In this document: in pieces, positions 1-64,000 of the stretch | How the letters are laid out: the number at the start of each line of letters is the position of its first letter | Numbering within the stretch: position 1 is the first letter of the stretch | Assembly: GCF_024223415.1 (NCBI RefSeq) | Contig: NZ_CP100500.1 | Length of the DNA: 64,000 bases | Reading direction: 5' to 3' (one strand) | Source of the DNA: Escherichia coli | Lineage (GTDB): Bacteria; Pseudomonadota; Gammaproteobacteria; Enterobacterales; Enterobacteriaceae | The notes under the pieces: generated by a model | The model's input: the letters and a program-made list of their open reading frames with translations, nothing else | What the model was told of the DNA's origin: nothing | The model's database searches: none | Position numbers and translations under genes: made by a program

Positions 1-223
1 AGATTCAGCAACGGATACGGTTTCCCCAACTTGCCTACTTCCATACGTGTCCTCCTTACCAGAAATTTATCCTTAAGCTCCTCAATAACCATTTTCCTGC
101 TAACTAAATTCATGGTTAAGGTTGCATAATGATAGGCAACAAATGTATAACATTTTCTTTACCAAAAGAAATAAACAAAAGCGACCGACAAAAGCATCGG
201 ATTACGGCAGGAGACATAATGGC

Positions 224-1522
224 ATGGCTGAAAGTACTGTAACGGCAGACAGCAAACTGACAAGTAGTGATACACGTCGCCGCATTTGGGCGATTGTGGG
301 GGCCTCTTCAGGTAATCTGGTCGAGTGGTTCGATTTCTATGTCTACTCGTTCTGTTCACTCTACTTTGCCCACATCTTCTTCCCTTCCGGGAACACGACG
401 ACTCAACTACTACAAACAGCAGGTGTTTTTGCTGCGGGATTCCTGATGCGCCCAATAGGCGGTTGGCTATTTGGCCGCATAGCCGATAAACATGGTCGCA
501 AAAAATCGATGCTGCTATCGGTGTGTATGATGTGTTTCGGCTCACTGGTAATCGCCTGTTTGCCTGGTTATGAAACAATCGGTACGTGGGCTCCGGCATT
601 ATTGCTTCTCGCGCGTTTATTTCAGGGATTATCCGTTGGCGGAGAATATGGCACCAGCGCCACCTATATGAGTGAAGTTGCCGTTGAAGGGCGTAAAGGT
701 TTTTACGCATCATTTCAGTATGTGACGTTGATCGGCGGACAACTGCTAGCCCTACTGGTTGTCGTGGTTTTACAACACACCATGGAAGACGCTGCACTCA
801 GAGAGTGGGGATGGCGTATTCCTTTCGCGTTAGGAGCTGTGTTAGCTGTTGTGGCGTTGTGGTTACGTCGTCAGTTAGATGAAACTTCGCAACAAGAAAC
901 GCGCGCTTTAAAAGAAGCTGGATCTCTGAAAGGATTATGGCGCAATCGCCGTGCATTCATCATGGTTCTCGGTTTTACCGCTGCGGGCTCCCTTTGTTTC
1001 TATACCTTCACCACTTATATGCAGAAGTATCTGGTAAATACTGCGGGAATGCATGCCAACGTGGCGAGTGGCATTATGACTGCCGCATTGTTTGTATTCA
1101 TGCTTATTCAACCACTCATTGGCGCGCTGTCGGATAAGATTGGTCGCCGTACCTCAATGTTATGTTTCGGTTCGCTGGCAGCGATTTTTACCGTTCCTAT
1201 TCTCTCAGCATTGCAAAACGTTTCCTCGCCTTATGCCGCTTTTGGTCTGGTGATGTGTGCCCTGCTGATAGTGAGTTTTTATACATCAATCAGTGGAATA
1301 CTGAAGGCTGAGATGTTCCCGGCACAGGTTCGCGCATTAGGCGTTGGTCTGTCATATGCGGTCGCTAATGCTATATTTGGTGGTTCGGCGGAGTACGTAG
1401 CGTTGTCGCTGAAATCAATAGGAATGGAAACAGCCTTCTTCTGGTATGTGACCTTGATGGCCGTGGTGGCGTTTCTGGTTTCTTTGATGCTACATCGCAA
1501 AGGGAAGGGGATGCGTCTTTAG
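224..1522 (+). CDS. kgtP: alpha-ketoglutarate:H+ symporter (MFS)
   Basis: ORF 122..1522; translation from internal Met ([15 protein letters not shown]...) matches remembered K-12 KgtP, 432 aa; start taken at that Met. Confidence 0.92.
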
Positions 1523-1842
1523 TGACGGGTCAGTTGCCAGACGGTATAGCCGGTGCTTGCACCGGCGACATCCCAGGCCAAATCCTTCCAGCTCCAGCCG
1601 CTCCCTTCGGGGCGGCTATCCCAAAGCTCTTTTGACGCCCCCAAACTGACAGAGAACATCAATCCAAACATGGCACTGCGATCCCGGCTCATCCCCTGAT
1701 GCTGTGAATATTCATTTCCGGCGGCGGAAAGCATCGCCGAGGCGATAAAGTGTTGAGCTTTATCCTGCCCGCTCCAGCTATCGTTAGCCATATGGCTGCA
1801 TCCAGAAAGTAACAATAGCGAACAGACAAAAAGAATACGCAA
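1519..1842 (-). CDS. yfiM: DUF2279 lipoprotein YfiM
   Basis: ORF 1519..1863; lipobox LLLSGC; K-12 YfiM is 107 aa, consistent with a TTG start at 1842 ([15 protein letters not shown]...). Start uncertain. Confidence 0.75.
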
Positions 1843-1887
1843 AACGTGGCCTCCAAAAAACAAACCCCGTACAGGACGGGGTTGTGA

Positions 1888-3243
1888 TTACAGGATGCGG
1901 CTAATTAATCGGTCGATGCGGATACGGCGCAAACGGCGGATGAGTTTACGAACCTTCACCGGATAATCGGCAATACTTTGCAGATCGCGATAGTGCTTAA
2001 CGATGGTGGTATGCTCGCGGATCAGCTCCAGTTCTTTCTCTCGCTGTGGCGCAAGCTCCAGTTGCGGATCGTGGATCAAAATGGCGTTTTCCAGATCCAG
2101 ACGCCAGGCGCGCGGGTTCAGGTTATTACCGGTGATCAACATCCACTTATCATCAACCCACATCCCTTTCAGGTGATAGGTGTTGTCGTCATCTTTCCAT
2201 AACCGAACCACTAACTGGTCAGTATTGACGTAATACTGCAAACGGCTCAGGAAACGACGCAGATTGATCTCATAGAGATAAGGCAATGCGCCAATTATCT
2301 TGAAAGGTTCATCTTCCGGAATGTAGAAGTCGTTCGCGGTTTTATCACCAACAATAATTTCGACCTTTTTCCCTTCGCGCAGCAACTGGATAATATTGCG
2401 CACAAGGATTGCTGGCAGGTTGAAGTATGGCGTACAGATGGTTAGTTTCTGCTCGGCACAAGGCATAAGATGGAAAATGGTCTTGTTCAACAGACTCGAT
2501 TTCCCCAGCCCCACTAGCGGCGTTACGGAAAGCTGATCGTTGTCGGCATCGCCCTGGAAATGATAAGCGGCATCACGCAGCTCCTGGCGGAACAGACGAA
2601 TATCATTCTTGATTTCCGGGCTTTTTGGCCGATTAACATCATCCAGACGATTAACGCCGCGGCCATTCATAATATTCTGTGTAACCCATTCAAACATAAT
2701 GTCTGACATCTTACGGTTACGGATAAGATGATAACGGTCGTAGCGATATTTATCGTGCTGATGCAGGTAAACATCGTTCAGGCTGGCACCGCTATAAAGT
2801 ACGCTATCGTCGATGATAAAGCCTTTAAAGTGCAGAACGCCAAGGGCTTCACGGGTATTGATTGGAACGCCATAAACCGGAACATCTACGCCCGGATTTT
2901 CCTGCGCCATGCGGCAGTACCAGTCAGCGTTAGTGTTAGATGCCGCAGCGCCAATGCGTCCACGTTGTGCACGATGCCAGTCGACCAGCACCCGCACATC
3001 CAGTTCCGGACGCTGCCTTTTAGCTTCATACAACGCGTTCAGAATGCCTTTGCCACCGTCATCCTGTTCGAGATACAGGGCGACAATGCAAATGCGCTGC
3101 TTCGCGCTGGCTATTTTTTCCAGCAGCGTCTCCCGGAAGTCGGCGGGAGCGTAAAAGAAATCGACATCATCAACTGATTGAGAAATCTTGGGTAGTTGGG
3201 CAAGGTGTTGTTGATGTTTATTACGCTTAAATTTTGACAACAT
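1888..3243 (-). CDS. pssA: CDP-diacylglycerol--serine O-phosphatidyltransferase (phosphatidylserine synthase)
   Basis: 452-aa ORF; MLSKFKRNKHQQHLAQLPKISQ... matches remembered PssA (451 aa from second Met). Confidence 0.93.
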   Translation of the reverse strand: MLSKFKRNKHQQHLAQLPKISQSVDDVDFFYAPADFRETLLEKIASAKQRICIVALYLEQDDGGKGILNALYEAKRQRPELDVRVLVDWHRAQRGRIGAAASNTNADWYCRMAQENPGVDVPVYGVPINTREALGVLHFKGFIIDDSVLYSGASLNDVYLHQHDKYRYDRYHLIRNRKMSDIMFEWVTQNIMNGRGVNRLDDVNRPKSPEIKNDIRLFRQELRDAAYHFQGDADNDQLSVTPLVGLGKSSLLNKTIFHLMPCAEQKLTICTPYFNLPAILVRNIIQLLREGKKVEIIVGDKTANDFYIPEDEPFKIIGALPYLYEINLRRFLSRLQYYVNTDQLVVRLWKDDDNTYHLKGMWVDDKWMLITGNNLNPRAWRLDLENAILIHDPQLELAPQREKELELIREHTTIVKHYRDLQSIADYPVKVRKLIRRLRRIRIDRLISRIL

Positions 3244-3356
3244 CACAGTGCATTTCTTCTCTGTTCATTGAAGGGTCCTCTGTGCAATGCAGACGACATA
3301 AGCGGGCAATAATAACACCAGTCCCGATTAAGTGGTCAACATTTCCAGTACCTTAC

Positions 3357-6017
3357 TCATGATTCCTCGCGTTGGGCAAGATTTAGCGTAAGCCCAACGA
3401 TCCCCTCTTCGAGCTGGATATCAACGTTAAACCCGAGCTTGCGGGCCAGCGCCACCATGCCACGATTATTTGGCATCGTAATACCATTCAGACGTTGTAG
3501 TCCGTGATCTCGCGTATAGGTAATCAACTTTTCCATTAAGCGTCGACCTAAGCCTAACCCTTTGAGATCCGAGCGAACCAGCACGGCAAATTCGGCATCG
3601 ATGTTATCAGGGTCGGAGATCGCACGCGTGACGCCGAGGATCTCTTCCGTTTGATCAATACGTCGTACCGCTACAAACGCCATTTCCCGATCGTAGTCGA
3701 TCTGCGTCATGTTGGCTAAATCTTCATGGGTAAATTCGTTGATCTCGCTAAAGTAGCGGTAATAAAGATCTTCTTTGGTGACTCGCGAAATGAATTGCTG
3801 AAGTTGTGGCTCATCTTCTGGCAAAATCGGGCGGAACAAGCAGCGTTCACCGTTTTTCAATTCTACCCATTCTTCCAGCTGATGCGGATAAGGGCGCACT
3901 GCCAGCCGACTCTCGTTATCGCCTTCAAACGGCGCGATATCCAGCGTGACATCCAGCGCGTTAAATTCACTGCCAGAAGCCAGCAAAGGATGAATATCCA
4001 GACGCTGAATTTCCGGGCAATCGACAATCAAGTTGGAAACCTGCACCAGAAGCTGGCTCAAGCCTGCAACATCCAATGGGCGTAGCGCACTGCGCGCACG
4101 AATCTTTTTACTTTTGATCCCCTGAATAACCAGATAGCGGGCCAGGTTCATATTCAGCGGCGGCAGTGCGACGACGGCTTGATCTTCAGGACGCCACTCC
4201 ACACCGCCTTCACCCAGCATGATCAACGGCCCAAAAACCGGATCGTGCTCAACCACAACCCGCAACTCCTGAGCGCCAGCACGGTTAGCCATACTTTGCA
4301 CCAACAGGCCGTGGACCCGCGCCTGCGGCCAGGTCATTTTTACGCGATCGAAAATAGCGTTTGCCGCTTGCTGGACTTCATTGGCTGTACGCAGGTACAG
4401 CATGACGCCCTGAACTTCCGATTTATGTGGAATATCCGGCGAACGCAATTTCAGCGCCACCGGATAACCAATCTGTTCGGCAATATGCACCGCTTCGGTG
4501 CTATCACTGGCAATCCAGGTAGGGAGCGTGTTCATGCCATACGCTTGCAGGATGGGCTGAACTTCATGGGTATCGAGCGACGTAGCCCCTTCGGCAATCG
4601 CCTGTTGCAACAGAAGATGCGCTTTTGCGGTATTGGAAGTCAGATTGCTGGGCAACGCCGGCGTTTCGCGTAGTTGCTTCTGATTACGCCGGTACTCCAC
4701 CATATGCATAAAAGCAGTGATGGTTCCTTCCGGGGTACGGTAGGTCGGCAGCCCGGCTTCGCTGAATAAACGTCGTGCCTCTTGCGAGGAGTGCTCGCCG
4801 CACCAGTTCGTCAGCAGAGAAACATACTTGCTGCGGGGATGATGCTTTACCGCTTCAATTAATGCTTGCGCACTTTCTGTTGCGGGAGCAGCGGCGCTGG
4901 GCGAATGAATAACCATCAGCGCATCAAAATCCTGGCTATGGAGCAGAATGTCCAGCGTTTTGACATAATGCTCGCTGCTGGCGTCATCGCGCAGATCGAG
5001 CGGGTTAGAGATTGCCACATGTCCTGGCAGTGCATCGCGCAGTTTCTGGCAGGTTTCTTCGCTTAGTGTTGCCAGCTTGCCATTGCGTGACCATAAGGCA
5101 TCCAGCGCCAGCGCGGCAGGCGCAGCACCGTTGCTGATAATCATCAACCGGTCGCCACGCAGCGGGCGCATATGGCTAAGGGTTTCTACCGCCGAAAACA
5201 GTTCGTGGGTGTCCTGTACCCGCAACAAACCGGCACGCTGAATAGCCGCATCCCATGCCGGGTCCATTCCTGCCGTCGTGTTGAGCAGTCGCTGTGCCGC
5301 CGGGCTACGTCCGCTTTTAATCACCAGAATCGGTTTATTACGCGAGGCACTACGGGCCGCCGAAACAAAGCGTCGCGCGTCGCTTAACTGTTCGAGATAG
5401 AGCAGGATGGCGCTGGTTTTACTGTCGCGTGCCAGATAGTCAAGCAATTCATCAACGTCGATATCCAGGCTGTCGCCGAGCGCAATAAAGTAGGAAAAGC
5501 CCATCTCACGTTGTTGCGCCCAGTCGAGGATGGTGTTGGAGACGGCAGCCGATTGTGAAATAAACGCCAGCTTGCCGCGTTTAATAGGTACCGGCGAAAA
5601 GCTGGCATTCAGACCTTGCCAGGGAGCCAGTAAACCCAGACTGTTTGGTCCAAGCAGGCGCATGTTATGGCGCAGGGCGCAGGCGCGGAGATCTTCGTGT
5701 TGCGATGCCGGGGCGGAAAGAATAATGCAGGTTTTACAGCCTTTCTCGCCGAGCTCTTCCAGAAGAGCAAGATTACGGCTGGCATTGGTACATAAAACCG
5801 CAAGGTCGGGTGTAAAGGGCAAGCTGGCAATATCCGGCCAGGCCAACACACCCAACACCGCTTTCCAGGCTGGCGTCACCGGGAGTACCGGTCCGTTAAA
5901 GCCTCCCGCCAGCAGGTTACGCATCATCAGGTAACCTGCGCGATTGGGTTTCATCGACGCGCCAATTACCGCTATCGATTTTGGTCGCAGTAGTGCTTCC
6001 AGTCCTCGCTGACTCAT
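3357..6017 (-). CDS. patZ: protein lysine acetyltransferase (NDP-forming acyl-CoA synthetase-like + GNAT)
   Basis: 886-aa ORF; MSQRGLEALLRPKSIAVIGAS...; size and position between pssA and yfiP match PatZ/YfiQ. Confidence 0.9.
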   Translation of the reverse strand: MSQRGLEALLRPKSIAVIGASMKPNRAGYLMMRNLLAGGFNGPVLPVTPAWKAVLGVLAWPDIASLPFTPDLAVLCTNASRNLALLEELGEKGCKTCIILSAPASQHEDLRACALRHNMRLLGPNSLGLLAPWQGLNASFSPVPIKRGKLAFISQSAAVSNTILDWAQQREMGFSYFIALGDSLDIDVDELLDYLARDSKTSAILLYLEQLSDARRFVSAARSASRNKPILVIKSGRSPAAQRLLNTTAGMDPAWDAAIQRAGLLRVQDTHELFSAVETLSHMRPLRGDRLMIISNGAAPAALALDALWSRNGKLATLSEETCQKLRDALPGHVAISNPLDLRDDASSEHYVKTLDILLHSQDFDALMVIHSPSAAAPATESAQALIEAVKHHPRSKYVSLLTNWCGEHSSQEARRLFSEAGLPTYRTPEGTITAFMHMVEYRRNQKQLRETPALPSNLTSNTAKAHLLLQQAIAEGATSLDTHEVQPILQAYGMNTLPTWIASDSTEAVHIAEQIGYPVALKLRSPDIPHKSEVQGVMLYLRTANEVQQAANAIFDRVKMTWPQARVHGLLVQSMANRAGAQELRVVVEHDPVFGPLIMLGEGGVEWRPEDQAVVALPPLNMNLARYLVIQGIKSKKIRARSALRPLDVAGLSQLLVQVSNLIVDCPEIQRLDIHPLLASGSEFNALDVTLDIAPFEGDNESRLAVRPYPHQLEEWVELKNGERCLFRPILPEDEPQLQQFISRVTKEDLYYRYFSEINEFTHEDLANMTQIDYDREMAFVAVRRIDQTEEILGVTRAISDPDNIDAEFAVLVRSDLKGLGLGRRLMEKLITYTRDHGLQRLNGITMPNNRGMVALARKLGFNVDIQLEEGIVGLTLNLAQREES

Positions 6018-6048
6018 ACCGGTCTCCCGCAGAAGTGACCGAATGATT

Positions 6049-6747
6049 TTAAACGCTTTCTAACTGTTCTGCTGTGATGCTACCCAGATGTTGCGTTTTT
6101 CCTGCCAGATAGCGTGTTTTAAAGCGGGTAAAATGCTCGCCTAACCCTGCTGCCGCCCCGGTATCGCCGGCCATATCTAACAGTGCGATGGCTACCTCGG
6201 CAGTACAATATTGGCCTTCAGCCTGGGCTTCACGCAGGCGATAGGCAGAAAGCCGGGAAAGATCGACGGAAATGACGGGAAGATTATCCAGATACGGACT
6301 TTTACGAAACATCTTGCGAGCTTCCGGCCAGGTACCATCGAGCATGATAAACAGCGGTGGCTTACCGGAAGGCGGGGTGAAGATCACTTCCCGTTGCTCA
6401 TCAGCATACGAGGCTGGAAAGACCACCATTGGCTGATAATCCGGATTTTGTACCAGATCCAGCAAATCCTGCGAGGGTTCGGTACGCGACCATTGAAACG
6501 CAACGGTATCAGGTAAAATATCAGCAATCAGACGCCCGGTATTACTGGGCTTCATTGGCTCGGTGTCGAACATCAGCAAACAGAAGCGACTTTTTGCTTG
6601 TGCTGGGGTAATTGTCGAACAGAGACATAATTTCTCTGGCAAAAGACAGCGTTGGCAGCGACGAACGCGATTACCGCGGGCAAGAAAAGGACGTGTTGCG
6701 CGCGCAATACGCTCGGCGCGTAACTGGAGAACAGCGTTTTCGGTCAT
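6049..6747 (-). CDS. tapT: DTW-domain tRNA-uridine aminocarboxypropyltransferase
   Basis: ORF 6049..6798; internal start MTENAVLQLRAERIA... gives the ~232-aa YfiP/TapT; DTW motif region (FIMLDGTWPEARKM) present. Confidence 0.85.
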   Translation of the reverse strand: MTENAVLQLRAERIARATRPFLARGNRVRRCQRCLLPEKLCLCSTITPAQAKSRFCLLMFDTEPMKPSNTGRLIADILPDTVAFQWSRTEPSQDLLDLVQNPDYQPMVVFPASYADEQREVIFTPPSGKPPLFIMLDGTWPEARKMFRKSPYLDNLPVISVDLSRLSAYRLREAQAEGQYCTAEVAIALLDMAGDTGAAAGLGEHFTRFKTRYLAGKTQHLGSITAEQLESV

Positions 6748-6815
6748 AAGAGAGCGTCGAAAAAACGCCATTGTCGCAGAGGAGAATACGGGGCACAAGA
6801 TGCGCCCCGGTAAGA

Positions 6816-7235
6816 TTAAAGAGATTCGTTCAGCCAGCTATCGAACGGCGCTTTCGGTACTGCGCCATTAAGCATGTCGACAACCTGACCGTTTTTGAAA
6901 ATCATGATCGTCGGTATACTACGAATTCCAAAGCGACTGCTCAATTCACGTTCAGCTTCGGTATTCACTTTCACAAAGCGCACTTTACCGCTACGCTCTT
7001 GCGCGACATCTTCAAAAATTGGTGCGAAATTACGGCAGGGGCCGCACCACGGTGCCCAGAAGTCGATCACCACTGGTAGATCATCTTTCAGCAATTTGTC
7101 GAGCGTTTCACCGGTCGCATTAATCACCTCTCCGTCAAACAAGTCGTGACCGCAGCGTCCGCATTTTGCCGCATCTTCGATCCGATCGTCGGGAATGCGA
7201 TTGATGGCCTGACAATGGGTACAAACGGTATTCAT
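6816..7235 (-). CDS. trxC: thioredoxin 2
   Basis: 139 aa; N-terminal zinc-finger cysteines (CTHC...CGRC) plus WCGPC active site. Confidence 0.95.
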
Positions 7236-7441
7236 AACTAACCTCGGGATGAGTAAGGAGACTTATCGGCAACGACGCCGGTATGTTTCTAATATGTTAC
7301 ATATTATCGGGGACATTGTTCCAGACAACAATCTGTTTTATTCAATAGGTATGATAGTCGCAGGCTTTGGTACGAAATCATGGCGAACCGCGCGGACTTC
7401 GGGTAATCTGCGCGCTTCGCGCAGCGCTGGTGGAGAAAAGC

Positions 7442-8479
7442 ATGAACGATGAAATGAAAGGTAAAAGCGGCAAGGTCAAAGTGATGTATGTCCGCAGTGA
7501 TGATGATTCTGATAAACGTACCCACAACCCGCGTACCGGGAAAGGGGGCGGGCGTCCAGGAAAATCTCGTGCTGACGGTGGCCGTCGCCCCGCCCGCGAT
7601 GACAAACAGAGTCAGCCCCGTGACCGCAAGTGGGAAGAGTCGCCGTGGCGCACGGTTTCCCGCGCGCCGGGTGATGAAACGCCGGAAAAGGCCGATCACG
7701 GTGGCATCAGTGGTAAAAGTTTTATTGATCCAGAAGTTTTGCGTCGTCAGCGTGCGGAAGAAACCCGCGTCTACGGCGAAAATGCATGTCAGGCACTGTT
7801 CCAGAGCCGTCCGGAAGCGATTGTTCGCGCCTGGTTTATCCAGAGCGTAACGCCACGTTTTAAAGAAGCCTTGCGCTGGATGGCGGCAAACCGCAAAGCG
7901 TACCATGTGGTGGATGAAGCGGAATTGACAAAAGCGTCAGGCACGGAACATCACGGTGGCGTTTGCTTCCTGATCAAAAAGCGTAATGGCACAACCGTGC
8001 AGCAGTGGGTAAGCCAGGCAGGTGCGCAGGATTGCGTACTGGCACTGGAAAACGAATCTAACCCGCATAACCTGGGTGGCATGATGCGCAGCTGCGCGCA
8101 CTTCGGCGTGAAAGGCGTTGTGGTGCAGGATGCGGCACTGCTGGAGTCGGGTGCGGCTATCCGTACCGCAGAAGGCGGCGCAGAGCACGTTCAGCCGATT
8201 ACTGGCGACAACATTGTTAACGTGCTGGATGATTTCCGTCAGGCGGGTTACACCGTAGTGACAACTTCCAGCGAGCAGGGGAAACCGCTGTTCAAAACCA
8301 GCCTGCCAGCGAAAATGGTACTGGTGCTGGGTCAGGAATATGAAGGGTTACCGGATGCCGCACGCGATCCGAACGATCTGCGCGTGAAGATTGACGGTAC
8401 GGGCAACGTTGCCGGGCTGAATATCTCTGTCGCAACCGGCGTTTTGCTTGGTGAATGGTGGCGTCAGAATAAAGCCTGA
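7442..8479 (+). CDS. yfiF: SpoU/TrmH-family RNA methyltransferase
   Basis: ORF 7367..8479; start at [14 protein letters not shown]... gives 345 aa as in K-12 YfiF; basic low-complexity N-terminus then SpoU-like core. Confidence 0.88.
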
Positions 8480-8526
8480 TAAATCAGCCGGGTGGCAACT
8501 CTGCCATCCGGCATTTTCCCGCAAAT

Positions 8527-9216
8527 TTACTCACTCTCTGCCGGTAATACTGGCATCCAGTCAATCGGCGTCTCGCCATGTTGTTCCAGCCACTGATTTG
8601 CCAGCACAAAATGGTTGCAGCCAAAGAATCCACGATGCGCCGAAAGCGGCGACGGATGCGGTGCTTTCAGTACATGATGGCGTTGCTTATCTATAATCGC
8701 CCCTTTCTTTTGCGCATGAGATCCCCACAACAAAAACACCACGCCTTCGCGATGCTGGTTAATCAGGCTGATCACTTTATCGGTGAAGGTTTCCCAGCCG
8801 AGGCTGGCGTGGGAATGCGCCTGACCTGCGCGTACCGTCAACACAGTATTGAGTAGCAGAACGCCCTGACGCGCCCAGCTTTCAAGATAACCATGATTAG
8901 GGCGGGTGAAGCCCGGAATAGTATTTTCGAGCTCTTTATACATATTCAGCAGTGACGGAGGAGTGGCGATTCCGGGGCGAACGGAAAATGCCAGCCCATG
9001 CGCCTGTCCCGGTCCGTGATAAGGATCCTGGCCGAGAATCACCACTTTAACGTCACCCAACTCGGTAAAGCGGAACGCGTTAAAGACATCTTTTTGTGGT
9101 GGATAGATAGTGACGCCGGACTGCCGCTCGCTGGCGACGGTCTGAAGGGTATTAAGAAAATAGGGTTGCTGCTTCTCTTCAGCCAGCACGTCATGCCAGG
9201 TTAATTTGTTAGCCAT
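8527..9216 (-). CDS. ung: uracil-DNA glycosylase
   Basis: 229 aa; [20 protein letters not shown]...; motifs GQDPYH and HPSPLS. Confidence 0.96.
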
Positions 9217-9520
9217 CTCGCTCTCCTGCGAATCTTCAATCCGCCTAGCTTAACTGCTTCTTTCTACAGAACAAAATCATGCTCATTTTTTAGACTTAAA
9301 CGAGTGCAAAAAAATGTAAATTGGTAAAATTTCACACCCGCATAAGTTGATGTAAAACAATAAAATCCATTTACGACCACAATCGATGTGTGGTTTCTAT
9401 TGATTTAAATCAAAGAATCAAGGGTGTTTGAGGAGTATATATACACTCAAGCAACAATGGTTTTACCAATTGGCCGCGACAGGCTGAACAAATCAAATAA
9501 TTTTGCCGGGGAGGCATCAC

Positions 9521-9904
9521 ATGATTACAGGTATCCAGATTACTAAAGCCGCTAACGACGATCTGCTGAACTCTTTCTGGCTGCTGGACAGCGAAAAAGG
9601 CGAAGCGCGTTGCATCGTTGCAAAAGCAGGTTATGCAGAAGATGAAGTGGTTGCAGTAAGCAAACTGGGTGACATTGAATACCGTGAAGTTCCAGTAGAA
9701 GTGAAACCAGAAGTTCGCGTTGAAGGTGGTCAACACCTGAACGTAAACGTTCTGCGTCGTGAAACTCTGGAAGATGCAGTTAAGCATCCGGAAAAATATC
9801 CGCAGCTGACCATCCGTGTATCCGGATATGCAGTTCGCTTTAACTCTCTGACTCCGGAACAGCAGCGCGACGTTATTGCTCGTACCTTTACTGAAAGCCT
9901 GTAA
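9521..9904 (+). CDS. grcA: stress-induced alternate pyruvate formate-lyase subunit (glycyl-radical cofactor)
   Basis: ORF 9503..9904; [20 protein letters not shown]... to ...[29 protein letters not shown] matches GrcA (127 aa). Confidence 0.95.
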
Positions 9905-9926
9905 GGCTTAAGTAGCAAGTTACTAA

Positions 9927-9957
9927 GCGGAAGAGGGCGACTTCTTCCGCTTTTTTT
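9927..9957. terminator. bidirectional rho-independent terminator between grcA and eamB
   Basis: GC-rich inverted repeat (gcggaagag / cttcttccgc) followed by a T run; seen directly in sequence. Confidence 0.7.
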
Positions 9958-9959
9958 CG

Positions 9960-10547
9960 TTAATAGAAAATGCGTACCGCGCAATAGACCAGCAACAGTG
10001 CAAGCACGATATTCAACTGGCGACCATACTGGCGAAACAATCGCTGAAACAGATGCCCCGCCAGCGCCCAGCACACATTGCCAAACGTCCCAATCATCGC
10101 CAGCAAAACGCTGACGCCAACTACCCAGCTTAACGCCTGTGTTTGCGGCAGAACAAATGTCGACAGTGCCGTAACACCGTACAAAATGATTTTGACGTTC
10201 ACAAACTGCAAAGCAAAGCTGGCCCAAAAACTGATTGGTTTTGTCTGAAGCCCGTCTTCCTTTGTTGGACTGGTAGCGATTTTCCACGCCAGCCAGACAA
10301 TATATGCCGCCCCCGCCCAACTCAACAGATGCACAGCTGCCGGGTCGATAACAGCCAGTGAAAACGAAATGCCCGCACACAGCAACATGACGATTAAAAA
10401 TCCCAGACTCATCCCTGCCAGCACGCGGGTACTCTGATGAAATCCGTGCGTTGTGGCTGAGCTAAGGGCGAGAATATTGTTCGGTCCTGGCGTCATGGCG
10501 GTAATCAGGGTGTAAGTCCAAAAAGCACTTAAAAGGGTCGGTGTCAC
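9960..10547 (-). CDS. eamB: cysteine/O-acetylserine exporter (LysE/RhtB family)
   Basis: 195 aa multi-TM protein; MTPTLLSAFWTYTLITAMTPGPNNILALSS... matches EamB/YfiK. Confidence 0.9.
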   Translation of the reverse strand: MTPTLLSAFWTYTLITAMTPGPNNILALSSATTHGFHQSTRVLAGMSLGFLIVMLLCAGISFSLAVIDPAAVHLLSWAGAAYIVWLAWKIATSPTKEDGLQTKPISFWASFALQFVNVKIILYGVTALSTFVLPQTQALSWVVGVSVLLAMIGTFGNVCWALAGHLFQRLFRQYGRQLNIVLALLLVYCAVRIFY

Positions 10548-10649
10548 TTGTTATCTCCTCTGTTTTGGTAGACAGTACCCGACACGGAATATTTAAAAAA
10601 ATGAATGTTTTTACATTCTAAATTCGATATTTTCGATAGGTTTGGGGTT

Positions 10650-11531
10650 ATGGATCTGCGCCGTTTTATTACGCTTAAAACCGTGGTGGAAGAAGGTTCC
10701 TTTTTGCGAGCTTCGCAAAAATTGTGCTGCACACAATCGACGGTGACTTTTCATATTCAGCAGCTTGAGCAGGAGTTCTCAGTCCAGTTATTTGAGAAAA
10801 TTGGTCGACGAATGTGCCTTACCCGCGAAGGGAAAAAGCTGCTGCCGTACATTTATGAACTCACCAGAGTGATGGATACCCTTCGTGAGGCTGCCAAAAA
10901 GGAGTCGGATCCGGACGGGGAACTACGCGTTGTTTCGGGCGAAACGTTGCTCTCTTACCGAATGCCGCAGGTGTTGCAGCGTTTTCGGCAACGCGCCCCA
11001 AAAGTGCGTTTATCGTTGCAGTCTCTGAACTGTTACGTGATCCGTGATGCGCTATTGAATGATGAGGCCGATGTCGGGGTTTTTTATCGCGTAGGGAATG
11101 ATGATGCCCTGAACCGACGAGAATTGGGTGAGCAATCGCTGGTGCTGGTAGCTTCACCGCAAATTGCAGATGTCGATTTTACTGAGCCGGGAAGACATAA
11201 CGCCTGTAGCTTTATTATCAACGAACCGCAATGTGTATTCCGGCAGATATTTGAGAGCACGCTGCGCCAGCGGCGGATCACGGTGGAAAATACCATTGAG
11301 CTGTTAAGCATTGAAAGTATCAAACGTTGTGTCGCGGCGAATATCGGTGTCAGTTACTTGCCCCGCTTTGCGGTGGAAAAAGAGCTTGAGAGCGGAGAAT
11401 TAATTGAATTGCCTTTTGGCGAACACTCGCAGACCATTACGGCAATGTGCGCTTACCATGCCGGAAAAGCGGTTAGCCCGGCGATGCACACTTTTATTCA
11501 GTGTGTTGAAGATTGTTTTTTGCCGGGATAA
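10650..11531 (+). CDS. yfiE: LysR-family transcriptional regulator
   Basis: ORF 10605..11531; start MDLRRFITLKTVVEEGSFLRASQKL... (LysR HTH) gives ~293 aa; divergent from eamB. Confidence 0.88.
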   Translation: MDLRRFITLKTVVEEGSFLRASQKLCCTQSTVTFHIQQLEQEFSVQLFEKIGRRMCLTREGKKLLPYIYELTRVMDTLREAAKKESDPDGELRVVSGETLLSYRMPQVLQRFRQRAPKVRLSLQSLNCYVIRDALLNDEADVGVFYRVGNDDALNRRELGEQSLVLVASPQIADVDFTEPGRHNACSFIINEPQCVFRQIFESTLRQRRITVENTIELLSIESIKRCVAANIGVSYLPRFAVEKELESGELIELPFGEHSQTITAMCAYHAGKAVSPAMHTFIQCVEDCFLPG

Positions 11532-11535
11532 AAAT

Positions 11536-11559
11536 AATGCCGGGCTTAAACCCGGCATT
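11536..11559. terminator. hairpin terminator between yfiE and srmB
   Basis: Inverted repeat aatgccggg...cccggcatt with a T-rich flank on the srmB strand. Confidence 0.55.
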
Positions 11560-11563
11560 GAGA

Positions 11564-12898
11564 TTACTCTTCTGTCGTTTGCGGTGGCACGCCCGTTCCG
11601 CTTGGTTTACGGCGCTTACCAATATTTTTGGTATCGCGATGGCGTTTTTTCACCCGCGGCTTCTCTTTCTCTTTAGCTTTTTTCTTCTCGGCGCGTTTTG
11701 CCAGTACTTTCTTCGATGGCTTGCCGGTCTGCTTCTCGCTTGGTGCACGCGTTTTCGGGCGTAACTCATCAATTACGCGAGCTTTAATTGGCTCTTCAAT
11801 ATAGCGACCAACTTTGCCCAGCAGCAGATGGTCATGGGCTTCTACCAGCGAAATTGCGGTGCCTTTACGACCGGCGCGCGCGGTACGTCCGATACGGTGC
11901 AAATAAGTATCGCCACTGCGCGGCATATCGAAGTTAAAGACGTGGCTGACGTCAGGAATGTCGATACCGCGCGCAGCAACATCGGTTGCAACCAGTACGT
12001 TTACGCGACCTTCGGTCAAACGCTTGATCGCTTCGTTACGCTTGCCTTGTACCATCTCACCTTCGAGATAGCAGTTGTTGATGCCCGCTTCGCGCAGCCA
12101 GTTTGCCAGCTCATGCACACGTTCACGCTTACGCACAAACACAATTGAGCGGGTCGCTTCCGGCTGTTTTAACAGATGCACCAGCAACGCGGTTTTATGC
12201 TCAAGATCATCGGCGCGGTAATACCACTGATGAATTTTTTTGCGCTCACGGGTGGACGGATTGGCAGAAACTTCCACCGGATCTTCCAGCAGACGCTCGG
12301 CAAAGTCCTGAATCGCATCGCCTTCCAGAGTTGCCGAAAAGAGCAGGGTCTGTTTACGCCAGCGCGTTTCGCCAGCAATATGTTCGATATCCTGAGCGAA
12401 GCCCATATCCAGCATACGGTCTGCTTCGTCGAGGATCAGCGTTTCAACCGCGCGGCAATCGAAGTTCTCTTCTTTTATGTATTGCAGCAGACGTCCGGTC
12501 GTGGCGACCACGATGTCCTGATTTTCGCTGAACACTTCCGCGTGGTTCATATAGGCTACGCCGCCGGTGATGGTGGCGATATCCAGATGCGTATGTTTCG
12601 CCAGTTCGCGGGCATGATCGGCCACCTGCATCGCCAGCTCGCGAGTTGGGGTGAGGATCAAAATACGCGGCGGACCGGATTTCTTACGCGGGAAATCGAG
12701 CAGGTGCTGCAACGCTGGCAGCAGATACGCCGCCGTTTTACCGGTGCCTGTCGGCGCAGAACCGAGTACATCACGGCCATCGAGCGCAGGCGGAATGGCG
12801 GCAGCCTGAATGGCGGTCGGGCGAGTGAAACCTTTATCCTGGAGGGCTTCCAGCAGGCTTTCGTCGAGTTCAAGTTCGGAAAAAGTCGTTACAGTCAT
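11564..12898 (-). CDS. srmB: DEAD-box ATP-dependent RNA helicase
   Basis: 444 aa; Q motif, Walker A (SAPTGTGKT), DEAD ([12 protein letters not shown]), basic C-terminal tail. Confidence 0.95.
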
Positions 12899-13029
12899 GT
12901 TCTACCTCTGTGTGGGGCGCTGATTATAGACGTTACGGCTGCAATCTTCATCTGTTTGTATGGATATCGCTTCTCGGGTATTGTTCTCACCCGGTGCTAT
13001 CGCCGTTTTTCCTGCAAGGTTTTATTTTC

Positions 13030-15383
<2,354 letters not shown>

Positions 15384-15781
15384 TTAATTTACTAAACATG
15401 GTTTGGTCAGCATAGCATCATGTTGTGCGAATAAACACCTGCTATTTTAATATTTGTTACAGTGGCTAAACACGCTGACGCAGGGCGGCGAGAAAAAGAG
15501 AAGTTACTGGCTGGTGGAGGATTAGGTGGTGAAATAAAAAGGCCGTTGGGTTACTCTTCAGGCAGTTAAATGGGCATTTCTACACAGATAATGCGATGTT
15601 CAGATTCTGTAGACTTATAATGATAGATAATGATCCGTCTACAGCATGACAAACAAAAACAGATGCGTTACGGAACTTTACAAAAACGAGACACTCTAAC
15701 CCTTTGCTTGCTCAAATTGCAGCTAATGGAGTGGCGTTTCGATAGCGCGTGGAAATTTGGTTTGGGGAGACTTTACCTCGG

Positions 15782-16357
15782 ATGAGCGAGCAGTTAACGG
15801 ACCAGGTCCTGGTTGAACGGGTCCAGAAGGGAGATCAGAAAGCCTTTAACTTACTGGTAGTGCGCTATCAGCATAAAGTGGCGAGTCTGGTTTCCCGCTA
15901 TGTGCCGTCGGGTGATGTTCCCGATGTGGTACAAGAAGCTTTTATTAAAGCCTATCGTGCGCTGGATTCGTTCCGGGGAGATAGCGCTTTTTATACATGG
16001 CTGTATCGGATTGCTGTAAATACAGCGAAAAATTACCTGGTTGCTCAGGGGCGTCGTCCACCTTCCAGTGATGTGGATGCCATTGAAGCTGAAAACTTCG
16101 AAAGTGGCGGCGCGTTGAAAGAAATTTCGAACCCTGAGAACTTAATGTTGTCAGAAGAACTGAGACAGATAGTTTTCCGAACTATTGAGTCCCTCCCGGA
16201 AGATTTACGCATGGCAATAACCTTGCGGGAGCTGGATGGCCTGAGCTATGAAGAGATAGCCGCTATCATGGATTGTCCGGTAGGTACGGTGCGTTCACGT
16301 ATCTTCCGAGCGAGGGAAGCTATTGATAACAAAGTTCAACCGCTTATCAGGCGTTGA
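15782..16357 (+). CDS. rpoE: RNA polymerase sigma-E (ECF sigma-24)
   Basis: ORF 15749..16357; start MSEQLTDQVLVERVQKGDQKAFNLLV... gives 191 aa. Confidence 0.96.
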   Translation: MSEQLTDQVLVERVQKGDQKAFNLLVVRYQHKVASLVSRYVPSGDVPDVVQEAFIKAYRALDSFRGDSAFYTWLYRIAVNTAKNYLVAQGRRPPSSDVDAIEAENFESGGALKEISNPENLMLSEELRQIVFRTIESLPEDLRMAITLRELDGLSYEEIAAIMDCPVGTVRSRIFRAREAIDNKVQPLIRR

Positions 16358-16389
16358 CGATAGCGGGATACTGGATAAGGGTATTAGGC

Positions 16390-17040
16390 ATGCAGAAAGA
16401 ACAACTTTCCGCTTTAATGGATGGCGAAACGCTGGATAGTGAGCTGCTTAACGAACTGGCTCATAACCCAGAAATGCAGAAAACCTGGGAAAGCTATCAC
16501 TTAATCCGTGACTCAATGCGGGGTGATACTCCCGAGGTGCTCCATTTCGATATCTCTTCACGCGTGATGGCCGCCATTGAAGAAGAGCCAGTACGTCAAC
16601 CGGCGACATTGATCCCGGAAGCCCAGCCTGCGCCGCATCAATGGCAGAAAATGCCATTCTGGCAGAAAGTACGTCCGTGGGCGGCACAGCTTACCCAAAT
16701 GGGCGTAGCCGCATGCGTATCGCTTGCAGTTATCGTTGGCGTCCAGCACTATAATGGACAATCTGAAACGTCCCAGCAGCCCGAAACGCCGGTATTTAAT
16801 ACACTGCCGATGATGGGTAAAGCCAGCCCGGTTAGCCTGGGAGTACCTTCTGAAGCGACCGCAAATAATGGTCAACAGCAGCAGGTACAGGAGCAGCGTC
16901 GTCGCATTAATGCAATGTTGCAGGATTACGAACTGCAACGCCGACTCCACTCTGAACAGCTTCAGTTTGAGCAGGCGCAAACCCAGCAAGCCGCTGTACA
17001 GGTGCCAGGAATTCAAACTTTAGGAACGCAATCGCAGTAA
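16390..17040 (+). CDS. rseA: anti-sigma-E factor RseA
   Basis: ORF 16354..17040; start MQKEQLSALMDGETLDSELL... gives 216 aa; single TM and Q-rich periplasmic domain. Confidence 0.95.
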   Translation: MQKEQLSALMDGETLDSELLNELAHNPEMQKTWESYHLIRDSMRGDTPEVLHFDISSRVMAAIEEEPVRQPATLIPEAQPAPHQWQKMPFWQKVRPWAAQLTQMGVAACVSLAVIVGVQHYNGQSETSQQPETPVFNTLPMMGKASPVSLGVPSEATANNGQQQQVQEQRRRINAMLQDYELQRRLHSEQLQFEQAQTQQAAVQVPGIQTLGTQSQ

Positions 17041-17996
17041 TGAAGCAACTTTGGTTTGCCATGTCATTAGTGACAGGTAGCCTGTTATTCTCTGCTAACG
17101 CCTCGGCCACTCCCGCGTCCGGGGCGTTATTACAGCAGATGAACCTGGCCAGTCAGTCACTGAATTACGAGCTGTCATTCATCAGCATCAATAAACAGGG
17201 TGTTGAGTCTCTGCGTTATCGACATGCACGCCTCGATAACCGTCCTCTTGCACAATTGTTGCAAATGGATGGCCCGCGCCGGGAAGTGGTACAGCGCGGC
17301 AATGAAATCAGCTATTTTGAACCGGGACTTGAACCGTTCACGCTTAATGGCGATTACATTGTTGATTCTCTGCCATCGCTCATTTATACCGATTTCAAAC
17401 GCCTTTCTCCTTACTACGACTTTATCTCCGTCGGGCGCACGCGTATTGCTGATCGTCTTTGCGAAGTCATTCGCGTGGTTGCCCGAGATGGTACACGCTA
17501 CAGCTACATCGTGTGGATGGACACCGAATCGAAATTACCGATGCGGGTTGATCTTCTTGATCGCGATGGTGAAACGCTGGAACAATTTCGCGTGATTGCT
17601 TTTAACGTCAATCAGGATATCAGCAGCAGTATGCAGACGCTGGCGAAGGCAAATTTGCCGCCGTTGCTTTCTGTTCCTGTAGGTGAAAAAGCTAAATTCA
17701 GCTGGACGCCAACCTGGTTGCCACAGGGTTTTAGCGAAGTTTCCAGTAGTCGACGTCCGCTACCGACGATGGACAACATGCCTATCGAATCACGTCTCTA
17801 TTCCGACGGATTATTCAGCTTCTCGGTAAACGTTAACCGCGCTACGCCATCGAGCACCGATCAGATGTTGCGCACCGGACGCAGAACCGTCAGTACAAGC
17901 GTACGTGATAACGCCGAAATCACCATTGTCGGTGAACTGCCGCCGCAAACGGCGAAACGCATTGCCGAGAATATTAAGTTCGGGGCAGCGCAATGA
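17040..17996 (+). CDS. rseB: sigma-E regulatory protein RseB
   Basis: 318 aa with signal peptide; MKQLWFAMSLVTGSLLFSANASA... Confidence 0.95.
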   Translation: MKQLWFAMSLVTGSLLFSANASATPASGALLQQMNLASQSLNYELSFISINKQGVESLRYRHARLDNRPLAQLLQMDGPRREVVQRGNEISYFEPGLEPFTLNGDYIVDSLPSLIYTDFKRLSPYYDFISVGRTRIADRLCEVIRVVARDGTRYSYIVWMDTESKLPMRVDLLDRDGETLEQFRVIAFNVNQDISSSMQTLAKANLPPLLSVPVGEKAKFSWTPTWLPQGFSEVSSSRRPLPTMDNMPIESRLYSDGLFSFSVNVNRATPSSTDQMLRTGRRTVSTSVRDNAEITIVGELPPQTAKRIAENIKFGAAQ

Positions 17997-18472
17997 TCAA
18001 AGAGTGGGCTACCGTCGTCTCCTGGCAAAACGGGCAGGCGCTGGTCAGTTGTGATGTTAAAGCCTCATGCAGCAGCTGCGCTTCACGCGCCGGTTGCGGT
18101 AGCCGCGTGTTGAATAAACTTGGCCCGCAAACCACGCATACCATTGTCGTACCCTGTGATGAGCCGTTAGTGCCGGGGCAAAAAGTGGAATTGGGGATCG
18201 CCGAAGGCAGCCTGCTTAGCTCCGCATTACTGGTTTATATGTCGCCGCTGGTGGGATTATTCCTCATCGCTTCGCTATTTCAGCTACTCTTTGCTTCTGA
18301 CGTCGCAGCATTATGTGGTGCGGTCCTCGGCGGTATTGGCGGGTTCCTGATTGCGCGTGGCTACTCGCGTAAGTTTGCTGCCCGGGCAGAATGGCAACCG
18401 ATCATCTTAAGCGTGGCATTGCCGCCTGGCCTTGTGCGATTTGAAACATCTTCGGAAGACGCGAGCCAGTGA
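17993..18472 (+). CDS. rseC: sigma-E regulatory protein RseC
   Basis: 159 aa; MIKEWATVVSWQNGQALVSCDVKASCSSCASRAGCG... Confidence 0.93.
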   Translation: MIKEWATVVSWQNGQALVSCDVKASCSSCASRAGCGSRVLNKLGPQTTHTIVVPCDEPLVPGQKVELGIAEGSLLSSALLVYMSPLVGLFLIASLFQLLFASDVAALCGAVLGGIGGFLIARGYSRKFAARAEWQPIILSVALPPGLVRFETSSEDASQ

Positions 18473-18669
18473 TTTCACTGGCTTTGTTGCATTTTGCATA
18501 ACAAATGCGAGGACGTTTCCAGATACCACAATCCATACGGTATGAACATTTCCTCGCCTCAATGTTGTAGTGTAGAATGCGGCGTTTCTATTAATACAGA
18601 CGTTAAGCTCAGAACAGCGACTTCTAAAAGCCTGGTTAACCGGGCATTAAGGCACAATAATCATACTTT

Positions 18670-20469
<1,800 letters not shown>

Positions 20470-20484
20470 CCCTTAGGAGTTGGC

Positions 20485-21459
20485 ATGGCGAATATGTTTG
20501 CCCTGATTCTGGTGATTGCCACACTGGTGACGGGCATTTTATGGTGCGTGGATAAATTCTTTTTCGCACCTAAACGGCGGGAACGTCAGGCAGCGGCGCA
20601 GGCGGCTGCCGGTGACTCACTGGATAAAGCAACGTTGAAAAAGGTTGCGCCGAAGCCTGGCTGGCTGGAAACCGGTGCTTCTGTTTTTCCGGTACTGGCT
20701 ATCGTATTGATTGTGCGTTCGTTTATTTATGAACCGTTCCAGATCCCGTCAGGTTCGATGATGCCGACTCTGTTAATCGGTGATTTTATTCTGGTAGAGA
20801 AGTTTGCTTATGGCATTAAAGATCCTATCTACCAGAAAACGCTGATCGAAACCGGTCATCCGAAACGCGGCGATATCGTGGTCTTTAAATATCCGGAAGA
20901 TCCAAAGCTTGATTACATCAAGCGCGCGGTGGGTTTACCGGGCGATAAAGTCACTTACGATCCGGTCTCAAAAGAGCTGACGATTCAACCGGGATGCAGT
21001 TCCGGCCAGGCGTGTGAAAACGCGCTGCCGGTCACCTACTCAAACGTGGAACCGAGCGATTTCGTTCAGACCTTCTCACGCCGTAATGGTGGGGAAGCGA
21101 CCAGCGGATTCTTTGAAGTGCCGAAAAACGAAACCAAAGAAAATGGAATTCGTCTTTCCGAGCGTAAAGAGACACTGGGTGATGTGACGCACCGCATTCT
21201 GACAGTGCCGATTGCGCAGGATCAGGTGGGGATGTATTACCAGCAGCCAGGGCAACAACTGGCAACCTGGATTGTTCCGCCGGGACAATACTTCATGATG
21301 GGCGACAACCGCGACAACAGCGCGGACAGCCGTTACTGGGGTTTTGTGCCTGAAGCGAATCTGGTCGGTCGGGCAACGGCTATCTGGATGAGCTTCGATA
21401 AGCAAGAAGGCGAATGGCCGACAGGTGTGCGCTTAAGTCGCATTGGCGGCATCCATTAA
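20485..21459 (+). CDS. lepB: signal peptidase I
   Basis: 324 aa; MANMFALILVIATLVTGILW...; catalytic Ser motif region (GSMMPTL). Confidence 0.96.
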   Translation: MANMFALILVIATLVTGILWCVDKFFFAPKRRERQAAAQAAAGDSLDKATLKKVAPKPGWLETGASVFPVLAIVLIVRSFIYEPFQIPSGSMMPTLLIGDFILVEKFAYGIKDPIYQKTLIETGHPKRGDIVVFKYPEDPKLDYIKRAVGLPGDKVTYDPVSKELTIQPGCSSGQACENALPVTYSNVEPSDFVQTFSRRNGGEATSGFFEVPKNETKENGIRLSERKETLGDVTHRILTVPIAQDQVGMYYQQPGQQLATWIVPPGQYFMMGDNRDNSADSRYWGFVPEANLVGRATAIWMSFDKQEGEWPTGVRLSRIGGIH

Positions 21460-21472
21460 TAGCCATCTTCGT

Positions 21473-21510
21473 TCACGTTGTCGCCGTTATGGCGACAACG
21501 TGAATTATTT
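21473..21510 (+). terminator. long perfect hairpin downstream of lepB (terminator / rnc leader structure)
   Basis: ~13-bp perfect inverted repeat (cacgttgtcgcc ... ggcgacaacgtg) then AT-rich tract; the lepB-rnc intergenic region is known to carry regulatory structure. Confidence 0.5.
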
Positions 21511-21700
21511 ATGAGATAAATCTCCCGTGGCTAACGACATCCCCCGTCGTTGTGTATAGAATATTCCCCCGAAGTTTAAGGTTGGCACCTCCAGGTTGCC
21601 ACGGCACACGAAACAGCGTTGGTCCCCATATACCGCTAAACTGAAACTGCAGCGAAGCAGTTAGCAGAGCCATGTATATCAGGTCTGTTTCGTGTGCTGA

Positions 21701-23313
<1,613 letters not shown>

Positions 23314-23324
23314 GAGTAACTCCG

Positions 23325-24053
23325 ATGGAAGGCTGGCAGCGCGCATTTGTCCTGCATAGTCGCCCGTGGAGCGAAACCAGCCTGATGCTGGACGTCTTCA
23401 CGGAGGAATCGGGGCGCGTGCGTCTGGTTGCCAAAGGCGCACGCTCTAAACGCTCTACCCTGAAAGGTGCATTACAGCCTTTCACCCCTCTCTTGCTACG
23501 TTTTGGCGGGCGTGGCGAAGTCAAAACGCTGCGCAGTGCTGAAGCCGTCTCGCTGGCGCTGCCATTAAGCGGTATCACGCTTTACAGCGGTCTGTACATC
23601 AACGAACTTCTCTCCCGCGTACTGGAATACGAGACGCGCTTCTCTGAACTCTTTTTCGATTACTTGCACTGCATTCAGTCTCTTGCAGGGGGCACTGGTA
23701 CGCCAGAACCCGCGCTGCGCCGCTTTGAACTGGCACTGCTCGGGCATCTGGGTTATGGCGTCAATTTTACCCATTGTGCGGGTAGCGGCGAGCCGGTAGA
23801 TGACACCATGACGTATCGTTATCGCGAAGAAAAAGGGTTTATCGCAAGCGTCGTTATCGACAATAAAACGTTCACCGGAAGGCAGTTAAAAGCGTTAAAC
23901 GCACGGGAATTTCCTGACGCAGACACACTGCGCGCCGCGAAACGCTTTACCCGCATGGCGCTTAAGCCGTATCTTGGCGGTAAACCTTTAAAGAGCAGGG
24001 AACTGTTCCGGCAATTTATGCCTAAGCGAACGGTGAAAACACATTATGAATGA
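23325..24053 (+). CDS. recO: DNA repair protein RecO
   Basis: 242 aa; [40 protein letters not shown]... Confidence 0.95.
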
Positions 24054-24064
24054 TGAGGATTGTC

Positions 24065-24796
24065 ATGGCTGAATTACTGTTAGGCGTCAACATTGACCAT
24101 ATCGCTACGCTGCGCAACGCGCGCGGTACCGCTTACCCGGATCCGGTGCAGGCCGCGTTTATTGCCGAGCAGGCGGGGGCGGACGGCATTACCGTGCATT
24201 TACGTGAAGATCGCCGCCACATTACTGACCGCGATGTGCGCATCCTGCGTCAGACGCTGGATACCCGCATGAATCTGGAGATGGCGGTGACCGAAGAGAT
24301 GCTGGCGATCGCGGTTGAGACGAAGCCGCATTTTTGCTGCCTGGTACCAGAAAAGCGTCAGGAAGTAACAACCGAAGGCGGCCTGGACGTTGCAGGGCAG
24401 CGTGACAAAATGCGCGATGCCTGCAAACGTCTGGCGGATGCCGGGATTCAGGTTTCTCTGTTTATCGACGCCGATGAAGAGCAGATCAAAGCTGCGGCAG
24501 AGGTTGGCGCACCGTTTATCGAGATCCACACCGGTTGCTATGCTGATGCCAAAACTGACGCCGAACAGGCGCAAGAGCTGGCGCGTATCGCCAAAGCCGC
24601 GACCTTTGCCGCTAGTCTCGGTTTGAAAGTTAACGCTGGACACGGTCTGACCTATCACAACGTAAAAGCCATTGCCGCCATCCCTGAGATGCACGAACTG
24701 AATATCGGTCATGCCATTATTGGTCGTGCAGTGATGACCGGACTGAAAGATGCGGTGGCAGAAATGAAGCGCCTGATGCTGGAAGCGCGTGGCTAA
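24065..24796 (+). CDS. pdxJ: pyridoxine 5'-phosphate synthase
   Basis: ORF 24050..24796; start [21 protein letters not shown]... gives 243 aa. Confidence 0.95.
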
Positions 24797-25176
24797 TGGC
24801 AATATTAGGTTTAGGCACGGATATCGTAGAGATCGCTCGCATAGAAGCAGTGATCGCCCGATCCGGTGAGCGCCTGGCACGCCGCGTATTAAGCGATAAC
24901 GAATGGGAAATTTGGAAAACGCACCACCAGCCGGTGCGTTTTCTGGCGAAACGCTTTGCCGTAAAAGAAGCCGCAGCAAAAGCGTTTGGCACCGGGATCC
25001 GCAATGGTCTGGCGTTTAATCAGTTTGAAGTATTTAACGATGAGCTTGGTAAGCCACGGCTGCGACTGTGGGGCGAGGCATTAAAACTGGCGGAAAAGCT
25101 GGGCGTTGCAAATATGCATGTGACGCTGGCCGATGAGCGCCACTATGCTTGCGCCACGGTAATTATTGAAAGTTAA
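24796..25176 (+). CDS. acpS: holo-[acyl-carrier-protein] synthase
   Basis: 126 aa; [32 protein letters not shown]... Confidence 0.96.
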
Positions 25177-25202
25177 AAATAATACCGTTCTCTTTAAAAA
25201 GT

Positions 25203-25240
25203 AAAACCCCCGAACTGGTAAGGAACGGGGGTTTTACTTT
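25203..25240. terminator. acpS terminator hairpin (probably also terminates the antisense sRNA OhsC)
   Basis: 10-bp stem aaaacccccg/cgggggtttt with 13-nt loop; T tracts on both strands. Confidence 0.7.
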
Positions 25241-25290
25241 GTAACTTTAATTTAGTGCAGCACGCACCCTCAACAACAGCGATTATGGAT
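25205..25290 (-). ncRNA. ohsC: OhsC-like antitoxin sRNA of the shoB/ohsC type I TA locus (boundaries approximate)
   Basis: A 24-nt segment at 25254..25277 is, on the minus strand, complementary to 25502..25525 in the shoB 5' leader; the two mismatches both become G.U wobble pairs. Placement matches remembered literature that OhsC is divergent from shoB with short complementarity. Ends not determined. Confidence 0.5.
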
Positions 25291-25596
25291 CAGGGTAGTT
25301 ATCTTTTACAAGCAACTTGCAATCTTTATCATAAAAACTCGAGCCTTTACGAAGAAAGCGATATTGATGGCAAGATTAACGTGACCGCCAATTCGTAAGT
25401 ACATTAAAATTGGTTTCGTTATTGGCGATTTTGCTGTGCTTTACACCATGCCACAGAATTCCCCCATTGAAACGAGTGGTGTCGTCAAAGCTCTGGTGTG
25501 GAGTGCAGCATGCACCCTCAATAACTCGCACGTTCAGTTTTGGGGAGATGTAAGGGCTAATCTGAACGGCTGCATTCCTTGTTTAAGGAAAAACGA

Positions 25597-25677
25597 ATGA
25601 CTGATTGCCGATACCTTATTAAACGGGCCATTAAAATCATCATTGCTGTTTTACAGCTGATCCTTCTGTTCTTATAA
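25597..25677 (+). CDS. shoB: type I toxin ShoB (26-aa hydrophobic peptide)
   Basis: Short ORF not in the six-frame track: ATG 25597, translation MTDCRYLIKRAIKIIIAVLQLILLFL, stop 25675..25677. Matches remembered ShoB and its K-12 position between acpS and yfhL. Confidence 0.85.
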   Translation: MTDCRYLIKRAIKIIIAVLQLILLFL

Positions 25678-25871
25678 CACAAGGAAACGTACTTAAGGTG
25701 CGTCCGGTGAACCAGTCGAACGCACCTTTAATAACTATAAATAAGTGTCTGGGCAGATACTATATAAATTAACTTAGTGAATGTTTGTGCTAATAATCAT
25801 CAATTAAATAAATATAATAGCGTTAAGGTTTCCCTATAAAATAATTAATACTCTACTTCAGGAGCAGAATA

Positions 25872-26141
<270 letters not shown>

Positions 26142-26340
26142 TTACCGTTAAATCATTTTAAAATCAGTAAGTTGTATCGAGTTTGTATGCTTTACTGTCA
26201 TTAACTTACTGTATGTTGATCCAGTGTATTTAACCTTGATAAACTCAGTCCAGCAACACAAAACCGCAACACATTGCATTTTGTCCCGTAGAAAAGACTT
26301 GTATGTGTGAGCTTGTTTTCTGCGCCTACGCAGATAAGGA

Positions 26341-27744
26341 TTGAGAATGCCGCGCACTGTAACACATAATCCGGATAGCCCCAATAATGACGATGTTTTA
26401 GCCGCTTCTGAAAAATGGGACGCCTGTAAACCCCCCTATACCAGCGCACACATGAAAATCTGTGTTGCTGCCGCCAAAATCATCCTCGCTGCTTCCGGCG
26501 TGGCTCGCCGTTCCAAATACGAAAAAGAGAACTATCTCCGTATCGATTTCAGCAAAGCCGGTAAGGTTACATTTTACGCCGAGTTTCCAAAAAAGATGGG
26601 CCTCAAAGGTAAAAAGCTCGGCGAGTGGCCGGAGCTCGCTATCCAGCTGGCGCGCGAAAAAGCACTAGGTATGGCTGACGGTGGACTGCGGGCAGAGTCC
26701 GTACATGCAGCGCTGGAAATGTACCGGGATGACCTCAAAGCCAAAGTAGCCCGTCAGAAGCTGAGCCCGGACAGTTTCACAACCTATGGGGTGCGTATCG
26801 ACCGGATTAAATCAACGTTCGGCGAGCGCGAGGTGTTCAGCGACGTAACATACAGTCGGCTGGTGGAAGTGCTGGACGAGTGGATCGCCACTCGCTCGAA
26901 CAATAACGCCCTGGAGTTGTTTGCCGAGCTCCGTCGGTTCTGGAAGTTCTGCGCACCTACTCTTTGCAACGGCCGCAATGTTGCCGCCAGTCTGCCAGAT
27001 GATTATGTTTCCTCCCGCGTACAGAAACCCACCCCCACACGGCTTTTTACCGATATTGAGTCAATCGCCCGGCTCTGGCTCAATGTTGCCGCCTGCACCT
27101 CTGTACACCAGAAGAATGCTGTTCGCTTCATGATCATCACCGGAGTTCGTCCGATTAATGTCCATAACCTGCGCTGGGACTACGTTCACGAGGAGGTTGG
27201 TGAAATTGTTTATCCGGAAGGGGTTATCGGCATGCGAGGGGCTATGAAAACACAAAAGGCTTTCCGCCTGCCGATAACGCCTGAGATCCGGCGGATTATC
27301 GACGAGCAGAAAGCCTGGCGTGATTCAGTTCCTGAGTGCAACAGGGATTATGTATTTTTGCAGCCACGTGATCCAATGCAGCCATTTTCAAAACGATCAC
27401 TGGATAAGCTGGTGAAAACATACAGCCCGGACGGGGCTGTAAAAGGAATAAAACATGATGGGACTGTTAAAGGGAAAGACGGTGCATTTAATACGATGTG
27501 CCGTAAATTCCTTAAGAGCAATGTTATTGCCTTGATGAAGGAAAGAGGCTATTCCCGATCAGACCGAAGGGAAATCAGCCTCCTTTGCCTTCACCACTCC
27601 AGCAAGTCAGATGACCCGATGGCAGAACATTACGACTTTTCTGATGAGATTTTACAGGAAGAGATTGCGTTAAAGCGCGAAGCTTTCGAGGCTCACGAGC
27701 GGAGCATACTTGCGCAGGTGGCATTGCTACGGCGGCGAGGTTAA
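26341..27744 (+). CDS. prophage site-specific recombinase (divergent tyrosine integrase); true start may be internal
   Basis: 467-aa ORF at prophage edge next to an AlpA-like excisionase; C-terminal part shows integrase-like elements (ITGVRP..., ...LHHSSKSDDPMAEHY with candidate catalytic Tyr). Family call by eye only. Confidence 0.6.
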   Translation: MRMPRTVTHNPDSPNNDDVLAASEKWDACKPPYTSAHMKICVAAAKIILAASGVARRSKYEKENYLRIDFSKAGKVTFYAEFPKKMGLKGKKLGEWPELAIQLAREKALGMADGGLRAESVHAALEMYRDDLKAKVARQKLSPDSFTTYGVRIDRIKSTFGEREVFSDVTYSRLVEVLDEWIATRSNNNALELFAELRRFWKFCAPTLCNGRNVAASLPDDYVSSRVQKPTPTRLFTDIESIARLWLNVAACTSVHQKNAVRFMIITGVRPINVHNLRWDYVHEEVGEIVYPEGVIGMRGAMKTQKAFRLPITPEIRRIIDEQKAWRDSVPECNRDYVFLQPRDPMQPFSKRSLDKLVKTYSPDGAVKGIKHDGTVKGKDGAFNTMCRKFLKSNVIALMKERGYSRSDRREISLLCLHHSSKSDDPMAEHYDFSDEILQEEIALKREAFEAHERSILAQVALLRRRG

Positions 27745-27941
27745 TACCGGCTGCGACACTTTTGAATAAAAGCGTCGACATTGCGGCGCTCATAACGAAC
27801 TACTTTTGCACTGAAACGAATTGGTGCCAGGATAGCCCGATGACGATGCTTAATATTCCACTCACATAGCGTTTTCTGTGTAATACCTAACTTTTGGCAT
27901 ACTTCATCCGGGGTGAGTAAATCGTCGGGTTTCTCGCTCAT
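27741..27941 (-). CDS. AlpA/Xis-like excisionase / transcriptional regulator
   Basis: ORF 27741..28139; real start at internal Met (MSEKPDDLLTPDEVCQKLGITQKTLCEWN...), 66 aa; AlpA-type HTH; adjacent to the integrase. Confidence 0.7.
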   Translation of the reverse strand: MSEKPDDLLTPDEVCQKLGITQKTLCEWNIKHRHRAILAPIRFSAKVVRYERRNVDAFIQKCRSRY

Positions 27942-29332
27942 GCTATACCTCTCTTTTTCATGGCATCGAGCAGGATGTCCTGCACTGTTCGTTTTGAGTT
28001 GCGCCGCTCTATCACCATTTCGTCCATAGTGTCGGCGGCGATAATGTGGTGAATGAACACCGGGCGGTTGTGTCCGGCCTGAATCTGCCGGGTTGGCCCG
28101 ATGCGTTCGATAATTTGTTGGTACTGCTCCAGATTCCACCAGTGCGAGAAAAACACCAGTATGTTTCCGCCGTCCTGCATGTTCAGGCCGTGGCCCGCGC
28201 TGGCTGGGTGTGCAAAGAGAACAGGAATCTTTCCGGAATTCCAGTCGCGCAGTGTCTGTGGATCCTGGTCGAGGTGACGACCGCGAGGGAATGCTTTAAG
28301 CAAGCGTTCAAGATCGTGTTTCCAGTGATAAGCAACCAGCACAGGTGCGCCAGCTGCTTCGGTCAGTATGCTGTCCAGCGCTTGTAGTTTGGTGTCATGC
28401 AGTTCTGACCAACTTCCGGTGTCGTCTGTGTATACTGCGCCACTGGCGATTTGCAGACATTTCAGTGTCTTTGCCGCGGCGTTCGGTGCTTCGATGCCTT
28501 CGCCATTCAGCTCGAGGAACATTTCCTTTTCCATTTCACGATACTGCTGACGGGCCTTCGGCGGCATATCCACGCGGATTACGTTATGGATGGGGTCTTT
28601 GATATCGAACCAGTCGGCCGCATCCAGCGAGAGGGTCACATCGGCTAATGCTCGCTGTATTTCACCCTGTGAGTGAGCAAAAGGCTCCAGTTTAGTCCAG
28701 CTCTGTCCCGGAAACTGTATCGAGTTGAACCAGCGTGAGGTAAACGCACCGTAAGTGCGCCCGAGACGTTGCCCCTGGTCCACAAACCACGATTGTCCCC
28801 ACAAATCTACCAGGCCGTTCGGTGCTGGCGTACCGGTGAGATTTATCCAGCGCCGGACATACTTATGCGCCACTTTGCCCAGCGCCGCTGCGCGCTTACC
28901 ACCACCTCGCAGCCGGAAGGATTTTAGCCGGGTGCTTTCATCCGGAATGACAGTAACGAACGGCCATCGTTCTCCCAATTCCTCAACCAGCCAGACAAGG
29001 TTATCGTAGTTGATGGTGAACACGCTTGCGTTGCTGTTCGCCAGCGCTGCAGAGCGCGCTTTGGCGTTACCAACAATCGGCTGCACCTCAATATTACGCA
29101 GATGCCCCCATTTCAGCGCTTCATCCGGCCATGTGTTTGCTGCAACACGTAGCGGCGCGAGGACCAGCGCGGGGCGTGTTTCTGCCCCTGCCATAAAGAG
29201 ATCTTCCAGCGTAGTGAGCGTTGCCACGGTTTTACCCATCCCCATCCCTGCCCAGATGTTGCCGCGCAGGGTTTCGGTTTCGTGGTTGATGATGAGGTCC
29301 TGGTAAGGGCGAGGCGTGAAAATTTGTCCCAT
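27938..29332 (-). CDS. SNF2/DEAD-like superfamily-2 helicase (phage replication/recombination)
   Basis: 464 aa; Walker A (GMGMGKT), DExx-like box (IPDEST), helicase C-terminal region. Confidence 0.7.
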   Translation of the reverse strand: MGQIFTPRPYQDLIINHETETLRGNIWAGMGMGKTVATLTTLEDLFMAGAETRPALVLAPLRVAANTWPDEALKWGHLRNIEVQPIVGNAKARSAALANSNASVFTINYDNLVWLVEELGERWPFVTVIPDESTRLKSFRLRGGGKRAAALGKVAHKYVRRWINLTGTPAPNGLVDLWGQSWFVDQGQRLGRTYGAFTSRWFNSIQFPGQSWTKLEPFAHSQGEIQRALADVTLSLDAADWFDIKDPIHNVIRVDMPPKARQQYREMEKEMFLELNGEGIEAPNAAAKTLKCLQIASGAVYTDDTGSWSELHDTKLQALDSILTEAAGAPVLVAYHWKHDLERLLKAFPRGRHLDQDPQTLRDWNSGKIPVLFAHPASAGHGLNMQDGGNILVFFSHWWNLEQYQQIIERIGPTRQIQAGHNRPVFIHHIIAADTMDEMVIERRNSKRTVQDILLDAMKKRGIA

Positions 29333-29376
29333 AGTATTTTAGCCAGTAGGGCGCGGGATAATCCCGCGCAAGAATG

Positions 29377-30099
29377 TCAGATTAGATCGGCGTAATAGGT
29401 GAAGTTGCCAAACTGCGGATGCCTCCAGCGCTTGCGGTTACCTTTCGGCGGTGTCGATTCGTTTAACAGCTTTTGAGCTGCTTGTTCGATCGCCGGAAGG
29501 TTAACGAGCAATCCCCGAACACCGGTGTCTGAACGTACCGGTATCCTGGCGAAGCCGATCAATTTCCGGCATGTTGAATCAGATAAACCTGTTTTCCATG
29601 CTGCTTTGCTGACGGGGACATATTCACCTTCAACATGAGATAAATTCGCTGGTGCGGCTGGTTGAGAATAGCCAGTTGCATCAAGACAGGCTTTCATTGT
29701 TGCTTCTGCTACGACGCGAGCAAGCTGGACGATGCCGTCGTTGATCGTAATGCTTGGCGCGGGCGCTGCTGATATTTGAACCTGCTCTTTTTCCCTTTCA
29801 AGTTCTTGCCAGCGGTCAACGATTTGTGCAGTGAATTCAGGACAGAGTTGAGCGACTACAACAATGCTATCGCGTCTGCCTTGTTCTCCTTCAAAGTTAT
29901 ATACTTCATCTTTGACTGTGTGGCCTAAGTTATTGATTCTTTCGATAAACGCCGTTGGCGGTTTTCGTATGATATCGCGCTCGACCAGTCTTTCGATGCT
30001 ACGTTTGACGTCACCCGGACGGCTACCTACCAGATCGGCAATCTCCTTATGGGTCATTGAAAGTTGCTTGGTATCGTTTATCAGTGTTAGAGTATTCAT
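29377..30099 (-). CDS. Rha-family phage regulatory protein
   Basis: 240 aa; N-terminus MNTLTLINDTKQLSMTHKEIADLVGSRPGDVKRSIERLV... typical of Rha. Confidence 0.65.
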   Translation of the reverse strand: MNTLTLINDTKQLSMTHKEIADLVGSRPGDVKRSIERLVERDIIRKPPTAFIERINNLGHTVKDEVYNFEGEQGRRDSIVVVAQLCPEFTAQIVDRWQELEREKEQVQISAAPAPSITINDGIVQLARVVAEATMKACLDATGYSQPAAPANLSHVEGEYVPVSKAAWKTGLSDSTCRKLIGFARIPVRSDTGVRGLLVNLPAIEQAAQKLLNESTPPKGNRKRWRHPQFGNFTYYADLI

Positions 30100-30158
30100 G
30101 CTGTATTCTCCATTCAGTTAAAGACGCGCTGATAGTTACCGCTACCAGTGCGTTTTGT

Positions 30159-30416
30159 TTATTCATCCCACGGCTTGTTTGCAGCCTCCCTTGCGGCCTG
30201 CTGCGCAAAATAAATCAATTCAAAAGCTAACTGTTCTCCTTTTTCCAGCGAACTGAGAAGCCTTGCTGTTTCCAGCATGTCCGCGATATACCCGAAAATA
30301 TCTGCCTGATGTAACTGCGTGATCTTGATAGCCATAGCGTTAACCTCGATGGAACCACTGCGGTCCATTTTAGTAAACCACCGTGGTTTATTGATGTCAA
30401 CACCACCGTGGTGCAT
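30159..30416 (-). CDS. hypothetical phage protein (85 aa)
   Basis: ORF only; divergent from the Arc-like gene across a ~30-bp gap. Confidence 0.4.
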   Translation of the reverse strand: MHHGGVDINKPRWFTKMDRSGSIEVNAMAIKITQLHQADIFGYIADMLETARLLSSLEKGEQLAFELIYFAQQAAREAANKPWDE

Positions 30417-30448
30417 ACTTTGAGAATCGAGTTTATGAGGTAGTTACT

Positions 30449-30763
30449 ATGAGTCGTGAAGATGCGCAGATGAAGATCCGTTTACCTGCGGAACTGAAAG
30501 AATTATTGGAGAATGCAGCCCGTGCTAACGGTCGTTCGTTGAATGCAGAGGTGCTTCAACGCTTAAGATCTTCATTTCCTGCAATAAATAAGCTGGAAAG
30601 CCAGAATACTCATGCGTTTTTATATCTACGACAAGCTGAAGGTATGGGGCTTGGACGCGAAGCTGAATCTTTGCTTAATGAGTGGGGCAAAAATATTGAA
30701 AAAAACACAGAACTCTTAGAAAGACTGCATGAACTCGTAGAAAATCGTTTGGGGAAAAAATAA
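30449..30763 (+). CDS. Arc/MetJ-family ribbon-helix-helix DNA-binding protein
   Basis: 104 aa; N-terminal KIRLPAELKELLENAARANGRSLNAEVLQRL matches the Arc-like RHH pattern. Confidence 0.65.
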   Translation: MSREDAQMKIRLPAELKELLENAARANGRSLNAEVLQRLRSSFPAINKLESQNTHAFLYLRQAEGMGLGREAESLLNEWGKNIEKNTELLERLHELVENRLGKK

Positions 30764-30918
30764 TGTACCGTAACGAAATTGTTACTTAAGGTCTTTAGCT
30801 AGCCTGAATAATATTTCTGCATTTACTGAACGCATATTTTTCTTTGCTGTTTTCTTTAACTCCTCCGCTAATGCGCGGGGGATCCGTAATTTAAACTGTA
30901 AGTGCTCATCTGATTTTT

Positions 30919-31188
30919 TCACAATATCCCCTCCAGATTTTTGCTATCCAGCACCACCACGGTAAAGCCCAGTTTTCGCAGACGTTCATGTTCGCGCAAC
31001 TGGTCAGGTCGTGGTGGTTTGCCTGGCGCTTTGCATTCGACAAAGACGATGCGACCGCCGGGTAGCAGGACAATGCGATCCGGTACCGAGCGGCGACCGG
31101 GAGATACGAACTTAAAGGCCACACCGCCAGCTTTTTTCACTTCAGCGACGAGGTGCTTTTCGATAAGGCTTTCACGTTCACAGGCCAT
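30919..31188 (-). CDS. VRR-NUC domain nuclease
   Basis: 89 aa; HLVAEVKKAGG...RIVLLPGGRIVFVECKAPGKPPRPDQ...KLGFTVVVLD matches the VRR-NUC PD-(D/E)xK pattern. Confidence 0.65.
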   Translation of the reverse strand: MACERESLIEKHLVAEVKKAGGVAFKFVSPGRRSVPDRIVLLPGGRIVFVECKAPGKPPRPDQLREHERLRKLGFTVVVLDSKNLEGIL

Positions 31189-31399
31189 CGTCTGCCACCT
31201 TACGTTTTTCGCGTATGTTCTGCATCAGGCAAAAATCAGATCTGCGCTCACTCCATTCCTGATTGAGCGCGTTACGTGACTGGCGGTTGGCTTTGGCCCA
31301 GACCTTTGCTGCCCGATCGTACGCGCCGGACTGCTCAAGGCACAAAGCCTCCCGTGCAGTCTGGTAATAAAGTGGACTGTCCCGGTATTTAAATGACAT
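31178..31399 (-). CDS. hypothetical small phage protein (73 aa)
   Basis: ORF in operon context; overlaps VRR-NUC gene start. Confidence 0.4.
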   Translation of the reverse strand: MSFKYRDSPLYYQTAREALCLEQSGAYDRAAKVWAKANRQSRNALNQEWSERRSDFCLMQNIREKRKVADDGL

Positions 31400-31410
31400 A
31401 TATTTCGATT

Positions 31411-31898
31411 CCTGTAAAAAGCCCCTGACAGTGCAGGGGCGGGATTGATTTGAATTAACGAGGTAAGGCTGGTGGAATGTATTTGCCGATGCGGTCTTCT
31501 ATCGTTGGCAGAATACACATGCTGTCGTTAAAGCGATCGTGCAGTTTGTAGACCAGTTTCGAATCAGCCATTTCAAGCGCTGGCATTAACTGAGTCTGCC
31601 AGATTTCGTTGATGCGCCGGAAGTTATGACAGATCGCACGAAGATTATTAATGAACATTTCCTTCTCTGCGTCAGTGACTTCTGTTTGTGTTTTCTGAAT
31701 ACGCTTTGTGCTGCCGTTCCGGTAAAAGCGTTCCTGCGCAGCGACAGCCTCATCCACAGTCGGATAACAGCCAACGTATACGTTTTTCTCGCCGTCCCAT
31801 GCATAAGCCCGGTACGGATTGTATTTGCTCCGGTGATGGTAAATCATCTTCGGCAGACATTCCCTGTGCGGCGCCAGTATCGTGGAGGACTGCGGAAC
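31411..31898. repeat. ~490-bp direct repeat, copy A (3' part of BRO-N gene + its terminator)
   Basis: Near-identical to 35504..35990 at DNA and protein level (C-terminal 147 aa plus downstream hairpin gcccctgacagtgcaggggc). Confidence 0.85.
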
Positions 31899-32231
31899 GG
31901 CGGTATCTTTCTCGATAAGGTCAAGCACCCAGCGACGAAATTCTTTGGCTACCGGAGTCGTTGCGAATATTGCTACCAGGTGGGCACCGCGCAGGGAGAA
32001 AACTCGCACATCTTTTTCACGTAAGCTATTGTTTATTCCGTTGAACCTCATTTTGAGGTTGATTGACATACCCGGGGTAAACTCATCTGCGTTGCGGTTG
32101 TATATCTGGGTGATTTTATCGCCGCGCGAATACCCCAGCGCAGTAGCCAGCGTTGCGGCGGTGAACCACTGCCTGCCGTTGTGTTCGGTAGTTTCGAGAA
32201 CGTGAGATTTGAATACGAGTTGGGTACTCAT
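31455..32231 (-). CDS. BRO-N domain antirepressor-like protein with C-terminal AP2-like DNA-binding module
   Basis: ORF 31455..32393; probable start at Met55 (MSTQLVFKSHVLETTEHNGRQWFTAATLATALGY..., BRO-N-like). C-terminal ~147 aa (YRAYAWDGEKNVYVGCYPTVDEAVAAQERF, AP2-like) is nearly identical to the C-terminus of ORF 35547..36311. Confidence 0.65.
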   Translation of the reverse strand: MSTQLVFKSHVLETTEHNGRQWFTAATLATALGYSRGDKITQIYNRNADEFTPGMSINLKMRFNGINNSLREKDVRVFSLRGAHLVAIFATTPVAKEFRRWVLDLIEKDTAVPQSSTILAPHRECLPKMIYHHRSKYNPYRAYAWDGEKNVYVGCYPTVDEAVAAQERFYRNGSTKRIQKTQTEVTDAEKEMFINNLRAICHNFRRINEIWQTQLMPALEMADSKLVYKLHDRFNDSMCILPTIEDRIGKYIPPALPR

Positions 32232-32498
32232 AGTTTTATGTCCTTTGCAATATTTTGAATTCACCCCTTTTGAGAGGGCGGTCAGGCGCTCAAAACCGTG
32301 CAAAGTCGGCGGGCGTATTTCCCTTACGGGTATTGTATTAGCCTCACGCCCGACCATTGAATTCTCAATATCGTGGACATAAAAAATCCGCATGTCTGTC
32401 GGGTGCGGTTTCCGCTTTGCAAGGTGTTTTGAGCACCATGACGCGGAATATAGCCCCGTTAACGCGACATTGTCAAACTGAAGAATTTTACGGATAGC

Positions 32499-32540
32499 AA
32501 AAACCCCCGAACTGGTGAGGAACAGGGGTTTTTACTTTAC
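32499..32540. terminator. hairpin terminator downstream of the TIR-like gene; ~40-nt near-identical copy of the host acpS terminator
   Basis: aaaacccccgaactggtgaggaacaggggtttt versus 25203..25235 aaaacccccgaactggtaaggaacgggggtttt; stem and loop both conserved. Confidence 0.6.
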
Positions 32541-32613
32541 TACTGATTTCGCGGTACGCTGATCTCAAACAGACGAGATTATCACCAGACTTGTAAAGTA
32601 AGCAATGGGCGGA

Positions 32614-33357
32614 TTAAGATGAAGCGTTCGCTATCTGAGCGTCGCTGAATGTGAAACCCGCCTGTTTAAGACGCTGGATTAAGCGGGGTACTGTCTCCCG
32701 AACATGGTCATTAAAGTTGAGATAAAGAATACCGGCGGCATCAGAAGGCTGCTCAAGGTGTTGTTTCTGCAGGATGACCACGTTACTGCGACCGAGTGAA
32801 GATAACAGCATCCCCATTTCTAAAACTACGTTTTGGCGTGCCCTGGGCTGGGCTGCTTCCTGGCCGTCTCTTTTGGCGTATCCCACATCATCGGGAGTGA
32901 GGAGAACAATGCCGAAACGCGTCGCTGTCCGTCCCTGACCAATTTCACGTTCAAGCTCTTCAATTATCGTAAGCCCGGTCCCACCGGTATTCTGCAAAAT
33001 AAAATGGTCAGGTAATCCAAGCTTATGAAGAATAAGTTCAAGCTGCTCTTTTGCTACATGATCGTGACCGTGAACGATGAAAATCTTTTTTGCTGGTTCT
33101 TGCATCATGACTGGAGCGTTACCCAGGTGTTCATTAATAATGGCTTCAACCTCAGGTTTTGCCGCTTGTGAACCCTGAATCAAAATCGTTCCGGTGTGGT
33201 AAAGCGTTATGATGGCACCATTACTTAAACGATAACAATCATGACCGGTTTTGTTTTCTTCTCCGGTAACATCAAATCCGGATTCGACTAAAAATTGACG
33301 AAAAGTATCGACAGCGTATGGGTATTTGAGTGCCATTTCATTGAGTTCCTGCATCAT
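32614..33357 (-). CDS. TIR-like domain protein (resembles the 'predicted nucleotide-binding protein containing TIR-like domain' family) with ~80-aa N-terminal domain of unknown function; candidate defence/abortive-infection effector
   Basis: 247 aa. C-terminal region has KIFIVHGHDH...GIVLLTPDD...QPRARQNVVLEMGMLLSSLGRSNVVIL, which I recognise as the signature of bacterial TIR-like (CAP12/Pycsar-effector-type) domains. From memory, not HMM-verified. Confidence 0.5.
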   Translation of the reverse strand: MMQELNEMALKYPYAVDTFRQFLVESGFDVTGEENKTGHDCYRLSNGAIITLYHTGTILIQGSQAAKPEVEAIINEHLGNAPVMMQEPAKKIFIVHGHDHVAKEQLELILHKLGLPDHFILQNTGGTGLTIIEELEREIGQGRTATRFGIVLLTPDDVGYAKRDGQEAAQPRARQNVVLEMGMLLSSLGRSNVVILQKQHLEQPSDAAGILYLNFNDHVRETVPRLIQRLKQAGFTFSDAQIANASS

Positions 33358-33410
33358 TGTGTTCCTGTAAAGTAAGCAATAGTTAACAAAGTTGCAACGA
33401 CAACGATCAC

Positions 33411-35477
33411 CTAATCTTTTCTGTAACGGTACGCCTCGAATCCTCCGGCGTTTAGTGGAATGCTCGTGGCCCAGTCAGGAACGGTTGCCAGTAACTGGCT
33501 GAGATGTTCTGCTGAGTAATCGGGTGAGTCAGGGGCCTCACTTATAATTTCATCGTGTACCGTCAGCACAATGCTGTAACCGGCATCTTCGATAAGCGGC
33601 ATGTTTCCGGCCAGAACGTCGCGGGCGGCCGCCTGGGTGACGTTCTCCACCAGCTTTCCGCCGTAGGTTTTGAGTCGTTGCCATTTACGCGAATAAGAGT
33701 TAACACCCATATAGGTGATATCCCCTTTTTCGATAACCGGAGACGGGTAGCATACAGCGCGTCCGGATGGTAGCTGTATGCGCAGCCACGCGCCATCGCG
33801 GCGGATTTTAAGATAACCGCAATACAATGTTTTTTGCGGTGTGGCGATTGCAGTGCGGACGGTGCGCTCCAGTTCGTACCAGAAATCGCAGGTCGCCGGG
33901 TGCGCCCTGCGCCACAGGCGCTTGAGCGAGTCACATGCGATGAATACACGCTCGGACAGGCCAAAGGTCGACTTACGTTTAACCGATTCGTCGTACCAGC
34001 TTTTCGCCTCGCGGATAACATCGCGGGGAATGTTTGGCAGTGCGGCGTTCGCCAGCTCGTCGAGATCGAGACCGTAAACCAGAGCAAAAGTGATGAAAGC
34101 CGATACACCACCTCCATAACCCAGACCGAGTTCCATGACTTTACCGATCTGACGCATGTGTTTATCAACATCATCTGGTGCAATATCGAAAGCTTTTGCA
34201 TACGCCAGTTTATATAAGTCCGGACCCGTTCCGGCGTCGTACTCTCTGAATGCATTCAGTTTCCATTCTTCTCCCGCCAGCCATGCCAGCATACGGCCTT
34301 CAATGTTCGACAAGTCACTTACCACCAGTTTTTTGCCTGTTGGCGCGATAATGCAGCCACGTAACGCTGAACTGGTTAGTTCCATGATATTGTCAAACAG
34401 CAGGTCTGCACATCCGGCTTTCAGTGCTTCGATGCCTTCGTCTATTTGTTCCTGTTTTAGTGAAGGGCGGGGAAGGTTCTGGGGCTGGAATAGCCGTCCG
34501 GCCCAACGACCGGTACGTGACGCCCCGCAGAACTGTAGCGTACCGCGTAAGCGCCCGTCGTGGCTTACGCCTTTCATCAGTGCCTTGTATTTACTGGTGC
34601 TGGTAGTACTGGCCTGCAGGCGGATAGCCAGCAGTTCTTTCACGGCAGATGGTAAATTGGGGTCGGCAATACGACGTTCCAGAGTACTGCGTTGCATGTC
34701 TGGTAGCTCCACACCGTAGGATTCAACAATGTGCTTAATCAACGCGTCCCGTTGTGTGGCTGCCTGCACTTCGCCATCAGTCATTTCCTGTGTACGCTTT
34801 GCCAGGCGCTTTTGCTCCTGGTCTACCGCTTCGATCGCAGCGCGCGCGAGTTGAATGTCCATGCAGACGCCCCGGTCGTTGATCTGCTGATCACGATGCC
34901 AGAGTGCCAGTTCTGTCCCCTGATAATTCCACTTCGGCAGACGTTTATAGACTTCGCGCATTGCCTCGATATCCAGTCCGGCGTAAGCAACAAAGCGCCG
35001 CCATTCTTCCGGGTGGGTTTTGCTGGTGGCCCGGCGCAGTTTGCTGTTTTTCGGGCGTGGTTTGCACAGTAGCTGAATTAGTGACTTGCCTTCTTTATCC
35101 TTCGCTTTGTCCTGCGGGACGCCCAGCACTTCGCAAAGAGCGCCCAGCGCCCCCGGAAGACCATGCGCCAGCGCCTGCACCATTGTGTCGCGCCAGCGTT
35201 CAGTAGCTGGTGACATGTCTGGCATACAATGACGAAGTATCGTGCGGTCAAAGTGCGAATTGTGCGCCCAAACCTCCACATCCGGGTTTTTGAGTGCGAG
35301 ACGTAATTCCGGGGGGATTTTTTCGCCTGCGGTCAGGTCCCACACCTGCACGGGATCGTTATTGATGGCCCAGGCAAAAAGCATAATTTCAGCGCCTTCT
35401 GCATATGCGTGGGTACCGTTTTTTATCGGTATTTCAGAGAAGGTTTCAAGATCGAGCCAGAGAATGTTTGCAGGCAA
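33411..35477 (-). CDS. family A DNA polymerase with 3'-5' exonuclease domain (phage-type)
   Basis: 688 aa; Exo I motif (LDLETFS), exo motif YAGLDI, polymerase motif B-like ([16 protein letters not shown]), motif C (TVHDEII). Confidence 0.8.
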
Positions 35478-35503
35478 AACAGGACCCTCCGTAAATTAAA
35501 CGG

Positions 35504-35990
35504 CTACAAAAAGCCCCTGACAGTGCAGGGGCGGGATTGATTTGAATTAACGAGGTAAGGCTGGTGGAATGTATCTGCCGATGCGGTCTTCTATGGTCGG
35601 CAGAATGCACATGCTGTCGCTGAAGCGGTCATGCAACTGGTAAACCAGTTTAGAATCCATTTTTTCGAGAGCAGGCATTAACTGCGCCCGCCAGATTTCG
35701 TTGATGCGCCGGAAGTTATGACAGACGGCGCGGAGATTGTTGATGAACATTTCCTTCTCTGCGTCAGTGACTTCTGTCTGTGTTTTCTGAATACGCTTTG
35801 TGCTGCCATTCCGATAGAAGCGTTCCTGAGCAGCAACAGCCTCATCCACGGTTGGATAGCACCCTACGTAAACGCTCTTCTCTCCGTTCCATGCGTAGGC
35901 TCTGTACGGGTTGTATTTGCTCCGGTGATGGTAAACCATCTTCGGCAGACACTCCCTGTGTGGCGCCAGTATCGTGGAGGATTGCTGGTG
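35504..35990. repeat. ~490-bp direct repeat, copy B (3' part of AntA-type gene + its terminator)
   Basis: See copy A. Confidence 0.85.
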
Positions 35991-36311
35991 CAGTTTGCGT
36001 TCGCACTCGATGAAGTATCGGCGGATCTGGCGGCCTTTTTCGTTGCGCTCCACCATCGCCAGTTCTTTGGCCGTGTCGAGGGTGAGGTGGTAGTCCTTAC
36101 AAAGAACATTTTTACGCTTTCCAGTTTTGGAAAACGTTACGATATAATCCTGATTTTCAACGAATTCATAGTCTGCAATTCGTGATGTAATCCACGCTGC
36201 AAACACTTTCCCTACCCCAAGGAATGCGTGCAGATCGCGAGCATTGCAGAGCAGGGTGGTTTCGTTGGCGATAGCGCCGTTGAAAACGGGGATGAGTTGA
36301 GTTGCCATCAC
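35547..36311 (-). CDS. AntA-type antirepressor-like protein with C-terminal AP2-like module (paralogue of 31455..32231)
   Basis: 254 aa; distinct N-terminal domain (NARDLHAFLGVGKVFAAWITSRI...) fused to the same ~147-aa C-terminal module as the BRO-N protein. Confidence 0.65.
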   Translation of the reverse strand: MMATQLIPVFNGAIANETTLLCNARDLHAFLGVGKVFAAWITSRIADYEFVENQDYIVTFSKTGKRKNVLCKDYHLTLDTAKELAMVERNEKGRQIRRYFIECERKLHQQSSTILAPHRECLPKMVYHHRSKYNPYRAYAWNGEKSVYVGCYPTVDEAVAAQERFYRNGSTKRIQKTQTEVTDAEKEMFINNLRAVCHNFRRINEIWRAQLMPALEKMDSKLVYQLHDRFSDSMCILPTIEDRIGRYIPPALPR

Positions 36312-36691
36312 AGTTACCTCTAACGGTGAAATTCACCGCCACCACTGAGTTGCAAATCTCATATGGGTGGCGAACTGACGAGGTTTGCAATACCGGCGTT
36401 AGAGGAAACCGGCGCGCCGAAGCGCCCCCGCCAGCCCGCCATAATGCGAACGTGGCAAAGCTTGCGACAATAAAAAAGACGCTGGCGCGTCTGGTGTCGC
36501 CCCTAACAATTCCGGGTTGCAAATCCCGATCTCCATTTGGGAGATTCGGTGAGCATAAACCGGAAGGGGGCGATGAGTCAATATCGGGGTAGCAGGGCGA
36601 CTGGGTGCTAACCAGAACAATACAGGTAGCTCCGGGCATATTCCCCTTTGCAAAAACACCCGGCGTTTAACCGGGCGTCTGTGAAGCAGGA

Positions 36692-37240
36692 TTAAATCAG
36701 TGCTTCAGCATCAGCACCTTCGCTGATATCGTCGAAATCGTCAGCGCTTGCCACTCCGCCGCCAGCGAATGCATCGCCGTCTCGCAGGAACTGGACTCCG
36801 CCGAGTGAGGCATTAATGCGTTTACCGAAATTATTGTCCTGTGCCCAGATATCGATAACGGCGTTTACATAGCACCCTGCATAGGGACGTCCATCAGCCT
36901 GAGTAAGTGGCGAACGATCGCGATCAAGAACAGCCGGGCGCGCTTTGTTAGCAGCATTCAGGAAGAAATTACCGGGGAAACCTTCATACTCTGCTTTTTC
37001 ATCGCCGTCATGCAGGCACAGATTGAGTTTCTTCTCCAGTTGGTTATAAACAGCCTCCCACTTCTCTCCCCATTTTTCCTTTGCGACCTGCTTCATTGCT
37101 TTACGGATTTCTTCCAGTTGTGGGTGTTCGGGAGACATTAAAAATACAGCGGAGAAACGCGGATCGCCTTCGCCGTTTACAGTTTTAGCTTCAAACAGCG
37201 CAGGAAAAGCCAGACGAACATTGTTCAGCTTCAGTTTCAT
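36692..37240 (-). CDS. phage single-stranded DNA-binding protein (DUF2815-like)
   Basis: 182 aa; MKLKLNNVRLAFPALFEAKTVNGEGDPRFSAVF... pattern typical of phage SSB of this family; acidic C-terminal tail. Confidence 0.6.
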   Translation of the reverse strand: MKLKLNNVRLAFPALFEAKTVNGEGDPRFSAVFLMSPEHPQLEEIRKAMKQVAKEKWGEKWEAVYNQLEKKLNLCLHDGDEKAEYEGFPGNFFLNAANKARPAVLDRDRSPLTQADGRPYAGCYVNAVIDIWAQDNNFGKRINASLGGVQFLRDGDAFAGGGVASADDFDDISEGADAEALI

Positions 37241-37255
37241 TATATGTCTCCTTAA

Positions 37256-38560
37256 TCAGATGAGGTCAGCGGCGAGCGCGTCGTCGGACACGTCATCGAA
37301 ATCATTTACAGGGTTAATATTGAGTGCGGGGCGCGGATCTGAATCAGGAACGACGGTGGGTTTACCGTCCGCTCGTGTTATCAGGGCCTCGACTTTTGGC
37401 CAGCGGCGCGGACTGGCTTTTTTGATGAGTTTTTCTGCTTTGGCAGGGCTAATCAGTTTAAAGTCGAAAACTTCTTCAGTTTTATACCTGAACTGATCCT
37501 TCAGAAGAGCTCGAGCTGCTTCCTCATCACTCCAGGTCCGGTTACCTTGTTTTCCTGTTACCAGTTTAAACCCCGGTACCGTATGCCCGGCATGGAGTTC
37601 ATTGTGAACCCGGTCACGTAGCGCTTTGCAAAAAGACTCAATCAGGTCAACATGGCTGTAAATGTCTGCCAGTTGTTCAGCGGTCAGTAGTGGTACACGC
37701 TTAACGGCATCTGCGAGTTGCTCGCCAACGGGTCTGCTCAGGTCAACGAAGTCGTCCGCAACGGCGTTAAGTCTGGCCTGTGCTTCTGCTGAACACAGCC
37801 CACCTTTTGCTTTACAGAAGAGGCACTGTTTCTCGCCTGGTGTGAAGTTTTCAGGTGGCAGGGTTTCGACGCCTTCGCAATCGGCGATGTTGAACATCAC
37901 GATCACACTGGCGGCAGCTTCCTGCGCCCGTTTGCCGAATGCCTGCAGTTCCTCCACCGTCAGGGACCACTCTGAAACGTGGTTAATCCGCGGCTGGTGG
38001 ATGAACAGGCGCACCGTCTCGAAGTCGTACAGAAGGCTGAACTGCTCGAGCACGCCCAGGGCATACAGCTGCAACTGCTCGTTCTGCTCAGCGTCGACAC
38101 GCACTCCCTTACCGTATTTCAGGTCGTGGATCTGCAGTTCGTTACCCGCGATGATTATGCAGTCGGCAGTTCCGAAAGAGTCTTCCACACCGACGATGTG
38201 GGAGAAGTCTACGCGTTGCTCAACCAGCAGCGTGTTGCCCTGTGCCAGTGACCAGACTGTATCAACATACCGGCCAACGGCTTCGACCATTTCCTCATCC
38301 ACCTGTGGGCCAGATGTATCATCAGGATTTGCGCGAAGGGGGTATGAGCCGAGAAACATAGAAACATTGCATCCGGCGTAGTGTTCCGGGTGACTTTGCC
38401 TGTTTCGCAGGACTTTTTCTGCAAGCGCGTGCGCCGCAGTACCTTCAACAGCAAAGGATGTTTCTTTGTCAGGCTGAGTGGACTCCAGCGCCAGACTGCC
38501 GCTACAACGCATCCATCTGTGGGCGGCTGATGGAGATAATTTTGCATGAACCTCGGGCAT
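37256..38560 (-). CDS. PD-(D/E)xK exonuclease, Cas4/RecB-like (DUF2800-like)
   Basis: 434 aa; nuclease motif (IHDLKYGKG), N-terminal Cys plus C-terminal CxxC cluster ([11 protein letters not shown]) suggests an Fe-S nuclease. Confidence 0.6.
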
Positions 38561-38562
38561 AA

Positions 38563-39486
38563 TTAACCCTCCAGCGCTTTTTCAGCAAGGGCTATCACGT
38601 CTGCGAGTTTATCGTCAGCGACTTCACCGAGTTTTCTGGCTCCCTGTTTTTCCAGAATGGCAATAGCTTCTGCCCGGTAACCGCCTTTTGCAAGCTGGAG
38701 GATCAACCCTTCGGCCTGTTTACGCAGTGCAGCAAAATCGGTCTGTTCGCCAGTATCTTCCACGGCATCACCACCAGTTTCGGTACCGCTTTTTGCTGCG
38801 TCTCTGCGTGCAAATTCTTCCTGCAGCTGAAGGTACTCAACACGGTTGATCTCGATATGGCCTTTTTTCAGCATCTCGTTCAACTTGCGTAAGGTGTGGA
38901 GTTCACTGGCTGCTGTGCCGGATACATTTTTGACGTAAAACGGCCCCGTGCGTTCTCCATCTTTGTTACTGGCCTTTTTCGGCTTAACTTCATCACGCCC
39001 ATCTGCAGGTGCATCAAGTAGCTGCTCGGCAAAAGCACGTCGCTCGCCGATAGTTGGCAGGTCGTCCCAGAACTTAAGAATGTTGCGGGACAGGTCCAGA
39101 AGAGCGGGTTTATGCAGTGCCCTGGCTCGTTTGACGCACTGCAATGTGCTGTCGAGAGCATCAATCTGAACTACTCGTTTATCACCTTCAGCATCACGGT
39201 AAGCAACAGCTCGTTGCAGCATGTCTTCAGTAACAGGGGTAGCTGACGGGTAGAAACCAGCCAGTGCGATAACGTCGCTGAACTCCAGATCATCCAGTGT
39301 CATTACCGCTTTATTTTCAGTTTCATCTGCTGTTTCGGTTGCTGTATCCCGACATTCCTGTACTTGTGAAATGGCGTCAGGATGCATAACAATACCTGAT
39401 GCCATTGTGCGGATAAGACGTTCAAGCAGCACATTATGTTGCGCCAGAAGTTGGTTATTAAGTTCGAGACTGGTTTCTAAGCTCAT
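38563..39486 (-). CDS. hypothetical phage early protein (307 aa)
   Basis: ORF in the leftward early operon; no motif recognised. Confidence 0.45.
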
Positions 39487-39665
39487 ACTGTGGTCCTCGC
39501 TACAAGGAGAATGAAAGTGATGATCAGGCCAAGTGCAGTGGCAACGACCAGACCTGTCATCAAATCGAAGTGTTTACGGCGATAACGGAGAACATCGCGC
39601 CCCGTCAGTCGATGGATGTGTTCAGGTTTCATCGGTTGTATTCCTTTTTTCATATCGGGGAGCAC
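39483..39665 (-). CDS. small membrane protein (60 aa)
   Basis: Single predicted TM helix (LMTGLVVATALGLIITFILLVA); overlaps the stop of the upstream gene. Confidence 0.4.
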   Translation of the reverse strand: MLPDMKKGIQPMKPEHIHRLTGRDVLRYRRKHFDLMTGLVVATALGLIITFILLVARTTV

Positions 39666-39748
39666 GCTGTTGCGAGTGCGCTTTCAGACATAAAAAAGCC
39701 CGTCACTTGCGGCGGGCAAAGACTACACACAGCAATTACATGGATGAT

Positions 39749-39943
39749 TCAGTTGGTATTGTGCGTACGTGGTACCACGAGGTTGAAGCGGACACGCCAG
39801 TGCGTTGCAATGGTATGCAGGAAAGCACCACATCTAGGGCAGTGCTCATAACATTCGTTGATTTGGTATCGTTTTGGCTTTGGTGTCTGAAGTTGTGTTT
39901 GGCAAGCAGGGCATTCACCTTTGAGCGGTTTATACGTTTTCAC
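39749..39943 (-). CDS. zinc-ribbon protein (64 aa)
   Basis: Two CxxC pairs (CPACQ...CPRCG). Confidence 0.45.
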   Translation of the reverse strand: MKTYKPLKGECPACQTQLQTPKPKRYQINECYEHCPRCGAFLHTIATHWRVRFNLVVPRTHNTN

Positions 39944-40266
39944 GCCGTTTCCTCATTCAGTTCACTTTGGTGGTTCGGCGGCTTCGACTTGTATCAGTAG
40001 ACAGTGCTTCGCCGCACCCCAAAGGGAACTTACTGACCCGTATTGCCGACATCCTGTCCCGCCACGGTCCCGACGCATGGTTTAGAGTCGCGCCGTTCGA
40101 CTTGATGAGGGATAAATTACTATGTTTATTGTATTACGTAAACCACAAATATGGTATTTATGGTTGCAAAAATACCATATTATTGATATTTAAGTTAATT
40201 TAGTTGGTAGACAATCGGGGCGGGCGGTATGGCGGGAGGGCTTTTTCGCCCTCTTTCTGGATGGGA

Positions 40267-40890
40267 TTATCTTTTGCGGCGGTAAATACGATGTTCAATC
40301 ATGACCCCTACGATCTGTAAGGGGACATCTGCACTTCGTAGCACGGGATAGTCGGGATTCAGGGGGACCAGTTCAAAATCATCAACGCCGATACCCAACG
40401 GGCGGTATTTTTTGAAAGTGGCCTCATACCCGTTGTTCTTTGCAACGACGAATTCGCCAGGCATGGGGCATAAATCCGGGTCAATTATTACAATATCGCC
40501 TTCCTTAAACTCCGGTTGCATACTGTCACCATCTATCCGCAGGGCGAAGCAGGACTCAGGTACGTCGGAATCCGCGAGAACGTATTCCATATTTCCATCC
40601 ATGTCCGTAGCGTCTTTTGCTTCCGTTAGCGCACCGGCCTGTACGTAACTGAGGATCGGGATGCGGCGGGTACTTATTTCCGCCAGGGGCATTATATTCC
40701 TGCCATTTAAAAGCCAGTCGGGACTGCATTTCAGTGCCTTTGAAAGCTCTATGATGTTGCGGGGCTTCCGGGTCTTTCCGCTTTCAATAGTCTCAATGGA
40801 TTGCTGGCTGACCCCCGCGATTGCTGCAACTTCTGTTTGTGTCATCCCGAGTTCTGTACGGCGTGCTTTAAAGCGTTCTGCAAGTGACAT
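40267..40890 (-). CDS. CI-like prophage repressor (XRE HTH + S24 LexA-like peptidase domain)
   Basis: ORF 40267..40956; start at Met23 (MSLAERFKARRTELGMTQTEVAAIAGVSQQSI...) preceded by AGGGGG RBS; S24 motifs (GDSM...) in C-terminal half; divergent from cro. Confidence 0.85.
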   Translation of the reverse strand: MSLAERFKARRTELGMTQTEVAAIAGVSQQSIETIESGKTRKPRNIIELSKALKCSPDWLLNGRNIMPLAEISTRRIPILSYVQAGALTEAKDATDMDGNMEYVLADSDVPESCFALRIDGDSMQPEFKEGDIVIIDPDLCPMPGEFVVAKNNGYEATFKKYRPLGIGVDDFELVPLNPDYPVLRSADVPLQIVGVMIEHRIYRRKR

Positions 40891-40949
40891 GGTGTACCCC
40901 CTGATTCCTGATTTTTTGCTCTCCCTTATTAATACAATTTTTGTTGTAG

Positions 40950-40978
40950 TTGACAAACATCATTTATTGTCGCTAAAT
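40950..40978 (+). promoter_or_regulatory. PR-like promoter for cro (TTGACA-17 bp-CTAAAT) within the cI/cro operator region
   Basis: Consensus -35 TTGACA with 17-bp spacer and a -10-like hexamer ~30 bp upstream of the cro ATG; flanking short inverted repeats (tacaattt / aaattgta) may be operators. Confidence 0.5.
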
Positions 40979-41006
40979 ACCACATAAATTGTAGGAGACA
41001 ATAATC

Positions 41007-41216
41007 ATGACACTTGCTACCCGAGTAAAAAACCAGCGTAAGGCTCTTGGCCTGACGCAGGTTATGCTGGCAGAACGCACAGGGATTAGCCAGCAGGCCA
41101 TTAACCGCATTGAAAGCGGCCTTATATCCCGTCCCCGTTATCTGCTGGAAATAGCTGTTGCCCTGAACTGCGACCCTAACTGGCTGTTGCATGGTACTCC
41201 CGCGGATAAGACGTAA
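41007..41216 (+). CDS. Cro-like HTH regulator
   Basis: 69 aa; HTH (LGLTQVMLAERTGISQQAINRIESG); divergent from the CI-like gene. Confidence 0.8.
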   Translation: MTLATRVKNQRKALGLTQVMLAERTGISQQAINRIESGLISRPRYLLEIAVALNCDPNWLLHGTPADKT

Positions 41217-41219
41217 CTT

Positions 41220-43364
41220 ATGGCCCAGATCAATCTCTCATACGGCCGGGAACTGGTAGACAACCTTCCTGTGCCCTGTACTGATGCCGATTTTAACCGG
41301 ACATTTAAGCGTGTTAAAAAGTGGGCTCGTGCTATCGGCGCAACCAAACAGGATACAAAAAGCCAGCTTAACGCCAAAAAAGCGCGTCTGCCCTACATCT
41401 GGCACGCAATGAAGGACGTCACCAAAGGTCGTAACGCTGCTAATGCGGGCAACCGTGATGTGCTCTTCATGGATATGGACGGCTGTAACGCGCCTGCATG
41501 GGGCGCTTTACGCGATGCGCTGGCCTGTTTCTCATGTTTCACCTATTCAACGCCAAGTCATCTGCACCCCACTGCAAACGGGGAACATCGCTGGCGTATC
41601 TGCCTGGAGCTGAGTCGCCAGGTCACGCCCGAAGAGTACAAGCGTCTTGGCCTTGCGGTTGAAAACTGGCTGATGGATTGTATCAGCCTGCTGGACGATT
41701 ACACCGTCAAGTGGGACCACAGCGTTTACAACCCGGACCATATGGTTTTTGCCCCTGATGAAAAGGCCATCTTTGAACGTTTTACCGGGGAACCTGTTGA
41801 CGTTGATATCCTGTTGGCCAGCGCACCGGAAGTTACCATCCCTGAAAAAGCATCTTCCACAGACCGCGATGATTTGTCACGCGCTGTCGAACTGAACGGC
41901 ATCAGTCAGGAAACTTTTGACGACCTGCGCGAAGTGATGTGGCATCCGGCTGTACTGGCAGACGCTGAGCCGGGTTGCGGTAAATACCATAGCTGGGCGG
42001 CGATGGGAAATCGTCTGGCATGGTTTAAGGGAACCGACTGGGAAGACGCAGCCCGTCAGCTTTGGGTCGACTGGTCGATAGCGGGTGGTGGCGATGGCAT
42101 CAGCGCTGAACATAAATGGGACAGTAACCAGCTTACCGCCGAACGAACCGGTTACCAGGCCATTTTCGCCCATGCGCAGAAAGCAGGGGTCGCTAACCCC
42201 GCGACCGACCGTATGCGCGGTTTTGTCGCCGGTGCGAATGACTTCGACGAGTTGCCACCGGAAAAACCGGAGCTGCCAAAGTCCAGACCGCACACAGGCG
42301 GCTACGGTAAGCCGGGAAAGTTCATCATTGAAGGGATGGTGCCGCACGGGGTGACCATGCTCTATGGAGCTTCGTCATCGTTCAAATCCTATGGCGTTAT
42401 CTCCATGCTCTGCCGTGTGGCGACGAAAACTCATCGCTGGGGCGGGCGTAACCTCAAAGGTGGCGCTGTTCTGTATGTTGCCGCTGAGGGTGGCAGCTCC
42501 GTTATGCCGCGTGTCGGCGCATGGGCGGATAAGTACAATGACGGTAAGCCACTGGATTTGTTCTACACCCTGCCACTGGCGGTTGATCTCTCTGTCCCCG
42601 CAAACGTCACAAAGATGGTAAACGAGATTAAGCGCATAGCGTACCACACCGGCGAACCTGTCCGGCTTGTGGCCGTCGACACGCTGTCGCAGTCCATGAT
42701 GCAGGGCGAGGAAAACAGCGCCAGTGATGTGGCAAAATTCATGGCGGGCGCAACCAGGGTGTTCACCGAAACGGGCGCAGCGGTGATTATCGTTCACCAC
42801 AGCGGCAAAGACAGCAGTAAGGGGATGCGTGGCTCTTCTGCTGCCTTTGCTAACGCCGATGCGGTCATTCGCGTGGAACGCATCGGCGACGCGGTGAACC
42901 TGATTAACGAGAAACAGCGTACCGGTCCGGTACAGCCGACCCGCGGTTACATGGTACCGACAGTGCAGCTTCCTGACGACGTTATCGCGGCTAACGAAAC
43001 GTACGATGATGAGTATACCAGCACTGAAGGGGAAGTATATGACCCTGTAAGGCTTACCACCGAGCGCGTGTTTGAAGATGCACCAATGGCGGAGATCACC
43101 CCACTGCTGGTGGATAAGGGCGACGGGAATACCAAAGGCAGCAGCGATGAATCCTGGGTATGGGAAAAGCTGGAGGCCTCCGGCGGCAGCATCAACCGTT
43201 CTGCGCTTCGCGAGTTATGGAAGGATGAAACCGATAAAAGTACCGGTCAGTTACGTGCGGTTCTGGGGCGCATGAAAGAGAAGTATTACATCGTTGAGCG
43301 CGACGGCGTAATCAGGGATCCGCTATGCAATGGCGTACCACCTGGAGGGGATGAAATTGCTTAA
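41220..43364 (+). CDS. replication primase-helicase (N-terminal primase-like region + RecA/DnaB-like P-loop ATPase)
   Basis: 714 aa; Walker A-like (YGASSSFKSYG), RecA-like core (VLYVAAEGGSS...VIIVHHSGKD); immediately followed by an iteron-rich region. Confidence 0.7.
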   Translation: MAQINLSYGRELVDNLPVPCTDADFNRTFKRVKKWARAIGATKQDTKSQLNAKKARLPYIWHAMKDVTKGRNAANAGNRDVLFMDMDGCNAPAWGALRDALACFSCFTYSTPSHLHPTANGEHRWRICLELSRQVTPEEYKRLGLAVENWLMDCISLLDDYTVKWDHSVYNPDHMVFAPDEKAIFERFTGEPVDVDILLASAPEVTIPEKASSTDRDDLSRAVELNGISQETFDDLREVMWHPAVLADAEPGCGKYHSWAAMGNRLAWFKGTDWEDAARQLWVDWSIAGGGDGISAEHKWDSNQLTAERTGYQAIFAHAQKAGVANPATDRMRGFVAGANDFDELPPEKPELPKSRPHTGGYGKPGKFIIEGMVPHGVTMLYGASSSFKSYGVISMLCRVATKTHRWGGRNLKGGAVLYVAAEGGSSVMPRVGAWADKYNDGKPLDLFYTLPLAVDLSVPANVTKMVNEIKRIAYHTGEPVRLVAVDTLSQSMMQGEENSASDVAKFMAGATRVFTETGAAVIIVHHSGKDSSKGMRGSSAAFANADAVIRVERIGDAVNLINEKQRTGPVQPTRGYMVPTVQLPDDVIAANETYDDEYTSTEGEVYDPVRLTTERVFEDAPMAEITPLLVDKGDGNTKGSSDESWVWEKLEASGGSINRSALRELWKDETDKSTGQLRAVLGRMKEKYYIVERDGVIRDPLCNGVPPGGDEIA

Positions 43365-43369
43365 TTTTA

Positions 43370-43660
43370 CCAATTTGCAGAAAGCTACAAATTTGCATAA
43401 AAATGCAAAAATAAAATATATGCAATTTATTTGCATAAATAGTCAGCGCAACAAAAATTTTAAGCAGCAAGCGCAACACGATGCGCAACAGCGCAACAAA
43501 AAATGTTGCGCCGCTGATTTTAAAGGCTTTTTTAACCGCAACAAGAGCAACACGACGGCTAGCGTAGTGGCGCAACACAATACCCCTCTCCCCCCTTTAG
43601 GGGGGAGGGGTTTGTTGCGCCCGAGCCGTTGCGGTTTTTATTCATTTAAATGCATATGCA
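43370..43660. repeat. putative replication origin: AT-rich tract with TTTGCAT/ATGCAA repeats, GCGCAACA iterons (direct and inverted), and a GC-rich hairpin
   Basis: At least 6 copies of gcgcaaca or its complement within ~180 bp, preceded by an AT-rich block and followed by hairpin cccctctcccccc-ttta-ggggggagggg. Seen directly. Confidence 0.55.
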
Positions 43661-44386
43661 ATGCTGGTGAATGATAAGGGGGTGCAGATGCTGACAGCAA
43701 TCAACAACGAAAAAATTGTCATCGCAAGGGACGCGCAGAAACCGGGAATTTTCGCCTGCCCGGAATGTGGTGAAGTTGTCACCCTGCGGAAAGGTTCGGT
43801 GAAAGTTCACCATTTCGCCCATCGCAGCACCACATCCTGCGGTTACGGGAAAGGCGAATCTGAGTTGCACATGGATTTGAAAATGCAGGTCTATGACGCG
43901 TTGAACGCGCATCGTGAGGTGGAATATGTTGCGATGGAGGTCGCAGTCGGTGATGTTCGTCCCGATGTGCTGGCGATTATTCGGGGTCAGAAGGTTGCTT
44001 TTGAGATTCAGGTTAGTTCGCTGAGTATTGAAGACCTCTATCGCCGCACGGTTGCGTACGCAGCTCAGGACATTGCGATGATCTGGATCCTGCACTGGCC
44101 TGAAGGTACTGCACTGGACCGGCTTTATCACCCTGCATCATGGGAGCGATGGTTACATACTTGCGGAATGGCAACTCTGTACTTCTGGGCGGGCGATGGC
44201 TGGGTCAGGCCAGTGCGTCTGGGAAACCGACAACATGGATTACAAAGAGCACCTCGTGCCCATCTGGTTGATGATTTCGAACCAAAGCGAACAGGCGGGT
44301 GGATTAAAGGTGATTTTCTGATACCTGCTCGCTTTATCTGGAATCGTGTGCGACGGCAAAAACGTAGAGGTCAGAGCTATGCGTAA
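43661..44386 (+). CDS. CoiA-like / PD-(D/E)xK-type nuclease family protein
   Basis: 241 aa; CPECG zinc ribbon, HHFAH, and DVRPDVLAI...AFEIQVSS resembling competence protein CoiA-like nucleases. Confidence 0.5.
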   Translation: MLVNDKGVQMLTAINNEKIVIARDAQKPGIFACPECGEVVTLRKGSVKVHHFAHRSTTSCGYGKGESELHMDLKMQVYDALNAHREVEYVAMEVAVGDVRPDVLAIIRGQKVAFEIQVSSLSIEDLYRRTVAYAAQDIAMIWILHWPEGTALDRLYHPASWERWLHTCGMATLYFWAGDGWVRPVRLGNRQHGLQRAPRAHLVDDFEPKRTGGWIKGDFLIPARFIWNRVRRQKRRGQSYA

Positions 44387-44813
44387 TATTCAACAGGTTT
44401 TAGAGCGCTGGGGTGGCTGGGCTGCCAATAGCAACACCACAGTGAGCTGGGCTCCAATAGCGGCGGGATTTAAAGGGCTGGTAGTCAGCAGCCTGCCTGG
44501 CAGGCTGAGTTGCTGCGACGACGATGGCCTGATTATCGATGCTTGCGTCTGTCGGCTGCAGCAGGTCCGTAAGCCTGAGGAACTGGACGTCATTATGCTG
44601 TACTACGTCTACGGGTTAAGCAAACGTGAGATAGGACGGCGGCGTCGATGTTCTGAAGGATTTATCCGCCAGCAGTTGCAGGTAGCTGAGGGATTCATTG
44701 AGGGGTGTCTCTGCATGCTGGGTGTGAGCCTTCAGATGGATCCTGAGGTCGAAATTCAAAGGGATGAAAAAAGTATTAGTGCGCTACGCAAAAACTGCGC
44801 TACGCTGGTATGA
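44379..44813 (+). CDS. late-gene antiterminator Q (phage 21/82-type)
   Basis: ORF 44346..44813; probable start MRNIQQVLERWGGWAANSN...; position directly upstream of the lysis cassette. Confidence 0.7.
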   Translation: MRNIQQVLERWGGWAANSNTTVSWAPIAAGFKGLVVSSLPGRLSCCDDDGLIIDACVCRLQQVRKPEELDVIMLYYVYGLSKREIGRRRRCSEGFIRQQLQVAEGFIEGCLCMLGVSLQMDPEVEIQRDEKSISALRKNCATLV

Positions 44814-44940
44814 GTTGAATTTCTGACCTCAACGAAGAGCTCCAAATTATTGGGGGTTTTTTGTACGCACAACAGGTAATAGTATTGAACCCGCAGACCT
44901 CGCGGAACTGGTGAAAGGTGCCGCGCAGTGCTCTTATCGT

Positions 44941-45070
44941 TGTGGTGAAGCTCAATGGCGAGCTAGCAGATAGGCGACAGTGAAAATACTAGTCATGTAT
45001 CTGACCGCCGCGCGTACTGCAATCGGCAGCGCACCGATGGAAGCCGGTTCGATTCCGGCCGCCACAACCC
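44941..45070 (+). other. tRNA-like element (canonical 3' half; 5' acceptor/D-arm match separated by ~58-nt insert) - probable degenerate phage tRNA or tRNA 3' fragment
   Basis: T-arm GCCGG-TTCGATT-CCGGC, anticodon-arm-like ATCGG-CAGCGCA-CCGAT, acceptor 3' strand CGCCACA complementary to TGTGGTG at 44941; does not fold as a canonical 76-nt tRNA. Confidence 0.3.
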
Positions 45071-45187
45071 AAACTGAGCCGTAGCCACTGGCTGTCCTGA
45101 ACTCCTCAGTGATAGTTACGCTGCGGCCTTCTTTTTCCCCTTCCTAATACAAGAACTACGCAATCCGTTACTGGCGGAGGCGTTGCT

Positions 45188-45403
45188 ATGAAATCAATGG
45201 ACAAAATCTCAACTGGCATTGCCTACGGAACATCCGCTGGTAGTGCGGGATACTGGTTTTTACAGTGGTTGGATCAGGTCAGTCCGTCACAGTGGGCTGC
45301 TATTGGTGTGCTGGGGAGTCTGGCACTGGGCTTTCTGACTTATCTGACGAATCTGTACTTCAAGATAAAAGAGGACCGTCGCAAGGCGGCGCGGGGAGAG
45401 TAA
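45188..45403 (+). CDS. holin (phage 21 S / EssD-like, class II)
   Basis: 71 aa; [45 protein letters not shown]... matches remembered DLP12 EssD/S21. Confidence 0.9.
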
Positions 45404-45407
45404 TTCA

Positions 45408-46343
45408 ATGGAACATAATAATGAAAAATCCAGAGAGCACTCTGGAAACAGCAAACATTATTCCATTGCTCATTCATTCGGCGGCTTTCGTGATGTAGTC
45501 GGACAGGGTGCTGAGAGAGAACAGGAGAGTAATACAATGACTCAAAACCATGAACTGGTTGTTAAAGGAACCCGAAATTTTGAGAATAAAATTGCGGTGA
45601 TTTTAACCCTGCGTGACAAAAAGCGTTTTGCCTGTGAGATATTTGACTTACACATCAACCTTGAACGACAGGAAGGCGCCACTCTGGAGTTTTATGAGTC
45701 AGAGGCAATAAAACGGGCAAAGACATTGTTCCGGGATGTTGCTGCAGGGTTATGTGAAGGGGACGAGCTGTCGCCGGAAAAGCGCCCCATAATTTTACAG
45801 GCGCACAATGTGTGGATAACCTACAAAGGAAAGCTACCGGGAAGAATTACTGGTTCTCTGAAGATGCCGCCGTCAACACTGCGGTCAGAAAAAGAGGCGT
45901 CTTGTCTGCAGTCTGAGTACTCCATTACGGTTAAAAGTGCCGGAGAGGAAGGAAATAAACGTTATTTTATTGCGTCTGCACCTGATAAAGATCAGGAATG
46001 GGAGTGTAACCGGCCATCCTTTGTTGTATACGGAGATGGCGGGAAAATAACCATCTCAGAAAATGGGAAATTAACACCGCCATCGCACCAGCATAGTGAG
46101 GCGCTCATTGAATTTGCCATTGATTACCTGAAGAACAATAAAAAGCAGGGGCTGATGAAGCGCATTGGTCGTTGCATGGGATATCTGCAGGTAGCAGCTG
46201 AGATTGAAATGATGGCCAGTGGTGCTGACAATGATGCAGTTGTGCTGGAGGCTCTTCTGCGTGATTTTGATAATACGCCCTTTAAGAAAGCACCTGTTGA
46301 CTGGATGCAGCCGGGGATGACTTATCTGAAAGGGCGTATATAA
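45408..46343 (+). CDS. hypothetical protein inserted between holin and endolysin (moron A; alternative start 45537)
   Basis: 311-aa ORF with RBS, starting 4 nt after holin stop; no recognisable motif; N-terminal 43 aa low complexity, so Met44 (MTQNHELVV..., RBS GGAGAG) may be the real start. Confidence 0.5.
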   Translation: MEHNNEKSREHSGNSKHYSIAHSFGGFRDVVGQGAEREQESNTMTQNHELVVKGTRNFENKIAVILTLRDKKRFACEIFDLHINLERQEGATLEFYESEAIKRAKTLFRDVAAGLCEGDELSPEKRPIILQAHNVWITYKGKLPGRITGSLKMPPSTLRSEKEASCLQSEYSITVKSAGEEGNKRYFIASAPDKDQEWECNRPSFVVYGDGGKITISENGKLTPPSHQHSEALIEFAIDYLKNNKKQGLMKRIGRCMGYLQVAAEIEMMASGADNDAVVLEALLRDFDNTPFKKAPVDWMQPGMTYLKGRI

Positions 46344-46352
46344 GGTGGCTCG

Positions 46353-46667
46353 TTATCTGTTGCTGGATAATCGACTGAAGATGCGTTCTTTTTGTGTTTT
46401 TGCGTAATGATTGTCCCACTCACAATCAAGGTAGCTTAATTCTTCATTCAACCAGTTATTTATATTGGTCTTAATACGCATAAGCATGGGCTGTGTTAAT
46501 GCTCTGGCGATAATGCCGAGAGTCACAGGTGTGAGATGTCCATACGGCTCAGCCTGAATGGATTTTACTGCATCGTGTTCTTGTGGGAGGAGTAAGAGGC
46601 ACTCTGATTTTACCCGCTCATTTATGGCTTGCAGGCATAAATCATAATTATGTTGATCGTTATGCAT
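46353..46667 (-). CDS. hypothetical protein (moron B, 104 aa), convergent with moron A
   Basis: ORF only; lies inside the lysis cassette on the opposite strand. Confidence 0.45.
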   Translation of the reverse strand: MHNDQHNYDLCLQAINERVKSECLLLLPQEHDAVKSIQAEPYGHLTPVTLGIIARALTQPMLMRIKTNINNWLNEELSYLDCEWDNHYAKTQKERIFSRLSSNR

Positions 46668-46795
46668 GGTTAATCCTCTACTGAAATTGTCAGATATATT
46701 TCAGCCATCAGGAAAAACGCCAGTGTCCTACCGCTGGCGGGCTGAAGATTTAACATATCCAGGGATTCGGAACCGATAAATCCTGATAAATATCC

Positions 46796-47329
46796 ATGAA
46801 CACCAAAATCAAATATGGCCTGTCGGCTGCCGTTCTGGCACTGATTGCCGTCGGTGCGCCTGCGCCTGATATTCTCGACCAGTTTCTGGATGAAAAAGAA
46901 GGTAACCACACAACGGCATACCGCGATGGTTCCGGTATATGGACCATCTGTCGTGGTGCCACAATGGTGGATGGTAAGCCCGTCATACCGGGAATGAAGC
47001 TGTCGAAGGAAAAATGCGTTCAGGTTAATGCCATTGAGCGTGATAGGGCGCTGGCATGGGTGGAGCGCAATATTAAAGTACCTCTGACCGAAGCACAGAA
47101 AGCGGGTATTGCGTCATTCTGTCCCTATAACATTGGCCCCGGTAAGTGTTTCCCGTCGACGTTTTATAAGCGGCTTAATGCCGGTGATCGTAAAGGTGCC
47201 TGTGAGTCGATTCGCTGGTGGATTAAGGACGGTGGGCGTGATTGCCGCACACGTTCAAATAACTGCTACGGACAGGTTATTCGTCGTGACCAGGAAGCAG
47301 CACTTGTGTGCTGGGATATCGACAGATGA
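46796..47329 (+). CDS. SAR endolysin (phage 21 R-type lysozyme)
   Basis: 177 aa; N-terminal signal-anchor-release helix (GLSAAVLALIAVGAPA); lysozyme core (TICRGAT...). Confidence 0.85.
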   Translation: MNTKIKYGLSAAVLALIAVGAPAPDILDQFLDEKEGNHTTAYRDGSGIWTICRGATMVDGKPVIPGMKLSKEKCVQVNAIERDRALAWVERNIKVPLTEAQKAGIASFCPYNIGPGKCFPSTFYKRLNAGDRKGACESIRWWIKDGGRDCRTRSNNCYGQVIRRDQEAALVCWDIDR

Positions 47330-47421
47330 GCAGAATATTTTGCTGAAAAATGACGTTGGCCAACGCGGACGGATAACACGATATTCGACATAAATGAATT
47401 TAAATAGTGAATAAAAGCAGA

Positions 47422-47458
47422 AACCCCGATTGTTGGTCGCAATCGGGGTTTTGTGTTT
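47422..47458 (+). terminator. rho-independent terminator inside the R-Rz insert
   Basis: 11-bp stem aaccccgattg/caatcggggtt followed by TTTTGTGTTTCT. Confidence 0.7.
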
Positions 47459-47644
47459 CTGGCAGTAAGTTATGGGAGGCTGCCTTGATTAATTTTAGCG
47501 GAGGAGACTGGATTGTGGAAGCTCTGAAATTGCTCGAAAGAAGTCCGGTTCTGAGAAGAATGTTTTATATAGCTCTTATAGTTATCGGAGCATTCGCCGT
47601 TGCGAAATCACTTCCGGGAATAGCTGAAATCATAAAGGCGCTGA

Positions 47645-47818
47645 ATGCATAAAGAATACCTGGCTGAGGCTGACAAACAGGTCTCTGAATTGAAAGCTCC
47701 GGTAACCGATGACATCAGCGGAGCGGTGGCTTTTGCCATTAAGTGGGTGGCAGTCGGCGTTGCTATATCACCGGTACTGTATGGGCTGGCAAAGCTGGTT
47801 ATTGCGTTGAAATCATAA
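47645..47818 (+). CDS. small hydrophobic peptide (57 aa) carried on the R-Rz insert
   Basis: ATG 47645 to TAA 47818, MHKEYLAEADKQVSELKAPVTDDISGAVAFAIKWVAVGVAISPVLYGLAKLVIALKS, one TM helix; not in the ORF track. A second possible peptide MFYIALIVIGAFAVAKSLPGIAEIIKALNA (47560..47652) directly precedes it. Confidence 0.35.
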   Translation: MHKEYLAEADKQVSELKAPVTDDISGAVAFAIKWVAVGVAISPVLYGLAKLVIALKS

Positions 47819-47881
47819 CTGTTACGGCCAGGTTATTCGTCGTGACCAGGAAAGTGCATTAGCCTGTTGGGGGATAGATCA

Positions 47882-48349
47882 GTGAGCAGAGTCGCCGCGA
47901 TTATTTATGCTCTGGTTATCTGCATCATCGTCTGCCTGTCGTGGGCGGTCAATCATTACCGTGATAACGCCATCGCCTACAAAGAACAGCGTGATAAAAA
48001 AGTCAGTGAGCTGAAGCAGGCGACCGCCACCATTACTGACATGCAGCAACGCCAGCGTGCTGCTGATGTACTCGATGCTAAATACACGAAGGAGTTGGCT
48101 GATGCGAAAGCTGAAAATGATGCTCTTCGGCGCAAGCTTGATAATGGTGGTCGGGTGCTCGTCAAAGGAAAATGCTCTGTGCCATCCTCAGCCGAAACCT
48201 CCAGCGCCTCCGGCATGGGCAATGATGCCACCGTCGAACTCTCTCCAGTTGCTGGACGAAACGTTCTCGGTATCCGGGACGGAATCATCAGAGACCAGAC
48301 AGCACTGAGAACGCTTCAGGAATATATCAGGACGCAATGCCTTCGATGA
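47882..48349 (+). CDS. i-spanin Rz
   Basis: ORF 47867..48349; lambda Rz-like sequence ([33 protein letters not shown]...) beginning at a GTG aligned with lambda Rz Met1. Confidence 0.85.
48102..48308 (+). CDS. o-spanin Rz1 (lipoprotein, nested in +1 frame of Rz)
   Basis: ORF 48057..48308; start [21 protein letters not shown] with lipobox VVGC; proline-rich mature part ([16 protein letters not shown]). Confidence 0.8.
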
Positions 48350-48521
48350 TAGCGATAATTTTACTGATCATCCTTCACATCTGGCTCTGTAGACAGGGTG
48401 GTGATCACTTCTGGAGTGAATCCAGATTAAACATCTCATTGCTGATGCTTGAAGTTGAGCATCTGGCGCGCGGTAAGGGGCTGCGTTGAAATAAGAGCCA
48501 GTCATTAAAAATACCTGGATT

Positions 48522-48548
48522 TAGCCTCGCATTCGCGGGGCTTTTTAT
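48522..48548 (+). terminator. hairpin + T-run after Rz/Rz1
   Basis: agcctcgc-att-cgcggggct followed by TTTTTATT. Confidence 0.55.
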
Positions 48549-48550
48549 TG

Positions 48551-48776
48551 CCATTACAAAAGCCACTCCCTACAGAGTGGCTTTGATAATGGCTTATACC
48601 CTACACGGGATAACTTAACTGATATCCCTTTTAACGGATAAAGGTATTCAAGCCTGACACATCATGCGCTGTATCGTCGCCGTATTCCCGTATTAACAGA
48701 GACCGTAGCCCGACGGGGAACTCCTTCTGCGAGAGTGTGCGGGAATAATCAAAAACGATGCACACCGGGTTTTTAC
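48551..48776. repeat. ~225-bp direct repeat, left copy (DR-L)
   Basis: Near-identical to 50338..50562 (a few mismatches); weaker similarity continues ~70 bp further in both copies. Confidence 0.85.
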
Positions 48777-48899
48777 CGCGCTAATGATTCGCGGGTTTGT
48801 CCCTCATGCTCGCCAGTCCTGTGCGAGGGTGGAAGAAACAGGGCATGTATTCAGGAGCGTGCGACCGTGGTCGCACGGTATCTTTGTCAGGAGGTTTTG

Positions 48900-49760
48900 A
48901 TGAAAGAGTTGCAAAAAATTAATTCAATAATGGAAAGGTTAAGTGCTCTTGAGCGTAAGCTGGACGATTGTGGAAAGCTGTGTGTTGAAAAGCAAAATGA
49001 GCTTTACCGGGAATTTTTTACAATCGTAAGTGAGCTGATGCCAATTGTTAATAACTGCCTGATGACATCCAGATTTTTTAATGTCGATGCTACTACATCC
49101 AGAAAATTTTCTGTGAAAATTCAAGAAAGAGTTTCTGGTAGTGTGACAAGAGAGATGGCTGAACAGTTGGTGGCAATGAGCAATAAAACAAAAAGAAAAA
49201 AGGCATTGCTTGTAACAGCAAATCAGCTTTCAGGGCGCGTTGACTTTCAGGTCAGACAGGGTGGGCGTGTACTGGTAAATGATGCGTTCGTTGGACGTAG
49301 CTTTAGTCCTTACTCGATAAAATATGATGTTGATGCAGATGATCAGGATATCAGCATTTCCTGGAAATCTGAGACAGCAGGGATTGTATTAACAGCAGAG
49401 TTGTTGAGTGATGATAAAAATGATGTCCAGCATCATTTGGACGAAAAGAATCATATTTCTGAAATTTGTATGAAGCCACGCAGCGGAATGACTTTATTGT
49501 CACGCACTCTTGCTGCTGGCTTTTCTGCACCGGAAAAACGTGTGCTTCTGGTAGTGCCTGAAGATGCAGATATTCGACCACTGAATGGCTGTGATGTTAT
49601 TAGTGCAAAAACATTGCATACCCGCGTCATTCCTGTACCGGATGTGGTCATTATTGATGATGTTGAGAAATGCAAGTCTGTTTCCTCAACTGCCACAATC
49701 AAGCGAATTTTACGTTGTAGCACGTCGGCTGTTGTATTCCGGAAGCAGTTACATAACTAA
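48900..49760 (+). CDS. hypothetical protein (286 aa), first gene of AT-rich cassette
   Basis: ORF 48735..49760; probable start Met56 MKELQKINSIMERLSALERKLDD... with AGGAGG RBS; coiled-coil-like N-terminus; AT-rich codon usage unlike surrounding phage genes. Confidence 0.55.
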   Translation: MKELQKINSIMERLSALERKLDDCGKLCVEKQNELYREFFTIVSELMPIVNNCLMTSRFFNVDATTSRKFSVKIQERVSGSVTREMAEQLVAMSNKTKRKKALLVTANQLSGRVDFQVRQGGRVLVNDAFVGRSFSPYSIKYDVDADDQDISISWKSETAGIVLTAELLSDDKNDVQHHLDEKNHISEICMKPRSGMTLLSRTLAAGFSAPEKRVLLVVPEDADIRPLNGCDVISAKTLHTRVIPVPDVVIIDDVEKCKSVSSTATIKRILRCSTSAVVFRKQLHN

Positions 49761-49886
49761 CCAGTTTTGTTTTGCAGAACATCCTCAACTAAAAGCTTAT
49801 AGAAAGAGAGCCTGAGATATTTTTTCTGTCTCTCGTAGTTGTTTGTTTTTTTTTTCGAACAGGCTTACAACTTACAGGATATAAAC

Positions 49887-50336
49887 ATGCAAGAAGAAGC
49901 AAATAAAATTCTTGTTGATTTATTGAAGAAGGCCAGCGATGGAATTGATTCCGCCATTGCATTCAGTCAGGCTCAGATTCCGGATGTTGTTCATCAGTTG
50001 CTGGTATGGAATATGGTTGATAGCCTGATTAAAACATTAATAGCCATTTCAACAATCCCTCTGGTTTTCTGGTTTATGAAGAAGCAGTGCCAAAGAGTTG
50101 AGACAGGTAAAATCGGTGATGAAGGATATTCATGGGAGAAGGGAAATCCCAAATACAGGCCGACAATGGTTTGGGATAGCAAAGGTGATATTAATCTTCT
50201 TATCGTGCCATTGGTTGGAGTTTTGACTATGTGGGGGATTTTTATTATTTGTGCAGTAACCAATATGACATGGTTAAAAATCTGGCTGGCACCTAAGTTA
50301 TATCTAATCGAATACGCAGCATCACTAATTAAATAG
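49887..50336 (+). CDS. hypothetical membrane protein (149 aa, two predicted TM helices), second gene of AT-rich cassette
   Basis: ORF 49839..50336; start MQEEANKILVDLLKK...; hydrophobic segments LIKTLIAISTIPLVFWFM and LLIVPLVGVLTMWGIFIICAV. Confidence 0.55.
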   Translation: MQEEANKILVDLLKKASDGIDSAIAFSQAQIPDVVHQLLVWNMVDSLIKTLIAISTIPLVFWFMKKQCQRVETGKIGDEGYSWEKGNPKYRPTMVWDSKGDINLLIVPLVGVLTMWGIFIICAVTNMTWLKIWLAPKLYLIEYAASLIK

Positions 50337-50337
50337 T

Positions 50338-50562
50338 CCATTACAAAAGCCATTCGCTACAGAGTGGCTTTGATAATGGTTTATACCCTGTACGGGATAA
50401 CTTAACTGATATCCCTTTTAACGGATAAAGGTATTCAAGCCTGACACATCATGCGCTGTATCGTCGCCGTATTCCCGTATTAACAGAGACCGTAGCCCGA
50501 CGGGGAACTCCTTCTGCGCGAGTGTGCGGGAATAATCAAAAACGATGCACACCGGGTTTTAC
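50338..50562. repeat. ~225-bp direct repeat, right copy (DR-R)
   Basis: See DR-L. Confidence 0.85.
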
Positions 50563-50631
50563 TGTGCTGACAGACGCAGGGTTACTCTCATAGTCGCTTT
50601 TCCGGTGCGATGGTGGAAGAAACCGGGATGT

Positions 50632-50826
50632 TTATTCATCATCTATTTGGATTGATGTATATGCTCTCTTTTCTGACGTTAGTCTCCGACGGCAGGCTTC
50701 AATGACCCAGGCTGAGAAATTCCCGGACCCTTTTTGCTCAAGAGCGATGTTAATTTGTTCAATCATTTGGTTAGGAAAGCGGATGTTGCGGGTTGTTGTT
50801 CTGCGGGTTTTGTTCTTCGTTGACAT
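50632..50826 (-). CDS. YlcI/YnfO-family small prophage protein
   Basis: 64 aa; MSTKNKTRRTTTRNIRFPNQMIEQINIALEQKGSGNFSAWVIEACRRRLTSEKRAY... near-identical to remembered DLP12 YlcI. Confidence 0.8.
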   Translation of the reverse strand: MSTKNKTRRTTTRNIRFPNQMIEQINIALEQKGSGNFSAWVIEACRRRLTSEKRAYTSIQIDDE

Positions 50827-51023
50827 GAGGTTGCCCCGTATTCAGTGTCGCTGATTTGTATTGTCTGAAGTTGTTTTTACGTTAAGTTGATGCAGATCAA
50901 TTAATACGATACCTGCGTCATAATTTATTATTTGACGTGGTTTGATGGCGTAGATGCACGTTGTGACATGTAGATGATAATTATTATCATTTTGCGGGTC
51001 CTTTCCGGCATGTGGACCGTTAC

Positions 51024-51036
51024 GGGGCGTCGACCT
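51024..51036. other. cosN-like cohesive-end site
   Basis: ACGGGGCGTCGACCTCGCGGTTTTTCGCTATTTATGA is near-identical to the lambda left end GGGCGGCGACCTCGCGGGTTTTCGCTATTTATGA, ~220 bp upstream of the Nu1-like gene. Confidence 0.7.
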
Positions 51037-51252
51037 CGCGGTTTTTCGCTATTTATGAGATTTTTTGAGGGGGTGGTTGTTGTTTAATTGTTTGGTATAT
51101 CTAATTGATAAGTAAGGTGAAAATAAAATAAATACAACAACCTTACGATGTGCTTTGATGTCATTAATGTGAAAAAATTAAATGATATCAAATGGTTTTG
51201 TAAAAACACATGGTTGTTGTATCGCTTTTTATCGATGACTTATGGAGAGGAG

Positions 51253-51759
51253 ATGGCCTTTTTATTGAATAAAAGTGATATGGCCTCCTCCATCGGTATC
51301 TCTGTTCAGGCATTTGATAAATGGGGTGTTCCTCCTGTCGAGCGTCGGGGGAGGGAAGTTTTTTATGACGTTAAAACTGTACTGGAGATAGATCGCGAGC
51401 GGCGACAACACAATCATAGAACACCTGATGACGGGGGCGATCTGGAGGAAAGGCTGCTTCGGGCCAGAGCTGAACTGACAGAAGAACAGGCCGTAGCTCA
51501 AAAACTTAAAAATCAGGTAACCGAAGGTAAGCTCATCGATTCAGACTTCTGCGTTTTCGCCCTCAGCAAGCTGGCGATGGCATTGTCCAGTACGCTTGAT
51601 TCTATTCCGTTATCCATGCAGCGACAGTTCCCGGATTTAACGCCACGTCATCTTGACCATCTGAAAACCCTTATTGCGAAGGGCGCAAATCAGTGTGCGC
51701 GGGCAGGGGATAAATTACCGGATTTGCTGGATGAATATATCAGAGCAACAACTGAATAA
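51253..51759 (+). CDS. terminase small subunit (lambda Nu1-like)
   Basis: ORF 51148..51759; start MAFLLNKSDMASSIGISVQAFDKWG... (RBS GGAGAGGAG) aligns with lambda Nu1 N-terminus; C-terminal ...FPDLTPRHLDHLK... Nu1-like. Confidence 0.85.
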   Translation: MAFLLNKSDMASSIGISVQAFDKWGVPPVERRGREVFYDVKTVLEIDRERRQHNHRTPDDGGDLEERLLRARAELTEEQAVAQKLKNQVTEGKLIDSDFCVFALSKLAMALSSTLDSIPLSMQRQFPDLTPRHLDHLKTLIAKGANQCARAGDKLPDLLDEYIRATTE

Positions 51760-53659
51760 TCTGATGGCTGCCGTTTCGGTTGCGCTGCAGCCTCTGGTCA
51801 GGGTTGTACCGATGACGGCAGTTGAATGGGCTGATCAAAATTATTATCTGCCGAAAGAATCCTCATACGGTGACGGCGAATGGAAAACGCTGCCGTTCCA
51901 GATCGCCATCATGAACAGTATGGGGAATGATCAGGTCCGCACTGTTAATCTGATTAAATCTGCCCGTATTGGTTATACAAAGATGTTGCTGGGGGTGGTC
52001 GGGTATTTTATTGAGCATAAATCCCGAAACAGTCTGCTTTTTCAGCCCACGGATTCTGCCGCTGAAGATTTTATGAAGTCTCACGTGGAGACGACGATTA
52101 GGGACGTGCCATGCCTGAAAGACCTTTCCCCATGGCTGGGTCGTAAACATCGTGATAATACCCTCACGCTGAAACGCTTTTCATCGGGCGTCGGTTTCTG
52201 GTGCCTGGGCGGCGCTGCCGCCAAAAACTACCGTGAAAAATCCGTGGACGTGGTCTGCTATGACGAACTCTCATCGTTTGAACCTGATGTTGAAAAAGAG
52301 GGCTCGCCAACCCTGCTGGGGGATAAGCGTATTGAGGGCTCTGTATGGCCAAAATCCATTCGCGGCTCGACGCCTAAAATCAAAGGCTCCTGCCAGATCG
52401 AAAAAGCCGCTAACGAGTCGGCACATTTCATGCGTTTTTATGTGCCCTGTCCGCACTGTGGGGAGGAGCAGTATCTGAAATTTGGTGATGATGCCTCGGC
52501 TTTCGGTCTTAAGTGGGAGAAGAATAAGCCAGAAAGTGTTTTCTACCTTTGTGAGCATCATGGCTGTGTGATCCATCAGTCTGAGCTTGACCAGAGTAAC
52601 GGGCGGTGGATCTGTGAAAACACGGGGATGTGGACCCGTGACGGTCTGACGTTTTTCAGCGCCCGGGGTGATGAAATTCCGCCGCCGCGCTCCATCACTT
52701 TCCATATCTGGACGGCGTACAGTCCGTTCACCACCTGGGTACAGATAGTCTATGACTGGCTGGATGCACTGAAAGATCCCAACGGCCTGAAAACCTTTGT
52801 GAACACCACGCTGGGCGAGACCTGGGAAGAGGCCGTGGGCGAAAAACTCGATCACCAGGTACTGATGGATAAGGTTGTGCGTTACACGGCGGCGGTGCCT
52901 GCCCGGGTGGTTTATCTGACGGCGGGCATTGACTCGCAGCGAAACCGTTTTGAGATGTATGTCTGGGGATGGGCTCCGGGAGAGGAAGCCTTTCTGGTGG
53001 ATAAAATCATCATTATGGGACGTCCCGATGAGGAAGAGACGCTGTTACGTGTGGATGCGGCGATCAACAAAAAATACTGCCATGCAGACGGAACCGAAAT
53101 GACCATTTCCCGTGTCTGCTGGGACATCGGGGGGATCGATGGCGAAATCGTTTATCAGAGGTCAAAAAAACACGGTGTTTTCCGGGTGCTGCCGGTAAAA
53201 GGCGCATCTGTCTATGGCAAGCCGGTGATCACCATGCCAAAAACCCGCAATCAGCGGGGCGTGTATCTGTGTGAAGTGGGGACGGACACCGCAAAAGAAA
53301 TTCTCTATGCCCGTATGAAAGCCGCTCCCACGCCTGCGGATGAATCCACGTCGTATGCCATCCGTTTTCCTGATGATCCGGAGATTTTTTCGCAGACAGA
53401 GGCGCAGCAACTGGTCGCGGAAGAGCTTGTGGAGAAGTGGGAAAAAGGAAAGATGCGTCTGCTGTGGGATAACAAAAAGCGGCGTAACGAAGCGCTGGAC
53501 TGCCTGGTGTATGCCTACGCGGCATTACGTGTGTCCGTGCAACGCTGGCAGCTTGATCTGGCTGTACTGGCAAAATCCCGGGAAGAAGAGACGACCCGGC
53601 CAACCCTTAAAGAACTGGCAGCGAAGCTGTCCGGAGGAGTGAATGGTTACAGTCGCTGA
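51731..53659 (+). CDS. terminase large subunit (lambda gpA-like)
   Basis: ORF 51674..53659; start MNISEQQLNNL...; long colinear similarity to lambda A (TAVEWADQNYYLPKES..., FHIWTAYSPFTTWVQIV...). Confidence 0.92.
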   Translation: MNISEQQLNNLMAAVSVALQPLVRVVPMTAVEWADQNYYLPKESSYGDGEWKTLPFQIAIMNSMGNDQVRTVNLIKSARIGYTKMLLGVVGYFIEHKSRNSLLFQPTDSAAEDFMKSHVETTIRDVPCLKDLSPWLGRKHRDNTLTLKRFSSGVGFWCLGGAAAKNYREKSVDVVCYDELSSFEPDVEKEGSPTLLGDKRIEGSVWPKSIRGSTPKIKGSCQIEKAANESAHFMRFYVPCPHCGEEQYLKFGDDASAFGLKWEKNKPESVFYLCEHHGCVIHQSELDQSNGRWICENTGMWTRDGLTFFSARGDEIPPPRSITFHIWTAYSPFTTWVQIVYDWLDALKDPNGLKTFVNTTLGETWEEAVGEKLDHQVLMDKVVRYTAAVPARVVYLTAGIDSQRNRFEMYVWGWAPGEEAFLVDKIIIMGRPDEEETLLRVDAAINKKYCHADGTEMTISRVCWDIGGIDGEIVYQRSKKHGVFRVLPVKGASVYGKPVITMPKTRNQRGVYLCEVGTDTAKEILYARMKAAPTPADESTSYAIRFPDDPEIFSQTEAQQLVAEELVEKWEKGKMRLLWDNKKRRNEALDCLVYAYAALRVSVQRWQLDLAVLAKSREEETTRPTLKELAAKLSGGVNGYSR

Positions 53660-53849
53660 ACTGCAGGCGCTGCGTCAGGCGCGCCTTGATTTATTAACCG
53701 GTAAACGGGTGGTGTCTGTCCAGAAAGATGGTCGCAGAATTGAATATACGGCGGCTTCTCTGGATGAGCTTAACCGGGCGATCAATGATGCGGAGTCGGT
53801 ACTGGGGACAACCCGACGTCGCCGTCGTCCGCTGGGAGTGAGGTTATGA
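53643..53849 (+). CDS. head-tail joining protein (lambda gpW-like)
   Basis: 68 aa; ...LLTGKRVVSVQKDGRRIEYTAASL... matches lambda W. Confidence 0.88.
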   Translation: MVTVAELQALRQARLDLLTGKRVVSVQKDGRRIEYTAASLDELNRAINDAESVLGTTRRRRRPLGVRL

Positions 53850-55438
53850 AAAGAACGCCTGTCCTGATTGATGTGAACGGCGTTCCGCTTCGTGAGAGTC
53901 TCAGCTACAACGGGGGCGGCGCAGGATTTGGCGGGCAAATGGCGGAGTGGTTGCCACCGGCGCAGAGTGTCGATGCGGCCCTGCTGCCCGCGTTGCGTCT
54001 GGGGAATGCCCGGGCAGATGATCTGGTGCGCAATAACGGAATAGCGGCTAATGCGGTGGCCCTGCATAAGGATCACATAGTCGGGCATATGTTTCTGATC
54101 AGCTACCGTCCGAACTGGCGCTGGCTGGGGATGCGGGAGACCGCAGCAAAAAGCTTTGTCGATGAGGTGGAGGCGGCCTGGTCGGAATACGCCGAAGGGA
54201 TGTCTGGCGAGATCGACGTGGAAGGAAAACGCACGTTCACGGAATTTATCCGTGAAGGTGTGGGCGTTCATGCGTTTAACGGCGAAATCTTTGTGCAGCC
54301 GGTCTGGGATACGGAAACCACGCAGTTATTCCGTACGCGTTTTAAAGCCGTGAGTCCGAAACGGGTGGACACGCCTGGACACGGTATGGGGAACCGCTTT
54401 CTGCGGGCCGGGGTGGAGGTCGATCGGCATGGACGGGCCGTTGCGTACCATATCTGTGAGGATGATTTTCCGCTCTCTGGTAGTGGACGATGGGAACGGA
54501 TCCCGCGTGAACTTCCCACCGGGCGTCCGGCCATGCTGCATATTTTCGAGCCGGTTGAGGACGGGCAGACCCGTGGGGCTAATCAGTTTTACAGCGTCAT
54601 GGAACGGCTGAAAATGCTCGATTCCCTGCAGGCAACACAGCTTCAGTCAGCCATAGTGAAGGCGATGTATGCAGCGACGATTGAAAGTGAACTTGATACC
54701 GAAAAGGCCTTTGAATATATCGCCGGTGCGCCGGAGGGGCAGAAGGATAATCCGCTTATTAATATTCTGGAGAAGTTCTCCAGCTGGTATGACACGAATA
54801 ACGTGACACTGGGCGGTGTCAAAATTCCGCACCTTTTCCCCGGTGATGATCTGAAACTACAGACTGCGCAGGATTCAGACAATGGATTTTCTGCGCTTGA
54901 ACAGGCGCTGCTGCGGTATATCGCCGCCGGTCTTGGCGTTTCCTACGAACAGTTGTCCCGTGATTACTCGAAGGTCAGTTATTCAAGTGCCCGCGCCTCC
55001 GCCAATGAGTCGTGGCGCTATTTTATGGGGCGGCGAAAATTTATTGCGGCCCGGCTGGCCACGCAGATGTTTTCCTGCTGGCTGGAAGAGGCTCTTCTGC
55101 GGGGGATTATTCGTCCGCCACGGGCGCGTTTTGATTTTTATCAGGCGCGTTCATCCTGGTCACGGGCAGAGTGGATTGGAGCCGGAAGAATGGCCATTGA
55201 CGGGCTCAAGGAGGTCCAGGAATCGGTGATGCGCATTGAGGCCGGACTGAGCACGTATGAGAAAGAGCTGGCGCTGATGGGTGAGGATTATCAGGACATT
55301 TTCCGCCAGCAGGTCAGGGAATCTGCAGAGCGGGAAAAAGCCGGACTCTCACGTCCGGTGTGGATAGCGCAGGCGTATCAGCAGCAGATAGCGGCGAGTC
55401 GCAGGCCGGAAGAGGAGACAACACCACGTGAGACGTAA
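53846..55438 (+). CDS. portal protein (lambda gpB-like)
   Basis: 530 aa; extensive similarity to lambda B (GANQFYSVMERLKMLDSLQATQLQSAIVKAMYAATIESELDT...). Confidence 0.92.
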   Translation: MKRTPVLIDVNGVPLRESLSYNGGGAGFGGQMAEWLPPAQSVDAALLPALRLGNARADDLVRNNGIAANAVALHKDHIVGHMFLISYRPNWRWLGMRETAAKSFVDEVEAAWSEYAEGMSGEIDVEGKRTFTEFIREGVGVHAFNGEIFVQPVWDTETTQLFRTRFKAVSPKRVDTPGHGMGNRFLRAGVEVDRHGRAVAYHICEDDFPLSGSGRWERIPRELPTGRPAMLHIFEPVEDGQTRGANQFYSVMERLKMLDSLQATQLQSAIVKAMYAATIESELDTEKAFEYIAGAPEGQKDNPLINILEKFSSWYDTNNVTLGGVKIPHLFPGDDLKLQTAQDSDNGFSALEQALLRYIAAGLGVSYEQLSRDYSKVSYSSARASANESWRYFMGRRKFIAARLATQMFSCWLEEALLRGIIRPPRARFDFYQARSSWSRAEWIGAGRMAIDGLKEVQESVMRIEAGLSTYEKELALMGEDYQDIFRQQVRESAEREKAGLSRPVWIAQAYQQQIAASRRPEEETTPRET

Positions 55439-56933
55439 TCTTTCACACATTATTGCCGCAGCATTCAATGAACCGCTGCTTCTGGAGCCCGCCTATGCGC
55501 GGGTTTTCTTTTGCGCGCTCGGGCGCGAGATGGGGGCAGCAAGTCTTTCGGTACCACAACAGCAGGTACAGCTTGATGCTCCCGGAATGCTGGCTGAAAC
55601 GGACGAGTACATGGCCGGAGGTAAACGACCGGCCCGTGTTTACCGGGTGGTGAACGGTATTGCTGTACTGCCGGTGACCGGCATGCTGGTGCACCGGCTG
55701 GGTGGTATGCGGCCATTTTCCGGAATGACAGGCTATGACGGCATTGTCGCCTGTCTTCAGCAGGCAATGGCGGACACCGCTGTCCGGGGCGTACTGCTGG
55801 ACATTGACAGTCCGGGCGGGCAGGTCGCAGGCGCGTTTGACTGCGCTGACATGATTTACCGCCTCCGTCAGCAGAAGCCGGTCTGGGCACTGTGCAATGA
55901 CACGGCCTGTTCTGCAGCCATGCTGCTGGCGTCGGCCTGCTCCCGACGGCTGGTTACCCAGACATCCCGTATCGGCTCCATTGGCGTGATGATGAGCCAT
56001 CTCAGCTATGCCGGTCATCTGGCGCAGGCCGGTGTGGATATCACGCTGATTTATGCCGGGGCGCACAAGGTGGATGGCAATCAGTTTGAAGCCTTACCGG
56101 AAGAGGTGCGTCAGGACATGCAGCAGCGCATTGATGCGGCACACCGGATGTTTGCCGAAAAAGTGGCGATGTATACCGGGCTGTCTGTGGATGTGGTCAC
56201 GGGAACAGAGGCCGCCGTTTTTGAAGGTCAGTCCGGCATTGAGGCCGGGCTGGCGGATGAATTAGTCAATGCGTCGGATGCCATCAGTGTGATGACCACG
56301 GCGCTGTACACACATGATACAGGAGGCACTATGCCGCAATTAACTGCAACGGAAGCCGCCGCGCAGGAGAACCAGCGAGTGATGGGGATCCTGACGAGTA
56401 AGGAAGCGAAAGGACGTGAACAGCTTGCCACGATGCTGGCGGGACAACAGGGCATGAGCGTTGAACAGGCCCGGGAGATCCTGGCCGCGGCGGCACCACA
56501 GCAGCCGGTGGCATCCGCGCAGAGTGAAGCCGATCGCATTATGGCGTGTGAAGAGGCGAAAGGTCGTGAACAACTGGCGGCAACGCTGGCGGCGATGCCG
56601 GAGATGACGGTGGAAAAAGCCCGCCCGATCCTGGCAGCTTCACCGCAGGCGGATGCCGGACCATCACTCCGTGATCAGATCATGGCCCTGGATGAGGCAA
56701 AAGGGGCTGAGGCGCAGGCTGAACAGCTGGCTGCCTGCCCGGGAATGACCGTGGAGAACGCCCGGGCTGTGCTGGCTGCGGGATCAGGTAAGGCAGAACC
56801 GGTCTCTGCATCCACAACCGCCATGTTTGAACATTTCATGGCGAACCATTCACCGGCAGCGGTACAGGGTGGCGTGCCACAGACGTCAGCAGACGGTGAT
56901 GCGGACGTGAAAATGCTCATGGCCATGCCATGA
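55428..56933 (+). CDS. head maturation protease / minor capsid protein C (S49 ClpP-like) with nested scaffold region
   Basis: 501 aa, GTG start; S49 peptidase core (DIDSPGGQVAG...); repeated EAKGREQLA segments in the C-terminal scaffold-like part; lambda C/Nu3 position. Confidence 0.85.
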   Translation: MRRNLSHIIAAAFNEPLLLEPAYARVFFCALGREMGAASLSVPQQQVQLDAPGMLAETDEYMAGGKRPARVYRVVNGIAVLPVTGMLVHRLGGMRPFSGMTGYDGIVACLQQAMADTAVRGVLLDIDSPGGQVAGAFDCADMIYRLRQQKPVWALCNDTACSAAMLLASACSRRLVTQTSRIGSIGVMMSHLSYAGHLAQAGVDITLIYAGAHKVDGNQFEALPEEVRQDMQQRIDAAHRMFAEKVAMYTGLSVDVVTGTEAAVFEGQSGIEAGLADELVNASDAISVMTTALYTHDTGGTMPQLTATEAAAQENQRVMGILTSKEAKGREQLATMLAGQQGMSVEQAREILAAAAPQQPVASAQSEADRIMACEEAKGREQLAATLAAMPEMTVEKARPILAASPQADAGPSLRDQIMALDEAKGAEAQAEQLAACPGMTVENARAVLAAGSGKAEPVSASTTAMFEHFMANHSPAAVQGGVPQTSADGDADVKMLMAMP

Positions 56934-56969
56934 AGCCAGTGCTGACCATCAATAGGAGGTTTTTACAAT

Positions 56970-57317
56970 ATGGTAACGAAAACCATCACTGAACAGCGTG
57001 CGGAAGTACGTATTTTTGCCGGTAATGATCCGGCTCATACCGCCACAGGCAGCAGCGGGATTTCCTCGCCAACACCGGCACTGACGCCCCTGATGCTGGA
57101 TGAAGCCACCGGGAAACTGGTGGTCTGGGACGGACAGAAAGCCGGTAGTGCGGTTGGCATACTGGTACTGCCGCTTGAAGGCACAGAGACGGTGCTGACG
57201 TATTACAAGTCGGGAACCTTTGCGACGGAGGCAATCCGCTGGCCTGACAGTGTGGATGAACACAAAAAGGCCAACGCCTTTGCCGGTAGTGCCCTGAGTC
57301 ACGCGGCGCTGCCGTAA
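56970..57317 (+). CDS. head decoration protein (lambda gpD-like)
   Basis: 115 aa; similar to lambda D. Confidence 0.88.
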   Translation: MVTKTITEQRAEVRIFAGNDPAHTATGSSGISSPTPALTPLMLDEATGKLVVWDGQKAGSAVGILVLPLEGTETVLTYYKSGTFATEAIRWPDSVDEHKKANAFAGSALSHAALP

Positions 57318-57374
57318 CACGTTATCAGGCCACCGCGGTGGCCTGACTGATTTCTGAATGAAAGGAACTGATTT

Positions 57375-58403
57375 ATGGGATTGTTTACGACCCGCCAGTT
57401 ACTCGGTTATACCGAACAAAAAGTGAAATTTCGTGCGCTGTTTCTGGAGCTGTTTTTCCGTCGTACGGTGAATTTCCATACCGAAGAGGTGATGCTGGAC
57501 AAAATTACCGGAAAAACGCCGGTGGCGGCCTATGTCTCCCCGGTTGTTGAAGGAAAAGTGCTGCGTCATCGTGGTGGTGAAACCCGCGTGTTGCGTCCGG
57601 GCTACGTCAAGCCGAAACACGAATTTAATTCCCGGCAGGCGGTTGAGCGCCTTCCTGGTGAAGATCCGGCTCAACTGAACGATCCGGCTTACCGCCGTCT
57701 GCGTATCATTACCGATAACCTCAAACAGGAAGAGCACGCGATTGTCCAGGTGGAAGAAATGCAGGCGGTAAATGCCGTGCTGTATGGCAAATACACCATG
57801 GAAGGAGACCAGTTCGAGAAAATTGAGGTCGATTTTGGCAGGTCGACGAAGAATAACATTACGCAGGCCAGTGGTAAAAAATGGTCTGAGCACGATCGTG
57901 ACACGTTCGATCCTGCGCATGATATTGACCTCTACTGCGACCAGGCCAGCGGCCTTGTGAATATTGCCATTATGGACGGTACCGTCTGGCGTCTGCTGAA
58001 TGGTTTTAAGCTGTTCCGCGAAAAACTGGATACCCGTCGCGGTTCAAATTCGCAACTCGAAACGGCAGTGAAAGACCTGGGGGCGGTGGTGTCTTTCAAA
58101 GGGTATTACGGTGATCTGGCCATTGTGGTGGCGAAAACGTCTTATGTGGCAGAGGACGGTACCGAAAAACGTTATCTGCCAGACGGCACGCTGGTCCTGG
58201 GGAATACTGCTGCAGATGGGATCCGTTGTTACGGTGCCATTCAGGATGCACAGGCGTTGTCTGAAGGAGTGGTGGCCTCTTCCCGTTATCCGAAACACTG
58301 GCTGACGGTGGGGGATCCCGCCCGTGAATTTACCATGACGCAGTCCGCGCCGCTGATGGTGTTGCCGGACCCGGATGAGTTTGTGGTGGTACAGGTGAAA
58401 TAA
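57375..58403 (+). CDS. major capsid protein (lambda gpE-like)
   Basis: 342 aa; colinear with lambda E (...PGYVKPKHEFN...EEMQAVNAVLYGKYTMEGD...TRRGSNSQLETAVKDLG...). Confidence 0.93.
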   Translation: MGLFTTRQLLGYTEQKVKFRALFLELFFRRTVNFHTEEVMLDKITGKTPVAAYVSPVVEGKVLRHRGGETRVLRPGYVKPKHEFNSRQAVERLPGEDPAQLNDPAYRRLRIITDNLKQEEHAIVQVEEMQAVNAVLYGKYTMEGDQFEKIEVDFGRSTKNNITQASGKKWSEHDRDTFDPAHDIDLYCDQASGLVNIAIMDGTVWRLLNGFKLFREKLDTRRGSNSQLETAVKDLGAVVSFKGYYGDLAIVVAKTSYVAEDGTEKRYLPDGTLVLGNTAADGIRCYGAIQDAQALSEGVVASSRYPKHWLTVGDPAREFTMTQSAPLMVLPDPDEFVVVQVK

Positions 58404-58454
58404 TCCGTGAGCGGGGGCGAAATGCCCCCGTGTCTTTTTTCACAGGGGGCTGAT

Positions 58455-58817
58455 ATGGCAACGAAAGAGCAAAATCTGAAACGGCTTGATGAACTGGCCC
58501 TGATTCTGGGGCGTGAGCCGGATATATCCGGGAGTGCCGCAGAGATAGCGCAGCGGGTGGCGGAATGGGAAGAGGAAGCAGAGGACAAAAACCAGGAGAG
58601 TGATGAGAACGAAAGGCATTTGATGACGTATAGCCACTCCACTGGCGGGGATGAAATGAGCACTGTTCGTGTACTCAAAACCCTGCATGTGGCGGGAAAA
58701 CATCCGCATGATGACAGTGATATGGAGATTGTTGTTACAGGTATGACTGTCAGAGTTGATCCAGTGAATGTTGCGGAACTTGTCCTGGAGGGGCTTGTTA
58801 CAGATGAAAGTTATTAA
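58455..58817 (+). CDS. DNA packaging protein FI-like
   Basis: ORF 58407..58817; probable start MATKEQNLKRLDELA...; position between E and FII. Confidence 0.75.
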   Translation: MATKEQNLKRLDELALILGREPDISGSAAEIAQRVAEWEEEAEDKNQESDENERHLMTYSHSTGGDEMSTVRVLKTLHVAGKHPHDDSDMEIVVTGMTVRVDPVNVAELVLEGLVTDESY

Positions 58818-59166
58818 TATCAGGGATAACGGTTTTGATACAGCCATTGCCCGGGCTGATGAAACGATACGCGGGCATATGGGAACGTCAGCCACCATTA
58901 CATCCGGTGAGCAGCCCGGCGCAGTAATACGTGGTGTTTTTGATGACCCTGAAAATATCAGCTATGCCGGACAGGGCGTGCGCGTTGAAGGCTCCAGCCC
59001 GTCCCTGTTTGTCCGGACTGATGATGTGCGGCAACTGCGGCGTGGAGACACGCTGACCATCGGTGAGGAAAACTTCTGGATAGACCGGGTTTCGCCGGAT
59101 GATGGCGGAAGCTGTCATCTCTGGCTTGGGCGGGGCGTACCGCCTGCCGTTAATCGTCGCCGCTGA
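58804..59166 (+). CDS. head-tail connector FII-like
   Basis: ORF 58768..59166; start MKVINIRDNGFDTAIARADETIRGHMGTSATITSGEQPGAVIRGVFDDPENISYAGQGVRVEG... near-identical to lambda FII. Confidence 0.9.
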   Translation: MKVINIRDNGFDTAIARADETIRGHMGTSATITSGEQPGAVIRGVFDDPENISYAGQGVRVEGSSPSLFVRTDDVRQLRRGDTLTIGEENFWIDRVSPDDGGSCHLWLGRGVPPAVNRRR

Positions 59167-59177
59167 AAGGGGGATGT

Positions 59178-59753
59178 ATGGCCATACAGGGTCTTGAGCA
59201 GGCCGTTGAAAACCTCAGCCGTATCAGCAGAACGGCGGTGCCTGGTGCCGCCGCAATGGCCATTAACCGCGTGGCCACAACGGCGATTAATCAGTCTTCG
59301 TCTCAGGTCGCCCGTGAAACCCGGGTGCCGAGAAAACTTGTTAAAGAGCGATCCAGACTGAAACGGGCTACGGTCAGAAATCCGAACGCAAAAATTATCG
59401 TTAACCGCGGCGATCTTCCTGTGATTAAGCTGGGGATCAGGATGCTGGGACGTCGCCCGAACAGCATACTCAAAGCCGGTCAGCATCGTTATCAGCGGGC
59501 ATTCATCCAGCGACTGAATAATGGGCGCTGGCATGTTATGCAACGTCTGCCAGAAGCCAGGTATGCGAAGGGCAATGACGATAAGGGAAGGAAAAAGCGT
59601 AATCGTCTTCCCATTCAGGTGGTGAAAATTCCGATGTCGGCCCCACTGAAACAGGCTTTTGATGAGAACGTTAACCGTATCCGACGCGAACGTCTGCCAA
59701 AAGAACTGAGCTATGCGCTGAAACAACAACTGAGGATTGTGATAAAGCGATGA
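59178..59753 (+). CDS. minor tail protein Z-like
   Basis: 191 aa; lambda gpZ position and similarity. Confidence 0.85.
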   Translation: MAIQGLEQAVENLSRISRTAVPGAAAMAINRVATTAINQSSSQVARETRVPRKLVKERSRLKRATVRNPNAKIIVNRGDLPVIKLGIRMLGRRPNSILKAGQHRYQRAFIQRLNNGRWHVMQRLPEARYAKGNDDKGRKKRNRLPIQVVKIPMSAPLKQAFDENVNRIRRERLPKELSYALKQQLRIVIKR

Positions 59754-60145
59754 AAAATACTGATATCCGTACAGCCGTACTGGATGCACTGGAGAAGCAT
59801 GACACCGGGGCGACGTTTTTTGATGGTCGCCCCGCTGTTTTTGATGAGGCGGATTTTCCGGCAGTTGCCGTTTATCTCACCGGCGCTGAATACACGGGCG
59901 AAGAGCTGGACAGCGATACCTGGCAGGCGGAGCTGCATATTGAAGTTTTCCTGCCTGCTCAGGTGCCGGATTCAGAGCTGGATTCGTGGATGGAGTCCCG
60001 GATTTATCCGGTGATGAGCGATATCCCGGCACTGTCAGATTTGATCACCAGTATGGTGGCCAGTGGCTATGACTACCGGCGCGACGATGATGCGGGCCTG
60101 TGGAGTTCAGCCGATCTGACTTATGTCATTACCTATGAAATGTGA
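59750..60145 (+). CDS. tail terminator protein U-like
   Basis: 131 aa; lambda gpU position and similarity. Confidence 0.85.
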
Positions 60146-60152
60146 GGACGAT

Positions 60153-60905
60153 ATGCCAACACCAAATCCTCTGGCACCGGTGAAAGGGGCCGGGACCACA
60201 CTGTGGGTTTATAAGGGGAACGGTGACCCTTATGCGAATCCGCTTTCAGACAATGACTGGTCGCGTCTGGCTAAAGTTAAAGACCTGACGCCCGGCGAAC
60301 TGACCGCTGAGTCCTATGACGACAGTTATCTCGATGATGAAGATGCGGACTGGGCCGCGACCGGACAGGGGCAGAAATCCGCCGGAGATACCAGCTTCAC
60401 GCTGGCGTGGATGCCCGGAGAGCAGGGGCAGCAGGCGCTGCTGGCGTGGTTTAATGAAGGTGATACCCGTGCCTATAAAATCCGCTTCCCGAACGGCACG
60501 GTCGATGTGTTCCGCGGCTGGGTCAGCAGCATCGGTAAGGCGGTGACAGCGAAGGAAGTGATCACCCGCACGGTGAAAGTCACTAACGTGGGTAAACCTT
60601 CTGTAGCGGAAGAACGCAGCAAAATTACGCCGGTCAGTGCGATTAAGGTGACGCCGACATCCGGTACGGTGGCAAAAGGGAAAACAACCACCCTGACGGT
60701 TTCTTTTGAGCCGGAAAGTGCAACCGACAAGACGTTCAGAGCGGTTTCCGCCGATCCGTCGAAAGCCACCATTAGTGTGAAAGATATGACAATTACGGTA
60801 AACGGCGTGGCGACAGGTAAGGTGCAGATCCCTGTGGTGAGCGGAAATGGTCAGTTCGCCGCAGTGGCTGAAGTCACCGTTACTGAAGCGGGCGCTGCAG
60901 GGTAA
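60153..60905 (+). CDS. major tail tube protein V-like with C-terminal Ig-like domain
   Basis: ORF 60123..60905; probable start [20 protein letters not shown]...; C-terminal Big_2-like region. Confidence 0.88.
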
Positions 60906-60918
60906 ACGGAGGTAATAC

Positions 60919-61341
60919 ATGTTTCTGAAAACAGAACAATTTGAATATAACGGTGTGTCTGTCACGCTTTCCGAATTGTCTGCGCTGCAGCGTATCGAGC
61001 ATCTTGCCCTCCTGAAACGGCGTGCAGAACAGGCAGAATCCAGCGGCAACCTGCAGGTAAGCGTGGAAGATCTCGTCAGAACCGGCGCGTTTCTGGTGGC
61101 GATGTCCCTGTGGCATAACCATCCACAGAAAACGCAGATGCCGTCCATGAATGAAGCCGTTAAACAGATTGAGCAGGAAGTGCTTACCACCTGGCCCACG
61201 CAGGCAATTTCTCATGCTCAAAACGTGGTGTACCGGCTGTCCGGAATGTATGAGTTTGTGGTGAATAATGCCCCTGAACAGACAGAGGACGCCGGGCCCG
61301 CAGAGCCTGTTTCTGCGGGAAAGTGTTCGACGGTGAGCTGA
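60919..61341 (+). CDS. tail assembly chaperone G-like
   Basis: 140 aa; MFLKTEQFEYNGVSVTLSELSALQRIEHLALLKRRAE...; ends just after the slippery site. Confidence 0.88.
   Translation: MFLKTEQFEYNGVSVTLSELSALQRIEHLALLKRRAEQAESSGNLQVSVEDLVRTGAFLVAMSLWHNHPQKTQMPSMNEAVKQIEQEVLTTWPTQAISHAQNVVYRLSGMYEFVVNNAPEQTEDAGPAEPVSAGKCSTVS
61317..61323 (+). promoter_or_regulatory. programmed -1 ribosomal frameshift slippery heptamer G GGA AAG (G to G-T)
   Basis: GGGAAAG in the G reading frame (...SAGK), identical to the lambda G/GT slippery sequence; the -1 frame continues as the T ORF. Confidence 0.8.
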
Positions 61342-61757
61342 GTTTTGCCCTGAAACTGGCGCGCGAGATGGGGCGACCCGACTGGCGCGCCATGCTTGCC
61401 GGGATGTCATCCACGGAGTATGCCGACTGGCACCGCTTTTACAGTACCCATTATTTTCATGATGTTCTGCTGGATATGCACTTTTCCGGGCTGACGTACA
61501 CCGTGCTCAGCCTGTTTTTCAGCGATCCGGATATGCATCCGCTGGATTTCAGTCTGCTGAACCGGCGCGAGGCTGACGAAGAGCCTGAAGATGATGTGCT
61601 GATGCAGAAAGCGGCAGGGCTTGCCGGAGGCGTCCGCTTTGGCCCGGACGGGAATGAAGTTATCCCTGCATCCCCGGATGTGGCGGACATGACGGAGGAT
61701 GACGTAATGCTGATGACAGTATCAGAAGGGATCGCAGGAGGAGTCCGGTATGGCTGA
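61323..61757 (+). CDS. tail assembly protein T region (expressed as G-T fusion by -1 frameshift)
   Basis: 144-aa ORF in the -1 frame overlapping the G 3' end; lambda gpT position. Confidence 0.8.
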   Translation: MFDGELSFALKLAREMGRPDWRAMLAGMSSTEYADWHRFYSTHYFHDVLLDMHFSGLTYTVLSLFFSDPDMHPLDFSLLNRREADEEPEDDVLMQKAAGLAGGVRFGPDGNEVIPASPDVADMTEDDVMLMTVSEGIAGGVRYG

Positions 61758-64000
61758 ACCGGTAGGCGATCTGGTCGTTGATTTAAGTCTGGATGCGGCC
61801 AGGTTTGACGAGCAGATGGCCAGAGTCAGGCGTCATTTTTCCGGTACGGAAAGTGATGCGAAAAAAACAGCGGCAGTCGTTGAACAGTCAATGAACCGGC
61901 AGGCGCTGGCTGCACAGAAAGCGGGGATTTCCGTCGGACAGTATAAAGCCGCCATGCGTATGCTGCCTGCACAGTTCACCGACGTGGCCACACAGCTTGC
62001 AGGCGGGCAGAGTCCGTGGCTGATCCTGCTGCAACAGGGTGGTCAGGTGAAGGACTCCTTCGGCGGGATGATCCCCATGTTCAGGGGGCTTGCCGGTGCG
62101 ATCACCCTGCCGATGGTCGGGGCCACCTCGCTGGCGGTGGCGACCGGTGCGCTGGCGTATGCCTGGTATCAGGGCAACTCAACCCTGTCCGATTTCAACA
62201 AAACGCTGGTCCTTTCCGGCAATCAGGCGGGACTGACGGCAGATCGTATGCTGGTCCTGTCCAGAGCCGGGCAGGCGGCAGGGCTGACGTTTAACCAGAC
62301 CAGCGAGTCACTCAGCGCACTGGTTAAGGCGGGGGTAAGCGGTGAGGCTCAGATTGCGTCCATCAGCCAGAGTGTGGCGCGTTTCTCCTCTGCATCCGGC
62401 GTGGAGGTGGACAAGGTCGCTGAAGCCTTCGGGAAGCTGACCACAGACCCGACGTCGGGGCTGACGGCGATGGCGCGCCAGTTCCATAACGTGACGGCGG
62501 AGCAGATTGCGTATGTTGCTCAGTTGCAGCGTTCCGGCGATGAGGCAGGGGCATTGCAGGCGGCGAACGAGGCCGCAACGAAAGGGTTTGATGACCAGAC
62601 CCGCCGCCTGAAAGAGAACATGGGCACGCTGGAGACCTGGGCAGACAGGACAGCGCGGGCATTCAAATCCATGTGGGATGCGGTGCTGGATATTGGTCGC
62701 CCGGACACTGCCCGGGAAATGCTGGAGAAAGCAGAAAAGGCTTTTGATGAGGCGGACAAAAAATGGCAGTGGTATCAGAGCCGGAGCCACCGGCGCGGTA
62801 AAGCCTCAGCATTTCTTGCCAATCTCCGGGGAGCATGGGAGGACAGAGCGAATGCGCAACTTGGGCTTTCAGCCGCCACGTTGCAGGCCGATCTTGAAAA
62901 GGCCAGAGAGATGGCAGCAAAGGACTGGGCCGACTCTGAGGCATCACGGCTGAAATATACCGAAGAGGCGCAGAAGGCTTACGAACGCCTGCAGACGCCG
63001 CTGGAGAAATATACCGCCCGTCAGGAAGAACTGAACAAGGCACTGAAAGACGGAAAAATCCTGCAGGCAGATTACAACACGCTGATGGCGGCGGCGAAAA
63101 AGGATTATGAAGCGACGCTGAAAAAGCCGAAACAGTCCGGCGTGAAGGTGTCTGCGGGCGATCGTCAGGAAGACAGTGCTCATGCCGCCCTGCTGACGCT
63201 TCAGGCAGAACTCCGGACGCTGGAGAAGCATGCCGGAGCAAATGAGAAAATCAGCCAGCAGCGCCGGGATTTGTGGAAGGCGGAGAGTCAGTTCGCGGTA
63301 CTGGAGGAGGCGGCGCAACGTCGCCAGCTGTCTGCACAGGAGAAATCCCTGCTGGCGCATAAAGATGAGACGCTGGAGTACAAACGCCAGCTGGCTGCAC
63401 TTGGCGACAAGGTTACGTATCAGGAGCGCCTGAACGCGCTGGCGCAGCAGGCGGATAAATTCGCACAGCAGCAACGGGCAAAACGGGCCGCCATTGATGC
63501 GAAAAGCCGGGGGCTGACTGACCGGCAGACAGAACGGGAAGCCACGGAACAGCGCCTGAAGGAACAGTATGGCGATAATCCGCTGGCGCTGAATAACGTC
63601 ATGTCAGAGCAGAAAAAGACCTGGGCGGCTGAAGACCAGCTTCGCGGGAACTGGATGGCAGGCCTGAAGTCCGGCTGGAGTGAGTGGGAAGAGAGCGCCA
63701 CGGACAGTATGTCGCAGGTAAAAAGTGCAGCCACGCAGACCTTTGATGGAATTGCACAGAATATGGCGGCGATGCTGACCGGCAGTGAGCAGAACTGGCG
63801 CAGCTTCACCCGTTCCGTGCTGTCCATGATGACAGAAATTCTGCTTAAGCAGGCAATGGTGGGGATTGTCGGGAGTATCGGCAGCGTCATTGGCGGTGCT
63901 GCCGGTGGTGGCGCATCAGTGTCAGGCGGTACAGCCATTCAGGCTGCTGCGGCAAAATTCCATTTTGCGACCGGAGGATTTACGGGAACCGGCGGCAAAT
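61750..64000 (+). CDS. tail tape-measure protein H-like (partial, continues beyond window)
   Basis: Open frame from ATG 61750 to window end (absent from ORF track because there is no stop); MAEPVGDLVVDLSLDAARFDEQMARV..., coiled-coil-rich, Gly-rich near the end. Confidence 0.85.
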   Translation, partial: MAEPVGDLVVDLSLDAARFDEQMARVRRHFSGTESDAKKTAAVVEQSMNRQALAAQKAGISVGQYKAAMRMLPAQFTDVATQLAGGQSPWLILLQQGGQVKDSFGGMIPMFRGLAGAITLPMVGATSLAVATGALAYAWYQGNSTLSDFNKTLVLSGNQAGLTADRMLVLSRAGQAAGLTFNQTSESLSALVKAGVSGEAQIASISQSVARFSSASGVEVDKVAEAFGKLTTDPTSGLTAMARQFHNVTAEQIAYVAQLQRSGDEAGALQAANEAATKGFDDQTRRLKENMGTLETWADRTARAFKSMWDAVLDIGRPDTAREMLEKAEKAFDEADKKWQWYQSRSHRRGKASAFLANLRGAWEDRANAQLGLSAATLQADLEKAREMAAKDWADSEASRLKYTEEAQKAYERLQTPLEKYTARQEELNKALKDGKILQADYNTLMAAAKKDYEATLKKPKQSGVKVSAGDRQEDSAHAALLTLQAELRTLEKHAGANEKISQQRRDLWKAESQFAVLEEAAQRRQLSAQEKSLLAHKDETLEYKRQLAALGDKVTYQERLNALAQQADKFAQQQRAKRAAIDAKSRGLTDRQTEREATEQRLKEQYGDNPLALNNVMSEQKKTWAAEDQLRGNWMAGLKSGWSEWEESATDSMSQVKSAATQTFDGIAQNMAAMLTGSEQNWRSFTRSVLSMMTEILLKQAMVGIVGSIGSVIGGAAGGGASVSGGTAIQAAAAKFHFATGGFTGTGGK

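What the first reader, a model, noticed from the sequence alone, without database searches (positions are those of the whole stretch)
25203..25680. shoB/ohsC type I toxin-antitoxin locus: unannotated 26-aa toxin ORF and wobble-tolerant antisense complementarity
The six-frame track misses the 26-codon ORF MTDCRYLIKRAIKIIIAVLQLILLFL (25597..25677), which matches the ShoB toxin. A 24-nt element occurs twice in direct orientation (25254..25277 and 25502..25525) with two C/T differences. If the upstream copy is transcribed on the minus strand (OhsC), it pairs with the shoB leader copy with both differences as G.U wobbles, which is a compact explanation of trans-acting antitoxin pairing. The locus abuts the prophage insertion side of yfhL.
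Basis: partly seen in the sequence, partly recalled or inferred. Interest (0 to 1): 0.4.

Follow-up and report, generated by a model that had tools for sequence, protein, structure and literature searches.

The report
Known shoB/ohsC toxin-antitoxin locus

Summary
The ORF at 25597..25677 (+) encodes MTDCRYLIKRAIKIIIAVLQLILLFL. That is ShoB, 25/26 identical to K-12 b4687 and identical to RefSeq WP_000128773.1. Rfam ohsC_RNA (RF02495) matches 25198..25274 on the minus strand at 103 bits (gathering score 50). The K-12 ohsC annotation maps to 25196..25274 (-).

The 24-nt direct repeat exists, with two C/T differences, and both become G·U pairs. One correction: OhsC starts at 25274, so only 21 of the 24 nt are in the sRNA. 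The duplex is 21 bp (19 Watson-Crick plus 2 G·U, about -42.6 kcal/mol). The G·U at OhsC nt 1 is shared with K-12. The internal G·U (OhsC nt 12) is a strain variant, present in about 608 of 5,426 complete E. coli genomes.

Across Escherichia that position is A-U, G·U or G-C. A second major allele changes 7 positions in both sites together, 6 of them to the same base. This is natural covariation supporting the pairing.

The target lies 75 nt upstream of the AUG, so repression is indirect, by a structure switch or standby-site competition. A prophage is inserted at the 5' end of yfhL, on the side away from shoB.

Novelty: already known. Interest: low.

The parts
25196..25274 (-). ohsC gene: 79-nt OhsC antitoxin sRNA (5' end at 25274)
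   Evidence: Rfam RF02495 ohsC_RNA matches 25198..25274 (-) at 103.1 bits, gathering score 50, full-length model. K-12 ohsC b4608 (2700520-2700598) maps here through the pairwise alignment. It differs from K-12 OhsC at 3 positions (nt 12, 21, 34).
25254..25274 (-). OhsC nt 1-21: antisense (seed) region pairing with the shoB 5' UTR
   Evidence: This is the transcribed part of the upstream repeat copy. RNAduplex gives 21 bp at -42.6 kcal/mol. Covariation across 13 haplotypes.
25194..25244 (.). G+C-rich palindromic hairpin: OhsC intrinsic terminator, probably also the acpS terminator (bidirectional)
   Evidence: Inverted repeat I1, 19-nt arms, 95% complementary. It forms the OhsC 3' stem-loop followed by a U-run. 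The sub-threshold Rfam hit on the + strand (37.6 bits) comes from this palindrome, as also noted in PMC11264685.
25282..25311 (-). ohsC promoter: -35 TTGTAA (25311-25306), -10 CATAAT (25287-25282)
   Evidence: Promoter scan. The same hexamers are listed for MG1655 ohsC in PMC11264685 Table 2. The -10 ends 8 nt upstream of the 5' end at 25274.
25381..25410 (+). shoB promoter: -35 GTGACC (25381-25386), -10 TAAAAT (25405-25410)
   Evidence: Promoter scan. The same hexamers are listed for shoB in PMC11264685 Table 2.
25417..25740 (+). Inferred shoB mRNA (about 320 nt; 5' UTR about 180 nt). The start is inferred from the -10 box and the end from the terminator hairpin; neither is mapped in this strain.
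   Evidence: Inference from promoter position and inverted repeat I2. The literature reports a long structured 5' UTR and several 5' ends (PMC5066626, PMC7708055).
25432..25448 (+). 5'-UTR element 1: pairs with element 2 in the full-length, translationally inert mRNA
   Evidence: MFE fold of the +1 mRNA. 17-bp helix, 99.1% of cells paired in 13 haplotypes, with only one-sided wobble-compatible changes.
25494..25510 (+). 5'-UTR element 2: alternative partner of element 1 (full-length mRNA) or element 3 (processed mRNA); overlaps the OhsC target
   Evidence: Folds; pair counts.
25502..25522 (+). OhsC target site in the shoB 5' UTR (downstream repeat copy, paired part); ends 75 nt upstream of the AUG
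   Evidence: RNase III cleavage in the shoB/OhsC duplex region in vivo in MG1655 is reported in PMC6212723.
25569..25580 (+). Element 3 / anti-SD: pairs with element 2 (25569-25578, SD open) or with the SD (25575-25580, SD closed)
   Evidence: MFE of +42 versus +1 and OhsC-blocked forms. (10-bp helix, 99.2% paired). (SD hairpin invariant).
25585..25590 (+). shoB Shine-Dalgarno AAGGAA
   Evidence: Read directly from the sequence. RBS AAGGAA is 100% conserved in E. coli per PMC11264685 Table 2.
25597..25677 (+). shoB CDS: 26-aa hydrophobic toxin ShoB, rare V11A variant
   Evidence: RefSeq annotation 'type I toxin-antitoxin system toxin ShoB' (WP_000128773.1) on identical DNA. The GCC (Ala11) haplotype occurs in 6 of 5,426 genomes.
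25690..25733 (+). Hairpin downstream of shoB, the likely shoB terminator
   Evidence: Inverted repeat I2, 17-nt arms, 82% complementary. It is present in all folds. It has no strong U-run and the terminator scan did not call it, so this is an inference.
24796..25176 (+). acpS (context, upstream flank)
   Evidence: ORF list; RefSeq annotations of matching loci.
25872..26132 (-). yfhL ferredoxin (context); its first 10 nt (26123-26132) are supplied by the inserted prophage
   Evidence: ORF list. BLAST of the K-12 and O78 loci against the window stops at 26122.
26341..27744 (+). Tyrosine integrase at the edge of a prophage inserted into the 5' end of yfhL (context)
   Evidence: PHROGs phrog_1 integrase, E 8e-26. 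Phage DNA polymerase, primase-helicase, terminase, portal and major head genes lie further on. The same junction occurs in 159 of 5,425 genomes.

Best explanation
The region is the chromosomal shoB/ohsC type I toxin-antitoxin locus of E. coli, in its usual place between acpS and yfhL. shoB (+ strand) gives an mRNA of about 320 nt with a 5' UTR of about 180 nt and a 26-codon ORF for a hydrophobic membrane toxin. ohsC is transcribed divergently (- strand) into a 79-nt sRNA ending in a strong terminator hairpin. Because the two genes diverge, a direct repeat in the DNA makes the two transcripts complementary. OhsC nt 1-21 pair with shoB 25502-25522 as 19 Watson-Crick plus 2 G·U pairs. The target lies 75 nt upstream of the start codon, so OhsC cannot occlude the ribosome-binding site directly. 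The mechanism I consider most likely is the dinQ/agrB-type structure switch. In the full-length mRNA a 5' element (25432-48) sequesters element 2 (25494-25510), and the SD is locked in a hairpin with the anti-SD (25575-80). 5' processing at about +41, reported for K-12, frees element 2, which then pairs with element 3/anti-SD (25569-78) and opens the SD. OhsC binding to element 2 hands the anti-SD back to the SD and shuts translation, and the duplex is also an RNase III substrate. Status of each step: gene identities, the complementarity and its evolutionary conservation are shown here. Toxicity, repression by OhsC, the processed 5' end and RNase III cleavage are shown in the literature for K-12 only. 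The structure switch is inferred.
For: Identity: ShoB is 25/26 identical to K-12 and identical to RefSeq WP_000128773.1. Rfam ohsC_RNA scores 103 bits against a gathering score of 50. The K-12 b4608 and b4687 coordinates map onto the window. Synteny is acpS-ohsC-shoB-yfhL. The locus is present in 5,425 of 5,426 complete E. coli genomes. Both promoters and the RBS are identical to those tabulated for MG1655.

Pairing: the repeat is non-random, and the 21-bp duplex scores -42.6 kcal/mol. Across 13 distinct Escherichia haplotypes 93.8% of cells are paired, against 23-50% when the register is slid. Five pairs carry compensatory double changes. OhsC nt 12 shows A-U, G·U and G-C. K-12 and O157 differ at the same 7 of 20 positions in both sites, 6 of them to the same base. 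Divergence is 35% in the sites against 5.6% elsewhere in the locus. Cognate haplotype combinations account for 5,192 of 5,425 genomes.

Literature: 19-nt complementarity between the 5' end of OhsC and the shoB 5' UTR (PMC3919570). RNase III cleavage in the duplex region in vivo (PMC6212723). An inert full-length mRNA and an active form shortened by about 40-41 nt, with a dinQ-like four-element model proposed for shoB (PMC5066626, PMC7708055).

Switch: MFE folds of the +1, +42 and OhsC-blocked +42 forms give SD closed, open and closed respectively. The helices are 99% paired across haplotypes.
Against: No transcript data exist for this strain. The OhsC 5' end and the shoB start, end and processing site are transferred from K-12 or inferred from promoter boxes. 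The structure switch rests on MFE predictions, and in the ensemble the change is small: mean P(unpaired) of the SD is 0.10, 0.18 and 0.05 for the three forms. The intramolecular helices show only one-sided, wobble-compatible changes and no compensatory double changes, so the comparative data are compatible with the model but do not prove it. The five compensatory pairs in the intermolecular duplex all separate the same two alleles, so they may reflect a single evolutionary event. The accessible literature calls the OhsC-shoB pairing 'predicted' (PMC3919570), and PMC11264685 says its requirements have not been tested experimentally. The rare V11A change in ShoB has not been tested for toxicity.
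Confidence: 0.95

Rival explanations
1. Same locus, different mechanism: OhsC represses by competing with standby ribosomes. It occupies a single-stranded loading site far upstream of a structured RBS, as IstR-1 does on tisB, possibly next to a pseudoknot, rather than by re-closing an SD hairpin.
For: The target lies 75 nt upstream of the AUG. In the +42 fold the 3' half of the target (25514-25522) is unpaired, as expected of a landing site. The ensemble SD accessibility hardly changes between forms, which fits the switch model poorly. The standby model and predicted pseudoknots are proposed for shoB in PMC7708055 and PMC4147584.
Against: The MFE folds reproduce a clean closed/open/closed SD pattern with a 10-bp element 2:element 3 helix that overlaps the OhsC site. 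That helix is retained in all 13 haplotypes. No standby or pseudoknot experiment exists for shoB in the papers I could read.
Confidence: 0.3
2. Same locus, but OhsC acts mainly by triggering RNase III cleavage and decay of shoB mRNA, and translation control is secondary.
For: A 19-21 bp perfect or near-perfect duplex is a suitable RNase III substrate. RNase III cleavage sites were detected in the shoB/OhsC duplex region in vivo (PMC6212723).
Against: In the related divergent systems tisB/istR-1 and dinQ/agrB, repression persists without RNase III according to the reviews read. Reviews list ShoB/OhsC under 'inhibit protein synthesis' (PMC4147584). Nothing in the sequence discriminates between the two.
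Confidence: 0.15
3. The 24-nt direct repeat is a duplication relic or chance similarity with no role, and OhsC, if made, does not need it.
For: Only that short two-copy repeats are often chance matches. A third weak copy (25712-25735, 63% identical) is such a case.
Against: No chance matches occurred in shuffles. The two copies change together in the second E. coli allele: 7 changes at the same 7 positions, 6 to the same base, roughly 1e-7 by my own hand estimate if the two sites changed independently (position list). All one-sided differences are wobble-compatible or lie at the duplex end. The third copy does not covary.
Confidence: 0.02

Closest known systems
shoB/ohsC of E. coli K-12 MG1655 (b4687/b4608; Fozo et al. 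2008; Rfam RF02495)
   Same: Orthologous locus in the same chromosomal position (acpS-ohsC-shoB-yfhL). The intergenic region is 96% identical by megablast of K-12-derived genomes. Both promoters and the RBS are identical. The layout is the same: divergent genes, with the 5' end of OhsC pairing to the shoB 5' UTR.
   Different: OhsC nt 12 is G instead of A (an internal G·U instead of A-U). OhsC nt 21 is U instead of A, which adds one A-U pair and gives 21 bp instead of 20. OhsC nt 34 also differs. ShoB carries V11A, found in 6 of 5,426 genomes. A prophage sits on the far side of yfhL.
Second shoB/ohsC allele in the sequenced O157:H7, 83972, UPEC and APEC strains
   Same: Same genes, same register of pairing, same flanking constant bases (GUGCAGCA... 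and ...CAA).
   Different: The core of the pairing region is replaced in both partners (OhsC GUUGGAAUCGUGUGCUGCAC; shoB GUGCAGCACUCGAUUCCAAU), with one internal U·U mismatch. The predicted cognate duplex is -34 kcal/mol, against about -22 for cross-allele combinations.
dinQ/agrB (E. coli)
   Same: Divergent type I pair with a long 5' UTR. The full-length mRNA is inert and a 5'-processed form is active. Four sequence elements give mutually exclusive structures, and the antisense RNA binds element 2 so that the SD hairpin re-forms. This model was explicitly suggested for shoB (PMC5066626) and is reproduced by the folds.
   Different: No sequence homology. The model is shown experimentally for dinQ but only predicted for shoB. 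agrB pairs over 34 nt, against 19-21 nt here.
tisB/istR-1 and zorO/orzO (E. coli)
   Same: 'Non-traditional' type I systems: divergent genes, 18-21 nt of complementarity between the sRNA 5' end and the toxin 5' UTR far upstream of the RBS, and activation by 5' processing (PMC3919570, PMC4147584, PMC7708055).
   Different: Unrelated toxins and RNAs. tisB is LexA-controlled and works through a demonstrated standby site. Wild-type OhsC does not repress zorO (PMC3919570).

Membership tests
shoB/ohsC type I toxin-antitoxin locus | 26-aa hydrophobic ShoB toxin ORF | tested here: met
   25597..25677 encodes MTDCRYLIKRAIKIIIAVLQLILLFL, 25/26 identical to K-12 ShoB and identical to RefSeq WP_000128773.1 'toxin ShoB'. 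Pfam and NCBIfam hold no ShoB model and returned 0 hits, which is uninformative.
shoB/ohsC type I toxin-antitoxin locus | OhsC sRNA gene (Rfam RF02495) upstream of shoB and transcribed divergently from it | tested here: met
   103.1 bits against a gathering score of 50, full-length, on the minus strand at 25198..25274. The K-12 b4608 coordinates map to 25196..25274.
shoB/ohsC type I toxin-antitoxin locus | 5' end of OhsC complementary (about 19 nt) to the shoB 5' UTR, upstream of the RBS | tested here: met
   OhsC nt 1-21 pair with 25502-25522: 19 Watson-Crick plus 2 G·U, -42.6 kcal/mol. Covariation. The literature definition is in PMC3919570.
shoB/ohsC type I toxin-antitoxin locus | Conserved chromosomal position between acpS and yfhL, with conserved promoters and RBS | tested here: met
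   The hexamers and RBS equal those in PMC11264685 Table 2.
shoB/ohsC type I toxin-antitoxin locus | Both RNAs are transcribed (OhsC about 79 nt; shoB mRNA with a long 5' UTR and a processed form) | not testable with these tools
   Only promoter and terminator motifs and orthology to K-12 are available. There are no expression data for this strain.
shoB/ohsC type I toxin-antitoxin locus | ShoB is toxic when overproduced and OhsC represses its synthesis | not testable with these tools
   Reported for K-12 (Fozo et al. 2008, as cited in PMC3919570, PMC5066626 and PMC4147584). The V11A variant is untested.
dinQ/agrB-type structure-switch regulation (works like, not member of) | Four elements forming mutually exclusive helices (1:2 plus 3:4 closed; 2:3 open), with the antisense RNA binding element 2 | tested here: inconclusive
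   MFE folds give the expected closed/open/closed SD pattern, but the ensemble probabilities change little. The helices are 99% paired across 13 haplotypes with only one-sided changes.

The most novel reading that the evidence does not exclude
The OhsC-shoB pairing core behaves as a co-evolving specificity determinant. E. coli carries two major alleles in which 7 positions changed in both partners together: 5 compensatory pairs, one A-U to G-C change with a G·U intermediate, and one U·U mismatch. Divergence is 35% in the core against 5.6% in the rest of the locus. Cross-allele duplexes are predicted to be about 12-20 kcal/mol weaker than cognate ones. The window's internal G·U is the intermediate state of the A-U / G·U / G-C series and is carried by about 11% of genomes. 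[quoted passage not shown] This may therefore be the first explicit natural-covariation evidence that the predicted pairing is selected in vivo. It may also hint at diversifying selection on antitoxin specificity.
Probability: 0.5. Interest if true: 0.3.

Novelty: already known. Interest (0 to 1): 0.12.

Why it matters
As a finding it matters little. It re-identifies a characterised, RefSeq- and Rfam-annotated locus that is present in 5,425 of 5,426 complete E. coli genomes. Its value is as a positive control: a reader without tools recognised a 26-codon toxin gene and the logic by which a direct repeat between divergent genes gives antisense pairing.

The by-product has modest value for people who study type I toxin-antitoxin systems. 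OhsC-shoB base pairing is still described as 'predicted', and the natural variation summarised here supports it: two co-varying alleles, with A-U, G·U and G-C at one position. That variation defines ready-made allele-swap experiments.

Tried and rejected
- **Protein family scans.** Pfam and NCBIfam returned no hits for the 26-aa peptide. Neither library holds a ShoB model, so this is uninformative and identity rests on direct comparison and the RefSeq annotation.
- **Third weak repeat copy.** The copy at 25712-25735 (63% identical) was considered as a second OhsC site. I rejected it because it is the 3' arm of the shoB terminator hairpin and does not change in allele-2 strains.
- **Other Rfam hits.** The matches around 25195-25310 (Thr/His leaders, IS128 and others, and the + strand ohsC hit at 37.6 bits) are all below their gathering scores and are driven by the palindromic terminator.
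- **Terminator scan.** The hairpins were identified through the repeat finder and folding instead.
- **Primary paper and review.** Fozo et al. 2008 (PMC2597788) and the 2012 review are not held. What they show is cited second-hand, and I cannot exclude that the two-allele covariation is already described there.
- **E. albertii and E. whittamii.** Their loci stop before the ohsC side, so the cognate pairs could not be scored.
- **Mechanical ORFs.** ORFs in the intergenic region, such as the 47-aa ORF at 25255..25398, have no support and were not pursued.

Full report
**1. What is in the sequence**

The ORF at 25597..25677 (+) translates to MTDCRYLIKRAIKIIIAVLQLILLFL. It is preceded by AAGGAA at 25585-25590.

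The 24-nt element occurs twice in direct orientation: 25254-25277 AGTGCAGCACGCACCCTCAACAAC and 25502-25525 AGTGCAGCATGCACCCTCAATAAC. These are the only two matches in the 64-kb window with up to 3 mismatches. None of 100 dinucleotide-preserving shuffles gave two matches. The two differences (25263/25511 and 25274/25522) are C upstream and T downstream.

**2. Identity of the locus**

- Rfam ohsC_RNA (RF02495) matches 25198..25274 on the minus strand over the full model, at 103.1 bits against a gathering score of 50.
- In MG1655 the region between acpS and yfhL carries ohsC (b4608, 2700520-2700598) and shoB (b4687).
- Aligning the K-12 intergenic region to the window maps OhsC to 25196..25274 (-) and the shoB CDS to 25597..25677 (+).
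- K-12 ShoB is MTDCRYLIKRVIKIIIAVLQLILLFL, so the window protein is 25/26 identical, with V11A.
- E. coli O78 strain 3 has 100% identical DNA, annotated by RefSeq as 'type I toxin-antitoxin system toxin ShoB', WP_000128773.1.
- The 695-nt intergenic region is found in 5,425 of 5,426 complete E. coli genomes, always on the chromosome.
- The promoter-like sites found by the scan are GTGACC-18-TAAAAT at 25381..25410 (+) and TTGTAA-18-CATAAT at 25311..25282 (-). These are exactly the shoB and ohsC promoter hexamers tabulated for MG1655 in PMC11264685.
- Pfam and NCBIfam hold no ShoB model.

**3. The pairing, corrected**

OhsC nt 1-21 (GUUGAGGGUGCGUGCUGCACU) pair with shoB mRNA 25502-25522. The duplex has 19 Watson-Crick pairs plus G·U at OhsC nt 1 and nt 12, and RNAduplex gives -42.6 kcal/mol.

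In K-12 nt 12 is A (A-U) and nt 21 is A (unpaired). That gives the published 19 nt of perfect complementarity (PMC3919570) plus the terminal G·U, at -41.4 kcal/mol. The internal wobble costs about 0.4 kcal/mol: the otherwise K-12-like haplotype of strain 98210 scores -41.0. The target ends 75 nt upstream of the AUG.

**4. Is 'wobble-tolerant' supported?**

I fetched ten further E. coli loci spread over the identity range. One scan of species-representative genomes added six Escherichia loci: two E. coli representatives, E. albertii, E. whittamii and two unnamed Escherichia species.

*Two major alleles exist.*

| Allele | ohsC side (+ strand) | shoB side (+ strand) | Sequenced strains carrying it |
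|---|---|---|---|
| 1 | GTGCAGCATGCACCCTCAAC | GTGCAGCATGCACCCTCAAT | K-12, S3, 53, MS 119-7 |
| 2 | GTGCAGCACACGATTCCAAC | GTGCAGCACTCGATTCCAAT | O157:H7, 83972, UPEC-455U, APEC17, VCSW7, E500002 |

The window and strain 98210 carry allele 1 with T25263 changed to C on the ohsC side.

K-12 and O157 differ at the same 7 of 20 positions in both sites. Six of those changes are to the same base, and the seventh gives a U·U mismatch. Divergence is 35% in the sites against 37/655 (5.6%) elsewhere in the locus. If the two sites had changed independently, I estimate by hand that this coincidence has a probability of order 1e-7. Predicted duplex energies are -41 to -43 kcal/mol (allele 1 cognate), -34 (allele 2 cognate) and -21 to -24 (cross-allele).

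*Formal pair count on 13 distinct haplotypes.*

- 93.8% of cells are paired, against 23-50% when the register is slid.
- Five pairs carry changes on both sides.
- Four pairs vary on one side only and stay paired: nt 1 is G·U or A-U; nt 10 is G-C or G·U; nt 12 is G·U, A-U or G-C; nt 16 is U-A or U·G.
- The only mismatches are the allele-2 U·U, one end-proximal C·U in a single strain, and nt 21, which pairs only in the window haplotype.
- Caveat: the five double changes all separate the same two alleles and may be one event.

*Joint haplotype counts.* These came from 64-nt synthetic queries (two 32-mers joined) against 5,426 complete genomes.

| ohsC-side type | shoB-side type | Genomes |
|---|---|---|
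| K-12 | allele 1 | 2,989 |
| allele 2 | allele 2 | 1,595 |
| window type (A25254, C25263); includes E. coli HS and O145:H28 | allele 1 | 109 |
| 98210 type (T25254, C25263) | allele 1 | 499 |

The internal G·U is therefore carried by about 608 genomes (11%). It also occurs in three of the four other Escherichia loci that cover the ohsC side. It is the intermediate of an A-U / G·U / G-C series. [quoted passage not shown] I could not read Fozo 2008 or the 2012 review, so I cannot say whether this covariation has been described before.

**5. How it most likely works**

Reported for K-12 in papers I could read:

- The full-length shoB mRNA is translationally inert, and a 5' end about 40-41 nt downstream gives an active form (PMC5066626; PMC7708055).
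- OhsC pairs far upstream of the RBS (PMC4147584).
- RNase III cuts in the duplex region in vivo (PMC6212723).

Folding the window's RNAs:

- **Inferred +1 mRNA (25417-25740).** 25432-25448 pair with 25494-25510, covering the 5' half of the OhsC site. The SD (25585-25590) is closed by the anti-SD (25575-25580).
- **+42 form.** 25500-25509 pair with 25569-25578 and the SD is unpaired in the MFE structure.
- **+42 form with the OhsC site blocked.** The SD hairpin re-forms.

This is the dinQ-like four-element switch that PMC5066626 proposed for shoB. Support is moderate only. Ensemble SD accessibility changes little (0.10, 0.18 and 0.05). The helices are 99% paired across haplotypes but show only one-sided changes. 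The rivals are standby-site competition, as in tisB/IstR-1, and RNase III-driven decay. They are not mutually exclusive.

**6. Surroundings**

- The OhsC terminator (25194-25244) is a near-perfect palindrome directly after acpS (24796..25176). It probably terminates both genes and explains the sub-threshold plus-strand Rfam hit.
- Homology to K-12 and to the O78 strain stops at 26122, 10 nt inside the 5' end of yfhL (25872..26132, -).
- Beyond that lie a tyrosine integrase (26341..27744), a phage DNA polymerase, a primase-helicase, a large terminase, a portal and a major head protein. A prophage has therefore integrated into the 5' end of yfhL and supplies its first codons.
- The same junction is present in 159 of 5,425 genomes. 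The prophage is next to yfhL, not next to shoB.

**7. Verdict**

The object is the already known shoB/ohsC type I toxin-antitoxin locus, so interest is low. The only mildly new material is the population-level covariation of the pairing core and the rare ShoB V11A variant (6 of 5,426 genomes).

Noticed in passing
window 26123..64000 (integrase 26341..27744; DNA polymerase 33411..35477 (-); primase-helicase 41220..43364; terminase 51674..53659; portal 53846..55438; major head 57375..58403): A prophage is integrated into the 5' end of yfhL. Homology to K-12 stops at 26122, and the phage supplies the first 10 nt of the yfhL CDS. It encodes its own DNA polymerase and primase-helicase. The same yfhL-integrase junction is present in 159 of 5,425 complete E. 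coli genomes, with a best identity of 98.6%, so the window's own genome is not in that set.
   Followed up: partly
window 25255-25274 and 25503-25522; loci L003-L012, L014-L017: E. coli has two co-varying alleles of the OhsC/shoB pairing core. Seven positions changed in both partners; divergence is 35% against 5.6% in the rest of the locus; cross-allele duplexes are predicted to be much weaker. OhsC nt 12 shows A-U, G·U and G-C in different lineages.
   Followed up: yes
window 25627-25629 (codon 11 of shoB): ShoB carries Ala at position 11, where K-12 has Val and one APEC strain has Ile. The exact GCC haplotype occurs in only 6 of 5,426 complete genomes. The same residue is seen in Escherichia sp. 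E1V33.
   Followed up: partly
L002 6674..7371 (E. coli O78 strain 3, NZ_CP084096.1): In the one genome whose shoB/ohsC DNA is 100% identical to the window, an IS1 element sits between shoB and yfhL. The window has no IS1 there.
   Followed up: no
window 25172..25244: The OhsC terminator is an almost perfect palindrome. It gives a sub-threshold ohsC_RNA hit on the opposite strand (37.6 bits) and likely serves as a bidirectional terminator for acpS and ohsC.
   Followed up: partly
window 25712..25735: A third weak copy (63% identical) of the 24-nt element lies in the 3' arm of the shoB terminator hairpin. It does not change in allele-2 strains, so it is probably a chance resemblance.
   Followed up: yes
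L013 (E. albertii NBRC 107761), shoB 5' UTR: The E. albertii target site is GCACGCATCCTC (C at the window's 25511 position and T at 25515), and element 3 has C where E. coli has T at 25575, turning a G·U of the element 2:3 helix into G-C. The held locus stops before ohsC, so the cognate OhsC could not be checked.
   Followed up: no
window 25293-25304 and 25389-25396: Dense strain-to-strain variation lies just upstream of the ohsC -10 box and within the shoB promoter spacer, in the intergenic control region where the literature places two CpxR boxes (PMC11264685, PMC9600279). In these blocks the window resembles K-12 rather than allele 2.
   Followed up: no

Follow-up and report, generated by a model that had tools for sequence, protein, structure and literature searches.

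Adjoining the host gene yfhL, Escherichia coli NZ_CP100500.1 carries a prophage that combines lambda-type head and tail genes with a non-lambda early module, raising the question of which lambda functions this module replaces and how far it frees the phage from the host replication machinery. A first-pass annotation had described a lambdoid prophage with six replication genes at 27938-38560, forming a self-contained module in place of lambda O/P. We analysed the surrounding 64-kb stretch of DNA, referred to here as the window.

The leftward block between cI and the integrase

The left prophage end, next to yfhL, is occupied by a tyrosine integrase (26341-27744, plus strand; Pfam Phage_integrase 7.8e-07, phrog_1 8e-26) that is 99% identical to integrases at the yfhL site in E. 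coli ECONIH2, GF4 and F1022. It is followed by an excisionase/AlpA-like HTH protein (27741-27941, minus strand; HTH_17, phrog_4745 and phrog_66), annotated in relatives as a 201-bp HTH/AlpA gene. The window stops within the tail genes, and the right prophage end falls outside it. The lambdoid assignment is borne out by the detection of CI, Cro, Q, lysozyme and Rz, alongside terminase, portal and capsid genes, and by late (head/tail) DNA approximately 94% identical to lambda and phage 21. The CI-type repressor (40267-40956, minus strand) contains HTH and S24 peptidase domains (HTH_3 1.4e-12, Peptidase_S24 8e-21), is matched by lambda cI in tblastn (3e-17) and likely starts at the ATG at 40892.

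Five of the six named replication genes lie within 27938-38560, all on the minus strand, and account for approximately 53% of this 10.6-kb interval; the sixth, encoding the primase-helicase, is located 2.7 kb outside it on the plus strand. The five lie in the leftward operon between cI and xis-int, the position of exo-bet-gam in lambda. All six domain assignments hold, and every core ORF in the window is full-length with its catalytic motifs intact. The SNF2-family helicase (27938-29332; Pfam SNF2-rel_dom 4e-12 plus Helicase_C, phrog_62 1.2e-156) has sequence matches to solved Snf2/Rad54 PDB structures (5e-13), and is 73% identical to APSE-1 P41 and 65% to BPP-1 Bbp47. The VRR-NUC nuclease (30919-31188) matches the endonuclease family phrog_93 (7.6e-32), with a Pfam VRR_NUC score of 19.9 bits that is below the curated cut-off of 23.8 bits; its E9...PD37...E51-x-K53 motif is intact, and identity reaches 66% with APSE-1 P44 and 54% with BPP-1 Bbp43. 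The family A DNA polymerase (33411-35477; Pfam DNA_pol_A 1.8e-14, phrog_17 1.3e-127) has a TTG start with a GGAGGG ribosome-binding site, and contains the full set of 3'-5' exonuclease (DLET, NSHFD, YAGLD) and polymerase motifs (A, DLSNIEGR; B; C, VHDE). Alignment places a Leu in motif B at the position of Phe762 in E. coli Pol I and Phe667 in Taq, making it a Leu762-type enzyme. It is 73% identical to the YeP4 polymerase, 69% to that of BPP-1 and 65% to that of APSE-1.

Further upstream in the operon lies a single-stranded DNA-binding (annealing) protein of the T7 gp2.5/Enc34 ORF6 type (SSB; 36692-37240; Pfam Enc34_ssDNA-bd 1.4e-44, phrog_112 2e-57, PDB 5odj 2.6e-16), as well as a DUF2800 RecB/Cas4-like PD-(D/E)XK exonuclease (37256-38560; DUF2800 3.6e-104, PDDEXK_1 2e-07, phrog_69 1e-130). 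The latter contains the RecB motifs D133, D146-x-K148 and Q161xxxY165 and four cysteines (C19 and C246-x2-C249-x6-C256). Its start is overlapped by the stop of a gene for a conserved 307-aa protein (38563-39486, minus strand; phrog_6784 5e-170), of which only the C-terminal ~55 aa are conserved in APSE-1 and BPP-1. Pfam, NCBIfam and PADLOC searches with this protein gave no match, and fold comparison of an AF2 model (pLDDT 78.9) yielded no convincing match. A small conserved ORF (39483-39665, minus strand; phrog_11981 1e-34), 92-97% identical across E. coli relatives, heads the block.

The SSB terminates in an acidic tail (ADDFDDISEGADAEALI), and the exonuclease in a tail of the same type. An acidic motif, DDFDD(I/V/L), is common to both tails and to the linker of the primase-helicase. 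Open frames of the window total 34,634 aa, and the strict form of the motif turns up in them only three times, in precisely these proteins. Phages vB_EcoM-606R2, APSE-1 and BPP-1 all retain it in their SSB; 606R2 and APSE-1 also retain it in the exonuclease, for which BPP-1 has a near-match (DDFADV). The motif probably serves to dock the SSB, exonuclease and primase-helicase on a common partner, for which the polymerase is the most likely candidate.

The remainder of the interval consists of cargo and regulators, and the slots around the polymerase vary in content between relatives; the Bro, Ant, Rha, Arc and TIR genes amid the core genes are exchangeable cargo. A Rha/Ant-like HTH regulator (29377-30099, minus strand; phrog_63 2.5e-21), present in some relatives only, occupies a variable slot and is followed by an Arc-like ribbon-helix-helix protein (30449-30763, plus strand; Pfam Arc 3.1e-12). 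A small PerC/ANR-family regulator (31178-31399, minus strand; phrog_2227 2.7e-23; Pfam PerC 3e-4, below cut-off) is annotated as ANR family in relatives. The Bro-N anti-repressor-like moron (31455-32393, minus strand; Pfam Bro-N 6e-08) has its own promoter-like site (32476-32447, 11/12 matches) and a terminator (31440-31421) identical to that (35532-35513) of the AntA anti-repressor-like moron (35547-36311, minus strand; Pfam AntA 9.6e-25). Indeed, the 3' end of the AntA gene duplicates that of the Bro-N cassette, forming a 300-nt direct repeat (90% identity) with 31416-31715. Between the two morons lies a TIR-domain protein (32614-33357, minus strand; Pfam CAP12-PCTIR_TIR 5.6e-31; PADLOC PDC-S35 8.9e-107), a candidate single-gene defence system rather than a counter-defence gene; it is found in only some relatives, and other cargo (SIR2, Dcm) fills other slots.

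The primase-helicase and candidate origin downstream of cro

Neither O nor P of lambda was found in the window (tblastn best E 0.1 and 4.6), nor were exo, bet and gam. The proposal that the module stands in place of O/P thus holds as far as the absence of these genes is concerned, but the polymerase block is in the Red position, and the O/P position after cro (41007-41216, plus strand; Pfam HTH_3 3.4e-15) is filled only by the primase-helicase and a candidate origin (41220-43660). The primase-helicase (41220-43364, plus strand) consists of an N-terminal AEP primase (AEP fold) and PriCT-2 region fused to a RepA-like helicase (AAA_25 3.9e-28). Directly 3' of its gene, the candidate replication origin (43365-43660) comprises an AT-rich stretch, seven exact GCGCAACA iterons in both orientations and a G/C hairpin. 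The window contains 11 copies of GCGCAACA (4.6 expected), seven of which lie within 175 bp, and GC content beside the iterons (43340-43460) is 24-29%. The same iteron cluster is found in E. coli F1022, while relatives with other helicase types have different iterons in the same place, the iteron co-varying with helicase type at four other loci. We infer from this that the primase-helicase binds the GCGCAACA iterons. A CoiA-like nuclease-domain protein (43661-44386, plus strand; CoiA_nuc 2e-14, CoiA_N 4e-13), annotated CoiA in F1022, separates the candidate origin from the Q antiterminator (44346-44813, plus strand; Pfam Phage_antitermQ 2.5e-50), where the late region begins.

Relatives of the module and other replication systems

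Among 5,426 complete E. coli genomes, 158 carry the polymerase gene. Induced phage genomes, including that of coliphage vB_EcoM-606R2, contain the module as well (91% DNA identity), and core genes are 83-97% identical in E. coli yfhL prophages and the induced phages vB_EcoM-606R2, 689R2 and 611R5. The prophages of the E. coli relatives are integrated at the same yfhL site. F1022 shares the primase-helicase, candidate origin and lambda-type head genes, and the same pairing of early module and lambda late genes. Most E. coli relatives, unlike this prophage, have a helicase-primase of the VapE or DUF5906 type, accompanied by other iterons; their slot contents also differ (SIR2, Dcm, HNH, DUF6338). 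Phage vB_EcoM-606R2, named as a myovirus, combines this early module with a late module of a different kind.

Beyond E. coli, the polymerase is 57-73% identical to those of YeP4, BPP-1, APSE, Acinetobacter 4316, BcepC6B and Xfas53, and the same family occurs full-length in approximately 1,600 phage records. These include temperate phages as well as Kagunavirus, Jersey-like and Chi-like siphoviruses, which are taken to be virulent. The mosaicism noted in the first-pass annotation is confirmed by the different late genes to which this early module is joined in related phages. Gene order is fully conserved with APSE-1 and BPP-1, with 44-73% protein identity for SNF2, VRR-NUC, PolA, SSB and exonuclease. 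APSE-1 encodes on one strand int, xis, SNF2 (P41), regulator, Ant, VRR-NUC (P44), PolA (P45), gp2.5-like SSB (P50), exonuclease (P51) and P53, and on the other strand cI, then cro, helicase-primase (P3) and Q. Identity to the prophage is 55-73% for its five core proteins and 47% for the primase domain at the N terminus of P3; an iteron cluster lies directly behind the helicase gene, and the acidic tail motif is present in both. However, the P3 helicase domain is VapE-type rather than AAA_25/RepA-like, the APSE polymerase contains an HNH insertion, cargo genes and iteron sequence differ, and the late genes are P22-like (PMC8579659) instead of lambda-like. BPP-1 has the order exonuclease (Bbp38), SSB (Bbp40), PolA (Bbp42), endonuclease (Bbp43), helicase (Bbp47), xis and int, with cro and then a primase on the other side. 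This primase (Bbp29) is unrelated to the primase-helicase and lacks the acidic linker motif, and the exonuclease is just 44% identical. BPP-1 (also BMP-1 and BIP-1), YeP4-6, Xfas53 and BcepC6B are podoviruses whose late genes are unrelated. Synteny among the BPP-1, YeP4-6, Xfas53 and BcepC6B early regions has been described, as has the joining of an early module common to APSE-1/BPP-1-type phages to unrelated late modules (PMC8579659).

In terms of functional parts, the module matches the T7 replisome (gp5 polymerase, gp4 primase-helicase, gp2.5 SSB, gp6 exonuclease, gp3 endonuclease) and the Enc34/'Nazgul-like' module, which comprises primase, polymerase, VRR-NUC, helicase and a biochemically tested DUF2815 SSB (PMC5686142). 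Through Enc34 ORF6, the acidic-tailed SSB is structurally related to gp2.5 (PMC5686142). Several features set the prophage apart from these systems: its primase belongs to the AEP rather than the Toprim type, it has a RepA-like helicase and a RecB/Cas4-like exonuclease instead of a FEN-like one, no device that binds thioredoxin or otherwise confers processivity was identified in it, and the phage is temperate under CI/Cro control. The motif B Leu is that of group I Leu762 family A polymerases (Schmidt 2014; Nasko 2018, PMC6302109), which are known in temperate phages with RecB-like and SNF2-like neighbours, the substitution being linked to slower, more accurate polymerases (PMC6302109). As in this prophage, O/P after cro is replaced by helicase and primase genes in the Eru regions of lambdoid Stx phages (PMC8044961). 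Eru1-3 are nevertheless set apart by their described domain content (DEAD helicase, Toprim and DUF1367; replication protein and AAA helicase; replication protein and DnaB), and the phrase 'DNA polymerase' is absent from the main text of that paper (PMC8044961).

Proposed role of the module

The region is likely an early replication-recombination module of the APSE-1/BPP-1/YeP4/Xfas53-type temperate phages, recombined with a lambda late module at yfhL. By homology, inactivation of CI would allow rightward transcription to yield Cro and the primase-helicase (AEP primase plus RepA-like hexameric helicase), which would recognise the iterons just downstream of its own gene, open the AT-rich DNA, then unwind it and lay primers. 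Leftward transcription would supply a T7-like set, in which the proofreading Leu762-type polymerase extends primers while the gp2.5/Enc34-type SSB coats and anneals single strands. The Cas4-like DUF2800 exonuclease may resect ends and possibly remove primers, leading to recombination-dependent replication and concatemers; VRR-NUC would cut branched intermediates ahead of packaging, and the SNF2 motor would remodel or branch-migrate forks.

It is less probable, though the most serious of the alternatives, that the leftward block acts mainly in recombination and repair as a lambda Red substitute, with host Pol III replicating after the primase-helicase opens the origin and the polymerase filling gaps. 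The exo-bet-gam position of the block, its exonuclease, gp2.5-type annealing SSB, junction nuclease and SNF2 motor, and the slower, more accurate nature of Leu762 polymerases (PMC6302109) are in line with this. Among the ORFs scanned (26.3-53.7 kb), no ligase, sliding clamp/processivity factor, topoisomerase or dedicated 5'-3' flap nuclease was found. The lack of a processivity factor fits gap filling, and the terms 'self-contained' and 'host-independent' overstated what had been inferred. These missing functions, the slower polymerase type and the sub-threshold VRR-NUC Pfam score all count against a dedicated replication module. A Red substitute alone, however, sits poorly with the full-length occurrence of the polymerase family across so many phages, siphoviruses taken to be virulent included, with the intact polymerase and exonuclease motifs, and with a motif common to SSB and primase-helicase, as in the T7 replisome.

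It is improbable that the prophage is a decaying remnant with its module out of use. The window does stop inside the tail genes, the 300-nt direct repeat either side of PolA and TIR could delete both, and the relative VL40 has a split polymerase gene and an integrase disrupted by IS1. Here, all core ORFs are intact, genes for integrase, xis, cI, cro, Q, lysis, terminase, portal and capsid are present, and almost identical modules are found in the genomes of induced phages; the latter, together with the intact ORFs, suggests that the module is functional. We consider it very improbable indeed that the helicase and nuclease genes serve chiefly defence or counter-defence, the latter a role previously suggested for them. 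A TIR defence candidate shares the operon and the SNF2 protein weakly matches the DpdE and ZorD defence models (1e-12 to 1e-13), but these matches extend no further than the generic SNF2 ATPase core and fall far under NCBIfam cut-offs, leaving counter-defence unsupported; the helicase and nuclease genes are syntenic core in distant phages, whereas TIR is variable cargo.

Returning to the replication-recombination module, the roles proposed for its proteins imply that it would substitute for both O/P-ori and Red of lambda. It would very likely bypass DnaA, DnaB, DnaC, DnaG and Pol III, while host ligase, topoisomerases and dNTP supply would still be needed. The early module is already known rather than new, and the mosaicism, though real, is ordinary because the gene set is already known from APSE-1 and BPP-1.

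Core genes of the leftward block

The interval 27938-38560 consists of a series of minus-strand ORFs, and domain searches confirmed five of the six genes that the first-pass annotation had named inside it: an SNF2-like helicase, a VRR-NUC nuclease, a family A DNA polymerase, a phage SSB and a Cas4-like exonuclease. The SNF2 helicase (27938-29332) matched Pfam SNF2-rel_dom (4e-12; 46.3 bits against a cut-off of 24.9), Helicase_C (23.6 against 23.5 bits) and phrog_62 (1.2e-156), and solved Snf2/Rad54 chains match it in sequence at 5e-13. The VRR-NUC gene (30919-31188) scored 19.9 bits with Pfam VRR_NUC, below the gathering cut-off of 23.8; it matched the phrog_93 endonuclease at 7.6e-32, its E...PD...ExK motif is intact, and orthologues with 93-97% identity to the protein are named VRR-NUC. 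NCBIfam gave no family-level call for this protein, the exonuclease or the primase-helicase.

The polymerase gene (33411-35477) has a TTG start codon with GGAGGG ahead of it, and its product matched Pfam DNA_pol_A (1.8e-14; 53.9 bits against a cut-off of 34.3) and phrog_17 (1.3e-127). Although complete, the enzyme has diverged from Pol I (its best PDB match has an E-value of 2e-6). When aligned to the Taq and Pol I chains, motifs A (DxSxxE, here DLSNIEGR), B (RxxxKxxxxGxxYG) and C (HDE, here VHDE) are all present. The N-terminal 180 residues hold 3'-5' exonuclease motifs I-III (DLET, NSHFD and YAGLD), and the exonuclease part matched phrog_192 and phrog_403. The HMMER alignment places a Leu opposite Taq Phe667 (E. 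coli Phe762; Taq stretch TINFGVLYG). With this residue, and with RecB-like and SNF2-like genes as neighbours, the protein is a Leu762-type polymerase, a class tied by Schmidt and Nasko to temperate phages and to such neighbours (PMC6302109).

The SSB (36692-37240) is of the DUF2815/Enc34 ORF6, T7 gp2.5-type family (Pfam 1.4e-44; 152 bits against a cut-off of 26), matches PDB entries 5odj (2.6e-16), 4jg2 and 4klk, and has an acidic C-terminal tail. The exonuclease (37256-38560) matched Pfam DUF2800 at 3.6e-104 and PDDEXK_1 with 31.7 bits against a cut-off of 22, and a PDB sequence search with it gave no match. As it carries the RecB-family motifs (D133, D146-L-K148, Q161xxxY165) and a four-cysteine cluster (C19 and C246-x2-C249-x6-C256), 'Cas4-like' is a fair name at the sequence level, limited to fold and motifs and not extending to CRISPR association, since the protein is a DUF2800 member and the scanned ORFs yielded no cas genes. 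The stop codon of a neighbouring gene for a 307-aa conserved protein (38563-39486) overlaps the exonuclease start; this protein has no family or fold match, and its conservation in APSE-1 (a Hamiltonella phage) and BPP-1 (a Bordetella phage) is confined to a C-terminal three-helix part.

Primase-helicase and candidate origin

The primase-helicase, which had been placed with these genes, does exist (AAA_25 3.9e-28) but lies outside the interval, at 41220-43364 on the plus strand. Because of this, and because approximately 47% of the interval is not made up of replication genes, the original observation was right in substance with incomplete coordinates. The N-terminal 345 residues have an AEP fold in which the DxD, SxH and D motifs are conserved (FMDMDG, SHLH and KWDHS), and homologues carry the names PriCT-2 or 'primase C-terminal'. 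The C-terminal half is a P-loop RepA-like (AAA_25) domain; in a PDB sequence search with the helicase part, the match to RepA was marginal (E 0.037). Given the AEP-type N-terminal half and the RepA-like C-terminal half, the protein can therefore be likened to a fusion of the RepB' and RepA functions of RSF1010. The combination is rare, occurring in 1 of 5,426 complete E. coli genomes. Within one prophage lineage, the helicase-primase after cro can be exchanged: relatives have a VapE-type or DUF5906-type gene in place of the AAA_25/RepA-like form seen here, and the same AEP N-domain is fused to AAA_25 or to VapE depending on the genome.

Directly 3' of the primase-helicase stop codon, the segment 43365-43660 has a sequence unlike coding DNA. 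It opens with an AT-rich stretch (24-29% GC at 43340-43460) that holds ATTTGCAT repeats, followed by 7 exact copies of GCGCAACA in both orientations within 175 bp and then by a G/C hairpin. Across the whole window, GCGCAACA occurs 11 times against 4.6 expected. The GCGCAACA cluster is also found in E. coli F1022, the sole fetched relative with the same helicase type. At the same position in other relatives, different sequences are repeated in both orientations: CTGTACCAACCT behind the VapE-type gene of E. coli ECONIH2, AGGTGACGG behind the DUF5906-type gene of coliphage vB_EcoM-606R2 (606R2), and GGTTGTTAC behind APSE-1 P3. The post-helicase iteron regions of the relatives' loci lie at 17915-18089 (L007), 20228-20410 (L002), 14097-14360 (L001) and 3306-3605 (L005). 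Since iteron sequence co-varies with helicase type, as an initiator and its cognate origin would, we propose 43365-43660 as a candidate replication origin and the primase-helicase as a putative initiator, helicase and primase in one protein. With each helicase-primase type followed by its own iteron family, initiator and origin appear to travel as a single cassette.

An ORF called over the candidate origin (orf114, 43330-43674) was rejected as doubtful, as it has only sub-threshold Pfam matches and coincides with the iteron/AT-rich region; both it and the corresponding 'P4' of APSE-1 are probably not genes. Between the candidate origin and Q lies a CoiA-like nuclease-domain gene (43661-44386), which is also present in F1022 and absent from the other fetched relatives.

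Prophage setting and relatives

E. coli chromosomal DNA, running from nadB to acpS with 99.4% identity to strain A16, fills the left 26 kb of the window. The prophage starts with an integrase gene (26341-27744), which adjoins yfhL in relatives as well; the integration site adjoins yfhL, and a search of the window for tRNA genes gave none. The element is lambdoid: it is regulated by CI, Cro and Q, and its terminase, portal, capsid and tail genes are of lambda type. CI, a repressor with an S24 peptidase domain, is encoded at 40267-40956 on the minus strand, while cro (41007-41216) and Q (44346-44813) are on the plus strand. Lysis genes are present as lysozyme and Rz spanin. From approximately 51.8 kb to the window end at 64 kb, the DNA is approximately 94% identical to phage 21 and to several records named Lambda, in head and tail genes. 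Just downstream of Q lies a gene for a 311-aa DUF1327 protein (45408-46343); in Stx phages, toxin genes sit at this position. The Eru1-3 regions of Stx phages were compared by the domain content listed in PMC8044961.

When lambda proteins were used as tblastn queries against the whole window, cI alone gave a match (3e-17). No homologue was found for O, P, exo, bet or gam (best E 0.1, 4.6, 2.2, 0.58 and 0.88, respectively), nor any match for cII or N, with best E-values for all the missing lambda genes ranging from 0.1 to 4.6. The position of O/P after cro is occupied by the primase-helicase alone, whereas the polymerase block forms a leftward operon between cI and xis-int, the position of Red in lambda. 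The earlier reading of the module as standing in place of O/P holds only for the primase-helicase and candidate origin outside the interval; the interval itself replaces Red.

Comparison with sequenced phages, which had been suggested as a check, revealed that the gene order int, xis, SNF2, VRR-NUC, PolA, DUF2815 SSB and DUF2800 exonuclease, on the other strand from cro, matches the annotation of APSE-1 and BPP-1. The five core proteins share 44-73% identity with these phages (tblastn; APSE-1/BPP-1): 73/65% for SNF2, 66/54% for VRR-NUC, 65/69% for PolA, 55/67% for SSB and 60/44% for the exonuclease. In APSE-1 the leftward order is, as here, int, xis, helicase P41, regulator P42, Ant P43, endonuclease P44, polymerase P45, SSB P50, exonuclease P51 and P53, followed by divergent cI and cro, the helicase-primase P3 and Q. 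BPP-1 has the same leftward order but carries a methylase between cro and the primase and has no annotated Q, whereas here the primase-helicase follows cro directly and Q is present. The polymerase protein shares 73% identity with that of Yersinia YeP4-6 and 69% with those of Bordetella BPP-1, BMP-1 and BIP-1; identity is 65% with the Hamiltonella APSE phages, 64% with Acinetobacter phage 4316 and 57% with both BcepC6B and Xfas53. Approximately 1,600 phage records hold more distant full-length relatives. A 12-kb region is 91% identical over 53% of its length to the induced coliphages vB_EcoM-606R2, 689R2 and 611R5, and no paper was found in the literature under 'vB_EcoM-606R2'. The polymerase gene occurs in 158 of 5,426 complete E. 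coli genomes, and is chromosomal in every case.

The strong mosaicism originally noted is therefore borne out, as an APSE-1/BPP-1-type early module joined to lambda-type late genes. It is not unique, because F1022 has the same arrangement of early module and lambda late genes. Boyd et al. (2021) described this early module as common to APSE, BPP-1, the Bcep phages, Xfas53 and YeP4, and APSE as a mosaic of those early genes with P22-like late genes (PMC8579659). Structural and biochemical characterisation is available for a related replication module, that of Enc34, and for its DUF2815 SSB (PMC5686142). As early module and mosaic are already published, the lambda combination is one more of a known module. 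Published work covers the module and its synteny as well as its tendency to combine with different late modules, and close E. coli relatives are present in RefSeq/GenBank. Our additions are modest: a candidate origin whose iterons are specific to the initiator type, the rare primase-helicase variant that joins AEP and RepA-like parts, a shared acidic motif and the cargo slots.

Cargo slots, an acidic motif and a proposed replisome

The part of the interval not given to replication encodes Rha-like HTH, Arc, PerC/ANR regulator, Bro-N, AntA and TIR proteins. Across E. coli relatives the core genes are kept and the gap contents differ, with TIR, SIR2, Dcm methyltransferase, HNH, DUF6338, DUF4406, Bro, Ant and Rha genes in mixed combinations; SIR2, Dcm, HNH or DUF6338 genes occupy the slots around the polymerase in related prophages. 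Here the TIR gene (32614-33357) separates the Bro-N cassette from the polymerase gene, and its product matches PADLOC candidate system PDC-S35 (8.9e-107) and the CAP12/Pycsar TIR domain; the literature held no paper under 'PDC-S35'. A counter-defence role, once suggested for the nuclease and helicase genes, found no support.

The 3' 300 nt of the Bro-N (31455-32393) and AntA (35547-36311) genes are 90% identical to each other, and the terminator hairpin within them is the same in both. With the polymerase and TIR genes enclosed by these direct repeats (31416-31715 and 35508-35807), recombination from one copy to the other would remove 4.1 kb, both genes included. In E. coli VL40 the Bro-N and AntA cassettes have changed places, and the polymerase gene is split. 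A further ORF (orf157, 36166-36639) was rejected as doubtful: it has no family hit, overlaps the AntA start, lies within promoter/terminator-like sequence, and is absent from the annotation of VL40.

From gene content, motifs, synteny and sequence features, we infer the following activities. The primase-helicase would act at 43365-43660 as initiator, helicase and primase, and the leftward operon would supply the polymerase, an SSB/annealase, a resecting exonuclease, a branch-cutting VRR-NUC and an SNF2 motor. Such a T7-like set of parts, with counterparts in T7 gp5, gp4, gp2.5, gp6 and gp3, would serve both replication and recombination-dependent concatemer formation. Independence from the host at the DnaA, DnaB, DnaC, DnaG and Pol III steps is plausible. 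It cannot be complete, as the scanned ORFs (26.3-53.7 kb) yielded no ligase, clamp, topoisomerase or flap nuclease. Nor did they yield PurZ, DpdA or similar genes, which bear on a Z-genome or modified-base polymerase system.

An acidic motif, DDFDD(I/V/L), recurs in three of these proteins. The SSB ends in ADDFDDISEGADAEALI (tail at 36692-36745), the exonuclease carries the motif in its C-terminal tail (37256-37310), and the linker between the primase and helicase halves of the primase-helicase contains NDFDEL (42237-42254). Over the 34,634 aa encoded by the window's open frames of 100 aa or more, the strict acidic pattern occurs 3 times, in these proteins only. All three of 606R2, APSE-1 and BPP-1 keep the tail in their SSB; in the exonuclease it is kept by 606R2 and APSE-1, and BPP-1 has a near-match there (DDFADV). 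The linker motif is also found in the ECONIH2 VapE-type protein, with a near-match (VDAFDDL) in APSE-1 P3, and is absent from DUF5906-type proteins and from BPP-1 Bbp29.

The T7 polymerase is the docking site for the acidic tails of gp2.5 and gp4. By analogy, DDFDD(I/V/L) may be a common docking peptide which, on the SSB tail, the exonuclease tail and the linkers of AEP-type primase-helicases, may dock all of them on one site of the Leu762 polymerase. The motif would then speak for a physically assembled replisome. A wider arrangement is possible, if doubtful, in which the polymerase block and the initiator block are separately exchangeable cassettes linked functionally by this peptide, and the gaps are slots for defence and anti-repressor cargo. 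If true, one polymerase module could serve unrelated helicase domains (RepA-like or VapE), each with its own iteron origin, and the gaps between core genes would be insertion slots for TIR, SIR2, Dcm, Bro and Ant cargo.

The main value of these results lies in annotation, and current concepts are unchanged. The acidic motif provides a testable hypothesis on how the replisome is put together; the candidate origin and the matching of iteron sequence to initiator type offer testable parts for a host-replisome-independent replicon, and the variable slots add to the sites at which prophages are found to carry defence genes. An APSE/BPP-1-type replication-recombination module can take the place of O/P and Red in an E. 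coli prophage with a lambda body, and for the approximately 3% of complete E. coli genomes with the polymerase, lambda-based predictions of induction, host-factor dependence and replication-targeted control would not apply.

What the first reader, a model, noticed from the sequence alone, without database searches (positions are those of the whole stretch)
30159..30763. Divergent pair: Arc-like RHH regulator and an 85-aa unknown protein separated by ~30 bp
Compact divergent arrangement with a ribbon-helix-helix regulator is typical of small regulatory switches or toxin-antitoxin-like modules; the 85-aa partner has no recognisable motif. It lies in the early-left region near the Rha and antirepressor genes, so could belong to lysogeny/induction control.
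Basis: inference. Interest (0 to 1): 0.3.

Follow-up and report, generated by a model that had tools for sequence, protein, structure and literature searches.

The report
Mnt-like prophage switch with two Arc repressors
The flagged gene pair is the centre of a secondary control switch in an E. coli prophage, resembling the mnt-arc-ant region of phage P22 but rearranged, with two repressors predicted to read the same DNA sites and a new 58-residue protein where P22 has arc.

Summary
Both ORFs exist, but the finding is mis-drawn. The conserved leftward gene (p58) is 58 aa (30159-30335), not 85 aa. The gap is therefore 113 bp, not about 30 bp.

That gap holds three copies of the palindrome ACCAC-N-GTGGT. 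It also holds two back-to-back promoters with overlapping -35 boxes. The palindrome shares its 9-bp core with the P22 Mnt operator.

The 104-aa Arc-like protein (ArcL) aligns with Mnt.

All p58-bearing loci examined (over 30, from E. coli, Salmonella, Serratia and metagenomes) keep the order ArcS, ArcL, operators, p58, Rha/Ant-type gene. Two operator types occur, ACCAC and CTCAC. The predicted base-contacting residues of both Arc proteins switch with the operator type without exception; p58 does not.

My reading is a P22 immI-like secondary immunity module beside a canonical CI/Cro region. ArcL represses the p58-Rha operon and itself. ArcS is supplied from the early replication operon.

p58 is a real gene under purifying selection. 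It is predicted to be a helical hairpin and has no detectable relatives outside its own small family. A toxin-antitoxin reading is not supported.

Novelty: new variant of a known kind. Interest: moderate.

The parts
30159..30335 (-). p58: 58-aa acidic protein predicted to be a helical hairpin; first gene of the regulated leftward operon
   Evidence: Conserved 58-aa core. PGAP annotates 58 aa. GAGG Shine-Dalgarno sequence 8 nt upstream. dN/dS 0.07-0.23. AlphaFold2 model has two helices, pLDDT 73. No Pfam, PHROG, NCBIfam, PADLOC or PDB match apart from one marginal PHROG hit of unknown function, phrog_4587, E 0.009.
30336..30448 (.). 113-bp control region between p58 and arcL, holding three operators and two back-to-back promoters
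30351..30367 (.). O1: degenerate operator copy (core ACCACTGCGGT, 30354-30364), downstream of the p58 promoter -10. Same position as Omnt in P22 Pant.
   Evidence: Most type A relatives carry a perfect or near-perfect palindrome (AACCAC-N-GTGGTT) here.
30375..30389 (.). O2: 15-bp palindrome AAACCAC-C-GTGGTTT in the spacer of the p58 promoter
30401..30413 (.). O3: 13-bp palindrome CACCAC-C-GTGGTG, upstream of the p58 -35 box and inside the spacer of the arcL promoter (candidate autoregulatory site)
30372..30400 (-). Putative p58 promoter: -35 TTGACA (30400-30395), 17-nt spacer, -10 TTTACT (30377-30372). The -10 is non-canonical and tentative.
   Evidence: TTGAC is invariant in 17 of 17 distinct intergenic sequences. 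Coordinates checked. Not reported by the consensus scan because position 2 of the -10 is not A.
30391..30419 (+). Putative arcL promoter: -35 TTGATG (30391-30396), 17-nt spacer, -10 CATACT (30414-30419). Its -35 overlaps the p58 -35 by 2 bp on the other strand.
   Evidence: The CAnnnT pattern of the -10 is kept in all 17 distinct sequences, read by eye from the aligned sequences.
30449..30763 (+). arcL: 104-aa Mnt-like ribbon-helix-helix repressor. N-terminal DNA-binding domain about residues 1-44; C-terminal domain hypervariable.
   Evidence: Pfam Arc 3.1e-12. PDB sequence matches: Mnt 3.8e-5, Arc 1e-4. Beta-strand residues covary with operator type. C-terminal domains 16-29% identical between most loci.
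30782..30922 (-). arcS: 46-aa Arc-like ribbon-helix-helix protein. GTG start overlaps the VRR-NUC stop codon. Last gene of the early-left operon, converging on arcL.
   Evidence: Pfam Arc 6.4e-10. PDB Arc variant 2e-5. GGAGG Shine-Dalgarno sequence and 4-nt overlap with the upstream gene. 3' ends of arcL and arcS lie -32 to +18 nt apart across loci.
29377..30099 (-). Rha/Ant-type gene (240 aa), second gene of the regulated operon
   Evidence: phrog_63 'anti-repressor Ant' 2.5e-21. Pfam Phage_pRha only 0.032, below its cut-off. PGAP names the homologues 'Rha family transcriptional regulator'. The slot always holds an Rha-type or KilA-N+ANT protein.
27741..29332 (-). Distal genes of the same leftward transcription unit: SNF2 helicase (27938-29332) and an AlpA/excisionase-like helix-turn-helix protein (27741-27941), abutting the integrase gene
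   Evidence: This distal content varies between loci.

Best explanation
The pair is the core of a secondary immunity module of the P22 immI type (mnt / Pant / arc-ant). It sits in an E. coli prophage next to yfhL that also has a canonical CI/Cro region.

ArcL (104 aa) is a Mnt-like ribbon-helix-helix repressor. It is predicted to bind three Mnt-type palindromes (ACCAC-N-GTGGT) in the 113-bp region.
- O2 lies in the spacer of the leftward p58 promoter and O1 lies just downstream of its -10 box. Occupancy of these sites shuts off the operon p58 - Rha/Ant-type protein - SNF2 - Xis-like.
- O3 lies in the spacer of the arcL promoter, whose -35 box overlaps that of the p58 promoter. Occupancy there gives autoregulation.

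ArcS (46 aa) has the same predicted base-contacting residues but no C-terminal domain. It is the last gene of the CI-controlled early-left replication operon, translationally coupled to the gene before it, and converges on arcL with no room for a terminator. ArcS therefore delivers a second repressor of the same sites during lytic development, as Arc does in P22.

p58 occupies the position of arc in P22 but is not a ribbon-helix-helix protein and is not the specificity partner. It is a conserved acidic protein predicted to be a helical hairpin, made together with the Rha/Ant-type protein. My best guess (about 35%) is that it acts as an accessory subunit or modulator of that protein.

Shown here: gene structure, operators, covariation, synteny, homology to Mnt/Arc and to the Mnt operator.
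Inferred: who binds where, the direction of regulation, when ArcS acts, and what p58 does.
For: Operators:
- The exact operator 11-mer occurs only in this gap, twice, plus a third degenerate copy. Shuffles of the window gave no enrichment like this.
- The P22 immI record shows Pant as TTGACA-17-TATATT, with Omnt (AGGTCCACGGTGGACCT) just downstream of the -10 box.
- The operators here share the 9-bp core CCACGGTGG, and O1 sits in the same position.

Proteins:
- ArcL aligns with Mnt (E 3.8e-5) and Arc. ArcS aligns with Arc (E 2e-5). The base-contacting positions Q9/N11/R13 of Arc line up with Q-K-R in both proteins.

Covariation:
- Loci with ACCAC-type operators have ArcL Q-M-K-[IV]-R and ArcS Q-F-K-L-R.
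- Loci with CTCAC-type operators have Q-L-R-[VI]-R in both proteins.
- ArcL was concordant in all 34 loci checked and ArcS in the 30 where it was read. These include <50%-identity p58 clusters and a recombinant backbone, L029.
- The similarity between ArcL and ArcS is held at the protein level, with 14-23 identical residues encoded by different codons and no DNA inverted repeat.
- p58 is identical (WP_001007475.1) in loci of both operator types and with unrelated CI proteins.

Promoters and layout:
- The -35 TTGAC of the p58 promoter and the CAnnnT -10 of the arcL promoter are invariant in 17 distinct sequences.
- The order ArcS, ArcL, p58, Rha/KilA-N+ANT is conserved in every locus.
- In the IMG/VR viral contigs, ArcS of this type was found almost only on p58 contigs (7 of 8 hits).
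- CI (HTH_3 + Peptidase_S24) lies at 40267-40956 and a Cro-like gene at 41007-41216.
- In strain 2014C-3061 the early-left operon runs without interruption from the CI side to ArcS.

Reference system: the roles of mnt, arc, sar and ant in P22 immI are summarised in PMC11016777.
Against: - No binding, transcription or genetic data exist for this module; every regulatory step is inferred.
- The -10 box of the p58 promoter (TTTACT) lacks the critical A at position 2, and the consensus scan did not report either promoter.
- The window's O1 is degenerate (2 mismatches), so repression at that site may be weak in this particular prophage.
- In the window, strong terminators follow the AntA and Bro-N cassettes upstream of arcS. 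Supply of ArcS from the CI-controlled promoter would need read-through or an internal promoter.
- The arrangement differs from P22: arc is not in the regulated operon, both repressors are predicted to share one specificity, and the promoter geometry is back-to-back rather than face-to-face.
- The Rha-type protein has never been shown to be an antirepressor. Its Pfam Rha match is below the family threshold.
- A coiled-coil oligomerisation role for the ArcL C-terminal domain could not be shown.
Confidence: 0.65

Rival explanations
1. A lambda-OR-like bistable switch built from ribbon-helix-helix proteins. ArcL (DNA-binding domain plus oligomerisation domain) plays CI and ArcS (DNA-binding domain only) plays Cro. 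They compete for the same three operators. ArcS, made once the CI-controlled early operon fires, preferentially fills O3 or poisons ArcL by forming heterodimers. Convergent transcription through arcL adds to this. The result is that arcL is shut off and the p58-Rha-SNF2-Xis operon is turned on rather than repressed.
For: - Three operators lie between divergent promoters, with centre-to-centre spacings of 23-25 bp. O1 and O2 are over the 'lytic' promoter and O3 over the repressor's own promoter.
- O3 has different flanks from O1 and O2 (CACCAC..GTGGTG against AAACCAC..GTGGTTT) in all type A loci.
- The two proteins have the same base-contacting residues.
- The 3' ends of arcL and arcS overlap or nearly touch, and no terminator is predicted on the minus strand between arcS and p58.
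Against: - ArcS is not encoded in the operon it would activate.
- In P22 the small Arc protein is a repressor of both promoters.
- There is no evidence for differential affinity or for heterodimers.
- The O2-O1 spacing varies from 23 to 31 bp between loci.
Confidence: 0.2
2. p58 is an anti-repressor or feedback regulator of the switch itself. It would bind ArcL or ArcS (or CI), so that a burst from the p58 promoter locks the system in the derepressed state.
For: - p58 sits in the position of arc/cro, as the first gene of the regulated operon.
- It is small, acidic and helical, like several known small antirepressors (the comparison is from general knowledge).
Against: - An identical p58 accompanies both operator and Arc types, hypervariable ArcL C-terminal domains, and CI proteins only 24% identical to each other. 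It therefore does not co-evolve with any of these candidate partners.
Confidence: 0.08
3. A toxin-antitoxin-like or abortive-infection pair: ArcL as a ribbon-helix-helix antitoxin/regulator and the small protein as a toxin.
For: - Ribbon-helix-helix proteins are common antitoxins. ArcL gives weak hits to the FitA, TacA and HicB antitoxin ribbon-helix-helix models.
Against: - The genes are divergent rather than one operon.
- p58 is acidic and soluble-looking, with no match to any toxin, PADLOC or Pfam family.
- p58 is always co-transcribed with, and sometimes overlaps, an Rha/Ant-type gene.
- The best matches for the ribbon-helix-helix domains are Arc and Mnt, and the operator is Mnt-like.
Confidence: 0.04

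Closest known systems
Phage P22 immI region (mnt, Pmnt/Pant, arc, ant, sar)
   Same: - A secondary immunity region alongside a CI/Cro-type immC region.
- A Mnt-like ribbon-helix-helix repressor with a C-terminal extension, transcribed divergently from an operon that carries an antirepressor-type gene.
- A perfect TTGACA -35 box.
- An operator with the core CCACGGTGG placed just downstream of the -10 box, as Omnt is.
- A second, minimal Arc-like ribbon-helix-helix protein (PMC11016777).
   Different: - There are three copies of one operator type instead of one Omnt plus one Oarc.
- Both ribbon-helix-helix proteins are predicted to share one specificity.
- The small Arc gene is not in the regulated operon. 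It sits at the 3' end of the early replication operon, converging on the mnt-like gene.
- The arc position is taken by an unrelated 58-aa helical protein.
- The downstream gene is of the Rha type in this window (KilA-N+ANT in Serratia relatives) rather than P22 Ant.
- No sar-like RNA was detected by Rfam.
- The promoters are back-to-back with overlapping -35 boxes, not face-to-face.
Lambda OR (CI / Cro, OR1-OR2-OR3 between PRM and PR)
   Same: - A tripartite operator between divergent promoters, with spacing of about 23-25 bp.
- One two-domain and one single-domain protein predicted to read the same sites.
- The third site lies over the repressor's own promoter.
   Different: - The proteins are ribbon-helix-helix, not helix-turn-helix.
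- The small protein is not the first gene of the opposing operon.
- This region is additional to a true CI/Cro pair elsewhere in the same prophage.
Phage P1/P7 immI (c4 RNA, icd, ant)
   Same: - A small ORF (icd there, p58 here) precedes an antirepressor-type gene. In some loci here p58 overlaps that gene by 20 nt.
- The same prophage also carries a genuine C4-RNA/AntA cassette.
   Different: - Control here is by ribbon-helix-helix proteins at operators, not by an antisense RNA.
- p58 has no similarity to Icd. This was not tested directly; no family match of any kind was found for p58.
Type II toxin-antitoxin modules with ribbon-helix-helix antitoxins (FitAB, TacAT, RelBE, ParDE)
   Same: - A small ribbon-helix-helix DNA-binding protein next to a small uncharacterised protein.
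- Palindromic operators in the promoter region.
   Different: - The two genes are divergent.
- No toxin domain was found.
- The partner gene belongs to a longer phage operon.
- The ribbon-helix-helix domain is closest to Arc and Mnt.

Membership tests
Arc/Mnt family of ribbon-helix-helix repressors (Pfam PF03869) | Sequence match to the Arc domain above the curated threshold | tested here: met
   ArcL scores 46.6 bits and ArcS 39.2 bits against a 20.4-bit cut-off. Direct matches to the PDB sequences of Mnt (1mnt) and Arc (1arq, 1myk).
Arc/Mnt family of ribbon-helix-helix repressors (Pfam PF03869) | N-terminal beta-strand with alternating polar (DNA-facing) and hydrophobic residues, ending in Pro, then two helices joined by an N-x-R-S/T loop | tested here: met
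   The alignment with Arc and Mnt has invariant R13, P15, N29, R31 and E36. Q-x-K/R-x-R sits at the Arc Q9/N11/R13 positions.
Arc/Mnt family of ribbon-helix-helix repressors (Pfam PF03869) | Sequence-specific binding to a symmetric operator that overlaps a promoter | not testable with these tools
   Supported indirectly: there are three palindromes over the promoters, and beta-strand residues covary perfectly with the two operator types.
Mnt subtype (tetramer through a C-terminal coiled coil) | C-terminal helical oligomerisation domain | tested here: inconclusive
   ArcL has a 32-73-residue C-terminal extension. A heptad-pattern test did not separate it from shuffled sequences, and it failed on Mnt itself. 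No structure prediction was run for ArcL.
P22-type immI module | Mnt-like repressor gene divergent from an operon that encodes an antirepressor, with a Mnt-type operator at the operon promoter | tested here: met
   Gene order and operator core and position were compared with P22 record X01916. The downstream gene matches phrog_63 'anti-repressor Ant' at 2.5e-21, and is KilA-N+ANT in locus L003.
P22-type immI module | arc is the first gene of the ant operon and binds its own distinct operator | tested here: not met
   The first gene is p58, which is not a ribbon-helix-helix protein (hhalign probability 0.3%). ArcS lies in another operon, and only one operator type is present.
P22-type immI module | Antisense sar RNA between arc and ant | tested here: inconclusive
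   No Rfam family matched in 29.3-30.9 kb. Whether Rfam holds a sar model was not checked.
Type II toxin-antitoxin system | Toxin and antitoxin co-transcribed as one two-gene operon | tested here: not met
   The genes are on opposite strands with two promoters between them. p58 is co-oriented with the Rha-type gene and sometimes overlaps it.
Type II toxin-antitoxin system | Recognisable toxin fold or family | tested here: not met
   p58 has no match in Pfam, NCBIfam, PADLOC or PDB, and only a marginal PHROG hit (phrog_4587, E 0.009, unknown function). Foldseek E-values were all 5 or higher.
Lambda-type CI/Cro switch | Tripartite operator between divergent promoters, read by a two-domain and a one-domain protein | tested here: met
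   The geometry and the shared recognition residues are met. The proteins are not helix-turn-helix and ArcS is not in the opposing operon, so this is a resemblance in how it works, not family membership.

The most novel reading that the evidence does not exclude
ArcL and ArcS form a CI/Cro-like antagonistic pair built entirely from ribbon-helix-helix domains. They compete for one tripartite Mnt-type operator. The 'Cro-like' member is wired to the CI-controlled early operon through convergent, overlapping transcription. SOS cleavage of CI would then be relayed to a second bistable switch, which releases p58, an Rha-type antirepressor-like protein, a SNF2 helicase and an excisionase-like protein. 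p58 would be the founding member of a new class of small phage effectors, aimed at a conserved target that is none of CI, ArcL or ArcS.
Probability: 0.2. Interest if true: 0.55.

Novelty: new variant of a known kind. Interest (0 to 1): 0.38.

Why it matters
This is a rearranged form of the P22 immI paradigm that has not been described before.
- It offers a natural two-allele experiment (ACCAC/K against CTCAC/R) on how ribbon-helix-helix proteins read DNA.
- It has two repressors apparently selected to keep the same specificity.
- It places a narrowly distributed, strongly conserved 58-aa protein of unknown function in a key regulatory slot.

The host prophage lineage integrates next to yfhL in E. 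coli. It includes an stx2b-carrying prophage in strain STEC1590 that could not be induced and was described as lacking a regulatory region (PMC12029490). Understanding this extra layer of control could therefore bear on whether such Shiga-toxin prophages can be induced.

The module is rare: 18 of 5,426 complete E. coli genomes, and no sequenced phage isolate. The overall logic is familiar.

Tried and rejected
Searches for a p58 identity:
- Pfam (single sequence, and all 16 family members at E up to 10), NCBIfam, PADLOC and a PDB sequence search gave nothing. PHROGs gave only a marginal hit of unknown function (phrog_4587, E 0.009).
- An exhaustive profile search of 1.84 billion representative proteins found only 11 clusters, all from the same small family.

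p58 structure:
- The AlphaFold2 monomer is a plain helical hairpin (pLDDT 73). Foldseek against the PDB gave only generic hairpins, E 5 or higher.
- I tested whether p58 is a cryptic third ribbon-helix-helix protein. Hhalign against an Arc/Mnt profile gave 0.3% probability.
- A single-chain tandem-dimer AlphaFold2 model had pLDDT 50 and no beta-ribbon. The idea is rejected or unsupported.

Other negative or inconclusive results:
- The crude heptad test for a coiled coil in the ArcL C-terminal domain was uninformative, even for Mnt.
- Gene conversion or an invertible segment between arcL and arcS: no DNA inverted repeat, and many synonymous differences. Rejected.
- LexA boxes: none in the prophage regulatory regions.
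- Sequenced phage isolates (INPHARED, 50,697 records): no p58 homologue. Only the VRR-NUC gene matched three E. coli phages.
- Three literature searches for this arrangement found no description of the module.
- The consensus promoter scan did not report either proposed promoter. The assignments rest on conservation across loci.
- The search for related loci with the mixed Arc alignment and with the 46-aa ArcS sequence failed on technical grounds.
Full report
**Setting**

The window is E. coli chromosome up to about 26 kb (era-recO-pdxJ-acpS-shoB/ohsC-yfhL side). The flank is 99.4% identical to E. coli genomes. A prophage follows, starting with an integrase gene at 26341-27744.

On the minus strand a long early-left block runs from a CI-like repressor at 40267-40956 (HTH_3 + Peptidase_S24). 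A Cro-like gene lies opposite at 41007-41216. The block then contains:
- a DUF2800 nuclease
- an Enc34-type single-strand DNA-binding protein
- an AntA cassette
- DNA polymerase A
- a TIR protein
- a Bro-N protein
- a PerC/ANR-family protein
- a VRR-NUC nuclease

It ends in a 46-aa Arc-like gene. The finding lies just beyond that point.

**Checking the observation**

The two ORFs exist, and the 104-aa product is clearly Arc-like (Pfam Arc 3.1e-12). The 85-aa ORF, however, is over-extended.
- Homologues are almost all 58 aa and start at MAI(K/Q/R)ITQLH. Where an N-terminal extension is called, it is variable.
- PGAP annotates 58 aa (WP_001007475.1) in E. coli relatives.
- The internal ATG (30335) has a GAGG Shine-Dalgarno sequence 8 nt upstream. 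The ATG of the 85-aa form has none, and is the complement of the CAT in the proposed arcL -10 hexamer.

The true gap is therefore 113 bp (30336-30448).

**The control region**

The gap holds three copies of an 11-bp palindrome, ACCAC-N-GTGGT:
- O1 at 30354-30364, with 2 mismatches
- O2 at 30377-30387
- O3 at 30402-30412

The spacings are 23 and 25 bp. The exact 11-mer occurs nowhere else in 64 kb.

Read towards p58, the region is: O3, then TTGACA, then a 17-nt spacer containing O2, then TTTACT, then O1, then the Shine-Dalgarno sequence and ATG. On the other strand it reads TTGATG, then a 17-nt spacer containing O3, then CATACT, then the Shine-Dalgarno sequence and the arcL ATG. The two -35 boxes overlap by 2 bp.

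Across 17 distinct homologous intergenic sequences the TTGAC is invariant, as is the CAnnnT pattern of the arcL -10 (read by eye from the alignment). The p58 -10 is non-canonical, and the consensus scanner reported neither promoter. The promoter assignments are therefore inferences from conservation.

**Comparative evidence**

p58 is a narrow family. It has 22 clusters at 90% identity and 11 clusters at 50% identity among 1.84 billion proteins. Members come from E. coli, Shigella, Salmonella, Serratia and metagenomes. Eighteen of 5,426 complete E. coli genomes carry it, and no sequenced phage isolate does.

Every p58 locus examined keeps the same order: ArcS, then ArcL converging on it, then a 112-130-bp gap, then p58, then an Rha-type or KilA-N+ANT gene. 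These loci come from E. coli genomes, other genomes, Logan assemblies and IMG/VR contigs, and include clusters below 50% identity. The flanking genes differ between loci.

Two operator types exist, ACCAC-N-GTGGT and CTCAC-N-GTGAG.
- With the first type, ArcL carries Q-M-K-[IV]-R and ArcS carries Q-F-K-L-R.
- With the second, both carry Q-L-R-[VI]-R.
- These are the positions that align with the base-contacting Q9/N11/R13 of Arc.
- ArcL agreed with the operator type in all 34 loci checked, and ArcS in the 30 where it was read.

The ArcL-ArcS similarity is maintained at the protein level. Fourteen to 23 identical residues are encoded by different codons, and there is no DNA inverted repeat. That argues for selection to keep a shared specificity rather than for recent gene conversion.

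p58 does not covary. The identical protein accompanies both operator types and unrelated CI proteins. For example, the window and STEC1590 CI proteins are 24% identical while their p58 proteins are 98% identical.

**Link to P22**

I fetched the P22 immI record (X01916). Pant reads TTGACA-17-TATATT, with the Arc operator in the spacer. The Mnt operator AGGTCCACGGTGGACCT lies just downstream of the -10 box.

The operators here share the 9-bp core CCACGGTGG, and O1 occupies the Omnt position. ArcL matches Mnt directly (E 3.8e-5) and has a C-terminal extension, as Mnt does. ArcS matches Arc (E 2e-5) and is the same size.

Together with the separate CI/Cro region, this makes the module a relative of immI in how it works, and probably in descent. 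In immI, Mnt represses arc-ant and Arc represses both promoters (summary in PMC11016777).

The differences from P22 are real:
- One operator type is present in three copies.
- Both ribbon-helix-helix proteins share one predicted specificity.
- The small Arc gene has moved to the end of the early replication operon and converges on arcL. Their 3' ends lie -32 to +18 nt apart, leaving no room for a terminator.
- The promoters are back-to-back.
- p58 sits where arc would be.

**What p58 is**

It is a real gene (dN/dS 0.07-0.23) encoding an acidic protein. AlphaFold2 predicts two helices (residues 10-28 and 34-53) after a conserved N-terminal segment, with pLDDT 73.

It has no informative family, PDB or fold match. 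It is not a detectable ribbon-helix-helix protein.

The only functional hint is one fusion. P0030 is a Bro-N protein 49% identical to the window's own Bro-N protein, and it carries a p58-like C-terminal hairpin (E 4e-5 across the whole library). p58 is also always adjacent to an Rha/KilA-N-type gene and overlaps it by 20 nt in some loci.

From this I guess, weakly, that p58 acts together with the Rha/Ant-type product. The downstream proteins fall into three C-terminal classes, so p58 is not tied to any one of them.

**Mechanism proposed**

- In the lysogen, ArcL is made from its own weak promoter. It occupies O1 and O2 and silences the p58 promoter. At higher levels it fills O3 and limits its own synthesis.
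- When the CI-controlled early-left operon is on, ArcS is made as its last gene, translationally coupled to the one before it. In strain 2014C-3061 this operon runs uninterrupted from the CI side to ArcS. Like P22 Arc, ArcS keeps the p58/Rha operon in check during lytic growth.
- The main rival is that ArcS acts like Cro, or poisons ArcL, and that convergent transcription silences arcL. CI loss would then turn the operon on. The sequence data cannot separate these two.
- One complication in this window is a pair of identical strong terminators after the AntA and Bro-N cassettes, upstream of arcS.

**Verdict**

The regulatory-switch reading is supported and the toxin-antitoxin reading is not. 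This is a new variant of the immI kind of module, of moderate interest. Its value lies mainly in the clean operator/residue covariation, the dual repressors with one specificity, and the uncharacterised p58.

Noticed in passing
window 36363-36545 (minus) and 35547-36311 (minus): Rfam finds a C4 antisense RNA (RF01695, 70.6 bits) and isrK (RF01394, 50.9 bits) directly upstream of an AntA/AntB antirepressor ORF. This looks like a P1/P7-type immI cassette, or the Gifsy-1 isrK-anrP arrangement. The prophage therefore carries RNA-controlled antirepressor cassettes as well as the protein-controlled Arc module.
   Followed up: partly
window 32272-32355 (minus); promoter 32476-32447 (minus); ORF 31455-32393 (minus): sRNA-Xcc1 (RF02221, 79.8 bits) lies at the 5' end of the Bro-N ORF, behind a near-consensus promoter (TTGACA-18-TATATT). 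The true Bro-N start is probably an internal Met. This may be a second small-RNA-plus-antirepressor-type cassette.
   Followed up: no
window 35513-35532 and 31421-31440 (minus): The identical terminator GCCCCTGCACTGTCAGGGGC-TTTTT occurs twice, once after AntA and once after Bro-N. This suggests two inserted cassettes of common origin that interrupt the early-left operon upstream of arcS.
   Followed up: no
window 32614-33357 (minus): A TIR-domain protein (Pfam CAP12/Pycsar TIR 5.6e-31; PADLOC candidate system PDC-S35, E 8.9e-107) is inserted between the DNA polymerase and Bro-N genes. It is absent at this position in the E. coli relatives examined and is probably anti-phage defence cargo.
   Followed up: partly
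L001/L035 (E. coli STEC1590, NZ_CP129345.1, 1307496-1325517): A related prophage at yfhL with the same Arc/p58 module carries stx2b downstream of a Q antiterminator. PMC12029490 reports that this prophage could not be induced and 'lacks the regulatory region', yet a CI/Cro-like pair and the Arc module are both present. Two other relatives checked (SI-NP020 and 2014C-3061) carry no stx genes.
   Followed up: partly
window 30584-30763 (ArcL residues 45-104) and the equivalent region in L001-L033: The ArcL C-terminal domain is hypervariable (16-29% identity in most pairs), while the N-terminal domain is 43-80% identical and p58 is 74-98% identical. This may reflect diversifying selection on an oligomerisation or sensor domain.
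   Followed up: partly
window 30351-30367: O1 in this prophage has 2 mismatches to the core (ACCACTGCGGT). Most type A relatives keep a perfect or near-perfect palindrome at this position. Control of the p58 promoter may be weakened in this particular prophage.
   Followed up: no
L034 1741-2496 (protein P0030): A metagenomic Bro-N protein, 49% identical to the window's Bro-N protein over 179 aligned residues, ends in a p58-like helical hairpin. It is the only fusion found for the p58 family.
   Followed up: partly
window 31178-31399 (minus): An ANR/PerC-family small regulator (NCBIfam ANR_neg_reg, 1.9e-18) is encoded in the same operon as VRR-NUC and ArcS. ANR proteins are annotated as regulators, so this prophage copy might affect host regulons.
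   Followed up: no
window 17957-18788, 21571-21785, 25198-25274: Ordinary host RNA elements lie on the chromosomal side: AsrC, rncO and the ohsC antitoxin RNA (the shoB gene itself is annotated at this site in the E. coli relatives). They sit next to the prophage attachment site near yfhL.
   Followed up: no

Follow-up and report, generated by a model that had tools for sequence, protein, structure and literature searches.

Two antirepressor-type gene cassettes flank the gene for a family A DNA polymerase (polA) in the 64,000-nucleotide stretch of Escherichia coli DNA analyzed here (the window; RefSeq assembly GCF_024223415.1, contig NZ_CP100500.1). Our results make it probable that the two cassettes were acquired independently, that each is gated by an RNA, and that the 489-bp direct repeat which they share acts as a homology anchor and not as the driver of gene turnover at the locus. 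The repeat is the C-terminal module and terminator common to the two separate cassettes rather than a means of removing the polymerase gene between its copies. Each gene is a self-contained unit with its own putative promoter, c4-type RNA leader, open reading frame (ORF) and terminator, an organization that had been missed when the DNA was first interpreted without database searches (the sequence-only reading). The cassettes and the genes between them all lie on the minus strand.

The sequence-only reading had described same-orientation repeats of about 490 bp, some 4.1 kb apart, with identical downstream terminators, and comparison of the window with itself bore out this description. Positions 31411-31899 (copy A) and 35503-35991 (copy B) match in register, free of gaps and 4092 bp apart, with 426 of 489 nucleotides identical (87%), and outside both copies the identity falls at once to a background of 17-40%. 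Each copy comprises the final 147 codons of its ORF with the stop codon, then a spacer and the terminator. The two terminators have the same hairpin (31440-31421 and 35532-35513), and identity is perfect over 67-72 nt at the 3' end of the two copies. An assembly artifact, which had been considered a possible objection, does not account for the pair, since 13% of positions differ between the copies and independent assemblies show this two-cassette layout as well (related loci L020/L027 and L028). Analogous cassette pairs are present in five complete E. coli genomes. As had been proposed, the N-terminal domains are unrelated (Bro-N in ORF A and AntA in ORF B, by Pfam) and the C-terminal modules are paralogous, with 11 differences over 147 aa (92.5% protein identity).

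This similarity between the proteins, together with the identical terminator, might be explained if one antirepressor gene was recently duplicated in situ and an N-terminal domain was then replaced. Such an origin is extremely improbable. The values of dN (0.047) and dS (0.71) between copy A and copy B indicate purifying selection on both, and therefore old alleles and no recent duplication. Each copy is also as close or closer to alleles in other genomes: the closest allele to copy B (94%) is the type found in L003, L004, L006, L007, L010 and L012, and copy A is 85-86% identical to alleles elsewhere and 87% identical to copy B. Furthermore, the two genes differ in the type of their leaders, regulatory RNAs and promoters, and either cassette is found alone in some other genomes.

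A temperate prophage of E. coli type, integrated next to yfhL / shoB-ohsC / acpS, lies in the window and includes a CI-like S24-peptidase repressor gene at 40267..40956 (identified by Pfam in relatives). The order of its replication backbone is SNF2 helicase, VRR-NUC, ANR, polA, DUF2815 and DUF2800, interrupted by hypervariable accessory slots, of which slot A lies between ANR and polA and slot B between polA and DUF2815. The two genes previously placed between the repeats, a TIR-like gene and the family A polymerase, were both confirmed. The polymerase gene (33411..35477; phrog_17, E = 1.3e-127) divides slot A from slot B; it belongs to the conserved backbone and was seen in all of the relatives examined. 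The TIR-like gene (32614..33357) is a single-gene defense candidate that matches PADLOC PDC-S35 (E = 8.9e-107) and phrog_16442, with weak matches to Cap12 TIR, and its relatives match Pfam CAP12-PCTIR_TIR. In related prophages it is found with or without the Bro-N cassette and is thus an independent occupant of slot A.

According to the sequence-only reading, crossovers between the repeats would remove or replace the TIR cassette together with polA, and chimeric antirepressors would result. The repeats are indeed real and direct, with a perfect run of 67-72 bp, and two shared patches (below) point to past sequence exchange between the copies or their ancestors; in addition, a gp2.5-like annealing protein and a PD-(D/E)XK nuclease are among the gene products of the phage and could promote short-homology recombination. 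However, among 5426 complete E. coli genomes, none contained a match across the predicted deletion junction ANR-cassette-DUF2815, all matches ending at either the ANR side or the DUF2815 side. When variants without the intervening genes were sought among relatives, polA was always present, and its loss would probably leave the phage defective. Moreover, the two slots vary independently, also where a genome has a single module copy or lacks the module. Among genomes that share the identical ORF A protein, at least seven contents are seen in slot B, and among those that share the identical ORF B protein, four are seen in slot A. One and the same Ant protein (WP_000235335.1) is found in slot A of L003 and in slot B of L004, and the reverse of the layout in the window, with Ant in slot A and Bro-N in slot B, is seen in L002, L005 and L006. 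At the population level the deletion model is already largely refuted, and we consider it very unlikely. On this evidence, turnover of the TIR gene and polA is not driven by the repeat; change would come instead from slot-wise exchange between conserved backbone genes, with polA retained. The proposed recombination hotspot therefore stands as a neighborhood of accessory exchange, but not as one driven by the repeats.

What the repeat may do, under the homology-anchor interpretation that we favor, is support recombination among cassette alleles in the form of head swaps, cassette replacement and short gene-conversion patches. Across the population, head swaps fall at a sharply defined junction (...QSST[IV]LAPHRECLPKM), and one C-terminal allele, with 100% DNA identity along 444 nt, occurs behind three different AntA heads; in L021, a truncated AntA fragment is left as a scar. 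The shared module is thus subject to recombination. An intramolecular crossover between the two resident copies would produce an AntA head with a hybrid tail, which is no new domain combination. Copy B itself is a mosaic with two patches that match copy A (p < 1e-5). In patch 1 (35767..35799, corresponding to 31675-31707 in copy A and encoding KTQTEVTD), copy B agrees with copy A against its otherwise closest allele. Patch 2 (35503..35575, corresponding to 31411-31483) spans the last ~30 coding nucleotides, the spacer with a 3-nt indel, and the terminator, and contains 17 informative sites in an unbroken run (p < 1e-5). It is unique to the two copies in the window, every other module allele having a different hairpin and spacer. 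Judging from these alignments, the patches resemble gene conversion between resident copies. The exact ORF B allele, including its copy A-like patches, is also present in genomes without cassette A, so that the conversion need not date to the present genome, and a third allele may have been the donor.

Cassette A (31411..32599) recurs in related prophages, with the unit 31416-32455 in slot B of L002, L005 and L009 and in slot A of L008, and the 5' part 32470-32599 in slot B of L010, L012 and L015. Its 5' edge, just past the TIR gene, is formed by an insulating terminator identified by a terminator scan (32494..32569), whose hairpin is nearly identical to that of the host ohsC RNA (aligned to 25198-25274), although the ohsC model scores 44.5 bits, under the gathering score of 50. 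A putative sigma-70-type promoter (32447..32476; TTGACA-18-TATATT) agrees with the consensus at 11 of 12 positions. The leader contains a c4-type antisense RNA (32272..32355) that matches the whole of the Rfam model sRNA-Xcc1 (RF02221) at 79.8 bits (gathering score 53), and its hairpin-2 loop CUUUGCA is the exact reverse complement of UGCAAAG at 32243..32249, which overlaps the Shine-Dalgarno sequence of ORF A. A second copy of this target lies upstream in the leader (32415..32421), followed by a terminator-like hairpin and a U-tract. ORF A (31455..32231; 258 aa) encodes a Bro-N head (residues 15-104; Pfam E = 1.2e-7), a putative AP2-like sub-module and a helical tail. Residues 1-115 match PHROG anti-repressor families, and the exact protein is recorded in 38 blocks of the assembly collection. 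The intrinsic terminator (31421..31440) consists of GCCCCTGCACTGTCAGGGGC followed by a T-tract, the same as at 35513-35532.

Cassette B (35503..36599) likewise travels as a unit: a counterpart of 35508-36597/9 with 94.6-96.1% identity is present in slot A of L002, L003, L005 and L006, and longer matches (88.3-95.3% identity) that enclose the unit are found in slot B of L004, L007 and L010. Its putative sigma-70-type promoter (36552..36581; TTGACT-18-TATGCT) agrees with the consensus at 9 of 12 positions; promoter-consensus matches in the region are fewer than in shuffled sequence. Downstream lies an isrK-like leader RNA with its own terminator (36472..36545), with a score of 50.9 bits that barely exceeds the gathering score of 50 and a fold z-score of -2.2. 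The c4-a1b1 target motif that overlaps it (36509-36558) is weak, at 29.8 bits against a gathering score of 46.7. An upstream ORF of 45 codons (36399..36536; MEIGICNPELL...) overlaps the 3' end of the isrK-like RNA and the 5' half of a C4 antisense RNA, and a 45-aa coding sequence is annotated by RefSeq at the homologous position in L005. The C4 RNA (36363..36446; Rfam RF01695) matches its full-length model at 70.6 bits (gathering score 45). At 36317..36325, across the ORF B Shine-Dalgarno sequence, lies the b2 target CGUUAGAGG, an exact reverse complement of the loop CCUCUAACG in C4. The a2 target UUUGCAA (36350..36356) is complementary to the single-stranded UUGCAAA of C4, and a second a-type copy (a1) lies inside the isrK-like element. 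ORF B (35547..36308) encodes an AntA head (residues 23-90; Pfam E = 1.7e-24), followed by the same candidate AP2-like sub-module and helical tail. Translation more likely begins at the ATG at 36308 than at the GTG at 36311 (35547..36311; 254 aa), since the 253-aa product is recorded in other assemblies (on 13 contigs in its exact form) and the 254-aa version is not on record. The cassette closes with an intrinsic terminator located by the terminator scan (35513..35532).

The RNAs that score above the gathering threshold (sRNA-Xcc1, C4 and isrK) sit directly 5' of each ORF, and this association is general: a c4-type RNA accompanies every Bro-N or AntA cassette in two sets of 14 and 9 related loci, and a scan of loci without a cassette (L001, L013 and L014) found none. 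Loop and target co-vary among related prophages, which show seven sRNA-Xcc1-type and two C4-type specificities. In six cassettes of the sRNA-Xcc1 type, 7 nt at the Shine-Dalgarno sequence are matched exactly by the reverse complement of the loop, and the pairing in the seventh requires one G-U; in the two C4-type cassettes, a' and b' both co-vary with their targets. These seed pairings are short (7-9 nt). In a cross-matrix, cognate matches were 7-11 nt, except for the seventh type (L021_B2; 5 nt), and noncognate matches mostly did not exceed 5-6 nt.

"Antirepressor" is an annotation label, and the heads and the AP2-like unit both look like DNA-binding domains. The AP2-like assignment of the sequence-only reading is upheld in part: Pfam gave no direct AP2 match in ORF A or ORF B, and intermediate homologues suggest the relationship transitively. 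Across proteins at large, the heads fused to this sub-module are of the Bro-N, AntA, KilA-N and Rha types, which are reportedly regarded as DNA-binding modules. This raises the possibility that, within the same architecture, the proteins are DNA-binding regulators or toxic effectors acting, for example, on host or rival-phage DNA, and that the c4-type RNA restrains them until infection or induction. The CI-like S24-peptidase repressor should need no antirepressor for SOS induction, which is consistent with such a role. Nevertheless, the PHROG families matched by both heads carry the anti-repressor annotation, and P1 ant and Gifsy-1 anrP, which have the closest characterized architectures, are anti-repressors. 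A role apart from repressor binding is thus possible but rather unlikely.

For the RNA-gated antirepressor-type cassettes that we propose, the promoter would transcribe a leader from which the c4-type RNA is freed, as an sRNA-Xcc1-type RNA in cassette A and together with the isrK-like RNA as C4 in cassette B. The RNA loop would then pair with the Shine-Dalgarno sequence of its own ORF, leaving the protein untranslated in the lysogen. When the RNA becomes limiting, the protein would be made and would act, presumably on a repressor, via its C-terminal module of AP2-like unit and helical tail. Complementarity and co-variation are observed, and RNase P processing and the translational block are suggested by analogy with phage P1; the precedent for c4 processing and a'/b' targeting is summarized in PMC5320573. 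The locus as a whole represents a type of mosaic prophage that is already known, and the sRNA-Xcc1 aspect is modestly new. With their promoter, leader with c4-type antisense RNA, ORF and terminator, both cassettes resemble phage P1 immI and, likewise in build, the isrK-anrP locus of Salmonella Gifsy-1. The isrK-orf45-anrP locus of Gifsy-1 is transcribed but not translated (PMC4825925), and its orf45 corresponds to the 45-codon ORF of cassette B in length and position. The APSE phages, too, carry c4 and isrK, and in them sRNA-Xcc1 lies upstream of an ORF6N gene.

Repeat search and in-register comparison showed that 31411-31899 and 35503-35991 are ungapped direct repeats at an offset of 4092 bp, with 426 of 489 positions identical (87%) and with identity at background level on the flanks of both copies. 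The copies are the 3' ends of two minus-strand ORFs, ORF A (31455..32231; 258 aa), which begins with a Pfam Bro-N domain (PF02498, E 1.2e-7, residues 15-104), and ORF B (35547..36311), which begins with Pfam AntA/AntB (PF08346, E 1.7e-24, residues 23-90). The proposal of the sequence-only reading that these are two paralogous antirepressor-type genes with different heads and a common C-terminal module, seen as repeats at 87%, is thus borne out. For ORF B, the ATG at 36308 is the more likely start, since the 253-aa product is on record exactly, on 13 contigs of other assemblies, whereas no exact-product record among assemblies was found for the 254-aa product starting with GTG. Over the 147 codons of the shared module (here the tail), the two copies differ at 11 residues, with a dN of 0.047 and a dS of 0.71. 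Low dN together with high dS therefore identifies two functional, long-diverged alleles, and the same dS rules out a recent duplication as the source of the repeats. The explanation that the repeats are an assembly artefact was also rejected, because the same arrangement is present in independent assemblies among the related loci fetched for comparison (L020/L027 and L028; the loci are numbered L001 to L030).

Between the repeats lie a TIR-like gene (32614..33357; PADLOC PDC-S35, a candidate single-gene defence, E 8.9e-107, with residues 11-247 on model positions 3-245 of 245) and a family A polymerase gene, polA (33411..35477). It had been proposed from the sequence that crossover between the repeats deletes or exchanges these genes and creates a chimeric antirepressor. 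The predicted product, consisting of ANR, one repeat, the AntA head, the leader and DUF2815 (1971 nt), was searched against 5426 complete E. coli genomes. None of them gave a junction-spanning match; accordingly, no natural form with a single repeat and block-wise loss or replacement of the genes in between was found in this set. Partial matches were obtained in 355 genomes; some start only at the cassette (query position 238), and the others stop short of DUF2815 (~1330). Furthermore, polA was found in all relatives, and the product itself would carry the AntA head with a hybrid tail, which is no new combination. The C-terminal module is rare (18 places in 13 of the 5426 genomes), and therefore most slot variation arises without any repeat pair. 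Paralogy, head swapping and the character of a hotspot were correctly recognized in the earlier reading, but turnover of the TIR-like gene and polA by the repeats was not, and a polA-deleting mechanism is not supported.

What varies is the content of two slots within a conserved early backbone of SNF2 helicase, VRR-NUC, ANR, polA, DUF2815 (gp2.5-like) and DUF2800 genes, in a prophage that adjoins the host recO-pdxJ-acpS-yfhL and shoB/ohsC locus. Homology to relatives stops exactly at backbone gene ends. Slot A, between ANR and polA, is empty (L009, L014, L029) or holds TIR, Ant, Bro-N, Bro-N plus TIR, or a small ORF. Slot B, between polA and DUF2815, holds SIR2, Nmad5, Band_7 with a NUMOD4/HNH gene, plus-strand ORFs, IS605 elements, Ant or Bro-N; other genes, and no cassette of the present kind, occupy it in L001, L008, L013 and L014. 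When the ORF A protein is held identical, slot B is found in at least seven states, and when the ORF B protein is held identical, slot A is found in four. The cassettes, i.e., the units of promoter, leader with RNA, ORF and terminator (cassette A, 31411..32599; cassette B, 35503..36599), also move between the slots. Four genomes carry the cassette B unit (35508-36597/9) in slot A with 94.6-96.1% identity, three have it in slot B inside longer matches of 88.3-95.3%, and one identical Ant protein (WP_000235335.1) is encoded in slot A of L003 and in slot B of L004. The reverse arrangement, with Ant in slot A and Bro-N in slot B, is present in strains VL7S7, 201805972 and 89-3156, and both slots hold Ant in STEC435. 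The left edge of a cassette is always the terminator T-tract, beyond which the sequence is slot-specific.

Several further observations concern the contents of these slots. The TIR-like gene is split by a frameshift in L026 (9963-10722) and L030 (7486-8245) and is replaced or absent in others, and strain ECONIH2 carries a SIR2 gene in slot B. IS605-family genes (Y1 transposase and OrfB/TnpB) are found in slot B of L015 (1793-3453) and L023 (3501-4679), an IS1 in the helicase-proximal slot of L004 (1614-2311), and ISEc60 is listed inside the locus of strain FDAARGOS_943. In VL7S7, 201805972 and RMDEC465, polA is 2835 nt long against ~2064 nt elsewhere. The additional ~870 nt, at 5297-6166 of the VL7S7 locus (L002), are located at the equivalent of 34121-34131 in the window and may represent an intein or an inserted homing endonuclease.

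Recombination is recorded within the shared module itself. Three divergent AntA heads (L003-type, L007_A and L012_B, where the suffix gives the slot) share one and the same tail allele, with 100% identity over 444 nt, and heads and tail all meet at a single junction, ...QSST[IV]LAPHRECLPKM. At the 81 sites that distinguish copy A from the L003-type allele, copy B agrees with L003 except in two blocks, where it agrees with copy A. Block 1 covers alignment positions 192-224, and block 2 starts at position 416 and extends across the stop codon, the spacer with a 3-nt indel and the terminator, whose hairpin is identical in cassettes A and B. Block 2 contains 17 informative sites in a run (p<1e-5 by permutation), and the identical 67-nt run of the two copies has a p of 0.002. 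These blocks have the appearance of conversion-like patches. The same ORF B allele also occurs in genomes without cassette A, so the putative conversion event may predate this genome or involve a third donor. A scar of another kind is seen at 2470-4013 of L021, where an isrK-C4 element and a truncated 95-aa AntA fragment are followed by a complete sRNA-Xcc1-AntA cassette.

The tail is narrowly distributed. Zero Pfam or NCBIfam families matched it, and NCBIfam has no family for either of the complete proteins. Full-length relatives form 45 clusters among 5.8 billion proteins, all from Enterobacterales and all with Bro-N or AntA heads, and in 50,697 phage records the tail was absent, with one weak 26% match only. 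Members from Serratia keep the first ~65 residues and continue with a different tail, and because of this we regard the module as consisting of two parts. For the first part, neither protein gave a direct match to Pfam AP2 (PF00847), even at E<=10. A profile of the module, searched against 1.84 billion representatives, gave 105 matches, nearly all via profile positions 17-60 and often in tandem with 3-7 copies. Pfam AP2 was identified in 5 of the 33 matches that were scanned (7 at E<=0.1), together with Bro-N, AntA, KilA-N and Rha domains, and a canonical plant AP2 domain matches the same regions of the AP2-bearing proteins. An AlphaFold model of the module (mean pLDDT 67) has strands at 27-32 and 37-43, a helix at 46-59 and then a helical hairpin; its best Foldseek matches are the AP2 domains 7et4 and 7wq5, not significant at E>=1.3, and hhalign aligned the module with AtERF1 in the right register with a probability of 8%. 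The first sub-module would thus be AP2-like by transitive homology, that is, because of homology through intermediate sequences. The second part matches uncharacterised PHROGs only. The heads of both proteins match PHROG anti-repressor families, and "antirepressor" denotes here a predicted, annotation-level class.

A promoter and terminator scan placed, 5' of each ORF, the terminator of the preceding gene, a predicted sigma-70-type promoter and a 200-250 nt leader. The predicted promoters are on the minus strand at 32476-32447 (TTGACA-18-TATATT, cassette A) and 36581-36552 (TTGACT-18-TATGCT, cassette B). The two leaders carry RNAs of different families. Cassette A contains a full-model match to sRNA-Xcc1 (RF02221; 32272-32355, minus strand) with 79.8 bits against a gathering score of 53, and cassette B contains C4 antisense RNA (RF01695; 36363-36446, minus strand) with 70.6 bits against 45, over model positions 1-87 of 87. 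Cassette B further contains a marginal match to isrK (RF01394; 36545-36472, minus strand; 50.9 bits against a gathering score of 50), an overlapping match to c4-a1b1 (RF03163) at 29.8 bits, below the gathering score of 46.7, and an upstream ORF of 45 codons (36536-36399, minus strand), at whose homologous place in L005 RefSeq lists a 45-aa CDS.

The loops of both RNAs are complementary to the translation start regions of the ORFs that follow them. Pairing was scored by a loop-restricted complement search, as whole-RNA duplex folding unfolds everything and is uninformative. In cassette B, the C4 loop b' (CCUCUAACG) is the reverse complement of CGUUAGAGG in the Shine-Dalgarno region of ORF B, and loop a' (UUGCAAA) pairs with UUUGCAA slightly upstream of it. 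A second target copy lies inside the isrK-like element, where the a1 copy is perfect over 7 nt and b1 is perfect over 5 nt only. In cassette A, the sequence UGCAAAG, overlapping the ORF A Shine-Dalgarno sequence, has its reverse complement in the loop of hairpin 2 (CUUUGCA), and a further UGCAAAG copy lies upstream. The cassette A leader at 32356-32445 had a fold z-score of -0.64, which gives no energy support for a strongly structured element. LexA control of the antirepressor genes in the manner of Gifsy/Fels was rejected, since no CTGT-N8-ACAG box was found close to the two cassettes; all four that the window contains are at other places.

Other features were noted around the leaders. The ORF A frame is open for 54 codons 5' of its ATG (32232-32393), through the sRNA-Xcc1-type RNA, which would give a 312-aa ORF, and RefSeq assigns such a 5' extension to the homologue in L002/L005 (300 aa). 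L008 and L006 do not conserve this extension, which is probably an artefact of annotation. The terminator 3' of the TIR-like gene (32494-32569) has a hairpin of which ~33/35 nt are the same as in the host ohsC sRNA (25198-25274), whose gene adjoins the prophage integration site; the same ohsC-like element also bounds, on the 5' side, the sRNA-Xcc1-type cassettes that occupy slot B in L010, L012 and L015. Immediately upstream of the cassette B promoter (36600-36640), the sequence ...CACCCAGTCGCCCTGCTACCCCGATATTGACT resembles the 3' end of an sRNA-Xcc1-type RNA (in L002 the comparison reads ...ACCCGACCGCCCUGCU|ACCCCGAUAUUGACU); an Rfam scan of this segment gave zero matches at E<=1. The resemblance suggests a possible remnant of an older cassette.

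We compared leader RNAs and targets across 14 related loci (complete E. coli genomes and one phage) and 16 loci encoding the exact ORF A or ORF B protein. All Bro-N or AntA cassettes in these loci have a C4 and/or sRNA-Xcc1 match 5' of the ORF, and the RNA scan gave no match to either family in the cassette-free loci L001, L013 and L014. Seven types of sRNA-Xcc1 loop and target were distinguished. Six are exact 7-mers: CUUUGCA with UGCAAAG in cassette A of the window, CUAGUAG with CUACUAG in L002_B, CUGGUAG with CUACCAG in L009_B, CUUGCUG with CAGCAAG in L008_A, CAUAGAU with AUCUAUG in L007_A and L015_B, and CUAUACG with CGUAUAG in L012_B. The seventh, CUUUUGG with CCAAAGG in L021_B2, includes one G-U pair. 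A second C4 type (L006 and L011) pairs b' CCUCUUAAC with GUUAAGAGG and a' GUGCUAA with UUAGCAC, so that both loops change with both targets. In a cross-matrix of all types, cognate pairs match over 7-11 nt (L021_B2 over only 5 nt perfectly) and non-cognate pairs mostly over <=5-6 nt. Within the sRNA-Xcc1 types, six of the seven cognate pairs reach 7 nt, and non-cognate pairs do not exceed 5 nt with one exception. This co-variation is the strongest evidence, and it indicates, at the level of sequence comparison, that sRNA-Xcc1-type RNAs would act like c4 on the adjacent gene. Because of their position 5' of the ORF and the co-variation of loop and Shine-Dalgarno sequence, these RNAs are better understood as putative cis-encoded c4-like regulators than as virulence sRNAs. 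RNA type and head type assort freely, as Bro-N occurs with either RNA type and AntA likewise. In L002, L003 and L010, the promoter of a C4 cassette comes immediately after an orphan sRNA-Xcc1 RNA. For Xylella fastidiosa De Donno, too, PMC12189769 lists this sRNA-Xcc1-isrK-C4 tandem.

Other parts of the window were also inspected. A third antirepressor-type unit, whose layout resembles P22 immI, occupies yet another variable slot, located between the genes for the SNF2 helicase and VRR-NUC (29377-30920). It comprises a Rha/Ant-like gene (29377..30099; phrog_63, with Pfam Phage_pRha in relatives) and a divergent Arc-like gene on the plus strand (30449..30763), accompanied in relatives by a small second Arc gene. 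Other genomes have a cytosine methyltransferase, a DUF6338 gene or other genes at this position. The host part of the window contains the AsrC antisense RNA (of rseC) and the rncO leader, at 17957-18788 and 21571-21785, which together with ohsC point to a chromosome of the E. coli/Shigella type. No tRNA genes were found across the entire window.

The locus is a normal outcome of mosaic prophage evolution. It differs from the closest known systems in an sRNA-Xcc1-type RNA in a putative c4 role, a narrowly distributed tail module, two differently addressed cassettes in one prophage and the lack of icd. It offers a clean natural case of modular exchange in which RNA type, head, tail allele and slot reassort, with breakpoints at nucleotide resolution. 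The AP2-like and helical tail module is restricted to Enterobacterales and common to differently gated proteins, and the two slots carry defence candidates (TIR/PDC-S35, SIR2 and Nmad5), which makes them useful to mine for accessory genes. If sRNA-Xcc1-type RNAs do act like P1 c4 on an adjacent antirepressor-type gene, as the comparison indicates, a widely annotated Rfam family would need a new interpretation. This raises a broader possibility, which we put forward only tentatively and consider somewhat doubtful. The sRNA-Xcc1 family, so far regarded as one of trans-acting virulence sRNAs, may constitute a second, widely distributed class of c4-like "address" RNAs gating phage antirepressor-type genes through private loop/Shine-Dalgarno codes, at least seven of them orthogonal in E. 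coli prophages. Orphan RNAs, as in L002, L003, L010 and the Xylella tandem, might then persist by silencing in trans the matching antirepressor of incoming phages, and the slots around polA could be an arms-race locus in which anti-immunity proteins and RNA immunities are reshuffled via tail recombination.

In regulation, the closest known systems are immI of P1/P7 and isrK-orf45-anrP of Gifsy-1. In immI, RNase P excises c4 from its leader, the ribosome-binding site is masked by the a'/b' loops of c4, and small loop differences set immunity specificity (PMC5320573, citing Citron & Schuster 1990 and Heinrich 1995). The present cassettes resemble immI in that a c4 RNA lies in the leader of an antirepressor transcript, with loops a' and b' matching targets upstream of or at the ribosome-binding site; in cassette B the likeness extends to the C4 model (70.6 bits), a2/b2-like targets and an upstream a1-like copy. 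Unlike immI, with its order c4-icd-ant1/ant2, the cassettes are without icd, and the antirepressor's own Shine-Dalgarno sequence would be targeted directly. The protein consists here of an AntA or Bro-N head, an AP2-like unit and a helical tail; the prophage is integrated and has a CI-like S24 repressor (40267..40956), whereas P1/P7 is a plasmid prophage; and two differently addressed cassettes of different RNA type are present in one genome.

In isrK-orf45-anrP of Gifsy-1 in Salmonella, a promoter and isrK with a leaky terminator precede a 45-codon ORF and an antirepressor-like gene that is transcribed and untranslated (Hershko-Shalev et al. 2016, PMC4825925). The short IsrK RNA switches on translation in trans, which yields the antiterminator AntQ (PMC4825925). 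Cassette B is likened to it by layout, with an isrK match barely over threshold (50.9 bits), a 45-codon upstream ORF and an antirepressor-type ORF. sRNA-Xcc1 itself (RF02221) is described for Xanthomonas campestris as a trans-acting sRNA encoded in an integron, whereas it is found here in the c4 position 5' of antirepressor-type ORFs. It is known near C4 and isrK in Xylella (PMC12189769), and in APSE phages it is located upstream of an ORF6N gene. In the three papers found that mention two or more of sRNA-Xcc1, C4 and isrK, a c4-like role for sRNA-Xcc1 is not described.

In placement, the closest systems are the morons and mosaic hotspots of temperate phages (the Hendrix/Juhala model) and prophage defence hotspots as in P2/P4. 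The cassettes resemble morons in being units from predicted promoter to terminator with sharp boundaries, present or absent between conserved neighbours, and the slots hold defence-type genes (TIR/PDC-S35, SIR2 and Nmad5) and homing endonucleases. Unlike morons, they form a family in which RNA type, head, tail allele and slot are interchangeable, and one unit moves between two slots of a single genome type. For the proteins, the nearest parallel is domain shuffling among Bro-N, KilA-N, Rha and ANT phage regulators, which was reportedly recognized by Iyer, Koonin and Aravind in 2002, and the combination of Bro-N, AntA, KilA-N and Rha heads with the same AP2-like unit is of this kind. In contrast to the known cases, the shuffling is seen here at the DNA level and within one species, as an identical tail allele joined to divergent heads at one sharp junction.
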